Part shown: one piece after another, positions 1-46,349 of the stretch | How the letters are laid out: each line of letters begins with the position of its first letter | Numbering within the stretch: position 1 is the first letter of the stretch | NCBI GenBank assembly: GCA_001724265.1 | Contig: MEDY01000361.1 | Location: 1-46,349, forward strand | Length of the DNA stretch: 46,349 bases | Origin: Rhizaria sp. SCN 62-66 | Lineage: Eukaryota | Direction of reading: 5' to 3' | Program-made: the position numbers and the translations under genes | Notes under the pieces: generated by a model | What the model was told of the DNA's origin: nothing | Seen by the model: only the letters and a program-made list of their open reading frames with translations | Database searches by the model: none

Positions 1-1
<1 letters not shown>

Positions 2-76
<75 letters not shown>
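2..76 (+). repeat. (CAG)25 microsatellite encoding poly-Gln, running off the window edge
   Basis: Perfect CAG repeat read directly. Confidence 0.95.
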
Positions 77-79
<3 letters not shown>

Positions 80-292
80 GAGCTAGAGCTAGACCTAGAG
101 ACAGAAGCGGAGCTCAAGCAGCACGACCAAGAGCTGGAGCAAGAGCAAGAGAATCTGTATTACGAGCAGCAGCAGCAGTTGCTTTTGTTGGAGCAGCAAC
201 AGCTGCAGCTGCAACAGCAGCAGTTGATGTTGCAGCAACAGCAGCAACAGTTGCTTTTGAAGCAACAGCAGCGCAAGCAGGAGATGTTACAA

Positions 293-324
<32 letters not shown>

Positions 325-3300
325 GCAGCAGCAACAGCAGAAGCAGCAGCAACAGCAACGTTTGTTTCACAAGAGTGAAGGCGGCAGCGCTGCTGTCAAT
401 TCGACTCTGCCATCCTCTGCCTCTACCTCTGCCGCTGCCGCTGCCCCCGCGTCAGCTGCAGACACAAGCTCTAGCGCGACCAAGAGGACCAAGACCAGTG
501 GGATCTTGAACACTGTGCCCGCCTCGGCCTCCGCTCCCGCCGTGGTTTCAAACAACACCAATCTCAAGAACAGTAACGGAAGCGAGAGCGCGAATGCTAT
601 GACTAAGCCTCAGTCTCAGCCCAAGCCTCAGCCTCAGTCTCAGTCTCAGGCCCAGTCTCAGCCTCAGCCTCAGCCTTCGCAGTGGCAGTCTCAGTCGCTG
701 TCTAAGCCACAGCCTCAGTCTGTGTCTGTTGTCGTTACCCAGTCCAAGCCTTCGAGCGCCTCACAGTCAGTGGCCACCGTTGACCCACAGTCGCAGTTGC
801 AGTTGCAGCCTCAGCCGCTGTCTGTCCCTCGCTCACAACCGCAGTCTCAGTCGGTTGCCACCCCGAGAGGCTCACAGTCGCTTGTGCAGCAGCAGCAGGA
901 GCAACAGCAGCAATGTCCTAAGTCGCCGTTTGTCTCTCTTGCCAGCCCTATCCCCGCAAAGAAGCAGCAGCCTCAGCAGCCGCACCAACAACAACAGCAG
1001 CAGAAGCAGCAGGTGCCGGTGCCAAAGAAGCAGCACCAGCAGGAACAGCAGAGCCAGAGCCAGATTCAGAGCTCGACTGAGAAGCCGTCTCAGCTGGCCA
1101 CGGCGTTGTTCGTTGCCGCCGCCGACCCCCCCGTGACAACTCTCACTCACACGCCCCGCCACAGCCACAATCAGACGGCGACTGCGACTGGCAGTGCGCG
1201 CGACTCTCGGAGTAATCCTTCCGGCAGTAATCCTTCGAGCGCGGCCGCGGCGTCCCCCGAGGCGGCTGCGGCGTCCCCTGAGGCGGCGGCGGTGGTGGCC
1301 GAGGTGCTGGCCCGTCTGCCGCCTGGCAGTACACACCTCCCGCGCGGCGCGCGCTACGGCCACAGCAGCCGCCGCCTCGCCGCGCCATCAGACACCCGCG
1401 CAGACGGCGCTAAGGGGGCGGTGCTGGCTGAGGAGTACTTAGTCGTGCTCGACCCTGCGGGCCTGTACTTAGACGCCCACGGCAACCCCATCTTTCCTCC
1501 CCCACACGACCAAAATCACAACGGCGATGACCGCAACGGGAACCTTTCGCCAGACGCCACCGCCTACCAGGGGGCCGCGTACCCGGCCGAGGATGCAGCG
1601 GAGGCGGCTTTGCTTACCGCGGAGCGCGCGCTGCTGGCGGCCGAGGCGGAGGAGGAGTACCGCCGCCGCGAGCTCGCCGGCGCAGCCGTGCGGCGGGCGG
1701 CGGAGGCGGCCGAGGCGGCGGCGGCGCGGCGGCTTGCCAGGCAGCGGCAGCTGCAGCAGCACCAGCAGCAGAAGCAGCAGCTGCAGCAGAGCGTGCAGCA
1801 ACAGGAGCAGCAGCTGCAGCAGCAGAGGCTGTTGTTAGAGCAACAGCAGCAGCAGCAGTTGTTGTTTGAGCAGCAGCAGCAGCAGCGTGACCGTGAACAG
1901 CAGCAGCAGCAGCGGCAGCGGGAGCTGGAGCAGCAACAGTATTTAGAGCAGCAGCAGCGGCTAGAGCAAGAGCGGCTGGAGCAGCAGTTGTTGCTGCAGC
2001 AGCAGCAGTTGCAGCAGCAGAAGCAGCAACAGCAAGAGCAAGAGCAACGGCTGCAGCAGCAGCAGCAGTATGAGGCGCAACAGAGGTATTTGGAGCAGCT
2101 GCAGCAACAACAACAGCTGCAGCAGCAACAGCAGCTGCAGCAGCAGCAGGAGCAGGAGCATTACTTACAGCAGCAGCAGAGGCACTTAGACACGACTCTG
2201 CCGTCCGTAAACACTTACACCACCGTCATCGACGACGGCTATGCGGACGATGAAGTTAAGCCGCCACGCGCGTCGCTGCACGAGTCCATCCCGCACAGCC
2301 ACGATGCCCACGGTCACTCGCCCTTCCACGCGGCTTGTTTTATCGCCCGCGACCCCCCCAGTTCTGTCACTGGAGCGTTCCCCCCCGCGCCGCCCCTCTT
2401 GGCGACTGGCGGCGGCGGCGGTCTAAGGGGTTACCTCGACCCCGCGTCACCGACTGCGCGTGCCCCGCGTAGTCCGGGGTACTTACCCAAGACGAGCACA
2501 CTTAAGCACGCGTCCCCCTTAGCCATGGGACCCTCAGCCACTTACAATAGCAACAACAACGCCGACTTTGACGCTGACCTTAGCAACAACAACAACGATG
2601 ACACAGCAGTCGGTGCGGTGAGTTCGAGCCCTACCCGCAGCAGCAGCCGCAGCATCAGCCGCCCCCGCGCCCCGACTGGCAGCACCGTGAGCTGTGCCAT
2701 CAGCAATGGCGCGGCCCCTGGCGTGAGCGTGATCGCGTCCGCGACCGCGCCCTCGGCGCTCGCGGCCGCCGCCGTGGCCACGGCCCCCGGTGCGAGCGCC
2801 GCCGCCAACGCGGCCGTGGTGCAGCGCGCGCGCGAGCGCAGCAGGGTGCGCGCGCCGCCCGGGCCAAGTACCCCCTTAGAGCGGGTAAGTAGCCCGAGGG
2901 GCAGGCGCGCCCCTTACAATGAGTCGGGTCATGTTGTAAGTACTCCGCGGAACAGCTCTGCTGCTGCTGCTGCCGCTGCTTCTGAGGGGAATGTAAGTAC
3001 TCCTGTAGCGGCGCATGTAAGTACGACTCGGGTGCTTGAGAGCCCGATGCTGGCGTCCCCCTTAGATCTCTCGACCGCCTCCGTCACTCACATTAACTCT
3101 CACACGAACAACAACAACAACAACAACAACGACAACGACAACGACGATAACGCCGTTGACGCCAGTGCGGATGCGATTGTTGCCGACTGTGGGCGCGGCA
3201 GTGACTGTGAGAGCGACGTCGACGCCGCTGTCAGCTACAGTGACTTGGTTTCCACGCCTTCTAAGCACGCGAACAATTATAACAACAACAATCACGTTAT

Positions 3301-6300
3301 TGTTGCTACAGCTCCTGTTATTGGTGTTTTAGACAACACTTTGCCTTCGCTGCCTAGTCCTTCACACTTACTGCAACAGCAGCAGCAGCAGGCCCAGTCG
3401 CACTTGCGCTCGCAGCCGCAGCCGCAATTACGGCCGCGGCCGTTGTCTCTAGTCGCCGCCGCCACCGCCGCCGCCACCGCCGCCGCCGCCGCCGCGCCGC
3501 TTCGGCTGGCGTCCCCCTCAGGCTCGAGTCAGGCCGCCGCCGCCGCTGCGGTCGCCGCCGCCGCCGCAGTGTACGGCCACGGTCATTCTGCCGCTGCTCA
3601 CGGTCACTTTGCTGCTCACGGTCACGGTCACGGTCAAGCGTCTGCGATCCCGGCGTCCCCTCGCTCGCAGTCGCCTTCTCTCTCACACTCCCACTCGCAA
3701 CAGCAGCAGCAGCAGCAGCCGCGGCCGCTGTCCCCGCGCGCGGCGTCGCGGCTCCGGGAGCGCGCGACCGCCGCCGTCTCCCGCCATCTCGCGCGCGCGG
3801 CATCCCCGCTGCGCCTGCCGCCCTCACGCAGCGTCGACCTGGCCGGCCAGGGCGGCGACCGCGGCGCGGGCATGACCGAGTGGCGCCGGCCGAAGCACCC
3901 TGCCTCTGCTGTGGCGCCGCTGCCGCTGACGCCGTCTAAGGGGGCTGGGACGCCGTCTAAGAACAGGGGCGCGGCGGCGGCGGGGGCGGGTAAGGGGGGA
4001 CTGCCGCTCACGCCGTCTGCGTCGAGGAGGAGCAGCGACGCGGGGCTCAGTAGCAACAATAATAGCATTAACGCTATTAGTGCTATTAATGCTAGTAATA
4101 TCACTAACGCAAGCAGTAGCAACGCTGATAAGCCGATTGGCGACAGTTCTGATAAGGCTGAGACTGACTCTGCGACTGCCGCTGAGACTGCCACGCCAAA
4201 GTCCGAGGCTGAAATTGAAGCTAATGCTGCTGCTGCTGAGGCCACTGCTGCTGAGGCTGCCGCTGCTGAGGCCGCTAAGGCTGCTGAGGCCGAGGCTGAG
4301 GCAAAGGCAAAGGCCGAGGCCGATGCTAAGGCCAAGGCTGACGCGGAGGCGGCGGCTGCCTCGGCGACGGCCGCAGCGGCCGCGGCGGCAATGACGCTGC
4401 TTGTGCCGTTGCTGCGCGAGTCTCTGGGCTTGCCTCCCGTCTCTAGCAGCAGCAACAACAGTAGTAGCAGCAACAGCAGCAACGCGAGAGCTAACAGCGA
4501 GAATGAGGCCGACTCAGGCGCTGATGTCGATGGTGCCGCAGAGACAACGACTGCTCCTGGGACTATGACTGAGAACGCGGCAGTCAAGTCGCCCGTCAAG
4601 ACTGCGGAGTCCGAGTCTAAGAGCGGTACTTACACCGCGTCTAAGGGCCAGCAACGCGACCTGGTGACGCACGCGAACGACCTGGCCAAGGAGGCGCTGT
4701 CCCTCAAGAACCGCATTGAGACAGCGTCTCACGGCAACTACAATCACGCCAATGCTCAGGAGAGCGATGATGCTGCAGCTGCTGCTGCCGCTGCTTTTGC
4801 TGCCGCTGAGGCCGAGGCCAATGACAAGGCTAAGGCTGAGGCGGAGGCTGCGGCCGAGGCTGCGGCCAAGGCACTGGCTCAGCAGGCGCAGGCTGAGGCT
4901 GCTGCGCAGGCGAGGGCGGAGGCCGAGGCTGCCGCGAAGCTTGAGGCCGAGGCTAAGGCTAAGGCTGAGGCCGCTGCTGCTGCCGCTGCCGCGGAGGCCG
5001 AGGCTGTGTTGATGGCCCAAGCAGCCGCCGCGACCGCCGCCGCTGCCGCCGCCGAGGCTGCCGCCGCCGCCGCACTGGCCTCAGCCCAGGCGGCCGCCAG
5101 GGAGGCCGCCGCCACCGAGGCCGCAGCGCTATTCGTCGCCTCGAACTCGCCCTACAGCAAGCGCGCGGGTGCCAGAAGTGCTGCTGCTGACTCCGCTGCT
5201 GCTGACTCCGCTGCTGCTGCCGCTGCTGCTGCTGTTGTGGATCCGTTGGCAACTGTGAACGCGGGCGCTGCGGAGTTCAGCAACTTCTTGGACGAGGCCC
5301 TTGCATCCGCAGGCGTTCCCTTAAACGGCGGCGCGAGCGACGGGACTTTGGGGGGTACTTACATGAAGGACGACTTGCCCCTTACACCGTCCGAGATTTA
5401 CTACTTACAGCAGCAGCAGCAGAAGCAGCGGCTGGCTAAGGGCGGCAACACGGGATACTTAGACGGCGCCCACGACGGCTACTTACAGTCGAGCGGGCTG
5501 TTCACCGCCAGCGGCCGAGTCCTGCCCGCGACGGCGCTGCCTGTGGCCGTGCCGATGCTCTTGCCGCAGCAGGACGTGAACAACGCGCACTCGCTGCTCA
5601 ATAACAACAACAGCAGTACCGGTGGCAGTTATGATATGACTCCGAACAGCAAGCTCCAGCAGCTCCAGCAGCAGCAGCCTCGGCCGCTGCGGCTGACAGG
5701 GCTCAACCCGCAGGCTCGCGCCGCCGCCATCGCGCGCACCAAGGCGCTCGTCCTCGCGTCGCCGTCGCACGGTAGCGGCAGTCGGCAGCAGCAGCAGCTA
5801 TTGGAGCAGCAACAGAAGCAGCAGCTGCTGCAGCAGCAGAGGCAGTCACAGCTCAAGGAGAGGGCTTCACAGGTACGTTAACAAACAATAACACAATTTG
5901 TGCCATAAGATAGGATATAATTAAGTTTGAAGCCTTGCATACCACATTTTTCATATTTAAAACGTGTTTTTATCAAGTATTGGTTTCTAATTGAGTTTAC
6001 CATCGTGATCTGTAATATTTTAATCCATCTTTAATATTTTAATCCATCTTTGCGTTCTGCAGATGCAGCCTATGTCGCAGCAGCTGGGCCGCGCGCGCGC
6101 CGCGCCCGGCTCCATAATCAACTTGACTCCGCCGCGCAGCAGCAGCAAGGCGCGCGCGAGCCGTGACCGTGAGCAGTCGACCGACCGTAGCGACAGGAGC
6201 AGCAGCAGCGACAGGTACCGTGACGCCGTCTCGGGGACGGTGACCGCGCACGTGCCGATTGCGCAGGCGAGCAGCGCGACTGCGTTTGTTGTCGACCAGA

Positions 6301-6311
6301 CCAGCAACTAA
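2..6311 (+). CDS. 5'-truncated very large low-complexity poly-Gln/poly-Ala/Ser-Pro-rich protein of unknown function; exons <2..5872 and 6063..6311
   Basis: The frame is open from base 2 (CAG run) through ORF 179..5881. CAG|GTACGT donor at 5873, AT-rich intron, TTCTGCAG| acceptor at 6062, phase 0 into ORF 6063..6311, which ends in TAA. No recognisable domain. Confidence 0.8.
5873..6062 (+). other. Spliceosomal intron, 190 nt, phase 0; contains a 19-nt tandem duplication TAATATTTTAATCCATCTT (6013..6050)
   Basis: GTACGT donor, abrupt switch to AT-rich sequence, pyrimidine tract plus CAG acceptor, frame preserved. Confidence 0.8.
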
Positions 6312-6883
6312 GACTGGCGGGGGATTGCACGGGCAACATGAGTCGTTGTCCGCGTTTTTGTGCTGTCTTTGGTTTGCTAACCGATTTATTAATAGATGAA
6401 ATGACTTCGTTTGAATACAACATGATTTTGTTTGTTTCATTTCATTCACTTGTCAGAGCTGGCTCGAGGGAGACAACAATTGTGACGCACAAAGCGCGAT
6501 GAGTTTATCACGTCAGAAGTTGGCTACATAATATAGTTTTTCATTTTTATTTTTATTTTTATAAGAGATAAACATGAAATATTAGTAGCCAATTGAAAGG
6601 AAGACAACTGTGCACACACAGAGCGATGTAAGATCGGGGCCACCTGCGGTACATTCGCCCAACCGTTTGTGGTGGGATGGGAACCATGGGAAGGGACACT
6701 TCCACCCGCCCAAACCGTTGAAACAACCCCACTCAACCATGACTTAATATATCGTCAGAATAGGATTTAGCTCAACCCTAATAACCAATCTCATCTATTA
6801 TTATTCTTAATATTTTTATAATAGTCTTAGTACTGGTTTAGTACTTAGTGTCCCTGTATTAATATAGACTGAGCTAGAGCAGA

Positions 6884-8863
6884 ATGTCGCGCCAGCGCTC
6901 AAGCCTCCCAGACCTTCCAAGTCCAAGCCCGCATCGCAGCGTCGCTGCCCGCGTGCCTGTCACTTCCACAGCCTTTTTACGCGAAAATGCCACGGAAAAC
7001 ACCCCACTTTTTCGTCCCGCAACCTACACTTCCCCCTTTAACTCTCCCTTCACTCCCACAGCGACCCCGACAACTACTTCAAGTACGAACATCCTCGCTT
7101 CTCATCCTTCTCAGAGACATAAGAGCAAGAGAAAGATCAGTGGCACCAAGCGTGGCGACACAACAGACGACGGAAGCGACGAGAACGCGAGCCACTTGTT
7201 CGACTTCTCCCCTCTGCAGTTCAACGTCGCCCCGGCTTCGGCCTCGCCCCTGCTGGCTGTGAGGGCCACTGAGCGCCTCGCCACCGCGACGCAGTCCGCG
7301 CTGCTACAACTTCCCTCGGCCGTGGCGTCAGCGCCGGCAACAGCGCCAGCCTCAGTCTCAGCCTCGGTCTTCAACGCAAGCACTCGAGCCCGCAGCACTC
7401 GCGCTGGCGTTGGCGCTGGCGCTGGCGCTGGCGCTGGTGCGAGTGGGGCTGCGACTTCGAGTGCAAGTGGGCGTAGTAAGCACTGGCAAGGCCAGGGGCG
7501 TCAGCTGTCGCCGTATCCACACTCGCAAAAACACGTCTCTCGCACCGCAACAGCAACATCATCATCAGCAGCAACAGCGGTAGCGAGTGCGGGCGCCGGC
7601 GCACTTGCGCAGGAGAAGAGCCAGACTGGCAGCGGGAGTGGGTCCGGCAGGGGCTTGATGCCCAGGTTGCAAGAGGCAGACGAGGAGCATGCGAGTGACA
7701 ACGACTGGATTGCGGCGAGTACTTACACCGACAAGGGTGCTTACAGTCGCGCTCGTGGTGACATCCAACAGCTGCAGCAGCATCAACAACAGCAGCGGAC
7801 GCAGTCTCGCGTCTCTCTGCTACTGACTCCCTTCAAAACAGCACCCTCAACAGCAGCAGCAGCTGCGAATCGCACGGGCGCCAGCAGGAGTCCCAGCCTG
7901 GGCGTGAGTGTCGCTGGCGCTGGCGCTCGTGATGGTGCAAGTGTGGGCGGTGGCAGCAGTCTGCTGTACAGCCGCAGCCCCCCTCTGCTGCTTAGCCCTG
8001 CCCGCAGCCCTCGTCGCCACGCGAGCGCTCTCCCGAAGACCAGCACTGACATTATGGCTAACACGAGCACTCACACAGCTCACACCGATGCTAGCGCTTA
8101 CGCGAGCCCTCGCAACCAGTCGCGTCTCCTCGCCAGTATGGGCGGCGCGAGCTCTGGCCGTGCGAGTGTCAGCGCGAGCAGCACTCCGCTCAGCGGTAGT
8201 GGAAGCCCTTACATGAACCCTTACACGGGTGGCGCCTCAACCGGCCTGCGCTACACCAGTCCGACGACGACTCCGACTGCGACTCCGAGCGCGAGCGCGA
8301 GTGCAGCTAGCAGTGCCGGCGCCGCGGCTAGCAGCGCCAAGAAGCCCCGTGCTTCAGGCAGTCGCAAGCGTCGTTCTCCTGTAATCACACCGACAACAGC
8401 GAACGACAACGCTTCAATCGGTGGCACTTACATGGGTGACGACGACCAAGGTATAAGTGCGCGCAGTCAGCTTACCGCGGTTTCTAAGAGGTCTCGCTAT
8501 GCTCACGGTCACTCGCCGATCAAGTCCCCGTCGAAGCACGCCCTCGCTTTGTCTAAGGGCGGACTTAGCCTCTACGGCAGCAGCAACAACGACGACGATG
8601 ATGATGACGCCGACGACGCGAAGGACTGGGACCGCGACCGCGACTCGGTGTTTCAGCGCAAGATGACCAAAGCGGAGCGGGCGGCGCTCTCGGCAACGCG
8701 CACTGCCGCCACAGCGGCGGCGGCTGCGGCCGCGGCGGCGGCGGCAGAGGCGGCTGCGGCGGCGGAAGACAAGAGCGCGATCGAGAAGGAAGTGAAGAAT
8801 GTGAACGATTTCTACAGTAATATCGACAAGATGAGCTTAGACGACGTTTTCGCAATCGATTAA
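6884..8863 (+). CDS. 659-aa disordered Ser/Thr/Ala-rich protein with many S/T-P sites and a Sororin-like C-terminal motif (IEKEVKNVNDFYSNIDKMSLDDVF)
   Basis: Single ATG..TAA ORF flanked by AT-rich DNA. The Sororin-like assignment is by eye only, so the CDS is much more certain than the family. Confidence 0.85.
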   Translation: MSRQRSSLPDLPSPSPHRSVAARVPVTSTAFLRENATENTPLFRPATYTSPFNSPFTPTATPTTTSSTNILASHPSQRHKSKRKISGTKRGDTTDDGSDENASHLFDFSPLQFNVAPASASPLLAVRATERLATATQSALLQLPSAVASAPATAPASVSASVFNASTRARSTRAGVGAGAGAGAGASGAATSSASGRSKHWQGQGRQLSPYPHSQKHVSRTATATSSSAATAVASAGAGALAQEKSQTGSGSGSGRGLMPRLQEADEEHASDNDWIAASTYTDKGAYSRARGDIQQLQQHQQQQRTQSRVSLLLTPFKTAPSTAAAAANRTGASRSPSLGVSVAGAGARDGASVGGGSSLLYSRSPPLLLSPARSPRRHASALPKTSTDIMANTSTHTAHTDASAYASPRNQSRLLASMGGASSGRASVSASSTPLSGSGSPYMNPYTGGASTGLRYTSPTTTPTATPSASASAASSAGAAASSAKKPRASGSRKRRSPVITPTTANDNASIGGTYMGDDDQGISARSQLTAVSKRSRYAHGHSPIKSPSKHALALSKGGLSLYGSSNNDDDDDDADDAKDWDRDRDSVFQRKMTKAERAALSATRTAATAAAAAAAAAAAEAAAAAEDKSAIEKEVKNVNDFYSNIDKMSLDDVFAID

Positions 8864-9219
8864 GGATGTTAATACTTTTTGAAAACAAGAAAAAAACAAA
8901 GAAACTGCTGTCACCGAAAAAAGTGATGGTATACGGTCATTTTAGAGGGCGCTTATCATGTTGAAAGTGCAAGTTACTTAGAGCGAAAGATAAACAATTT
9001 GAACGTTGGAATACAATTTGAAGAAGTTTGATTCAAAGTTATTATGTATTATTCAAATCAACGTGTGATAATAATTTACTACGTATAAGTTAAGTGATCA
9101 ATTGACTAAAGTAAATGGTTATAAAATAAAGTTCATTGGGGTTTCTCTTGCGTGACTGCAGCAAACAACATAAGAACAGCACTGACGAAATGAAAGATCA
9201 CGTTTGTCTGATGTTATAC

Positions 9220-12200
9220 TTACTTCGTATTGTTGTTTTTGGTGAAGTCGTTGACACCGTAACGGCCGAACAGTGCACTCATCCTATTATGAATCACGCC
9301 TCCACCCGCATTTGCGTTCGGGCTCCACATACTGTTCGCTCGTGAGGTGCTTGCGTTTGTCTGCGTCTGCGACAGGGGCTGTTGTGACTGAGACTGAGAC
9401 AGCGACTGAGTCGGGGTGGACTTCGGACCGACTGTCGATGACTGCGACACTTGCTGAGACTGCGCCTGCGACTGGGGTGTTTGTTGCTTCTTGTTTGTCG
9501 TCATATGAGCACTCACACTCTTTGCAGCTTTACTGCTGCCGCTGCTGCTACTCATATTGCTGCTAGTATCCTCCGAGCCCGTGTTCGCATAAGTTTTGGC
9601 CTTGTTTGCGGCGATCGGCTTGAGCCCGCTAGAGCCGAACCCGAACTCTTTCAGGAAGTCCTTCACATTGATCCCTTCGCCAGAAATACCACTCTGGCTG
9701 TCTGCAGCTTTGTTCGCAGCATTCACAGGACCGGTGATAGAGGTGACCCTGAGCGCGTGGACGCGCTTCAGCAACGCATTGAAGACTTGACTTTGCTGCT
9801 GCTGCTGCTGCCCTTGCCACTGTGCCTGCGAGAGAGCGTTGTTCGCGACACTATATGCTGTTGCGACCGGCAACGACGCAAACGCACTGAGCACACCCAG
9901 GGCGTCAAGAGTACTGCCATCAACACCGTCATGAGCAATTGCGCGCACACTAGAACTCGCGTTCACGCGTGTTTTCACGCTGCTATAGACGCTCGCGGTG
10001 CTGGCAACGGCAGTGCGCGCCGAGATGACGAGCTCATCGGCCACTTTGGCCACGGTTTTGTAGTGGCAACCCATGGCTTTAACACCAAACGCGTCAAAAA
10101 CAGGCGTGATAGTGACTTTAAGCCGCTTCAAGTCACTTGTATCAGAGTAAAGAGCGCTGATGTTGTTGTACGTGCGACTGGCATAGGCGCTGAAAAGCCC
10201 ATGCACGTCCGTAATCGCGTTCACGTTTGCGTTACTGTTGCAATTGGTGCTCGCGGTGCTGTTCGGTGCACTGGCTGCGTGCGTGTCGCTGCCGAGGTGG
10301 GAAACAACCGTTGTCACGGGCTGCATAGAGGCCTCGCCAGGACGAGCACGACTGCTACTGCTGCCACGATTGGCGTTATTGCCCTGCGCTTGCTCTTCTT
10401 GCTGCTGCTGTTGCTGCTGCTGTTGTTGCTGCTGCTGCAGCTGCTGCCTGGCCTTGGCGGCAACGAACAGCCCCGCCGTGGCGGCCAGCGCCGCGCTGCT
10501 GCGGTCGAGCTCGACGACGACGGTGCGGAGCAGGACCTGCTGCTGCTGGGCCAGCACCAGCAGCCACTGGTCCACGTGGCTGCGGCGCGCCGACAGGACG
10601 GCCGCGGCCACGGCCACGGCCACGGCCGACTGGACCAGGTGCTGGGTCTCGAACGCGGCGACCTTGTCGCTCTCTCTGGGGCTTGCGGGTGGCAGGTTCG
10701 CAAAAATGACGTGACTGTGCGTCGTTTGTTTCCCCGTGTTGTTAGAGCTGGTACTGGTGATGTTGGTCGGGGTCACCGAGTCAGCGGCAACAGTAGCAGC
10801 AACAGTGGTGGCAGTGGCAGCGGCAGAAGCAGCGTACAAAGCAGTGATGGCAGCGATACTACTCTGCGGAACAATCGCAGTAGCTGCCGCGGCAGCCGCC
10901 CTCATTGCGCCACGACTCTCGCGGCTACTACTCGCAGTGCTGTCGTAGTCGCCGTCGCTGTTGCTTTTCGGAGAGGTCATGATGAGGCGCACGAGGCCCG
11001 GGGAGAGTGGCATGAGCGAGACCGCGGACTCGAGCGACGACGCCAGCGGCATCGCGGTGGGGGCGCCGGCAGAGGTCTCGGCGGGCGCGGAAGCAGCGGC
11101 GGTGATCGCGGCGGCGACGGAGGATGCGGGGATGTGAAACGAGAGCAGAGACTGGGTGAAGTTGTACGCATTTGCCATGATCTGAAACAAAAGCGCACTC
11201 ATATTCTTCCCACCGTCGTCATCGCTCATCGCCACACCGCCGGCCGCGCCGGCAGTGGCGCTGGCGTTGGCGGTGCGCACCTCGAGCCTGACGCTGCCGT
11301 CAAGGTCGGCGCACGAGACGACGCCGACGCCGAGCTTGTCGCACTGTGCGCGCCAGCGCTGCTCCTTGCTCAATACGCCGGGCAGCAGGAACGGCGTCGG
11401 CGACTGCGGCAGCGCAGTCTTGGCGACGGCGCGGCGGTAGGCGCCGACTGACTCGGCCAAGTACTTGGACTCCTCAAGGGTGGACGTCACGAGGCTGCGG
11501 AGGCGGAAGAGGCTCAGGGTGATGTTGGCGACGGCAGAGCGCACAGCGACGCCGAGGCCGCTGCCACTGCTACTATTCTTACTCTGAGAGCTCGCACTAG
11601 CATTACCACTGGTAGCATTTGATGAACTAGAGCCAGTGATGTTGCTTGTGCTCCCAGTGGCCGCACTTGCACTGGCGCTGCTGGCGCTCGAGCTCAAGCT
11701 GCTGCTGCTGCTAGACTTGCTGCTGGAGTCAGCGTTCGCACCGGCGCTGTCGTCGTTGCTTAGCGAGGCTAGCTGCTCGGTGACCGCGAGCAGGTGCATC
11801 AGCAAGGCGGGATTGAAGCTGGAGAGGGACGGCGGGGCCGAGGGCTTGAAGCTGAAGAACGAAGCCCAGGAGGCGACCAGGTCCGCGATGTTGCGGGGCG
11901 CGGGTGTGCTGGCAATGATGCGGCTGAGCTCAGGATCAGCGGCAGCAACAGCGGTAGCAGCAGCGGTAGTAGCAGCGGTAGTGGCGTCGACAGCTGAGCT
12001 GGAGTTAAAACTGCTTGAGGCAGAAGTCTTCTTGCTCTTCTTAGGCTCAGTGGTCACCGTCTTGCTCTTGCTCTTGGTCTGGTCGTTGCTGTTGTTGTTG
12101 TTGTTGCTGTTGCTGGTAGTGTGCGTGTGCGTGTGCGTGCGCGTGTTGTCGACAATGATGATGTCGCTCTCGTCACCAGCATTGGGATTCGCGCCCGCAT

Positions 12201-12971
12201 TGTTACTACTACTACTACTACTACTACTACTATTCGTGGATGTAGTTGCTTTCGCTGACTTGGCTGACTTAGACGTCGTTTTCGACTTTGCGGGAGTTGA
12301 GATTGTGGCAGGAGTCTTGTCAGCGTCCGCGTCCACAAAAGCGCGAGGACGAGTGGTGTGACGCATCTTATTGGCGTAATACGACTCCGAGAATCCGAAT
12401 GTAAGTGGGTACTTAGACAGCTCTTCCTCTTCCTTGTTGTCCACGATCCTGTCGACGAAGTAGCCCGCCACGGTCGTTTTGTCCCCGAGCCGCGCCAGCA
12501 CGGCCCTGGCGCCGACCGCACCGCTGCGGCCCCGGCCGAAGCCGACGCCGCCGTAGCTGCACGCGCCGGCCACAAACGTCACGTTGGTGCCGCCGTCAAT
12601 GTAAGCGCCTGCGGAAAGAGCGCTTGAATCGGCAGCAGGAGGCGACGTCGATGGTGCAGTGTTGTTCGTGTCGTTCGCAGCGTCAGGGTTAAAGACTATC
12701 AGTGCCCCCTTGGATTTAGCACTGGCAGTGCTGCTCTTCTTCTTCGCTGGACTCGCCCTTACGCTCGCACTCGCGCTCGCGCTCGGAGTCGCATTAACCT
12801 GACTCGCGTCCAGGTTCACCTCGTCACCGTCACCGTTGCCGTTGCCGTTGCCGTTGCTGGGCCGGTCGGTCGGGGCGACGGCAGTGCCATCAAAGCCCGG
12901 GTTCGCCACCGCTTCCGCGGGCGCCACGACCAGTTCCAGCTCAGCCCACGCCCGGCCTTGCTTGCTCACAT

Positions 12972-13002
<31 letters not shown>

Positions 13003-13598
13003 CTTGGCGTTGTCAGTGCTCGGCGAGAGCTGCATCAGCGCTTTGCCCGCGACCGGGATCGGCAGTGTAAGTGCCGTTGGTGGAGGCAGGGGGTACTTCG
13101 AGTACTTCGTGAGCAGCGCGTCAGAGATACGCTCGCTCCCACTCGGGCCGTCAGCGTCTAAGGGGGTACTTAGACGACTCTGGCGGTTCGAGGTGAAGGG
13201 CGTGGTCGCTTCGGCGGCGACCGTAAGCAGCGCCAGCACCAGCGCAGTGATGTCAGTGAGCGCGTGAGGAGCCGCGGCCGTGGCTTCGGCGGCGGTGGAC
13301 AAGTTGGCAAACGCGCCGAGTGCGGGGGCGCGTTTTGCGAGAGCAACACTGTCAACGACGCCTATTGCAGCGCTCGCAGCGGCAGTCGCAGCGGCAGCAG
13401 TTGCCGCAGCCGCGTCAGCGCTCGTCGCGGAGCCATTGCCCGCGCTGCCAGAGCCGGCGCTAGCCTTGCGGGCGTTCGCGCCGCCGTTCGCGCTGCTGTT
13501 GGGGCCGTAACTTGAGTGAAACGGCGACGCGACGGCAAACAAAGCAGCCGCCGCAGCCTTCTTGGTCACAGTGTTGCAACCACTGTTGCTGTTGTCAC

Positions 13599-13692
<94 letters not shown>

Positions 13693-16463
13693 GGCGCCGA
13701 GGCCGCCCCGGCCGCCCTTGCCCCTCCTGCCAGGCACTGAGGAGGTACTTAGACTCTGCGCCGGGGGCGAGCCGCTCTGGCCCGGCGCCGCGGCGCTCGT
13801 GCCTTCTGGCGGGGTACTTGGACTTCGTAAGGGGGCGCACGCGCCGTAGCGGGGCGTGAGGTCGGCGTGGTCGGCCGAGTCGGACGCGTACGCCGTCGCG
13901 GCTGACAGGGGGAACAAGTGAATGTACGTGTAGTGCTTCTTGGCCGCGCTGCTGCTGTTCGCGACGGCGATTGCGCCAGGGTTCGTGTTGGCACTGGCAG
14001 CGGCGTTGGCGTCGGCGTTTGTGCTAGTGCCGGAGTTGCCGTTCGTATTTGTGCTGCTGCTTGCAGGCGAGTCTGCGTTGACGGCTTTGTTATTGTTGTC
14101 GCTGTTGTTGTTGTTGTTGTTGTTGTTGATGCTGGGGGTGTTGGTCGTAGGGGACTGAGTGTAGAGCTTGTCGGTCGGCGTGAATGTAAGGGGTAGGGCA
14201 CTTACATTGGGCTCGACATCTTCGCTGACGACAAAGCCGACACTCTGGACTCGGCGATCATGGGCACTTACATCGGCGTCGTGGCCAGTCACGGAGGCGT
14301 TCACAGTCGGGCCAACAACGTCCGGGACACTTACATTGGCCTGTGACAGCGAGGTACTTACCGCGGCAGCGCTTCCGCTCACTGATGCACTCATAAACGA
14401 CTGAGTAATGCGCTCAATGGCCCTTAAACCGGCACTGGCCTTTACACCAGCGCCGATGACCTGCAAGTTGGTGCAAGAACCCTCAATGTAAGCGCCTTCA
14501 TCAGTGTAAGTGCCGTACGTCGGGTAAGGTACGTGAGCGCCGTCAACAGCATTCGAGCCAGCGTCTTTGCTGCGATTACAGTTGTCACTGTTGCTGTTGC
14601 CGTCGCCGTAGTTGGTGTTAGCGCTATTGCAGCCGTACAGCGCCCGCAGCGGAGTGACGGGCGCGAGCGAGAGCCCCAGCGCAAGCAGCACGACGTCTTC
14701 CGCGAGCGACAAGTTGCTCACAGCCAGTGCGGTCAGACAAGAAGCCACAGGGGCGGCCCTGAGACCGGCGGAGGTCCTCGCACTCGAGCCAACCGCAACA
14801 TCAGCAGCAGAGGCAGCAGGCGCAGGCGGGCTGTTCAAACGACCCGCAGAAGCAGTGCCGGTGGCAGCGGCGGCAGCGGTAGTTGGCGACGTTCCTGCAG
14901 CCGTCGTCCGCGCCCTATTGCCAGCCGCCGCCGCGGCGGCTGCAGCGGTGGCGGCTGCAGCAGCGGCAACAGCGGCGGCATGGGTACGTTTGATCGCGGA
15001 CTCGGTGTCAGAGCCCTTGGAGTAGTCTTTGTACCGCGTCAGCAGCGGCAGCGCGGCGCACAGCTCGCATGGCAGCATCTGCTGGCCGTAGCCGTGACCG
15101 CGGGCAGAGTGACCGTGGGCAGCGGCATCAGCTGCGGTAGAGCTCGAGTCAGTGCCTGCGTTGTTGTAGCTGTTTTGGTCGCCAACGGTGCTGCTGCTGC
15201 TCTTGTGAGAGTTAGAGTGCGTTTGAGCTAAGAACACAGCTGTTTTGTACACGACCTCACGAGAGCTGTCAACAACTTCAATACTCGTACTACTAACGTC
15301 GTTGTTGTGCTTGCTCGCAGCACTCTTGGACGTCTTGGACTTGGACTTCGCAGCAGCACTCGCGCTTGAGCCAGCAGCGGCACCAGCAGCAGCACCAGCA
15401 GCAGCAGTTGCACATGCGCTGGTACTTGCCTTGTCCTTGGCTGCTGAGGCAGCCGCAGCCGCCGTCTCCGCCGTCTCAACCAGCAGCGCGGCCAGCAAGC
15501 TCAGCCCGCTTGGCAGCACCAGCGGCGGCCTAACTTCCGGCGCAGACAGCAGCTGCGACGTCGCCCCCACCTCGCCGCTCTGGAGTTGCGTCTTGAGCGC
15601 AAGGTGGGGGCTGACGGAGGCGTACTTCTTGTGCTGGAACAGCGCCAGCAGCGCCTGGGCGGTCTTGTGCGCGCGCGTGATTCCCCACAGCGGCGCCATC
15701 ACCGGCACGGGAATCGGGCAGCTTGACCGAGGAAGGTATTTCTTGTACAAACTACCGAGCGGAACCTTGTTTTTGACTGGGAAAAGCTCATGTTCAGGCA
15801 GCAGCGGTGTGGCGCGCACGAACACGCGCGGGTCTAAGTGTCCCTTAGAGCTGCTGTCTAAATGGGTCTTGTCTGAGTAAGTGGCTTCGTAATCGGGATC
15901 AGGGTCGCTGAAAAAGGCAAGCGACTTGTACTCCTTCGGCTGACTGAGGCTGCGGCTGAGGCGCTCGCTGAAGCTGTAGCTGTCGCTCTCGGGAGCGCTT
16001 CGGTTGCCGTTGTAAAGCAGGGCTTCTGTTTGCGGCAGGATCGTTTGCGTCGCGAAGTTGAGCCGCCACGACCCAGACTGGCCCTTGCTGCGGCCGTAGG
16101 GCTGTAGGTTGCACGACTTCAGCTGCGCCTCTAACTGCGACTGCGGCTGCGCCCGCTGCTGTTGCTGTTGCTGTTTGAAGTGGTTCACCAGAGCGAACGA
16201 CTTGCGTGACTGCGCGCTGTACTGGTTGATGAACGGGCAGTCGAGCAGCGAGTCGGTCGCCACAAGCGCTCGCGTCGCAGCGCCCCCACCGCCGCCGCCG
16301 CCGTCCGCTCCCGCAGGCGCGGCCGTTTGCACCAGAGTCTGCGAGACGAAGGGGAAGACCTTGACGCTGTAGCGCGTGACAGAGCTCGTCCCAAATGCAT
16401 CGCCGCCGAGGGACTGGATGTTCGCCACAACACCGCCCAGGCCGCTGCTGCTGGCGCTGTTTC

Positions 16464-16509
<46 letters not shown>

Positions 16510-19500
16510 GCTAGAACTCGAGCTAGAGTTGGTGCTTGCGGTTTTGACGCGCGTCGCAGGCGCGCTGATCTCCACGACATCGTCGTCGTCACTGCGCAGA
16601 GCTTCGTCAGGGCTCGCCGAGCTAGTATTATTAGCACGCACATTGCTCTTGTTGCTATTGCGGTCATCGTCGTCCATGTCCCTGTCATTGTCGACGTCGT
16701 TGCCAGCCGCAGCCTCGCTCTGGCTCTGGCTCAGGTAAATGGGTTCGGCCTGGCTCTGACCTGCGCTCTGGCTCAGACTATGAATGGCGCTCTGGCCCAG
16801 ACTCTGAGCGCGGCTCAAGCTCTGCGACTTGCTGGCACTCTTGTTGTTCGCACTCTTCGCCTTAGCAGCAGCAGCGGCAGCGGCGTGTGCAGCAGCGGCT
16901 GTCTTACCTTTGCCCTTGCCATTACTATTACTCCCATTCGCTTCCGCCGCCGCCGCAGCAGCAGCAGCAGCAACAGGAGCAGCAGTTTGACAGCGTGCGT
17001 GGCTGAGGCAGGCCCGCACGCTCTGCGACCCTTCGGTGTCGGCCACGGCCATTGCGGCCCCCACCACGGAGCCCGCGGCGGCTCGCGCCACCGCCGCGAG
17101 CATTGGCACGTGCACGCTGGACTTAAACAGCAGCGCGAGGAAGTGGCGGCGGCGCGCGGCGGCGGCGGCGGCGGCCGTGGCGGCCGCGTGGCGGGCCCGC
17201 GCGCGCCGCTCGGCTTCGGCGGCCTCTTCCTCCGCCGCGGCGGCCACGGCGGCGGCGGCCACAGCGGCGGCGGCCACGGCGGCGGGGGCGGCCGCAGTCG
17301 CAGTCGCGTCGGCGTTTCTACCGCTGCCGCTGCCGCTACTGCTGGAGCTGCTGCAGTGCGTCAGTGCGGGCAGCGGCAGCGAGTTCTGGCTGAAGCCGGC
17401 GCCGGTCGAGCCGCTGCCGCCACCAGTGGGATGCGAGTGATACTGCAGGGACGGAAGGTTGCGGCCGTGCTGGTGGTGACCGGACACCGCAGAGAGGGGC
17501 TCCAGCGGGGGCGGGGCGTCTGCGTCATCGTCGTCACCGAAAAAGCCGCCGCTGGCGACGACAGCGGTCGGAGTGAACCCGTCGAAACCAAGGCCAGCCG
17601 ATACAGTGCGAGAGGTTTTGGGGATGACGAGAACGAGGGCCTTGCTGGCGCTCTCAGGCGCGCTGGCGTTGCTTTGCGACCCCGCCTTCGCTGGCGAAAA
17701 CGCAAACGGATGCGCGTTGCCGCCGACCGCGTTGTTCGTATCCCCGGCGTTCGGGAGACTTACAAGTGCCGTCGCCGTCGCCGACGACGATGACGACAAG
17801 CGGACCGGTGATTCGTGGCTGCCGCGCGCGCTGCCGATCGCGCGGCTCGCCGCGCTGTCCGAGACGGTCACTACGCCCACAGTCACGACGTCATCGTCCC
17901 GCTCCCCGCGTTCTCCGCGTTCTCCCCGCGCGCGGTGCCGCGTCGGCGTCGCCGGCGCCGCGGAGGTCCGGATCGCGCCACCCTCCTTCTTCACGCGCAC
18001 CGCCGGGCCCGTGCCCGAGGCTGCGGCTGCGGCGGCTGCGGCGGCGGCGGCGGGCGAGATGGCGCCCGACTGCGTGTAGACGTTGTTGTGCGATGAGCAC
18101 ACTGGCCGAGGCTGGTTGGCGGCGGCGGTGGCAGCGGCGGCGGCGGCCGCGGCGGCAGCGGCCCGGTTGCTGACGCTGCCGTTGGCGTTCGGGCGAGGGT
18201 TGACAGGATTCGTGTTGGCGCCCTGGAAGGTGTTAGAGTTGACTGGCATGTTGGCGAAAGGGTCTTTATAGCCCGGGATACTGAGATCCGCCGGCAAGGG
18301 GAAGGCTAAGGGTGCTGGGGCGGGGGAAGTCAAATCGTATCCAGCAGTGAGACACATATTAGAGACTGACTGCGCGGCCAGGGCACTTAAGCGATCTAAG
18401 TACGCCTCGGGGTCTGAGGGGACACTTGCATTACTCGCAGCAGAGCTCGAACGAGAGCTGAGGCTACTGCTCGTCTTGCTCCTGTCAGCAACCGTGAGAA
18501 CTCCGTTTCCGATGACGCCACGAGCGTTACTGGCGACGGCGCTGCTGACGGCGCTGCTGACGGCGCTGCTGTTGCTGTAGACTCCGTTAGCGGTGCTGCC
18601 AGCGTTGACGGCAGCGATGGACTTGTAGAGCTCGCCCGCAGCTTGAGTCAGTCCCCCCGCGCCGGATTCAAGCACGAAGCTCGCCGCAGCCGCCGTCGCG
18701 ACCACGGCGGCGGCCGAGGTGGGTGTAAGTACCCACGCCACGAGGGCGTCTAAGTACCTCCGGGCCCTGGCGCGGGCGTTGAGCGCGGCGCCGAGCTCGA
18801 TCACAGTGTGGTAGGTAAAGACGCCCAGTTCGCGGGCCTCAGTCTCGCGAGCGTTCTGTGCCGCTTTCGGCGCGTTGCTACCGCCGCCGGGGGCGGTACT
18901 AAGACGGTGTAAGTACACGGTCGTGGCCGCAGTGCGCGCGGCAGAGATGATGACGTAGTCATTCGGATTGAGGCCGGCGTAGAGAAGAGACTTCTCAGGA
19001 TTCGCGCTCTTTTTGCTCTTCTTCGCACGAGCGACATCAGTGCCAGCGCCGTTCGTGGCAGCTGCAGCAGCTGTAGCAGCAGGAGTTGCGGTGACGTCGT
19101 CAGTCATCGCAACGCCTCCGGCACTCTCACTCTCAGCGCCTGCGGCAGAAGTCGGGCTACTGCTACTGCTGCTGCTGCTGTTGTTGTAGCCAGAGTCGAG
19201 GCCCAAAAAAGCCATCACGCGTAGTTCAACCTCCAAGTTCGCCTCTTTTTCACCGGCACTTACGCTTGCAGCAGCAGCAGTCGCATTCGCGGTGATCTTG
19301 CTCGCGTCGCCGCTATTCGCAGTCGTCAGGTCGACGCTGCTGCCGGCGTCGTTGCCGTGGCCACTCTTGCTGGCAATCATAGCCGCCTCCGCCGCCAGCA
19401 GCGCGCTGACCACGCCTTTGCCCCACAGCAGCGTCACCGCCGCGGCGGTCTCGGCCTCGGCCTGCCGCACCGCGGCGGCAGCCAGCGGCAGCAGCACCGA

Positions 19501-22500
19501 CAGCGGCAGCGGCAGCGGCAGAGAGGCGTCAGGGGCGATGGGCAAAGGACACATCAGCATCGGCAACTGATCGAGTATATCGCTCGCACTTGCATTCGCA
19601 CTCGTTTTATCACTGGCAATAGAGCTGCTGCTGCTCGGGGTTGAGTTCTTGTCAGCTTTGCCGTTGTTGGTCACACTAGCGCTATTGTTCATCCTAGTGA
19701 CGGAGTCTGACGAGAGCGGTTTGATCGCCTCGCGGGCCTCTGCTGGAGACATTTGGTACATTTCCTCGTAGCCCGGCGCACATGCAACTCCACTCACCAT
19801 ATCGACGACAATGCTGCTGTTGCTGCTGCCGACACGGGAGCTGGAGCGAGGGCTCGAAGCCTCAGAGCCACCAGACGCCTTGGCGCTCGGCCCATTTGTT
19901 CTCGCGCCAGCACTAGCGTGCGCGTGAGCGTTGCGCGAGGGATGCTGCTGGATGCGGACGACGGGCGCTGACAGCGGCGGCGGCGCCGTCAGAAACAGCG
20001 CCGGGATCGTCGGCGGCGGCAGCCACAGGTCAACGGGCTTGGTGTAGATCAACACGCCGGGCTTGCGCAGGAAGCCGGGTCGGACGCGCGGCACGGCGGC
20101 GCTCACATCGGCGTCCGCGTCAGTATGGGGGAGGCGGGGAACGCGGTCGCGGTCGCCGTCGGAGTCGGAGCCGGAGTCCGACTCGGTTTCAGACGACAGC
20201 AGCGCCGAGTGCGGACGCGAGCGCGAGCGTGCGTGTCCAGCCGCTGGCGCTGCCGCCGCCGCCGCAGCAGCAGTTGCGCTGCTGTCCGCAGAGGCGCCGG
20301 CGCCGGCGCCGTTGTAGGTCAGCTGCAGAGCTTTCTGCTGGTCGCGCTGCTGCAGTTTGAACAGCAGCCGCTGCCGCCGCCGCCGCTGCCGCCACTCGCT
20401 GTCGGAGTCGCTGTCACTGCCGACCGCCTCCCCGCCCGCCCGCGCCCGCGTCCGCGCGCGCGCCCGCGCGCGCGCTCCGGCGCTGTCGTCGCTGTCGTCA
20501 GCGATGCTCTCGCCGTCGTCGGAGTTGCTGCCGTTTCTGGAGTTGTTTTGTGAGTGCTTGTTCAGGTAGTGGGTGACGAGTTTGCTCGTGCCGGCAGCAC
20601 GCTCGCTCGCGCGGGTCTGCCGGCGGCGTAACTTGCGCGCGCGGCTTAGCTTCTGGCTCTCGTCGTCGCTGGCACCATCGCGGCCACGACGGCCACGTTC
20701 ACGGTCTCGCCTACGGTCACGGTCCCGGTCCCGGTCCCGGTCCCGGTCCCGGTCCCGGTCACGATGACGGTCACGGTAACCGTGTTTGTCTCTTTTGTCC
20801 TTCTTGCTTGCTTTGTCTTTCTTCTTGTGACTGTGAGCGGCAGAGTGACCGTGAGCAGAGCGACCGTGGGCTGAGCTCCTCTACACAGTCGTGCGAGACT
20901 GTGAATGTGACCGTGAGCGCGCCTACGACTGCGTGCCCGAGGAGGTGCTTCCGCGTCCCGCCTAACTGCTGCTTGCACCGTGGTTGCCGCCGTCATCGTC
21001 GTCGTCAAAGTCGTCTGTGATGATGCGGCGGCGGCGGACAACGGGGCCGACAACATCATCACCGTCGTCATTAGATTTTGCGCCAGCACCCGCACCGGCC
21101 CTGCTCTTGCTCTTGCTGCTGCTGCCGCTACGACCGCTTTTCTTCGACTTGCTCCGAGCACGAACAATGTCACTGTCGTCGTCATCATCGCCGCTGTTGT
21201 CGGAAAGCACACGCTTCAGCCTCCGCGAGCTGCCGCCACTGCTGTGCGTCTTCTGCCTCGCAGTCCTCGCCGTCGCCTTGCCCGTGGAGCCTTCTTCGTC
21301 AGAGACGAACTCGAAGCTGTCGGAGCTCGTCTCCGAGGAGCTGGCGCTGTCGCTCTCGCTGTCGCTGTAGCTGCTCGAGCCCGTCTCGCTGTCGTCGCTG
21401 CTGCTCGAGGTGCCGGACCGCGAGCCGTCGTGGTAATTATCGTCGCCGTCGCCGCCGTCGGAGACCACAAACCCTTCTAAGTCCTCCTCCTGGCGGGCCT
21501 GCGACAGGTCTAAATACCCCTTAGCTGCGCCACCCTTAGCCGACTTGGGGATCGCGCTCACCGTCACCTGCTGCTTCTTCTTCTGCGGCTGCGGGCTCAG
21601 CTGTTGCTGAGTTTTGATCTCCTTTTGCCGCTGCAACTGTGCAGTCGCGTGCGCCCAAAAACGGCCCGCGCGCTCGTTGCCGCCGCCGCTGCCACTGCCG
21701 CTGCCGCTGCTGAGGCTCCCGCTGTCGTTGGCGTTCCAAGCAGAGCCGGAGTGCGCGGTGGCTGCGTTCGCGTGAGCGTTGGAGTTGGAGTTAGCGTGGC
21801 TTGAGGAAGACGAGGATGCAGCAGCGACAGCGGCGTGCCAGGCGTTGTTGGCGGCTTGGTTCAAGTTGCTGCCGCTGCCACTGGCACTGACGGTAGGTTT
21901 GCTCTTAGCTTTACTGCTGCTCACGCTGGGGCCAGAGACAGTCGTAGCAGCGGTGTTAGATTTGATATTCCGACGATCGTCATCGCCGTTGTTGGAGTCG
22001 CGGTCGCGGTTGCGCAGCGGCTGCTTGCCGCCCGCGCTCTTGTTGCCGCGCTGCAGTTGCAACTGCGGCTGCAACAGCGACAGCGACAGCGACTCAGCGG
22101 CTGCGGCTGCATTGGGGTCAAGCTGCGTGTCGCTGTTGCGCCAGACGTCGCCGCCCATCACCACGCCCGTCACCCAGCCCGTCGCCGCGGGCGTGGGGCG
22201 GAAGAACGCACTCGAGCTCGAACTGGCGCTGCTGCTGGCGGAGGCGGCAACGGGAGGGCGGGTGGGGCTAGGGGGGTAGGAGGCGTAGGCTGTGGGCAGG
22301 ATAGGAGGGCCCGCGGGGGGCCGCGGCCGGTCGTCGTCGGTGTCGGTGCTCGAGGAGTCGGAGTCGGAGTCGGAGCTGGTGCTGGAGCTGCCAGAGCCGG
22401 AGCCGGAGCCGGAGCCAGAGCTGGAGTCAGAGCTGGTCGAGTCGGATTCGGTGTCCGCAGCGGCTGCAGCGGCGGCGGAGTTAGCTGTTCTGGCGCGGGG

Positions 22501-22629
22501 CGGCGTGCGTGCGGTTTTAGACGCGCGGGGCGTAACGAGCGTAACGTCAGAATCGTTGTCAGAATCGAGCGATATAGCGCGCGACGCGGGCAAAGTGCCA
22601 CGGCGCGGGGTCCTCGGCTGCGAGCTCAT
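9220..22629 (-). CDS. Giant (~4469 aa) low-complexity Ala/Ser/Asn-rich protein of unknown function with 3 in-frame TAG codons (20962-20964, 20923-20925, 20881-20883) read as sense
   Basis: ORFs 20962..22689 and 9220..20106 share one frame. Manual translation of the gap finds only three TAGs and coherent low-complexity coding (RDRDRD, KKKDK). First ATG at 22629 (MSSQPRTPRR); ends in TAA at 9220. No AT-rich intron in the gap. An acceptor-like T-tract+CAG near 22669 may indicate a 5' intron upstream. Confidence 0.75.
13600..13692 (-). repeat. (AAC)~31 microsatellite encoding poly-Asn in the giant gene
   Basis: Perfect GTT repeat on the + strand. Confidence 0.95.
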
Positions 22630-23117
22630 GGCGCCAAGGTCCGTGCGATTTAGAGGTAGTGCGTGCTGCTGGTACAAACAAAAACACAAAAATATAATAC
22701 AAAAGTCAGTATAAATTTACGAAAAGTAGATAAAAGCAGTAACAACGGTTGTTTGAAGCCACTGCAGTGTCATCTCAGTCAGCTGAATCGTGGCGCGCCA
22801 ACTCGCCACCGCTGCGAAAAAATGTGGCCACACTTTGCCGCCCTCAAGCATGATCTTATTCATTGATCTCACTGCACTTCTATCGTAAAATTGTGACAGC
22901 GCTTCGTAAATAAACGTGTATTATAACATTTTTACATGAGTATTTAATTATATCTCTTACAAGAGTTGTATATCTTGTCATCCCACTCCATTTCTCTCGG
23001 TCCCTCCCCGAGTGAAGATTTGGCTTTCGCGTTCTCTCGCTTGCTCCAACTCCCTCACTCAGTTCCCGCTTCGGTCTTCACGCCAGCCTGTGCCCGGCGC
23101 ACGGTGTGCGCTTTGCC
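22630..23117. promoter_or_regulatory. Short divergent (head-to-head) intergenic region, probable bidirectional promoter
   Basis: 488 bp with AT-rich stretches between divergent ATGs at 22629(-) and 23118(+). Contains TGGCGCGCCA (22791..22800) and TTTGCCGC (22834..22841), which resemble E2F sites. Confidence 0.45.
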
Positions 23118-26100
23118 ATGGCCGACTCTCCCGGCGGCGCTGACAGCGACCACCTGTTCTCCCAGTCGCTCTCGCAGTGCCCTGCCGACTTGTTCCTGGC
23201 TACGTGCAACGAAACCATCAGCAGCGGCTTCCGCGGCGGCATCGACAGCGACAGCGACGGGGGCGGTTGTGGCGACGACGCACACAGTATTGATGACCTT
23301 GGCAGCCAAGCCGACAGCGACGCAGGGCTCAGCGGGCTCGACCTCTCGCCCTATGCCCAAATGGCAGCTACCGCCGCCGCCGCCGCTGCCGCTGCCGCCG
23401 CCGCTGCCGCTGGAACAGCCGAGGCTGATGCTGATGCTGAGACGGAGGTTGATTCCTAGACTGACGACGGCGCGAGTCTGGGCTCTGACGCCCGCGTCGC
23501 CGTTGCCGGCCCCCCGCTGCCTCCAACTCGCAACAGCAACAGCTACAACAATCACAGCTTCACTCTAAGCAACAGCAGTTCTTTTATTGACATTGCTGGT
23601 GATGACGATAGCAGTCAGCTGCAGTCACCGTTGCAGTCTCAATCTCAATCGCAATTGCAATTGCAGTCGCAGTCTTCGTCTGTGATATTTGCGTTGCCAT
23701 CAAGCGATCGCAGTGATGCCCTCAGCGGCCCTAACATTAACCTTGTCGCAAACCCCGGTGGTCACCCCGCTGGTCACCCTGCTCGTCGCGACGCTCGCGG
23801 CGCCACTGGCATTGGCACGGGCACTGCCGATGGCAATATCCGAAGCCACGCTCGCGAGAGTACAAGTGGCTTTAACGGCTACTCCGACGGCTACGACGCA
23901 TCCGAGAGTCAAGCTCTCTTCACCCAGTCACAGGTGTTGTCTCAGTCTCAGCCACAGTCTCAGTTGCAGTCTCAGTCTCAGTTGCAGCTGCAGCCGCAGC
24001 CACAGCAATTGCAACGACAGCAGTTTGCGCCTCGGCAGTTCAAACGCAGTGCCTTTTCGGCTTTCAACACGAGCTACGACGCTAAGGCTCTCCTGGACGA
24101 CCTGAGCCACGATGACGACGAGCTGGAGCAAGAGCAGCAGCAGCGGCATCAGCAGTCTGTGGCCGAGTCGTATCTCGCAAAAGAGCACGGTTACTCTTCC
24201 TCCGGCGGCGAAGGCTCTTACAGCAACAGGGGCACATTTGCGAGCAGCCTCCGTCCATCGATGTTTGATGGCAGCGGGCATCACACGGACCTCGAGCTGA
24301 GCAACGATGGCGTTGGCATTACCAACCCTCGCGACGATGATGACGGCGACGACGACGAGAGTGATGTTATTACTCTCAGTGACACTGCGAGTGTCAACGA
24401 GATCACTTCGACACCGAAACCGACGAACAAGCGCGGCAGCATTGCGGTTCCTGTTGCTGCTACCGATGATGATGACAACGACAACAACAACCTGTTCAGT
24501 CAATCAACCGTTGATAGTAATGCTTTCTTCTTTGACAGGCTGAGGTCTGCCGCCACGAAGCAAGCTGCAGCGCCCGCGACCTCTCCTGCCCACGGTCACC
24601 CCGGCAAGGCCGCCTCTCCTGCCCACGGTCGCTCTGGCACCGCCGTGCGCGCGAATGACACTGCTGATGGAGGCTACGATGTGAGCGCGGGAGAGAAGTC
24701 TGCTCTTGCAAGTCCCCGCCAGGCTAATTTTAGCACGAGCAATCGCGTCCGTAGCGTTTTGGATTCAAGCCCATCGACCGCCGTTTCGGTGGCTTCAGTC
24801 AAAGACAAGATCATGCGTGACCTCACGAGTTCACGCAAGAGCAACAGCTCTACCAACAGCAATAGCTCGCGAAATGCGTTTACTGGCGGCGTTTTCGCCG
24901 CTGCTAACGATGATAACGACGAGATTGCGGTCGGAGACGACACCAAGTCAAGCCGTGCTAGGAGGCAGTTCAACTTTTCGAAGCTGCGGCGGCTTAACTT
25001 TCCCTCGTCTTACTTCGTGCGTCAACAAGAGATCCACGCGTTTCAAGAGCTAATTCTAGAGCAGCAGCAAAAGCGTGAGCAACAACAACAGCAACAACAA
25101 CAACGGCAGCAGCAGCCGAAGCAGCCGAAGCAGGAGCAAGAGGAAGAGGAAGAGGAAGACTCTCACGACCGAGAGCAAGAGCAAGAACGATCGCAGCTCC
25201 AGGCGCAGTTGCAGCTGAAGGTGTAGCAGCTGTGCCAGCGACAGAAGTTAAGCCGCGCCCAGCTGCTGCTGGTGTGCGAGCACGTGCGCGTGTTCGTCTC
25301 GAAGGCGTCGCTTCTGCAGTCGCTTACTCTTGTGCTTGCGCTCGCGAGCAACACGGTCAGTGCCGAACCAGAGGGCGTTCGCAGTGCGAGTAGTCTTCTT
25401 GACGACATTGACGGCATCACTGTGACACTGCAGGTGCCGCTTGAAGCAACAACGGCGGCAGCAGCAGCAAAGGGGGAGACATCAGTATCAGCGACAAGGA
25501 GTGAGCAAAAACAACACGAGTCGAAGTTGTCGGCGTCAATTGTTACCTTAACTCTGACTCAATGGCTGTGCTTTGTGGCGAAAACTATTGCAACTAGCAT
25601 ATCAACAACAACAACATCAACAGCTAGCTCAGAAAGTAAAAGCAGCAGCGGTTCTTCAAGCTCGGTGACTCATTATGCAAATTTCCTTGGTTTAAGCGTT
25701 AATTCAAGCGTGCAAGAGCTGATCTCTCACTTTACGCAGTCGTTGTCATCGCATCTAAGCCCTTCTTTAGAGCTTAGCCAGCAGAACACCGGCGGAGACA
25801 CTGTTCTCAGCACGCTCTCTCTGCTGCACGCGTTGACCGTGCTGCCCTGCTCCGTTCTCGGCCTTGTCGCGGCGCTAGCGCTGGCGTCCCGGCCATTCCC
25901 GTTCCCCCAAGCTCCCCGTTACACGAGCGCGATCCCGAGCGCAAGCGCAACCGGCAGCAAAATCAGCTCTCGCAAGAACACGAAGGCTCACTTTAGTAGC
26001 AGCGGCAGCGACATGAGTGGTTGCGACAACGACGACGACGATGACCGCGGATCCGCTCCCGCGTCCGTGTCTGTGCTGTCATTCTTCCCCTCCGTCGCGG

Positions 26101-28325
26101 CAGAGCCGCCGTTCTCGCAGCTGCAGCCCGCGCTGCTGGCGCTGCCGCATGCTGCGCCCGTGGCGGCGCCCTGGACGCGGCACTACGACCTGCAGGCGTG
26201 GCTGTACAGGCTGCTGATGCAACTCGCCGTTTCCGACCAGCAGGGCGAGCTGCACGACGACATGACGTGGGCGCGCACTCACGTCGCCGCAAACGCTGCC
26301 ACTGGCACCCCCAGCCGCAACAACAGCAGCAGCAGCAGCAGTGGCGCTGGTGGTGGCGGCGGCAGCGCAAAGGGCGCTTAGATCCGGGCGTTAAGGACCG
26401 ATGTTGGCCAATCGCCGTTTCGGCTTCACTTAATCACCGGCAGCACGAGCAGCAACAGCAATTGCATTAGCAAGAGCAGTAGCAGCAGTGTTAATGGCGG
26501 ACCTGGTCCTAGTGGCGGTGGTGCGAACGGCGAGTCAACCCTGAAGCGACAGCCGCTGCCGGCTGTGTACGTGGGCAGTTTCGACGAAGCGTACCGGCTG
26601 CGCGCTCTAAGGGGGTACTTAGACGTCGAGAAAGACTTACGACGCCAATTTTAGCAAAGCTCCGACTTCGGGATGGCTGAGTCTGATGTAGGTAAGAGCG
26701 AGACTGAAACAGCGAATGTAAGTAGCTCCGCGTTGTGTGTAAGTGCGTTCACAGGAGTTGCTGGCGCGGTCAGCGTAAGTCCTGAGTGCGATGTAAGTGA
26801 GCGTTTGTGCGATATTATTCTCCACTACTCGACATTTCACTTTAAACAGCCGCCAAACAGCGCTTGCACCGACTCAAACATAACTGTGAACAGCAACAGC
26901 AGCAGCATCAGAAGCAACAGCAGCAATTTTGCGAGCGATAACACGACACAAGGTGATACTTTTTGCAGTCGCCTTAAGTACTTGGACTCAACGGCGTTGC
27001 CTAACCACGCCGATTTCAAGTACTTAAAGAAGCTCACCCGCGAGCTCGCTTACCGCAGCCCAGGACTATCAAGGATGAGCGAGTACGCGCTTTCCGTCGA
27101 GGGTTACGAGCATTTGCAGCCGATCCCGACGCCGAGCTCCACTGCCGCCGCATACTCCGGGTTTTCAGACGCAAGCTCTCTCTCTAGCTCTCTCTTGTCT
27201 GGTTCAGCACGTGGCGGCTTCGCTGCTGCTTCTGTCCCTTTCCCCCCTGCCGAGCCCACCGTTGGCGCCAACGCCACCGTCGCCGACACCGTCTTCCCCT
27301 CCACTAGCCGGGCCTTTGGCTCCCCGGCGCAGGCCCCGCCGCCGACGCGTCTCGCGGCGGCCGCGGCCCTGCTCGTTATGCTCTCGCGCGCGCTTGCGGG
27401 GCCGCCGCCGGGGGTGACCATGTGCTGGACCCCCGGGCGGCCGCTCACGTTCTCAGCGGTTAAGGGCGGGGCGGCAAGCAAGAGCAAGAGTGCAAGTGCC
27501 AGGTTTTTCGCGAATGTGACCAAGAGTGCGAGCTCGTCCAGTGCCAGTGCTCACCTGAGCGCTCCTGCTCTCAACGCGAGTGCGAGTCTCTCTCTGGCGA
27601 GCATGACTGGGGCAACCCCTGCCCCATCTGCTGCGGTCAAAGACGAGGCTGAGTGCGTCGGCGGGGACGATCTGACGCACGCGACCGCGTTGCTGCTCAA
27701 GTACTGCGCGTTTGACGCGCTCACAAACACTGCGCTCGGGCTCAACTTTCCAAACTTACTCGCGAAGGCACTTAAATCGACAACCGCAGGAACATCTTCG
27801 AAGTCAAGGCCGAATAGTAACGCGAAGGCAGTCATTCCAAGCTCTGGCCAGCAGATGGCTGTTGCTAATGTCTATGAGTTCAACAGTCAGAGCAACAATG
27901 CCGCAAGCAACGTCCGCAGTAAGGGCAACTCTAGTAAGAATAGTAGGAGTTCTTTGAAAGCGATCAATAGTGATACTGCCCACGCCAGTGCTAACATTGC
28001 GAGGTTTTTCACCACAGTCAGGCGTGATACGCAGCCACTAACACAAGAAGCAAAAAAAACTGTGCCAATGCTAGCTGACGCAATATCCGCTTCTGATAGC
28101 GTCGCTGCTGCTACTGGCTTGGACGACAAGAAAGCGATTCTCGACTTTTCGTTGACCCTGTCACAGTAGCAGTCACTATCCTTGGCCCAGCCACCGCTAA
28201 AGTCGCAGCATTCTGGACTCTCACTCTCCCAGTCGCTGTCCCAGTCGCTGTCCCAGTCGCTGTCCCAGTCGCGTTCGTCGCAGGGCCGGGGCCGGCGGCA
28301 ACAAAAGAAGGACCAGCAACAACAG

Positions 28326-28357
<32 letters not shown>

Positions 28358-30797
28358 GCAGTAGCAACAGCAGCTAAAGGAGAGCCAGGAGCAGCAGCAA
28401 TGCAGTCGGCTCACGCGGCGTAAGTCTGCTGCTCTTGCATCTGCCGCTCACGATGCTGCGGCTGCGGCCGACGAGGCTCATGGTCACTCTGCTCACGGTC
28501 TTGGCCGCAGCCCAAGTCACACGCAAACTCAACAAGGAAGTTATAGTCCTAATAACGCGAGGCAGTCCCACGCGGACGCGAGGGTGACTGGCTCTCAGTG
28601 CAGCTCTGGAGCCATTAAAAAGACATTTAGTCTCGTTGATTTGGGCGATGACTCTGGCTCTGGCTATGACGACAGCAAGAACACTGACGAGAACAACATT
28701 GTCACAAATCCGGATGTCAAGCTGTCGCAGTCCCAGCCACATACGCAACCGCAGACATTCGCACAGCTGCAGCGTTTATTCCAGTCGCAAGCACGGTCAT
28801 CCTTGCAGTCCGAGAACGAGCATCAGCCCAACGCTGACGCTCTGACTGATGTCGATAACGACGACACGTTTGCGTCACAGCCGCCTCCTTTACAGCCGCT
28901 CACACAACACCAACAGCAGCGTCAGGAGCAAGCGCTAGACCAAGACCAGGAGCGAAACGAAGAGGAGTCGAAGCTGCATCAGCGTCGAACACAGCAACGG
29001 CTTCAAAAGCAGCTGCAGCTGACTCTGGCGCAGCAGTAGTCGCAACTGCTCTCGCAGTCCCAGTCGCTCCCGCAGTCCCGGCCGCAGTCGCAGTCTATGT
29101 TGCGATCACTGCTGCAGTCGCAGTCTCAGCTGCGGTTGCACTCGCAGTCGCCGTCGCAGTCTCAGCTGCAGTCTCAGTTGCAGTCGCAGGGGGCAGGGTT
29201 GGTGACGCCTCGAGTGAAGCGCCGTCGGCCCGCGGTGCCTCCCGGCAGACGCATCAATGCTCGCAACGCTGCGACGCGTCGCGGCCGCGGCAGTGTTTAC
29301 CGTGACGATGACGTCGACGACGACGACGACAGCGATGATGACGGCGCAGACACTCAGCTTAGTCAAACGCCGGTCACCGGGCGTAAGAACAGCAAGAGTT
29401 CGAAGGCGAAGCGAAAGACCACAGAAAAGGCGACGGCACCATCTTCACCAGCTGGAACATCAGCGCCAGTTGTTGCAACTCCTGCTTCCCAAACTGCCGC
29501 TGCTGATGCCGCTGCTGGTGCTGAAGCAGCGAATGCCAACGTCGGTGCGAGCGAGACGCCGCCAGCCACTAAACGGCGCCAGACGAAAGTCAAGCCGCCT
29601 ACGCCGAACCACGGCGCGTTGCTGAAGTTTCTCACGCATACGCCGTCGCACACGGCAGTCGCAGCGTTTGCAGCAACTCCGCACGCAAGGGAAGACATGA
29701 GCGACTGCGACAGCGGCAGCCAGAGCACTCACTGTGCTGCTGTGACCCCGAGCGCTGCACGTGTCGCCGCGACTGCGAGTTAGCGTGTTCCTCGTGGCGG
29801 TGCTGCTGCGAACGACTCCGGCGCGCGCTATAGCAATCACTCGAACTCGTACACGTGTAGTCAGAGCTCACAGCTGCAGTCCCAGTCCCAGCAAGGACCT
29901 ATCTTCAAACTCAGCCGCCAAAATGCTCTGACGAACATGACGCATTCGGCTAATCCGACGTCTAAGAAGCTCAACAGCAGCAGCGACAAGAGCGATAACA
30001 TTCGGAGCTTTGAAGATGACGGTGATTTTGACAATGACTACGACGACTACGACGGGAACACAGTCACTCACAACAACGCTTCTGCGAGCTCTGGTCAAAA
30101 TGACAGCAGCAGTAACAACAATAACAAGGGCATTAACTCCCAATCCCAGTTGCAATCACAGTCACAGGTGCGCTCACAGCCACAATCCCAGTTTGAACAA
30201 TCGCAAGCAGTATTCCACCAAGCGTCATCGCTCGACCTAGGCTTGTTCTATAACTTTGCCAACGACACCAAAGACTCGCACTCTCTGGGAGTCGTCGCCT
30301 CACGCTCCAGCTCGCTTCCCGCTGCGGCTTTAGACGTCAGCTCTCGCCCCGGCACAGAATCTAGGTCTGTCTCCAACTCTATTGCAGCTGCACCGTCGTC
30401 GAATCACGGCCAGCATCAGCAACAACTGCAGCAAAAGTTGCAATCCCAGGAGCAGCAACATCAATAGCAGAGCTTTGGCGGCGGCCGTATTTTGCGGCGA
30501 ACTGTGGCGTTTTGCATTTCAGACAGCCAGGAACAGCAGCAGCATCAACAGGGGCACATCCAGGAAAATCGCGATCACGTCATCGTTCCGTGCGATGCTT
30601 CAACTGTCTTGCGCGTGTCGAGTGGCCCCAGGAGTAGCACTGTCCCCCGCGTGAGTCCGGGCACAAACGCAGCCGCGGATACTCATAGCAGTGTTGCGAC
30701 AAGTTCGAGCGTACCGCATATTACGAGTGATGCCTTAAGTCGATGCCAGTCGATGGCTTTATTCCCTTTCACCCCGAGAGACAACACGAAGCAGTGA
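23118..30797 (+). CDS. ~2559-aa Ser-Gln (SQ/TQ)-rich low-complexity protein of unknown function with 9 in-frame TAG codons read as sense
   Basis: ORFs 23106..23459, 23631..25226, 25272..26381, 26673..28169, 28182..28364, 28584..29039, 29097..29783, 29937..30467 and 30492..30797 all lie in one frame. They are separated only by TAG at 23457, 25224, 26379, 26652, 28167, 28362, 29037, 29781 and 30465. ATG at 23118 (MADSPGG); final TGA at 30795-30797 is followed by AT-rich DNA. Confidence 0.8.
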
Positions 30798-31789
30798 TGT
30801 GAGATAAGTCGAGATTTTTTGTGTAACTTACGTTTCCTAGTCCATCGATTTGCACAGAATCGTTTCTTTTACATAATTTCAACAATACAGTTTGCTGTAC
30901 TCTTTCATATCGGAGACGCAGTTCAAGTTGTTAAGCGAAGTGAGGTGAGTGGGTGACAACAATGGATGTTAGTCAATGTATTCGAGTGATATCCATACTC
31001 ATATGATCAGTATGGTATCTAAAAAGTAATAGCCATCGGGTGTCCTTTGTGTGAATAAAGGGGCACTCAGCGCGACGCCTGGAGCAATAGTCCCAGGAGG
31101 AGACCACACTCACAAACGCACCACGCGTATGCTCGCACATTGAAACACACAGCATCCACAAAAATATGAGCAGGTACTGTCACACCTGTAAGATCCACAA
31201 ATAGTACATGATACGAATGGTTGAAGTAATGTTACATCAGAAAAAAATCAGTGGAGATGATGAAAAGAATATACTGCAACAGGTTTCAATTCGTGTTCTT
31301 AACATAAAACAAAAAGGCAGTTTCAGAAAAAGACGCATAACAAGTGTAGCTTAGGTTACACGTCGTGAACGTATACAGGGTCGAATAAAGGAAAATCAAG
31401 TCTAGCATAGTCAATAAGAAAATAGTTTCAAAGCACAGATATTGTTACAAGTACACAGCAACACACCAGTTGCTTATACCGTGGAGCAAAGTAAGAATTG
31501 GAAACTCAACAGCATTAACGACAGACCCACATAGGATCGAAGAGCGTGCTTGCGTGTCATTTAGATGTCATGATTTGAGTTCAGGGTTTTGAAAAAGTTG
31601 CGATAACAACTATTACGCCAAGTATTGTCATAATAATTGAATGATAATAGCCTCTTTCGTGTACTTGTCAGGTCATACTGACTCGTTAAAGAGAAATCAT
31701 TGTGCAAGTGCACCCAGTCTCAATCCTGCGATTGTGATTGATAACTTGCTGGTCTTAGTTTTCCATTACTTCGATTTCGGTCGTTTCAC

Positions 31790-34700
31790 TTACGCAAAGA
31801 GCACAGCAAGCATCATGAGCACAGCCGCGAACAAGACCGACACCGTTGCCGTGGCCGCCGAGTTGTCGGGGCCAGAGGCGCAGAGGTTTTTAGTGCAGAT
31901 ATTGGTGGTGCAGTGGCTGTCCTTATTGCACTTCTGACCGGGCTTGCAGGCGGCGCACGTGGACTCCTCGGTGTTGCCGCAGTCGACATCAGTCTCGCCG
32001 TTGTCCAGAACGCCGTCCTCGCAAAGCGCGGAAATGGTGGAAGAGCCGGACGAGGAGACGGACTCAAGCGAGTAGCGCTTCGACGACAGAACGTTCTATG
32101 ATAGAGGATAGAAATGAGCCGAGCATTTGCGTGGACATACACACAGTGCGCGAGGGATAAACATAAACACAGGATAAGTTTCAATAAATGAGCACGTTAA
32201 AATAAAGTGAAAAGTGAATTGGATAAATTAGCAAGATTAATACTCTTTCTTGCAGCTACAGAAAATACTAGTGGAAGCTGGTGCACAAGCGTACCTGGTA
32301 GTTGTCACTCTCGAGACTCTTTGCCAGGGCCTCAGCGTCAGACGAGGACACGTCCTCGTTGGCGGCGATACCAGTGGCAGTGACCTCGACGTAGACGTCT
32401 GACTCAGACTCGCGCACGTTGGAGCGGGCCATCGTGTTGACAACACCAGCATTCTTGGGGGCATCACCATCGTGGTAGATCAACTAAAAAATGAGTCAAG
32501 AAAAGGTATTGAGACACACGTGAGATACATCACGAAAGTTAAAACACTAATGCAAGGATAAAGAGTTGCTCTACAAATTGTTGACTAAGATTCACAAAAC
32601 GATAGAAAAGAGTGGGTCCTCCGCGTAAAACTGTAGAAAATTGTTGAATATTAATATACTTACCTGGCGAACAATCTTGAAGCCGGTGAAGTTCGCGCTG
32701 CCCTTGGTGGTCAGGTGACCGACGAGCTTGTCGAGCATCTTGGAGCCTAAGTGCTCCTCCTTGGACGCGCCGGACGAGGCGAGCAGGTCCTTGAAGGTGA
32801 TGAGGAACAGGTGGCCGGCGCGCTCCACGGGCGGGTTGGGCAGCGGGTTGTTGTCCAGGTACACGGGGCCGCACTGCGCGAGCTTGGGGTTGCCGGCAAC
32901 CGAGAGCACGAGCGACATGCCATTGAGCGCGTTGACCGACGCGAGGGTGTTGGCGGGGACCACGGCGGCCTCCTGCAGGACGGTGACGCCGCTCCCGACC
33001 TTTTTGCCGTCAGCAATGCCGACAAGCTTGAACAGGTCGCCGTTGCTCGCGGCGCGGGGGCCGGCGATGGCGACATTGCACGTGTCGCCGAGGCTGTTGG
33101 CCGCGACGGAGTACTTGTGGAAGCCGAACGAGACGGTCTCATCAGTGTTAATGTTGTTGACGACACTGACGTTGTAGATGATGTTGGGGCGGTACGGAGC
33201 GACGTTGGCGTCGGTGAGGAACACGGTGAGGGCCTGCTCGGAGTACGTCGGCGCCGTGATGGTGACCATGCGCGACACAGTCGTGTCGGTGGACTCGCCG
33301 TCGTAGCCAGGCCGGATCGTGCCGCAGCCGAAGAAGCCGGTGGTGGGGGCCAGGTTGTGGATGGCAATGGAACGAGCAACAATGTTGATCTCCTCAGGCT
33401 TGAGGGAGATCTTGCTGTCGACGTAGTGGACGGCAATGAAGCCCTTAGTCATGTCCGTGGACTGGCTGAGCACCTGCTTGAGGTTGCCGAGACGGGACGC
33501 AAGGTCGCCGAACTCGTTCACACCGGCGCCAACCACGAAAGTGGGGTTGTAGTGGCTACCGATGGCGCTGCAGACGGCGAGAGGAGGGGTCGCGGCACTC
33601 GTAGCTGCGCCAACCGAGTGCACGTGCCAGGCGAGGCCAGTGGAGTCGGCGGCGCCAAGCAGGGTGAGGTTGCCGCTGATGCCGAGGAACACGTTGACAT
33701 CGCTGGAGCTGGTGCGCTGGTCGAACTGGAGGTCGATGGTGATCTTGCCGTTGATGTCGGCGCTGGTCACGTATACACGCGAGCGCGCCGAGAGCAGGTT
33801 GGCCTTGGGAAGGACGTCGACCGCCGCGGCGCCGGAGGGCTGGATGGTCTTGCACTGGGTCGTGTGCTGGGGGCTGACGGTCGAGGGGCGGAAGTAAGCG
33901 GTGCGGCCGTAGAGCGCCTTGACATCGTAGTCGAGCGAGGTGGAGGCCGTCGACACGGACGCGGACTGGGTTGCGAACACGGACTGCTGGCCGGAGACGC
34001 CGTCGAAGGGGTTGAACACGTCTACCGGAGTCGTGGCCGTGCACTCGCCGTCGCCGGTGTTGTAGCGCAGGAACGACACGGTCCCCGCGGTGCCGTCGGA
34101 GCCGGTGTACAGGGAGCGGCCGACGAACGTGCGTGGGCGACGGGAGACAAGGGAGACGTAGCTGGAGAGCACGATGCTGCCGGTGACGTCGGCGGACTGG
34201 TAGCTCAGCACGGCGCGGTCGTTCATGGTGCCGATGGGGGCGCAGGTAAGCACGACCTTCTTGCCGTACTGGACGATGTACAGCACAAACGTCTTGCCGA
34301 CGACGGAGCTCTCGCCCGAGAGCTCAATCTTGGAATCGACGAACGAACGGAAGCGCGATTGCTGTAGTTGACAATACATGTAAATAATTGACATAGGGGA
34401 ATATACGAAAATGAAAAAAATTAATGAAAAACATACACGGTCAATGACTCGATTTTGAAGACTCATTTCGTCCTTATTTGTTGTCATATATGTCTTAGGA
34501 GACAATATCACCCAATGAAATTATAATGAAGATTATCGATGAGATTTAAAGTCGCATCTAAATTTACGTACCTCGGCGTTCTTCTCGTACAGGCCGTGGC
34601 GGGCGTAGAAATTACCGACGATGTCAGCGTCCTTAGAAGCCTGAGTGGGGTTAAACAGCGTCAGATCGGTGTCGAAGTTGCACGACTTGTCCGCGGGGAT

Positions 34701-37648
34701 GGCGTTGGTGATGATGGCAGCGGTGACGTCGAAGACAACGTTGGTCGAATCAGCGACGATGTCGGTGTAGCCGGGGAAGACGTTGCTGGAGACGAGCACG
34801 CCGTTCTCGACCTTCTGCATTGAGACCACACCGGTGGCGATGCCCGTCGCAACGGCGTCACCGGTAAACTCGCGCGCAGTCTCTTTACCATCGAGGCGAA
34901 TCAAGTCGTTGCAGTGGACGAGGGTGCCGTCGTCCTTAGTGATGTACATCGAGCGGCCCTGGAGCGCGACGTCGGGCACAAAGCCCAGGTCGATGAACTT
35001 GTTGCTGGTGGCGAGCGTCTGGAAGCGGAAGATGGGACCGTTAAGGAAGTTCTCAGGCGCAACAGTCTTAGCGGCACCCGTGTTGCATTTCGTGCGGCCG
35101 ATGAAGAGCGAGTTGCCGATCATACCAGGGCACGTGGCGAAGTCGAAGTCGAACTGTAGAACACTGGTGGTGGCGCCTGGGATCGTGGTGATGCGCGGGG
35201 TCCAGATAGTCGCCGTTGAGTTGCACGTGTTGTCCGTGGTGGTAATGCTGAAGTCCTTAGGAACGAGCACGGAGGTCGACTTGGGGGTGACGTCAAAGCC
35301 GGGCACGATGTCACTGCACGCGCGACGCGGGTTGCTCGCTGCGGCGTCGGACTTATGCACGACGATAGAGCGGCCGACAATGCCGCGGGCGCCGTAGACG
35401 TTCTGGATAAGGTTGTTGTCGAGGTACGAAACAGAACCACCGTTGGAAGAGAGAATGAGCTTGCCGAAGCGGCCCGAGAGGTTGCCGACCTCGTCCGCGG
35501 ACGACTGGCCCTTAAACGTCGGGTCCCAGTGGTTACCAGTGACGCCAGGGCCGCAGGCAACCTGGTCAGTGACGCCGCCGAACTCGTGGATGTGCCAGAG
35601 CGCGCCGTTGGGAAACTCGGAAGCGTTCAGGGCCTTGATCGAGGTCGTAATCTTGACGATCGTGTTGGCGACCTGCTGGAACGTGATGGTGCCCTTGACG
35701 TAGGCGTTGTCAAGTGTGACAACGTGCTTCTCCGCATTGTTGTCGTACGTGGTGGTGGCAATACCGTCAGCGTTCGCCCAGTCAGCGCACACAGGGGACT
35801 TGCCATCGGCGATGAACACAAGGCTGCGGCCCGCGAGGTCGACGACGGACTGGGCGATCATAGTGGAGATGGTGTACTCGCCGGCAGCAAGGGTGTTAGC
35901 GTTGAGCTTGTTGCCAATAGCCTTGATCGCGGACGAGGAGCAGGGCGCGTCGCCGATGTACAGGTTGGAGCCAATCAAAGGGCTCTCGGGGTTAACGGAG
36001 AACTTGGTCTCGAACAGGGACAGGTCAGTCATGGGCGCCTGCGAGATGCGCGGGGCAACATAAAAGCCAACGTTCATCGTTGCGTCGGAGAACGAAGCGG
36101 ACGCGAACTTGCTCGTGCGGGGGTCCGTGGTGTCAAGAATGCGGGGGCAGGAGACGTAGGTCTTGTCCGCGCCAGCGGGCTTTACAGTCGTAACGAGAGG
36201 GCGGCCCAAGTAGGAGTCAGCGTCGTAAGGGTTGGTGGCCTTGCGGTCGATGAGATAGTTGAGGCCGACGCGGAGGGTGCCGTGACGGGCGTACAGGCCG
36301 TTCTTGGCGCTGGACCAGAGGGCGCCGGCATTAGAGCACGAGGTGCTGGTAAAAGCACCATTCTCGTAAATGTCCCATTCGACGTTGTCGCCGTAGTAGT
36401 CCGCGTTGATCAAGGAGATATTCGTGGTAATCATCGTCACCGCCTCGGAAAGAGGCTGCACCATGCAATGAAACGAGTATAAAAGTCGAGTTTAAAAGTT
36501 GTTAATGATTTCGAATAAGCACGCAAATTCTTACGGCAGTCGATTTAGGAAGTAAACATAATTAAATGTGCAAATTGTGGTTACCATTTCGCGATCGATA
36601 TCTCGTCTAAGTGGGAGTGTAAAGAGACACGTACGGTGAAGGTGACGGTGCCGATGAGGTCGGTGCCCGTAAACGTCGCCTCAACCGACTTCTTATCGAA
36701 CATACGGCGCCCAGTAGGCAAGCCAGTGGCCGGGTCCAAGTTGTAGCATGCAATCTTGAAGGTGTCTCCGCCCAGGATGGTGAAGATAGAGCGCTCACCG
36801 TAGTAGACGACCTGCTTGAGGCCAATGGAGACGAAGATATTGTTATCCCCGGCCTTGGCAGTAAAAACAGGAGTTGTGGTGAGCTTAGCAAACTCGGTGA
36901 TAGTGGCACCGGCGTCAGGACATGCGCTCTTGCCGAAGAAAAAGTCCTTACCAACAAACTGAGTGTTCTCGGCGACGTTGAACTGAGCGAGGAAGTAGGA
37001 CTCGTCACTGAGCTCAGGCTGCGCAATGCGGGGGTTGATCGTCACACTCGCGATACCGAACTCCTTAGCGTCCGTGAGGTCTGCCTCGAAGAGCTCCATG
37101 GGGTAGAGCGAGGTCTCAGCAGTGATGGTAGCGCACAGCACAGGATGGTCAGGAGAGTTGGCATCAGCGAGGATGATGGAGCGGCCGGCGATACCAGTAG
37201 AGCCGGAGAGAGAAAGATACAGGTCAGATGCCGTAATTCCATCAATCATGATGGGACCGTGGCGCGCAAGGTTGCCCACGGCTTGAGTCGAGTCAGCGTC
37301 CTGGAAAGTCGGGTTCCAGAACGGGCCGGTGACATCGACACCGCAGCCGCTCGCACCAGACCCGGTCGCGCCAGAGGCGAGGGTGCTCATCTCGTGGATG
37401 TATGCATTGAATCCGTTCGGAAACAAACGGTCAAATGCAGCGTTGGCGGTGACCGTAGCCTTGTACGTGACAGCGGTCGACGTCGCGCCATCCGCAGGGG
37501 GCGTAAACGTAAGCACAGCGTTGAAGGAGTCAGCAGAGGAATTAGAGACGAAAGTCGCGGTGAGCACCTGCTGCGCCGCGATCGCGGAGGAAACAAGAAA
37601 CGCGCATGCAAGTAGCGCGAAGAGCTTCGCGGCGGATGCAAACCGCAT
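31790..37648 (-). CDS. Secreted, probably GPI-anchored copper-only superoxide dismutase repeat protein, copy A (~1696 aa); exons 36635..37648, 34572..36455, 32664..34361, 32295..32483, 31790..32095
   Basis: Signal peptide MRFASAAKLFALLACAFLVSSAIA. SOD1-fold motifs WHIHE..C..GNHWDP..EVGNLSGRFG..GIVGRSIVVH..RRAC and WHVH..C..GSHYNP..EFGDLASRLG..ARSIAIH..GC. Cys-rich GETDVDCG module and hydrophobic C-terminus ending in TAA. GT-AG junctions preserve frame and match the paralog. Confidence 0.88.
32096..32294 (-). other. Intron 4 of SOD-repeat gene A (199 nt, phase 0)
   Basis: CAG|GTACGC donor, TCATAG| acceptor leading in frame into the Cys-rich/GPI exon. Confidence 0.8.
32484..32663 (-). other. 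Intron 3 of SOD-repeat gene A (180 nt, phase 0)
   Basis: CAG|GTAAGT donor, TTTTTTAG| acceptor. Confidence 0.8.
34362..34571 (-). other. Intron 2 of SOD-repeat gene A (210 nt, phase 0)
   Basis: GAG|GTACGT donor, CTACAG|CAA acceptor, junction KNAE|QSR conserved with paralog. Confidence 0.85.
36456..36634 (-). other. Intron 1 of SOD-repeat gene A (179 nt, phase 0)
   Basis: ACC|GTACGT donor, TGCAG| acceptor, AT-rich, same position in paralog. Confidence 0.75.
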
Positions 37649-38879
37649 GACGCTGCTAATGAAGCTATGACGCAAGAGGAAAAATGACAAATAGAGGCAG
37701 CGTTGGCAAGGAGGAGTTGGAGGCGGAGTTTTGGAGATAAATTGATGGGTAAAAACAGCGCTCGAGGAGATATCAAGCAATAAAATCAGTTTAACAAACA
37801 GTCTAGTAACAACATGTCACCTGAAATCTACGATTACGTAGGAGAGACGAATAGGAAAAAGGGGATTCTTCATTTCGCGCGCGGCCTGTCGAATATCTTC
37901 GCAAGATTTTGCCGATCCGTTTACTGCACGACGAACTCGGTAAAACGAAGCGGCAAGCTATTACACATAGATAGACGAGACTAAGGAGCCTTAGTATATT
38001 TACACAGCAAACGAAAACAAAGCGCACCACGAGCGGCAGACATGAGTCTCTTCTAACCTCGGACTTCTCCTCTCTGCTTCAGAGCCACGGCCAAATATTG
38101 ACCAGGTTTCGAGTCAACCCCTTCATCTGGCTTGACTTTCGTCACGACGCGCCCACAGTCGTCATGAGTCTTCAAAGTTCAAGTTCAAACAAATAAAGAT
38201 GTCATGATAGAAAAATAATTCGAGTGAGAAACTTGTATTTGGCGTACTTATTTGAGATATACCATGTCTAGTTAAAGTTCCTGTTCTGTCGTGAGGAAAC
38301 ACAGTAGAAACCGCGACCAGATGTTTCTGCTCGATGAGACGCGAGATACAAGAAAAGATGTTGCTGATGCGTGACTTCCGAGAGGTAGTAAGACCACAAC
38401 AACAGACAAAGGTTGGGACTTAGGAAAAAAAGAAACGATACGTATTACGATTAACTAGTAGGTGATGATAAGCAGCATAACAGAGATGCAGTGGGGTAGA
38501 TTGCACTTACTACTAGTACGAGTACAAGTACTCGTACTGGTACTAGTACGTATTTTACAAACAAAACAGAATAAAAGCATCCAACGTCCAGCAACGGTGA
38601 TTGATAAAACAATCAAAAACAAAGTAAAGATTGGCTGTAGTTACGAACGGAAACTCGGTGTTGGCTGGTCTGTTTAGTCGATTCTTTTACGCTGATACGA
38701 AAGTCCATCCGAGATGATGATGGACTGTGCTATACAGTTTAGAGAACCAACTGGGTTATGATTGTTGTGTTGCTTCGCTTAGTCAATTACATGCCGTGCC
38801 GTGTCATGCTGGTGTACTGTCAGGTTCAAGCGCTTTCTTCTATCGTTTTCGTACCTTCGTTCGTTGGACGATGAAGTTC

Positions 38880-41800
38880 TTACGCGAAGATAACAGCAAC
38901 CAGCATTAGCAGAGCTGCAACAGCAAACGAGACGCCAGTCGCTGCCGCCGCGTTGTCGGGGCCAGAGGCGCAGATACTGCTGGTGCAGATATTGGTGGTG
39001 CAGTCGCTGTCTTCGTCACACTTCTGACCGGGCTTGCAGGCGGAGCAGGACGACTCGGCGGTGTTACCGCAGTCGATGTCAGTCTCGCCGTTGTCCTTGA
39101 TGTCATCGAAGCACGTGGCCGCGACAACGTCCATGGAAGCGGAGACAGAATCGATGGAGTAGCGCTGGGAACCAAGGCCAGACTGTGGAGGGAGACAAAA
39201 GCAAGGTCGAAAGGCGAGCGCGAGAAGCAGAAGAGAAGAGATTCGAGTGAGAAGATTTGAGTGAACATACAATCAGACGACAGTGCAACAAACAGCGACG
39301 TTCGCACAATACATTAGCAAAATTGAAGCATGGTTTGACAAAGTAAGAGTTGATGACGTGTCCGTCGTGATGCACGTACCTGGATGTTGGAGCTCTTGAT
39401 GGTGGCCTGGAAGGCATCGGCGTCGGCCTGAGTCGACGAGCTGTTGGCGGCAACACCGGCGACGTTGACGATCACGTACACGTGCTTGGCGCCACGGACA
39501 TCAAAGCCACCAGCAAGTTTGACAGCGGCAACGTTCATGTTGATCATGTCAAGAACCATGTCATCAGCATCGTAAACCGTAAAGATTTCCTACATCACGG
39601 AATAAAGCGAGAATCAAAACAAAGAACGAGTTGGAGCACAAGATGTTAGTACACACAAATAAAACAACTCGAAAATAAGAGTTTTGTCACTCAATACACA
39701 TATGCAAGCAGGAGAGGATGAATTGAAGGATAGCGTTGCGATATTTTCATGTTTGTTGTTTGATAAAATTTCAACATGACGTACCTGACTGAGGATCATG
39801 AAAGAGGTGTACTTGCTACCGCCAAGGCTCTTAAGGTGCGCGACGAGCTTATCGAGCATCTTGGAGCCGAGGTGCTCCTCCTTGGACGCGCCGGAGGACG
39901 CGAGCATGTCGCTGAGACGGAGGGAGAAGGTGTGCGTCTTTGAGCCCTCGGGGATGGGGTTGTTGTTGATGTACACGGCACCGCACTGCGCAATGTCGTC
40001 GTTGCCGCTCGTCTTGAGCACGAGCGTCATGCCATTGAAGTCGTTGAGCGTGCCAGTGAAGGTGCTGGGGAACACGGCGGCCCTCTGCAGCGTGCGCGAG
40101 CTGCCGGCGGGGACCGAGACTTCCTCGGTGACGCCCGCGAGCGCGAGTAAGTCGCCGTTCTCGGCCACGCGGCCGCCCGTGTAGGCGGCGCCGCAGGCAG
40201 CGCCGGTGCTGTTGGATGCGACCGAGTACTTGTGGAAGCCGAAGGTAACGGTAGCAGGGCCGTCCGTGTTGGCGTTCTCGACGACGGCGTTGTAGATGAC
40301 GCTAGGGCGGTAGGGCGACGACTTAGGATCGACGAAGATGGCCGAAAGCGACTGGCTGTTGGCCTGCGCGTCGACGGTGACGGTGCGGGTCAGCGTGGCG
40401 TCGAAGCTGGGGAGATTAGCGCCCGGGTAGATGGTGCCGCAGCCGAAGAAGCCGTCCGTGCCGGTGGGGTTGTGGACGCCGAGCGAGCGGCCCACGATGT
40501 TGATCACGTCGGGCTTGAGCGAAATCTTGCTGTCGACGTAGTGGCGTGTGATCATAGCATTGGTGTAGTCGGTCGTGGTGTCACTCAGCTCCAGCTTGAG
40601 GTTGCCGAGGCGCGACGCCAGGTCGCCGACCTCCTCCACGCCAGAGGCGCTGAACGTGGGGTTGAAGTGACCGCCGATGGCGTTGCACACGCCGAGTGAG
40701 CCCGATTTTTGGGCGCTGACGACGTGGACGTGCCACTTGAGGCCCGCACTGCCGGCGGAACCGAGCAGGGTGAGGTCGCCGCGGACGCCGAGGAACACGT
40801 CGACGCTGTTGGAGCTGGCGCGCTGATCGAACTGGACGTCGATGGTGATCTTGTTGTCGTTGGCCGTGTTCGTGACATAGACGCGCGAGCGCGCGGCGTA
40901 CACGTCGGACTTGGTGAGTGCCGCCACGGCCGTCCCGCTGTAGGGCTGCACGGTCGCGCACGTAGGCACGGCGCCCGTGGTCGAGGGCAGGTAGTAGGCG
41001 GTGCGGCCGTAGAGGGTCTTGAGGTCGAAGTCGTAGGACGTGCTCGAGACGGACGGGGAGCTCTGGAGAGTAAACGAGAGGGACTGGGCGGCAACACCGA
41101 CGAAGGGACTGAACGAGTTGGTCGTTGCGTTGTTGGCAGCGCAGCTGTTCTCGGTGTAGTGGAGGATATTGAGGGCGCCGACCGCGGGGCCCCAGAGTGA
41201 GTTGCCGACGAAGAACTTGGGCTTGCGCGTGGCGACCGAGACGTAGGACGACATGACGAGCTCGCCGGTGATCTGCGCTGACGTGTACGACAGCACGATG
41301 CGGTCGTTCATGGTGCCGATGACGCCACAGGCGAGCACGAAGGGCTTCTCGGCGGCCAGGTACAGCACGAACGTCTTGCCGACGACGGAGTTCTCGCCCG
41401 AGAGCTTGATCTTTGAGTCCACGAACGAGCGGTAGCGCGATTGCTAAAAAAGAGCAATAACAAAAGAAAAATGAAAACGAAAAGAATATGAGCCTACATA
41501 GAAGAATTTAAGCAAAACACGCCAAATCAAATCATTTTCATAGCATTCTCTAGAAATGAAAGTCAAAAGTAGGACATAAATGCCCAAATACCAATTCAAA
41601 GTCAACTTATGTTCCACACACATACCTCGGCGTTCTTCTCGTACAAGCCGTGGCGGGCGTAGAGGTTACCGACAACATCGGCGTCCGTAGTGGCGTTAGT
41701 GGGGTTGAACAGCGTCAGATCGGTGTCGAAGTTGCACGACTTGTCGGCGGGGATGGCGTTGGTGATGATGGCAGCGGTGACGTCGTACGTGGTGGAGACC

Positions 41801-44716
41801 CAGTCCTCCTTGAAGTCGGTGTAGCCGGGGTAGACGTTGCTGGTGACGAGCACGTTGCCATCGTTGATCTCCTGCATGGTGATGATGCCCGTCGCGATGC
41901 CCGTCTCGACCTTGGTGCCGAACGTGACCTCGGGGACGCCGCCGTCGAGGCGCGCGAGGTTGAAGCACGAGAGCATGGAGCCGTCGTCCTTGGCAAAGAC
42001 GAGCGAGCGCGCCTCAAGCGCCACGTCGGGCTGCATGCCCGACGACATAAACTTGTTCACGCCGGCCTTAAGGCGGTCAATGGGCCCGTTGTACATGTTG
42101 GAGGGCTTGGTGGTGGAGCAGCCGGTGAGGCCGATGTACATGTGTGCGCCGACATAGGCCGCGCAGTCGGTCGTGTCGAGGTTGAACTGCAGCGAGCCCA
42201 TGGTGGCGCCGGGGATCTGCACAAAGCGCGGCGCGAGCAGCACGGTCTTGGCCGAGTCGCAGGTGCCGAGCTTGAAGTCGGCCGGGATGAATACAGAGGT
42301 GGTCGCGGGGGTCACGGGGGTGCCGGACACGATGTCGTTGCACGCCACGCGCGGGTTGCCGGCTGCGGCGTCGGACTTGTGCACGACGACGGAGCGGCCA
42401 ATGATGCCGCGGGCGCCGGTGGTCTTGTAGATGAAGAACGAGTCGAGGAACGCCACGCCATTGCCCTCTTTCGACAGCACGAGCTTGCCGTAGCGGCCAG
42501 AGAGGTTGCCGACCTCCTTCGGAGAGGTCATGCCGTCGAAGTTGGGGTCCCAGTGGCCGCCAGTGACGGTAGCGCCGCAGCTGAGCTGGTTAGTGACGCC
42601 GCCGAACTCATGGATGTGCCAGAGCGCGCCGTTGGGGAACGCAGCAGTGTCCATGTAGTTGATCTTGGTGGTGATAATAACGTCAGTGGTGCTCACCTGC
42701 TGGAAAGAGATAGTGCCCTTAATCTTGTCGTTGTTGAGCGTCACGGTGTGCGGGGCGACGGTGCGGTCATAGTTGGTGTTGGACATCAAGTTGGCGTCGA
42801 GCCAGTCGTCGCAGGCGACGTAGGTGGTGTCCGAGAGCGCCTGGCCGCTGACGGGGATAATCAGCACCAGCGAGCGGCCCGCCATGTCGACGGGCGAGAA
42901 GGGCACCTGCATCGTGCTCGACATGCCGCCCAGCGCAAACGCCGTCGTGTGAAGCTTGTCGCCAAGCACGGTAACCTTCTTGACAGAGGCGGACGCGGAA
43001 GGGCACTTTGTGGCGCCGATGTAGAAGTACGCGCCAATGGCGGTACTGCCGGTGTTAACGGTAATGTCGAAGGAAAAATACGACACGTCGGCGGTCGGGT
43101 GCTGCGCCATGCGGGGCTTGGCGTTGACGACGAGCTTGTACGCAGATTGGGCGGTGAACGAGACAGAGGCGAAGCGTGCCGTCTGAGGGTTCGTGGGGTC
43201 GAGGATGCGGGGGCACGAGACGAACTGCTTGGCCGTGCCGCCAGTGGCCGGGGGAGCGATGGCGACAAGCGGGCGGCCCAGATACGAGTCCACGTTGAAC
43301 GGTTTGGTGGCCTTGGTGTCGAGATAGTTGTTGATGCCGACGCGGAGAGTGCCGTGACGGGAGTACAGACCGGACTTGGTGGGGAAGAGGTTGCCGACGC
43401 CATTGCAGTTCGAGCTGGTGAAGGCACCGTTCTCGTAGATGTCCCACTCAACCTCACTTTTAGGATAGTAGTTGGTGCTGATGCTAACAATGTTCGTCGA
43501 GATCATCGTCTCGGCATCGTTCAGGGGCTGAGAGGAAGGAGCAACAGCAAAAAAGAAAGAGAATATGATGATATGAGCAAATGGAAGTCGAGTAAAACAT
43601 AATTAAACATAACAAGAAGAATACACCGAGTTTAAGTTATTTGCTATATGAAATGAACATGCAATGACGATCATCGCAAATATAACGTTATTCTAGTTAA
43701 TACTTGAATCGAGCGTGACGTACGGTGAATGTGACGGTGCCGTTGATGTCGGCGCCCGAGAAGGTGGCAACGACGGCCTGGTTGGTGAAGACGCGTGCCT
43801 GCGTCGCGCCGTTGAGGAAGGCGACCAGGTCAAAGCACGCGAGCGCGGAGCCGTCAGCTTTGGTGGCGAAAATGGAGCGCTGGCCGTAGTAGACGACCTG
43901 GCTGAGCGCGCCGTTGAAGACCTCGTTCGAGCCTGCCACGGGGGTGAAGAGGGCGGTGCTAACGAGCTTCTCGGGCACGTTGGCCGTCGTGGCGGCGGCG
44001 CAGGCCGTGGCGCCGAAGTAGAATGGGCGGCCGATGAGCGGGGACGTGGTGGCAAGGGTGAATTGGGCGAGGAAGTAGGACGCGGCACTGAGCTCGGGCT
44101 GCGCGATGCGGGGCTCGATGGTGACCTTGCTGACACCGAGGGCCGAGTCCGCGGCCGAAAGACCGGCCGTGTACATCTCGATAGGGGTGACCTTGCTGGG
44201 CGCCACGATGGTTGCGCACATCACCGGGGTGTCGTCGTCACTCGAGTAGAGGACGACAGAGCGGCCAGAGATGCCCGTGGGGCCTGAGAGCTTGAGGTAA
44301 GAGTCTTCAAAGGAGTGAACCTCATCAGCTTCGTTGGGGATAAGGTCCCAACGCACGTGGAGGTTGCCTACGGTCGCAATCTGGGTGGGTCCCTGGAACG
44401 TGGGGTCCCAAACGGCGCCGACGACAGAGGTGGCACAGCCCTCCGCGCCAAACCCAGTGGTGCCGGAGGCGAGAGTGCTGTATTCGTGGATGAATGCGCG
44501 GATACCATCCGTAAAGAGGCTCTTACCGTCAGCGTGAGAGGTAACGTTGGTCGTGTAGAGGACATGAGCGCCATCAGCAGACTCAGCGAAGGTGACCGTG
44601 GCAGTAAACCCGATTTTGGTGAACGTGGCGGTAAACACCTCCTCCGCCACCGCTCTGGTGGCCAGACATGCGCATACAAAGAGCGCGAAAAGCTTCACAG
44701 CAGCTGCAATACGCAT
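38880..44716 (-). CDS. Secreted, probably GPI-anchored copper-only SOD repeat protein, copy B (~1688 aa), tandem paralog; exons 43724..44716, 41626..43527, 39785..41443, 39380..39589, 38880..39182
   Basis: Signal peptide MRIAAAVKLFALFVCACLATRAVA. Motifs WHIHE..C..GGHWDP..EVGNLSGRYG..GIIGRSVVVH..RVAC and WHVH..C..GGHFNP..EVGDLASRLG..GRSLGVH..GC. GETDIDCG Cys module, hydrophobic tail, TAA stop. Colinear with copy A exon by exon. Confidence 0.88.
39183..39379 (-). other. Intron 4 of SOD-repeat gene B (197 nt, phase 0)
   Basis: CAG|GTACGT donor, CTCCACAG| acceptor. Confidence 0.82.
39590..39784 (-). other. Intron 3 of SOD-repeat gene B (195 nt, phase 0)
   Basis: CAG|GTACGT donor, ATGTAG|GAA acceptor in frame with ORF 39314..39559. 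The acceptor choice is less certain. Confidence 0.7.
41444..41625 (-). other. Intron 2 of SOD-repeat gene B (182 nt, phase 0)
   Basis: GAG|GTATGT donor, TTTTTTAG|CAA acceptor. Confidence 0.85.
43528..43723 (-). other. Intron 1 of SOD-repeat gene B (196 nt, phase 0)
   Basis: ACC|GTACGT donor, long pyrimidine tract plus CTCAG| acceptor. Confidence 0.8.
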
Positions 44717-46349
44717 GGTGCGCGGCAGCTAGGAAGCTAATTCGAGTTGATGGGTGAAGAAAGCAACAACGGAGCGGGCAGAGGGGAGGGAGGGAGGGCA
44801 ATGTTAGAAGGCAAAGGAGGTGGGGCAATATGGCATGTGATTTAAGCGAGTATAATACAGCCTTTTAGCCAAGATTAAGGTGTTACACAGCAATATTATA
44901 AAAATAGCACTGCCGGCCAACCCTGATAAAAACACCGTTTCGTAAAGGACGCATAGGGAATTGCACACACCAACTTCTCGGAGTCCCGTCGACGAGGCTT
45001 GTCCCGCTCTTTCAAAGGCCGTCGCCTCAGAGCAAAAAACCTTATATTAAAGTCACTTATCCGGTAAACCAATAAAAAATAAGTTCAGAATAAGGCCTGA
45101 ACAACACGAATACAAGTCGGAATTAGCGCTACATGACAAGCTAGGAACCAAAAAAACTGTTGAAAAGTCGGCCTCGTGCCGGCCGGAGGCATCTTCGAGG
45201 GGAGAAGCGGCCACACTTTCTGTTCACCGTTTGGTCACTTCCAGCGCTGTCGGCTGTGCTGGTCGGCCGTCGTCCTGACCAAAAGCATACAGGTTGGCGC
45301 CGTAATTAGTCTCTGATGAGGTCAAAACCCATACAACTAGTACAATATTAAGAGATATATCCAGGCATTGATTCATCAGTTGCTTAGACAGATTGTGTTA
45401 AATATGGTCTCGCATTTTTCGGCTTAAGTAGTTTTTGCCACCACGAATTATTATGGCGGTGCATTTAAGTCTTATATCCACAAATTGATGGGCCTCAACA
45501 AATTCAAATCTTGAGAATACTTTACCAATAGTGACAAATTCTGTTTGTTTATGCTGCAGTAAACACTTGTTTGATATAAAATTATTTTTGCTGTCATATC
45601 CTTGCTTTCTTCCGCTGGATGTTTGCCTGACTCTTGACGTGCACCACGTAATATATCTTGCTGTGACTCGCGGCCCTGAACGGGGTTTCCGTGGACGTTG
45701 CTTGCCGTGAGTGTGTTTCTGCTCCACGCCATACGCCATACGGACGCGGCAGCGGCGTGCGGCCGCAACTCTACAGGGTCAATGGCTGCTCTAGTGGATC
45801 ACGATGTACGTAGTACTAGTACATAAGCTGACTCATGATCAGCAACGTTAAAATGCGAGCCCACCAAGACACCTCACTGCGCGCGTGTGCCCGCTGCGAC
45901 TGCAACGGCGGCGGTGTTTGAGCGCCCTAGCTGCGCAGTACGACACCACACCCCGCGCACAGCAACGCGCGTTGGTCGTGTTCAAGCCTTGCGCTGCCAC
46001 TTTGCTACGCGCAGTGGCTGTCGGACGTGTAACGTCTAGGGTCAAGAGTAACACAGCTTCGACAGCTGATTGCAGGATTAGCCCATTCGATGCATATGTG
46101 TTGCGTTGCTTTGAAACACAACGCAATGCGTCGGAACCAGGTCATGAATGCAAAGGCAATAGCTCAGGCGTTTGGTTTGGCTCGCTCAGGCCGGTTTAAG
46201 ACACGGATGGGCGTACAATTTTGATGTGCAAGAGGCGAGGCTGTTGATACTATGTACCCCTGATGTAGAGGTTTATGAAAAACGCAAAAACGCGCCTGGA
46301 AGGGGCGGTTTTAAATATCCATACAACTTTGCCAAACATCCGTTAAATG

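What the first reader, a model, noticed from the sequence alone, without database searches (positions are those of the whole stretch)
20881..20964. Independent TAG read-through on the opposite strand joins two ORFs into a ~4469-aa protein; three TAGs cluster within 84 nt
Seen: on the minus strand AGT-TAG-GCG, CAG-TCG-TAG-GCG and GTG-TAG-AGG are the only stops between the ATG at 22629 and the TAA at 9220. The 258 codons after the last TAG contain no in-frame ATG/GTG/TTG, so the 3628-aa ORF has no nearby start unless it is joined upstream. This is a second gene and strand supporting UAG as sense (SSSQAG, QSQAR). Inference: the tight cluster after codon 555, with none in the following ~3900 codons, could also act as a translational valve giving a short 555-aa form if UAG decoding is ambiguous.
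Basis: partly seen in the sequence, partly recalled or inferred. Interest (0 to 1): 0.75.

Follow-up and report, generated by a model that had tools for sequence, protein, structure and literature searches.

The report
UAG read as sense codon
Three amber (TAG) codons inside a giant gene of an unidentified wastewater eukaryote look like ordinary sense codons, most likely glutamine, because this organism seems to stop translation only at TAA and TGA.

Summary
On the minus strand, the frame from ATG 22629 to TAA 9220 (4469 codons) has exactly three internal stops. All are TAG, at codons 556, 569 and 583 (window 20964-20881). The next 258 codons hold no ATG, GTG or TTG.

The best reading is that UAG is a sense codon throughout this organism:
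- The four large ORFs (9646 codons) hold 12 in-frame TAG, 0 TAA and 0 TGA.
- All six genes end in TAA (5) or TGA (1).
- In the neighbouring gene, 6 of 9 TAGs touch a glutamine codon, one inside a poly-Q run.
- Other DNA assemblies carry the TAGs unchanged.
- A contig from a polyA RNA library crosses two of the three, unspliced and unedited.

An intron is unlikely. This organism's real introns are AT-rich, 179-210 nt long and start GTA[ACT]G[TC]; nothing like that flanks the cluster.

The clustering is unusual (p about 1e-4 within the gene, 5e-3 after allowing for all 12 TAGs). The "translational valve" idea has no support beyond that.

The organism is an uncultured, GC-rich, intron-bearing eukaryote from wastewater and bioreactor metagenomes; its lineage is unknown. 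UAG-only reassignment is rare but known, so this is a new member of a known kind. No orthologue, tRNA or eRF1 could be examined.

The parts
9220..22629 (-). Gene g3: one 4469-codon ORF if TAG is sense. It encodes a lineage-specific protein that is mostly low-complexity (poly-S/A/N/Q, an RD/RS-like tract) and has no recognised domain.
   Evidence: ORF. (0 Pfam families). (only 3 weak low-complexity hits, E about 3e-4, for aa 1-1200 among 1.84 billion representatives). (no usable Atlas hit for the C-terminal 2000 aa). (GC3 0.74; off-frame stops 104 and 196 against 3 in frame).
22627..22629 (-). First ATG of the open frame, taken as the start codon of g3.
   Evidence: M at residue 21 of the frame that opens at 22689; an AT-rich stretch, 22635-22785, lies just upstream; a polyA-library contig of X5 covers 22495-22683.
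20962..20964 (-). In-frame TAG no. 1 (codon 556), context AGT TAG GCG.
   Evidence: Unchanged in DNA contigs of X2/X3 (20731-21489) and in the X5 polyA-library contig 20902-21202.
20923..20925 (-). In-frame TAG no. 2 (codon 569), context TCG TAG GCG.
   Evidence: Unchanged in DNA contigs of X2/X3 and in the X5 contig 20902-21202.
20881..20883 (-). In-frame TAG no. 3 (codon 583), context GTG TAG AGG.
   Evidence: Unchanged in DNA contigs of X2/X3. Not covered by any RNA-library piece that was listed.
20107..20880 (-). 258 open codons after the last TAG with no ATG, GTG or TTG. They can be translated only by ribosomes arriving from upstream.
   Evidence: next start is GTG 20106. (GC by codon position 0.72/0.59/0.77; frame 0 scores best in most windows).
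20689..20777 (-). Hexamer repeat encoding an (RD)n tract just downstream of the cluster. Abundant unrelated contigs match it.
   Evidence: period 6, 14.8 copies. (RDRDRDRD...). (depth 874.6 in run X4 for this bin).
9220..9222 (-). TAA terminator of g3.
23118..30797 (+). Divergent neighbour g4: 2559 codons with 9 in-frame TAGs (first bases 23457, 25224, 26379, 26652, 28167, 28362, 29037, 29781, 30465), ending in TGA. This is the independent witness for UAG as sense.
   Evidence: 6 of 9 TAGs are adjacent to CAG/CAA, permutation p = 5.5e-4. 8 of 9 lie in zero-difference DNA contigs of X2, and the TAG at 30465 lies in a zero-difference X5 polyA-library contig. No homologue for residues 690-1500.
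22630..23117 (.). 488-nt AT-rich divergent intergenic region between g3 and g4.

Best explanation
The window comes from the nuclear genome of an uncultured, GC-rich, intron-bearing microbial eukaryote. In it UAG has been reassigned from stop to sense, most likely glutamine, while UAA and UGA remain the terminators. The three TAGs at 20964-20881 are therefore translated like any other codon, and 22629..9220 is a single gene for a 4469-residue, largely disordered, lineage-specific protein. UAG is a rare codon here, about 1.7% of the presumed Gln codons. It accumulates where codon bias is weak: the neighbour gene g4 and this locally weak stretch of g3. The tight cluster is best read as a local accident, either weak constraint or an old duplication of a roughly 40-nt unit that already carried a TAG, and not as a device. 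Shown: the TAGs exist, TAG is the only in-frame stop, the frame continues, there is no intron signal, and the TAGs are present in other DNA samples and in a polyA RNA library. Inferred: decoding by a tRNA with anticodon CUA, glutamine as the residue, and an eRF1 that no longer recognises UAG.
For: (1) In frame, g1-g4 (9646 codons) hold TAG 12, TAA 0, TGA 0. The two other sense frames together hold TAG 149, TAA 168, TGA 359. At those proportions, 12 of 12 being TAG has p about 1e-8 (my arithmetic). In g4 the in-frame TAG count (9) equals that of frame +1 (9), while TAA and TGA fall from 19 and 35 to 0. (2) Terminators of the 6 genes are TAA x5, TGA x1, TAG x0. (3) In g4, 6 of 9 TAGs touch a CAG/CAA codon (permutation p = 5.5e-4). 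Among residue classes Gln has the highest such rate (0.34, against E 0.26, S 0.21, L 0.18). One TAG interrupts a CAG/CAA poly-Q run. (4) Frame 0 has the best codon-usage score of the three frames in all four windows covering the cluster (2.9 to 9.2). GC3 is high on both sides, 0.78 and 0.77. (5) Real introns here are different. All 8 AT-rich valleys in the SOD-like genes begin with GTA[ACT]G[TC]; for the six whose ends I placed the length is 179-210 nt, and the valleys have about 36-45% GC. There is no AT-rich valley between 13704 and 22635. No 6/6 donor exists in codons 1-556. The shortest in-frame GT..AG span over the cluster is 96 nt, with donor GTTAGG and 64% GC. (6) DNA contigs of X2/X3 match 20731-21489 with 0 differences. 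A contig of the polyA RNA library X5 covers 20902-21202 with 3 differences, none at a TAG, and with no gap or joint. Another covers the g4 TAG at 30465. (7) Of the 18 listed variants in g3, 10 are synonymous, on both sides of the cluster. One X4 contig differs by 12 gapped letters, a multiple of three if it is one gap.
Against: No orthologue of g3 or g4 was found, so the residue at the TAG positions could not be compared. No tRNA gene lies in the window and no genome is held, so neither tRNA(CUA) nor eRF1 was seen. Only 6 terminators could be counted. All 12 TAGs lie in two adjacent lineage-specific, low-complexity genes. There are none in g1, which has 279 Gln codons, nor in g2 or the six long ORFs of the SOD-like genes counted, so usage is very uneven. 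None of the 3 TAGs of g3 is adjacent to a Gln codon. The clustering itself (p = 1e-4 and 5e-3) is only weakly explained; the similarity of the units between the TAGs is z about 3. The RNA evidence consists of low-depth contigs from a library that may contain DNA, and the third TAG is not covered by any listed RNA piece. In run X4 two contigs leave the window sequence at 20875, directly after an AG; the origin of their other part is unknown.
Confidence: 0.85

Rival explanations
1. Leaky or ambiguous UAG. UAG is decoded only part of the time, so three TAGs in 28 codons release most ribosomes after about 555-582 residues. A minority go on, giving a short acidic/Ser-rich protein and a rare 4469-aa form.
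For: The clustering is unlikely under uniform placement (p = 1e-4 within g3; 5e-3 for any 3 of 12). All three TAGs are followed by a purine (G, G, A), which from recalled knowledge favours termination in standard eukaryotes. TAG is rare and unevenly used. Published work on the rhizarian exLh also reads such a pattern as inefficient decoding (PMC5304391, passages seen).
Against: g4 needs 9 TAGs read through to be made at all, so the per-codon efficiency must be high, and three TAGs would then remove only a modest share. None of the 6 genes terminates with TAG. There is no exceptional RNA structure around the cluster (z = 0.06). No expression data bear on it.
Confidence: 0.07
2. Standard genetic code, with g3 and g4 as decaying genes or two separate genes. 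The TAGs would then be recent nonsense mutations, for example CAG to TAG in CAG-rich tracts.
For: The TAG-bearing genes have no homologues and are low-complexity. 6 of 9 g4 TAGs lie in CAG/CAA-rich context, where C-to-T changes create TAG.
Against: There are no frameshifts and no TAA or TGA in 7028 codons. CAA to TAA should occur too: g4 has 77 CAA against 152 CAG, so 0 TAA among 9 events has p about 0.025 (my arithmetic). The 258 start-less open codons after the cluster and a further 3628 open codons demand translation from upstream. Variants are enriched for synonymous changes (10 of 18). The TAGs are shared by a roughly 1%-divergent strain in a polyA library.
Confidence: 0.04
3. A spliceosomal intron removes 20881-20964, so the mature mRNA has no TAG.
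For: In-frame GT..AG spans exist (86 candidates of 400 nt or less; the shortest is 96 nt, 20966-20871). In run X4 two contigs diverge from the window at 20875, directly after an AG.
Against: None of the candidate donors matches the GTA[ACT]G[TC] seen at 8 of 8 real introns. The listed candidates have 59-65% GC, against about 36-45% in the real intron valleys. The X5 polyA-library contig 20902-21202 runs unspliced across all the candidate donors that lie between 20966 and 21095. The 30 letters beyond the X4 break occur nowhere in the window, even with up to 3 mismatches, so they are not an upstream exon of this gene. The 9 scattered TAGs of g4 would each need an intron of their own.
Confidence: 0.02
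4. UAG is a sense codon but stands for another residue, such as Glu, Leu, Ser, Lys, Tyr or Trp.
For: No orthologue alignment exists. The g3 TAGs sit in Ser/Arg-rich context, not Gln context. UAG = Leu, Ser and Glu are all known elsewhere (PMC5304391 and PMC11687900, passages; PMC12153298, abstract in the listing).
Against: Neighbour statistics in g4 favour Gln. My likelihood ratios, computed from the rates, are about 3.5 over Glu, 10 over Ser and 24 over Leu. One TAG lies inside a pure CAG/CAA run, one transition away from CAG.
Confidence: 0.25

Closest known systems
Nuclear code of Iotanema spirale (Fornicata): UAG = Gln, with UAA and UGA as stops (PMC5304391; abstract and passages read)
   Same: Only UAG is reassigned. 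UAA is the main terminator. UAG is never a terminator in the genes examined. Gln is the inferred residue. A tRNA-Gln(CUA) is predicted but not seen.
   Different: That case rests on 204 in-frame UAGs in 126 genes, aligned to conserved Gln positions. Here there are 12 in 2 genes with no orthologues. That organism is an endobiotic anaerobic flagellate known from a transcriptome. This one is a GC-rich (about 60%) genomic contig from wastewater and bioreactor metagenomes. Any relationship between the two is untested.
Phyllopharyngean ciliates Hartmannula sinica and Trochilia petrani: UAG = Gln, the variant listed as NCBI table 15 (PMC11687900; passages read)
   Same: The same code variant. It was likewise discovered from genome data alone and no suppressor tRNA was found.
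   Different: The paper gives 27.4-53.6% GC for the class. The large ORFs of this window have 56-69% GC in 2-kb bins. The window is one 46-kb stretch with 6 genes and introns of 179-210 nt. From recalled knowledge, that looks unlike ciliate macronuclear DNA. No phylogenetic marker was available to test this.
Rhizarian exLh and the TARA phyllopharyngean MAGs (UAG = Leu); Scotinosphaera (UAG = Ser) (PMC5304391 and PMC11687900, passages)
   Same: UAG alone is reassigned while UAA is kept as a stop. In exLh the codon is under-used in highly expressed genes, as TAG is unevenly used here.
   Different: The residue differs. The context here favours Gln over Leu or Ser.
Programmed stop-codon readthrough of the UAG-CAR-YYA type in viruses and some cellular genes (recalled; not tested against a paper)
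   Same: 5 of the 9 g4 TAGs are followed by CAG or CAA.
   Different: Readthrough sites are single leaky stops at the end of a complete ORF. Here 3 and 9 TAGs lie inside ORFs, and the g3 TAGs are followed by GCG, GCG and AGG. No stimulatory structure was found.
Ambiguous stop/sense codes of Condylostoma, karyorelicts and Blastocrithidia (listing and abstracts only)
   Same: A standard stop codon is translated inside genes.
   Different: In those codes the same codon also terminates at gene ends. Here 0 of 6 genes ends in TAG, although that sample is small.

Membership tests
UAG-only stop-to-sense nuclear code (UAG = Gln; UAA and UGA stops; 'table 15' type) | In-frame UAG inside coding sequences of several genes | tested here: met
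   12 in-frame TAGs in 2 genes (3 in g3, 9 in g4); none in the other 4 genes.
UAG-only stop-to-sense nuclear code (UAG = Gln; UAA and UGA stops; 'table 15' type) | UAA and UGA are absent in frame and are used as terminators; UAG is never a terminator | tested here: met
   0 TAA and 0 TGA in 9646 in-frame codons. Terminators are TAA x5, TGA x1, TAG x0 of 6 genes. The sample is small.
UAG-only stop-to-sense nuclear code (UAG = Gln; UAA and UGA stops; 'table 15' type) | In-frame UAG aligns with conserved Gln in orthologues | not testable with these tools
   No homologue of g3 or g4 was found. The only indirect support is that 6 of 9 g4 TAGs are adjacent to Gln codons, p = 5.5e-4.
UAG-only stop-to-sense nuclear code (UAG = Gln; UAA and UGA stops; 'table 15' type) | A tRNA with anticodon CUA and Gln identity | not testable with these tools
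   No tRNA gene in the window and no genome held.
UAG-only stop-to-sense nuclear code (UAG = Gln; UAA and UGA stops; 'table 15' type) | The TAGs are present in the mature mRNA (not edited, not spliced out) | tested here: inconclusive
   Contigs of the polyA RNA library X5 carry 2 of the 3 g3 TAGs and 1 of the 9 g4 TAGs unchanged. They are low-depth contigs, and the library may contain DNA.
Spliceosomal intron of this organism | GTA[ACT]G[TC] donor, AT-rich body of about 180-210 nt, YAG acceptor | tested here: not met
   8 of 8 real introns meet it. There is no such donor in codons 1-556 of g3, no AT-rich valley between 13704 and 22635, and the listed candidates have 59-65% GC.
Pseudogene | A mixture of disabling lesions: frameshifts and all three stop codons | tested here: not met
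   Only TAG occurs. The frame is kept over 4469 and 2559 codons. 10 of 18 variants are synonymous.
Programmed stop-codon readthrough | A single leaky stop with a stimulatory 3' context or structure | tested here: not met
   Three stops in g3 with 3' codons GCG, GCG and AGG. Fold z = 0.06.

The most novel reading that the evidence does not exclude
An undescribed eukaryotic lineage that is neither a ciliate nor a fornicate has reassigned UAG alone, independently of the known cases. Decoding is still incomplete, so TAG density sets protein output. On this reading the TAG triplet at codons 556-583 is a programmed attenuator that divides g3 into an abundant product of about 555 aa and a rare 4469-aa one. 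The contrast between 9 TAGs in g4 and none among the 279 Gln codons of g1 would then reflect regulation by the level of a suppressor tRNA.
Probability: 0.06. Interest if true: 0.85.

Novelty: new member of a known kind. Interest (0 to 1): 0.6.

Why it matters
Nuclear codes in which UAG and UAA differ in meaning are rare. The passages I read name one rhizarian, Iotanema, Scotinosphaera and three phyllopharyngean ciliate lineages (PMC5304391, PMC11687900). A further case in a GC-rich, intron-bearing environmental eukaryote would add an independent data point on how UAG escapes its coupling to UAA. It would also have a practical consequence: standard-code gene callers cut such genes into pieces. 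Here they turn one 4469-aa protein into 575-aa and 3628-aa ORFs and break the neighbour at 9 points. That distorts protein catalogues built from wastewater metagenomes. For the specific finding the consequence is modest: the cluster is a curiosity inside an otherwise ordinary use of the variant code.

Tried and rejected
- **Whole genome:** none is held. The window has no tRNA gene or Rfam family.
- **Earlier findings:** nothing by place, relatives or words.
- **Homologues:** g6 found only itself and a paralogue. g3 aa 1-1200 gave 3 weak low-complexity hits. The C-terminal 2000 aa of g3 gave no usable Atlas hit. g4 residues 690-1500 gave nothing among proteins of 1407-4479 aa; other lengths were not searched.
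- **Giant-virus idea:** a scan of viral contigs with g6 found no relative. Introns and polyA-library contigs point to a eukaryote.
- **Prokaryotic genome contigs:** no relative.
- **Metagenome scan:** With two sequences it found one locus, L001, from another organism (29% identity), which has no in-frame TAG and is no help with the code. Homologues of its protein include Capsaspora and Bigelowiella (27-28% identity), too distant to place the organism.
- **Intron search:** no candidate has this organism's intron signals.
- **X4 loose end at 20875:** tested as a possible splice joint. Its letters are absent from the window. The likely cause is another locus or organism sharing the GACCGT-type repeat; that bin reaches depth 874.6 in X4.
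- **RNA structure at the cluster:** none beyond shuffles.
- **Tandem duplication of a TAG-bearing unit:** only weak similarity (z 3.1, 3.0 and 2.0). Tandem Repeats Finder lists no repeat of about 40 nt there.
- **The TAG=Q 'ORF' 39614..41623:** an artefact. Its TAG lies in the AT-rich intron valley 41405-41641.
Full report
**The observation**

The minus-strand frame that opens at 22689 and ends with TAA at 9222-9220 has three internal stops, all TAG. Counted from the first ATG (22629) they are codons 556, 569 and 583, at window 20964-20962, 20925-20923 and 20883-20881. Their contexts are AGT TAG GCG, TCG TAG GCG and GTG TAG AGG. Under the standard code the frame splits into a 575-aa ORF (20962..22689) and a 3628-aa ORF whose first possible start is GTG at 20106. 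That start lies 258 codons after the last TAG. With TAG read as sense the ORF is 9220..22629, 4469 aa.

**Is it a real gene in one frame?**

- The other two sense frames of this gene carry 104 and 196 stops, against 3 in frame. GC by codon position is 0.59/0.59/0.74.
- I trained a codon-usage log-likelihood on the other large ORFs and on the far part of g3. Frame 0 scores best in nearly all 40-codon windows from codon 1 to 1280. That includes all four windows covering the cluster (scores 9.2, 4.5, 2.9, 9.0), although these are among the lowest. The main exception is the window starting at codon 621, in the (RD)n hexamer-repeat region, where frame +1 scores higher.
- GC3 is 0.78 upstream of the cluster and 0.77 in the 258 codons after it.

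The frame is therefore continuous and looks coding on both sides.

**Is TAG a sense codon here?**

- The divergent neighbour g4 (23118..30797, plus strand) has 9 in-frame TAGs spread over 2559 codons and ends in TGA.
- Over the four large ORFs (9646 codons) the in-frame counts are TAG 12, TAA 0, TGA 0. The two other sense frames together hold TAG 149, TAA 168, TGA 359. At those proportions, 12 of 12 being TAG has a probability of about 1e-8 (my arithmetic).
- In g4 the in-frame TAG count (9) equals that of frame +1 (9), while TAA and TGA drop from 19 and 35 to zero. TAG is thus not selected against there, and the other two stops are.
- The window holds six genes once the SOD-like ORFs are joined into two multi-exon genes (see below). 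Their terminators are TAA five times, TGA once and TAG never.

**Which residue?**

- In g4, 6 of 9 TAGs are directly adjacent to a CAG or CAA codon (permutation p = 5.5e-4).
- Gln codons themselves have the highest rate of such neighbours (0.34), ahead of Glu 0.26, Ser 0.21 and Leu 0.18.
- One TAG interrupts a pure CAG/CAA run (CAG CAG CAG TAG CAA CAG CAG at 28362). It is one transition away from CAG.
- My likelihood ratios from those rates favour Gln about 3.5-fold over Glu, 10-fold over Ser and 24-fold over Leu.
- None of the three TAGs of g3 is adjacent to a Gln codon, so they add nothing on this point.

Glutamine is the best guess, not a demonstration.

**Sequence errors, editing and splicing**

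DNA contigs of runs X2 and X3 cover 20731-21489 with no difference. They also cover 8 of the 9 g4 TAGs; the one at 28362 lies in no listed piece. X2 and X3 give identical pieces and may be one data set filed twice. X1 may be the source of the window.

A contig of X5, a polyA-selected metatranscriptome from activated sludge, covers 20902-21202.
- It has three differences (21043, 21081, 21145) and no gap or joint.
- It carries TAG no. 1 and no. 2 unchanged, in what appears to be a roughly 1%-divergent strain.
- It runs unspliced across every candidate donor that lies between 20966 and 21095.

Another X5 contig covers the g4 TAG at 30465 with no difference, and a third reaches 54 nt upstream of the g3 ATG. 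The tool warns that such a library can contain DNA and that contigs show presence only. TAG no. 3 is not covered by any listed RNA piece.

**What real introns look like here**

The SOD-like genes show them clearly.
- Each of the 8 AT-rich valleys begins with a consensus donor: ACC|GTACGT, GAG|GTATGT, CAG|GTACGT (twice), ACC|GTACGT, GAG|GTACGT, CAG|GTAAGT and CAG|GTACGC.
- For the six introns whose ends I placed, the length is 179-210 nt.
- The valleys have about 36-45% GC, contain branch-like CTAAC or CTGAC motifs, and end in YAG.

In contrast, no AT-rich valley lies between 13704 and 22635. No donor in codons 1-556 of g3 matches those types 6 of 6. There are 86 in-frame GT..AG spans of 400 nt or less that would remove the cluster; the shortest is 96 nt (20966-20871, donor GTTAGG, 64% GC), and the 25 shortest have 59-65% GC.

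In run X4 two contigs leave the window sequence at 20875, directly after an AG. I tested this as a splice joint, but their next 30 letters occur nowhere in the window, even with three mismatches. They are therefore not an upstream exon of this gene. The adjacent hexamer repeat attracts abundant foreign contigs (depth 874.6 in that bin). This loose end remains unexplained, but it does not support an intron.

**Selection on the frame**

Of the 18 variants that read laying listed within g3 (codons 395-1097, on both sides of the cluster), 10 are synonymous and 11 fall on third positions. The one variant in g4 is synonymous. One X4 contig (21204-22258) differs by 12 gapped letters, a multiple of three if it is one gap. 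Some of these contigs may come from paralogous or foreign repeats, so this is supporting evidence only.

**The cluster itself**

Three TAGs within 28 codons of a 4469-codon gene have p = 1.0e-4 under uniform placement. For any three of the 12 TAGs in 9646 codons, p = 5.2e-3. So the clustering is real but not overwhelming.

- **Duplication.** The 39-42-nt units that each begin with a TAG resemble each other weakly (z = 3.1, 3.0 and 2.0 against shuffles). Tandem Repeats Finder lists no repeat of that period there. An old duplication of a TAG-bearing unit is possible but not shown.
- **Weak constraint.** The local coding score is low. TAG use across genes tracks weak codon bias. g4 has GC3 0.64, CAG:CAA 152:77 and 9 TAGs. 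g1 has GC3 0.73, CAG:CAA 234:45, 279 Gln codons and no TAG. This fits a rare, mildly disfavoured sense codon that accumulates where selection is weak, as was argued for UAG in the rhizarian exLh (PMC5304391, passage).
- **RNA structure.** The RNA around the cluster folds no better than shuffles (z = 0.06).

The valve idea has nothing in its favour beyond the clustering and the purines that follow the three TAGs. The nine scattered TAGs of g4 argue that UAG decoding is efficient.

**What the gene and the organism are**

g3 has no Pfam family. Its first 1200 residues have no relative among 1.84 billion representatives; the 3 hits at E about 3e-4 are low-complexity. Its last 2000 residues gave no usable Atlas hit. 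It is mostly poly-Ser, Ala, Asn and Gln, with an (RD)n and basic tract just after the cluster. I read it as a lineage-specific, largely disordered protein, possibly nuclear; that last point is inference from composition. g4 likewise has no homologue for residues 690-1500 among proteins of 1407-4479 aa.

The window's large ORFs have 56-69% GC in 2-kb bins, with AT-rich introns and intergenic regions. It carries six genes on alternating strands. The stretch is found in bioreactor, wastewater and activated-sludge metagenomes of several studies.

The only recognisable domains are Cu/Zn-superoxide-dismutase-like. By alignment to a relative from another metagenome (L001, a 1337-aa protein with several SOD-like domains, 29% identity), the ORFs at 31790-44716 form two tandem multi-exon genes:
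- gene A, 44716 to 38880;
- gene B, 37648 to 31790.

Each appears to start with a signal-peptide-like N-terminus (my reading of the alignment) and ends with a Cys-rich, hydrophobic C-terminus. Both end in TAA. The named homologues of the L001 protein are Capsaspora and Bigelowiella proteins at 27-28% identity, too distant to place the organism.

A giant virus is unlikely: no viral relative was found, and the window has spliceosomal introns. From recalled knowledge, the GC content, contig length and intron size look unlike ciliate macronuclear DNA. The phyllopharyngean range given in PMC11687900 is 27.4-53.6% GC. The lineage is unknown.

**Comparison with what is known**

From the passages I read:
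- UAG-only reassignment was first reported in the rhizarian exLh (Leu) and in Iotanema spirale (Gln) (PMC5304391).
- Later reports cover Scotinosphaera (Ser), a TARA phyllopharyngean lineage (Leu), and Hartmannula sinica and Trochilia petrani (Gln). This last variant is the one NCBI lists as table 15 (PMC11687900).

My three literature searches listed no paper describing such a code in a wastewater or activated-sludge eukaryote. That covers only the held library and those search terms.

The present case meets the code-level criteria I could test: in-frame UAG only, UAA and UGA as terminators, and no UAG terminator. The criteria that would make it a documented member could not be tested: conserved-Gln alignment, tRNA(CUA) and eRF1.

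**Verdict**

- The join of the two ORFs through sense-decoded UAG is the best explanation (confidence about 0.85). Given that UAG is sense, glutamine is the likely residue at about 0.7.
- The valve interpretation is unsupported (about 0.07). An intron (0.02) and a pseudogene or two genes under the standard code (0.04) are unlikely.
- This is a new member of a known, rare kind of genetic-code variant, in an unidentified eukaryote.
- The decisive work is assembling the organism's genome and finding its tRNA(CUA) and conserved genes.

Noticed in passing
window 23118-30797 (+): Gene g4 carries 9 in-frame TAGs spread over 2559 codons. Six are adjacent to Gln codons and one lies inside a poly-Q run. 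No homologue was found for residues 690-1500. This is the strongest evidence for the code in the window.
   Followed up: yes
window 31790-44716 (-): Two tandem paralogous multi-exon genes: A, 44716 to 38880, and B, 37648 to 31790. Each encodes several Cu/Zn-SOD-like domains, a signal-peptide-like N-terminus (my reading) and a Cys-rich, hydrophobic C-terminus. Distant relatives are L001 (29% identity, intronless) and a Capsaspora hypothetical protein. Neither gene has an in-frame TAG in the long ORFs counted, and both end in TAA.
   Followed up: partly
window 43723, 41625, 39784, 39379, 36634, 34571, 32663, 32294 (-): Eight introns begin with GTA[ACT]G[TC] donors. Six have ends I could place and are 179-210 nt long. 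The valleys have about 36-45% GC against about 60% in exons and contain CTAAC/CTGAC-like branch motifs. This signature is useful for binning and gene calling in this organism.
   Followed up: partly
window, all six genes: TAA terminates 5 of 6 genes although GC3 of the four large ORFs is 0.64-0.74. From recalled knowledge, GC-rich genomes usually prefer TGA or TAG. The pattern resembles the UAA dominance reported for other UAG-reassigned lineages.
   Followed up: no
window 2-5881 (+): g1, open at the window's 5' end, has 279 Gln codons with long poly-Q tracts but no TAG. g4 has 9 TAGs beside 229 Gln codons. TAG use is therefore strongly uneven between genes and follows codon bias (CAG:CAA 234:45 in g1 against 152:77 in g4).
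   Followed up: partly
window 20875 (run X4): Two X4 contigs match the window up to 20875 and then continue with unrelated sequence. The break comes directly after an AG on the coding strand, six bases after TAG no. 3. The foreign part is not in the window. It could be a strain variant, a paralogous repeat locus or a chimeric contig.
   Followed up: partly
window 13584-13693 (-): A near-perfect 37-copy trinucleotide array (TGT on the plus strand) encodes a long run of Asn inside g3. Other long arrays are (GCA)26 at 1-78 and an imperfect array of about 139 GCA copies at 1741-2160 in g1.
   Followed up: no
window 39614-41623 (-): With TAG = Gln, an ORF here seems to extend upstream through one TAG. 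That TAG lies in the AT-rich intron valley 41405-41641, so the extension is an artefact and not a further sense TAG.
   Followed up: yes
window 21204-22258 (run X4): A strain variant contig differs by 12 gapped letters, a multiple of three if it is one gap, in the Ser/Gly/Asp-rich N-terminal part of g3. That would fit repeat-length polymorphism in a translated region.
   Followed up: no

Follow-up and report, generated by a model that had tools for sequence, protein, structure and literature searches.

In the material covered by PMC5304391 and PMC11687900, nuclear code changes that separate UAG from UAA, a split long thought to be constrained, are documented in a few ciliates and in two lineages outside that group; what the initial annotation says about how rare such UAG-only changes are is consistent with these two papers. 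As described by Panek et al. 2017 (PMC5304391), Iotanema spirale (Fornicata) reads UAG as Gln and retains UAA and UGA as stops, a code formally like NCBI table 15; UAG makes up ~8% of its Gln codons and is aligned with conserved Gln residues. Section 6 of the same paper describes the rhizarian exLh (Sainouroidea), in which UAG stands for Leu at 82 of 86 hyperconserved sites, the stops are UAA (56) and UGA (15), and 384 UAGs are found in 71 genes, with strongly uneven use between gene classes. In the UAG-only ciliates described in 2024 (PMC11687900), 78 to 91% of genes carry UAG, which accounts for 6.5 to 32% of the codons for the respective residue, and UAA is the preferred stop; some phyllopharyngean TARA MAGs described there use UAG for Leu. 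Code-15 phages, e.g., the crAss-like ones (PMC9523058), translate TAG as Gln and stop at TAA and TGA.

In the window (the whole stretch of DNA analyzed here, 46,349 nucleotides), UAG is very probably read as an amino acid, with UAA and UGA serving as stops, a well-supported reading that is drawn from two orphan low-complexity genes on a single 46-kb contig. We favor it because the interruptions of these genes are exclusively TAGs, for which a nonsense-mutation model gives a P of only 1e-3 to 4e-3, are located in GC-rich surroundings, are bridged in eight of 12 cases by contigs from other studies, are accompanied in gene C by mostly synonymous strain SNPs, and have no counterpart among the gene ends.

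Stop codons in the six genes of the window

Merging of ten open reading frame (ORF) pieces resulted in six gene models.

2-5881, forward strand: gene A, 5' end off the window; 1,959 codons, including 279 Gln codons and no TAG; ends in TAA
6884-8863, forward strand: gene B; 659 codons, no TAG; ends in TAA
9220-22629, reverse strand: gene C, an orphan of 4,469 codons with three in-frame TAGs (codons 556, 569, and 583); terminal TAA at 9220-9222
23118-30797, forward strand: gene D, a low-complexity (S/Q/A-rich) orphan; 2,559 codons, nine of them in-frame TAGs, before the final TGA
30795-30797, forward strand: terminal TGA of gene D, followed by an AT-rich spacer
31790-37648, reverse strand: multi-exon SOD-repeat gene with Sod_Cu matches (ORF pieces G, F, and E plus small 3' exons); ends in TAA
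38880-44716, reverse strand: another multi-exon SOD-repeat gene, in tandem with the first and made up of ORF pieces J, I, and H plus small 3' exons; ends in TAA

The window thus contains 12 in-frame TAGs, nine in gene D and three in gene C, so that two of the six genes are affected, and no internal TAA or TGA in 12,823 ORF codons. Each gene end is followed by an AT-rich spacer; five of the six ends are TAA (genes A, B, and C and both SOD-repeat genes), one is TGA (gene D), and none is TAG. These gene-end counts are the ones that the initial annotation had given, and they stand after the merging of the ORF pieces; its proposal that UAA and UGA are retained as stops is likewise borne out within the window, the TGA end being a single case. 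TAG represents 0.233 of all stop trinucleotides in the window.

The in-frame TAGs of gene D, all on the forward strand, are as follows.

23457-23459: codon 114, TCC TAG ACT; reached by an X3 piece only 4 letters from the end of that piece, and not counted as bridged
25224-25226: codon 703, GTG TAG CAG; X3 piece 25196-26307 covers 28 letters on one side only, and the site is not counted as bridged
26379-26381: codon 1088, GCT TAG ATC; close to the end of X3 piece 26371-28256, and not counted as bridged
26652-26654: codon 1179, TTT TAG CAA; bridged by X3, X4, and X6 pieces with 0 differences
28167-28169: codon 1684, CAG TAG CAG; bridged by X3 piece 26371-28256
28362-28364: codon 1749, CAG TAG CAA within a poly-Gln run; outside all listed bridging pieces
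29037-29039: codon 1974, CAG TAG TCG; bridged by X3 and X4 pieces
29781-29783: codon 2222, AGT TAG CGT; bridged by X3 and X4 pieces
30465-30467: codon 2450, CAA TAG CAG; X3 pieces, X4 pieces, and X8 piece 30347-30721, a contig of a poly(A)-RNA library, all bridge the site with 0 differences

Translation of positions 23118 to 30797 yields exactly nine internal stops, all of them TAG, with no TAA or TGA, in a single frame from end to end, with all ten segments in frame together and no frameshifts. Retranslation therefore confirmed the initial description of this 7.7-kb frame, and the flanking codons quoted in it (CAG-TAG-CAG, CAG-TAG-CAA, CAG-TAG-TCG, CAA-TAG-CAG, GTG-TAG-CAG, TTT-TAG-CAA, TCC-TAG, and AGT-TAG) are all correct. 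In its two remaining frames, this segment contains 54 and 105 TAA and TGA codons, and a chance origin of the open frame is excluded, because 50 to 100 such codons would be expected versus none observed. AT-rich spacers flank gene D (22651 to 23050 and 30701 to 31800), and none is found inside it. Genes C and D matched no Pfam families, and a search for gene D homologues among 1.84 billion representatives returned none, except for its own fragments, which stop at TAG. Because standard-code gene callers cut genes of the C and D type at each TAG, so that the database holds only TAG-ended fragments, eukaryotic bins of such metagenomes are likely to be misannotated.

The three in-frame TAGs of gene C are additional to the nine reported initially and form a tight cluster.

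20881-20964, reverse strand: TAG cluster of gene C, consisting of 20962-20964, 20923-20925, and 20881-20883 (first bases 20964, 20925, and 20883)

All three fall within 82 nt of the 13.4-kb gene, which is not predicted by uniform use of the codon. They are bridged with 0 differences by X3 piece 20731-21489, and X8 piece 20902-21202 from the poly(A)-RNA library bridges the TAG at 20962-20964 and reaches the one at 20923-20925. The 1,080 nt past the cluster (20883 to 19800) contain no in-frame ATG or stop and have a GC content of 0.56 to 0.82.

Splicing, editing, assembly, and gene decay

The possibility that in-frame introns or U-to-C editing eliminate or alter the TAGs ahead of translation, or that the TAGs are assembly errors, has very little to commend it, even though the host has introns and a 5'-splice-like GTACGT precedes the TAG at 26652 by 85 nt. 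The ten segments of gene D share one frame, and the 50 nt flanking each of the 12 TAGs on both sides have a GC content of 0.51 to 0.67, compared with 0.30 to 0.46 in the inferred introns and exon gaps, in agreement with the initial observation that no AT-rich introns lie near the TAGs. Contigs assembled in other studies from runs other than the source bridge eight of the 12 TAGs without a single difference. As for RNA, for which the initial annotation had proposed a check, contigs from a poly(A)-selected RNA library cross two of the 12 TAGs unspliced and unedited; these are contigs rather than raw reads, and they may derive from DNA present in the library.

A second explanation that retains the standard code holds that genes C and D have broken down or are in decay, and that their TAGs are ordinary nonsense mutations of CAG. 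Indeed, in these Gln-rich genes, a stop would most commonly arise by mutation of CAG to TAG, and a nonsense-mutation model predicts that TAG would make up 0.56 to 0.68 of the new stops in these two genes; moreover, the TAGs are concentrated in one gene, gene A has none, and neither gene C nor gene D has homologues that would prove its function. However, under the same model, given the codon content, the probability that 12 of 12 stops are TAG is only ~1e-3 to 4e-3, and gene D shows no frameshift and no TAA, despite having 77 CAA codons. In gene C, 10 of 16 strain SNPs are synonymous (P of 0.001 to 0.007), with the bias seen on both sides of the TAG cluster, including three of the four SNPs in the 1,080 nt past it. 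The sole indel seen, a 12-letter gap in one X4 contig, is a multiple of three, the TAGs are identical in the contigs of other studies, and gene D lacks the dinucleotide signature of the RIP type. We therefore consider decay very unlikely; the GC profile and the synonymous-biased SNPs support the coding status of the TAG-bearing frames.

Thus, the bridging contigs, the GC contrast, the missing RIP signature, the 12 of 12 TAGs, and the mostly synonymous SNPs argue against errors in the assembly, introns, mutation of the RIP type, and simple decay into pseudogenes.

The likely residue at UAG and the uneven use of the codon

Given the sense reading, the residue at UAG is most likely Gln, an assignment that we regard as somewhat better than even, followed by Leu. 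Gln adjoins six of the nine TAGs in gene D, whereas it adjoins Gln codons at a rate of 0.34 and Leu codons at a rate of 0.18, so that six of nine has a P of 0.047 at the Gln rate and 0.0016 at the Leu rate. The calibrated Q-minus-L context score of -2.5 lies 1.6 standard deviations from the expectation for Gln and 2.5 from that for Leu; the respective densities are 0.0115 if the true residue is Gln and 0.0023 if it is Leu, and Glu is excluded. This favors Gln over Leu by ~5:1, with a calibration trained on the same genes that it scores. The commonest Gln codon, CAG, is a single transition away from TAG, which would also speak for Gln. Nevertheless, a sense UAG that stands for Leu, with precedents in the rhizarian exLh (PMC5304391, section 6) and in some of the phyllopharyngean ciliate MAGs described in PMC11687900, or else for some other residue, deserves consideration as a minority reading. 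Leu tops the raw likelihood of the context within three residues on either side (3.6, versus 1.1 for Gln and -1.1 for Arg) and is a frequent interrupter of the Gln runs in gene A. The only conserved domain in the window, Sod_Cu, contains no TAG. Accordingly, the part of the initial proposal of UAG = Gln that holds within the window is the sense reading (12 in-frame TAGs in two of the six genes); Gln itself is only modestly favored by context, and the raw score puts Leu first.

Of the 779 Gln-type codons, 12 (1.5%) are TAG; the share is 3.8% in gene D and zero in gene A, where ~4 TAGs would be expected at the pooled 1.5% (Poisson P of ~0.01). Such low and very uneven use, confined to two of six genes, with TAG at none of the 279 Gln-type codons of gene A and at three closely spaced sites in gene C, could also be accommodated by an ambiguous UAG at which many genes still end but which is subject to readthrough in genes C and D, either efficiently, by a suppressor tRNA, or only partially. 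The base following TAG is C in six of the 12 cases, and C after a stop codon favors readthrough. Ambiguity of stop and sense has been described in other eukaryotes, such as Condylostoma, karyorelicts, and Blastocrithidia (UAA). On the other hand, none of the six genes ends in TAG, although in so small a sample this is weak evidence, and hardly any full-length product of gene D would be made if each of its nine TAGs in turn were read through only partially, yet the 7.3 kb past its first TAG are free of TAA and TGA. We judge an ambiguous UAG to be improbable.

The likely host and comparison with known codes

The two SOD-repeat genes encode GPI-type Cu-SOD repeats and are interrupted by AT-rich gaps of 85 to 230 nt, which we read as introns. 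The gene at 31790-37648 is colinear in tblastn with protein L001, including the C-terminal Cys-rich exon at 32083 to 31796, and has GTACGT/GTAAGT sites at 36634, 34571, and 32663. Homology to an uninterrupted relative supports the introns, and the gene shows that the host has introns of the spliceosomal type. Relatives were found in neither the viral nor the prokaryote collections. The window probably stems from the nucleus of a eukaryote that is uncultured, GC-rich, and equipped with such introns and that recurs in wastewater and bioreactor metagenomes, a judgment made jointly with that on the sense reading of UAG. On balance, the best explanation of the data, which we hold to be probable, is a sense UAG, with Gln as the most likely residue, used at low and uneven frequency in a GC-rich, intron-bearing eukaryote.

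[quoted passage not shown] Its simplest source would be one anticodon change in tRNA-Gln(CUG), and it might act alongside an eRF1 with poor recognition of UAG; the 46-kb window itself contains no tRNA genes, no Rfam matches, and no eRF1 gene. The low, uneven use of UAG would fit a weakly decoded or recently captured codon, and UAG might be tolerated in long, disordered, weakly biased genes. It is conceivable, although we offer this only tentatively, that an independent capture of UAG has taken place in a eukaryote that belongs to none of the ciliates, fornicates, or sainouroid rhizarians and that this capture is at an early stage, with the codon at ~1.5% of Gln-type codons, absent from most genes, and found mainly in giant disordered proteins. 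If so, the locus would offer a natural snapshot of the takeover of a stop codon while UAA and UGA remain stops, and the very low, gene-specific use could show what early or weakly decoded reassignment looks like. [quoted passage not shown]

Among the known systems, code-15 phages share with the window a sense TAG alongside TAA and TGA stops, but the window differs from them in its eukaryote-type introns, giant low-complexity proteins, contigs in the poly(A)-RNA library, and lack of a relative in the viral collections. As in the UAG-only ciliates, UAG alone appears to be reassigned and UAA is the preferred stop; in contrast to them, UAG use is only 1.5% and limited to two of six genes. Furthermore, a GC content of 59% (by base counts) and a load of six genes in 46 kb set the contig apart from ciliate macronuclear DNA. 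As in exLh, UAG would be the only stop to have changed, UAA and UGA are left as stops, and UAG is used unevenly from gene to gene; however, UAG use is much denser in exLh, and the context here leans toward Gln rather than Leu. The GPI-type Cu-SOD repeat genes and the AT-rich gaps of 85 to 230 nt provide no link to the fornicates. UAG use (1.5%, 12 of 779) in only two orphan genes and an assignment to Gln that comes from context alone set the locus apart from Iotanema, but, just as in that organism, UAG would be the only reassigned stop, UAA is the main terminator, UGA also serves as a stop, and Gln is the favored residue.

Frames interrupted only by TAG

On translation, gene D (positions 23118-30797, plus strand) forms a single frame of 2,559 codons that ends in TGA and contains exactly nine internal stops, each of them TAG (at 23457, 25224, 26379, 26652, 28167, 28362, 29037, 29781, and 30465). 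The initial annotation, which proposed that UAG encodes Gln with UAA and UGA as stops, had described this nine-TAG frame as free of TAA and TGA; translation bears this out, adding site 26379 to those that it had located. The other two frames of gene D carry 54 and 105 TAA and TGA codons, so the absence of both from a 7.7-kb frame is not due to chance. The observation can be extended to gene C (9220-22629, minus strand), which, with TAG taken as sense, is one frame of 4,469 codons with a terminal TAA and the same pattern, i.e., three internal TAGs (codons 556, 569, and 583). Under the standard code, gene C would instead be read as two ORFs, one of 555 codons that stops at a TAG and one of 3,526 codons that starts from the ATG at 19800. 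The 1,080 nt between these pieces stay in frame and have a GC content of 0.56 to 0.82, compared with less than 0.45 in all spacers of the window; since this stretch has no ATG, stop, or AT-rich spacer, two separate genes were rejected as an explanation. Over all ORF pieces (12,823 codons), the internal stops comprise 12 TAGs, no TAA, and no TGA.

Placement of the TAGs within introns was also rejected, as the ten segments of gene D all lie in one frame. The flanking GC content of 0.51 to 0.67, against 0.30 to 0.46 in the introns of the window, agrees with the earlier statement that no AT-rich intron lies near these sites. If all 12 TAGs were new nonsense mutations in decaying genes, codon content would predict 56 to 68% TAG among them, making 12 of 12 improbable (P of 1e-3 to 4e-3), and the absence of frameshifts would be left unexplained; the low and uneven use of TAG keeps this explanation only remotely alive. 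RIP-like C-to-T mutation was rejected, as gene D lacks a RIP-type dinucleotide signature by the thresholds applied (TpA/ApT, 0.81; [CpA+TpG]/[ApC+GpT], 1.27). Partial readthrough at successive TAGs is argued against by their number, as nine such events in a row would leave almost no full-length gene D product.

The three TAGs of gene C form a cluster (20881-20964, minus strand) within 28 of its 4,469 codons, and two of them share the hexamer TAGGCG. Gene C also contains long homopolymer runs (poly-Asn, poly-Ala, and poly-Gln) and RD/DR repeats, and recurring HGHS/AHGH motifs are common to the giant proteins of genes A, C, and D. No Pfam families were found in genes A, B, C, and D. Among 1.84 billion representative sequences, residues 690 to 1700 of gene D matched only two fragments of gene D itself, which gene callers using the standard code had truncated at TAG.

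Gene models, introns, and host

The ten long ORFs of the window collapse to six genes, including two tandem genes for SOD-repeat proteins, whose inferred structure is as follows.

38880-44716, minus strand: one SOD-repeat gene, ORF pieces J, I, and H, followed by two small exons
31790-37648, minus strand: the other SOD-repeat gene, ORF pieces G, F, and E, followed by two small exons
39590-39786, 39190-39381, 34488-34573, 36465-36636, 43507-43725, and 32433-32665, minus strand: inferred introns (exon gaps) with splice-like motifs and low GC content

Each SOD-repeat protein combines three Cu/Zn-SOD-like domains with a C-terminal Cys-rich module that has a hydrophobic tail, an arrangement that we take to resemble the extracellular GPI-anchored Cu-only SOD-repeat proteins. 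The signal-peptide-like start of these proteins suggests that they are secreted. Both genes align colinearly with a 1,337-residue protein that is encoded without interruption on a distant 4.6-kb contig from another metagenome (L001, positions 301-4314, plus strand; 29% identity), the sole locus recovered by the metagenome scan. Its ORF of 1,337 codons (57% GC) terminates in TAA and lacks in-frame TAGs, and the last 95 residues of the protein match the separate downstream exons 39170-38886 and 32083-31796. The exon gaps of the SOD-repeat genes, which are about 85 to 230 nt long with a GC content of 0.30 to 0.46 versus about 0.6 in the exons, start with GTACGT or GTAAGT, contain CTAAC/CTAAT-like branch motifs, and have YAG ends; one inferred 3' splice site is itself TAG. 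From the exon colinearity with L001 and these splice-like motifs, it follows that the window is nuclear DNA of a eukaryote and has introns of the spliceosomal type.

The scans of viral and prokaryotic genomes yielded no relatives; the contig of the window itself did not turn up in these or the metagenome collection, which provided no additional DNA from this organism. Homologues of ORF piece F were limited to its own record and one paralogue within the window, and the protein-atlas matches were to Sod_Cu clusters only, from mixed eukaryotes that point to no usable taxon. The window contains no tRNA genes, Rfam matches, or taxonomic markers. The sequencing runs that contain 88 to 100% of the words sampled from gene D are bioreactor, wastewater, and activated-sludge metagenomes from three studies; runs X5, X7, and X9 to X13, with small or zero shares, were left out of the habitat and strain evidence and of the contig alignment.

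TAG sites and coding constraint in independent contigs

Contigs from two DNA runs of other studies (X3 and X4), a doubtful RNA run (X6), and a polyA-selected RNA run (X8) were aligned to positions 19501-31500, and a TAG was considered bridged if a contig piece extended at least 31 letters on both sides of it. By this measure, X3 bridges all three TAGs of gene C and five in gene D, X4 bridges four in gene D, X6 bridges one, and X8 bridges two (20962-20964 and 30465-30467), so that 8 of the 12 TAGs are bridged by runs other than the source. The sites at 23457, 25224, and 26379 are touched only near the ends of pieces and were not counted, and 28362 has no cover in the listed pieces. No alternative letters appear at any TAG in the aligned runs, a missing entry not being proof of identity; these independent contigs argue against an assembly error. 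At both sites that X8 bridges, its contigs follow the DNA colinearly, which suggests that the TAGs there are neither spliced out nor edited, with the proviso that this library may carry over DNA. Over the spacer that separates the divergently oriented genes C and D (22701-23100), X8 has zero depth and both DNA runs provide cover; with contigs this sparse, the gap hints only weakly that X8 represents transcripts.

The runs differ from the window at 17 single letters, 11 of which are synonymous in the proposed frames. Synonymous changes account for 10 of the 16 differences in gene C, against an expected 25 to 30% (P of 0.001 to 0.007), and for 6 of 9 (P of 0.009 to 0.024) after exclusion of seven clustered SNPs that come from a single low-depth contig. 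At 19933-20042, a stretch that can belong to a coding sequence only when translation continues past the TAG cluster, three of four SNPs are synonymous. The sole indel, a 12-letter gap in one X4 contig (21204-22258), lies in low-complexity coding sequence and is an in-frame length polymorphism of gene C.

Assigned residue, UAG use, and known codes

The merged gene models uphold the earlier count of gene ends: TAA terminates genes A, B, C, and both SOD-repeat genes, TGA terminates gene D, and TAG terminates none of the six. At this locus, where TAG is the one stop triplet found within the frames (12 times), there is good support for the proposal that reads UAG as sense and keeps UAA and UGA as stops; it is very likely correct, if the ambiguous variant, in which UAG terminates some genes and is sense in others, is included. 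That variant is kept alive by the sparse, uneven use of TAG and by the sampling of only six gene ends; ambiguous stop/sense codes are on record in other eukaryotes.

No conserved protein in the window bears a TAG, and the residue was judged from context alone. TAG is one transition away from CAG. Gln adjoins six of the nine TAGs in gene D and none of the three in gene C, and codons of known meaning have Gln neighbors at rates of 0.34 (Gln), 0.26 (Glu), 0.21 (Ser), and 0.18 (Leu). The raw context likelihood over three residues on either side puts Leu first (3.6), followed by Gln (1.1) and Arg (-1.1). After calibration against resampled real codons whose meaning is known, the Gln-minus-Leu score agrees with Gln about five times as well as with Leu, and the Gln-minus-Glu score excludes Glu; as these very genes served to train the model, Gln is a lean rather than a result. 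The Gln assignment of the initial annotation is thus favored by the neighbor test and the calibrated score but not by the raw one. Given a sense reading, UAG would rather probably encode Gln, and Leu would be an unlikely choice.

TAG makes up 12 of 779 Gln-type codons (1.5%) overall, 3.8% in gene D, 1.9% in gene C, and none of 279 in gene A. The last gene (2-5881, plus strand) is extremely Gln rich, with long CAG/CAA runs, in contrast to gene D with its 9 TAGs per 229 Gln codons. The TAGs of gene C span 82 nt of 13.4 kb (about 1e-4 under rough uniform placement). Such uneven use would be consistent with poor decoding of the codon or with its recent capture.

A TAG=Gln code is reported for phages (PMC9523058), and passages of a 2026 giant-virus catalogue refer to alternative codes without anything that matches this contig. 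The literature searched contained no account of a UAG change in a GC-rich eukaryote from wastewater. According to PMC5304391, tRNA-Gln(CUG) can acquire a CUA anticodon through a single change, UAG accounts for about 8% of the codons for Gln in Iotanema spirale, and its use in the rhizarian exLh is uneven between gene classes; according to PMC11687900, phyllopharyngean ciliates use UAG for 6.5 to 32% of the codons of the residue, in 78 to 91% of genes. Published UAG-only codes thus have a far higher UAG share than the window. The features of such a code found here are internal UAG and the use of UAA and UGA as stops, and the window is probably a further case of this already known kind of variant, possibly, as the initial annotation proposed, of independent origin. 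The same pattern, with UAG as sense, UAA as the main stop, and UGA as a stop, is seen in I. spirale (UAG=Gln) and exLh (UAG=Leu) (PMC5304391) and in several phyllopharyngean ciliates (PMC11687900).
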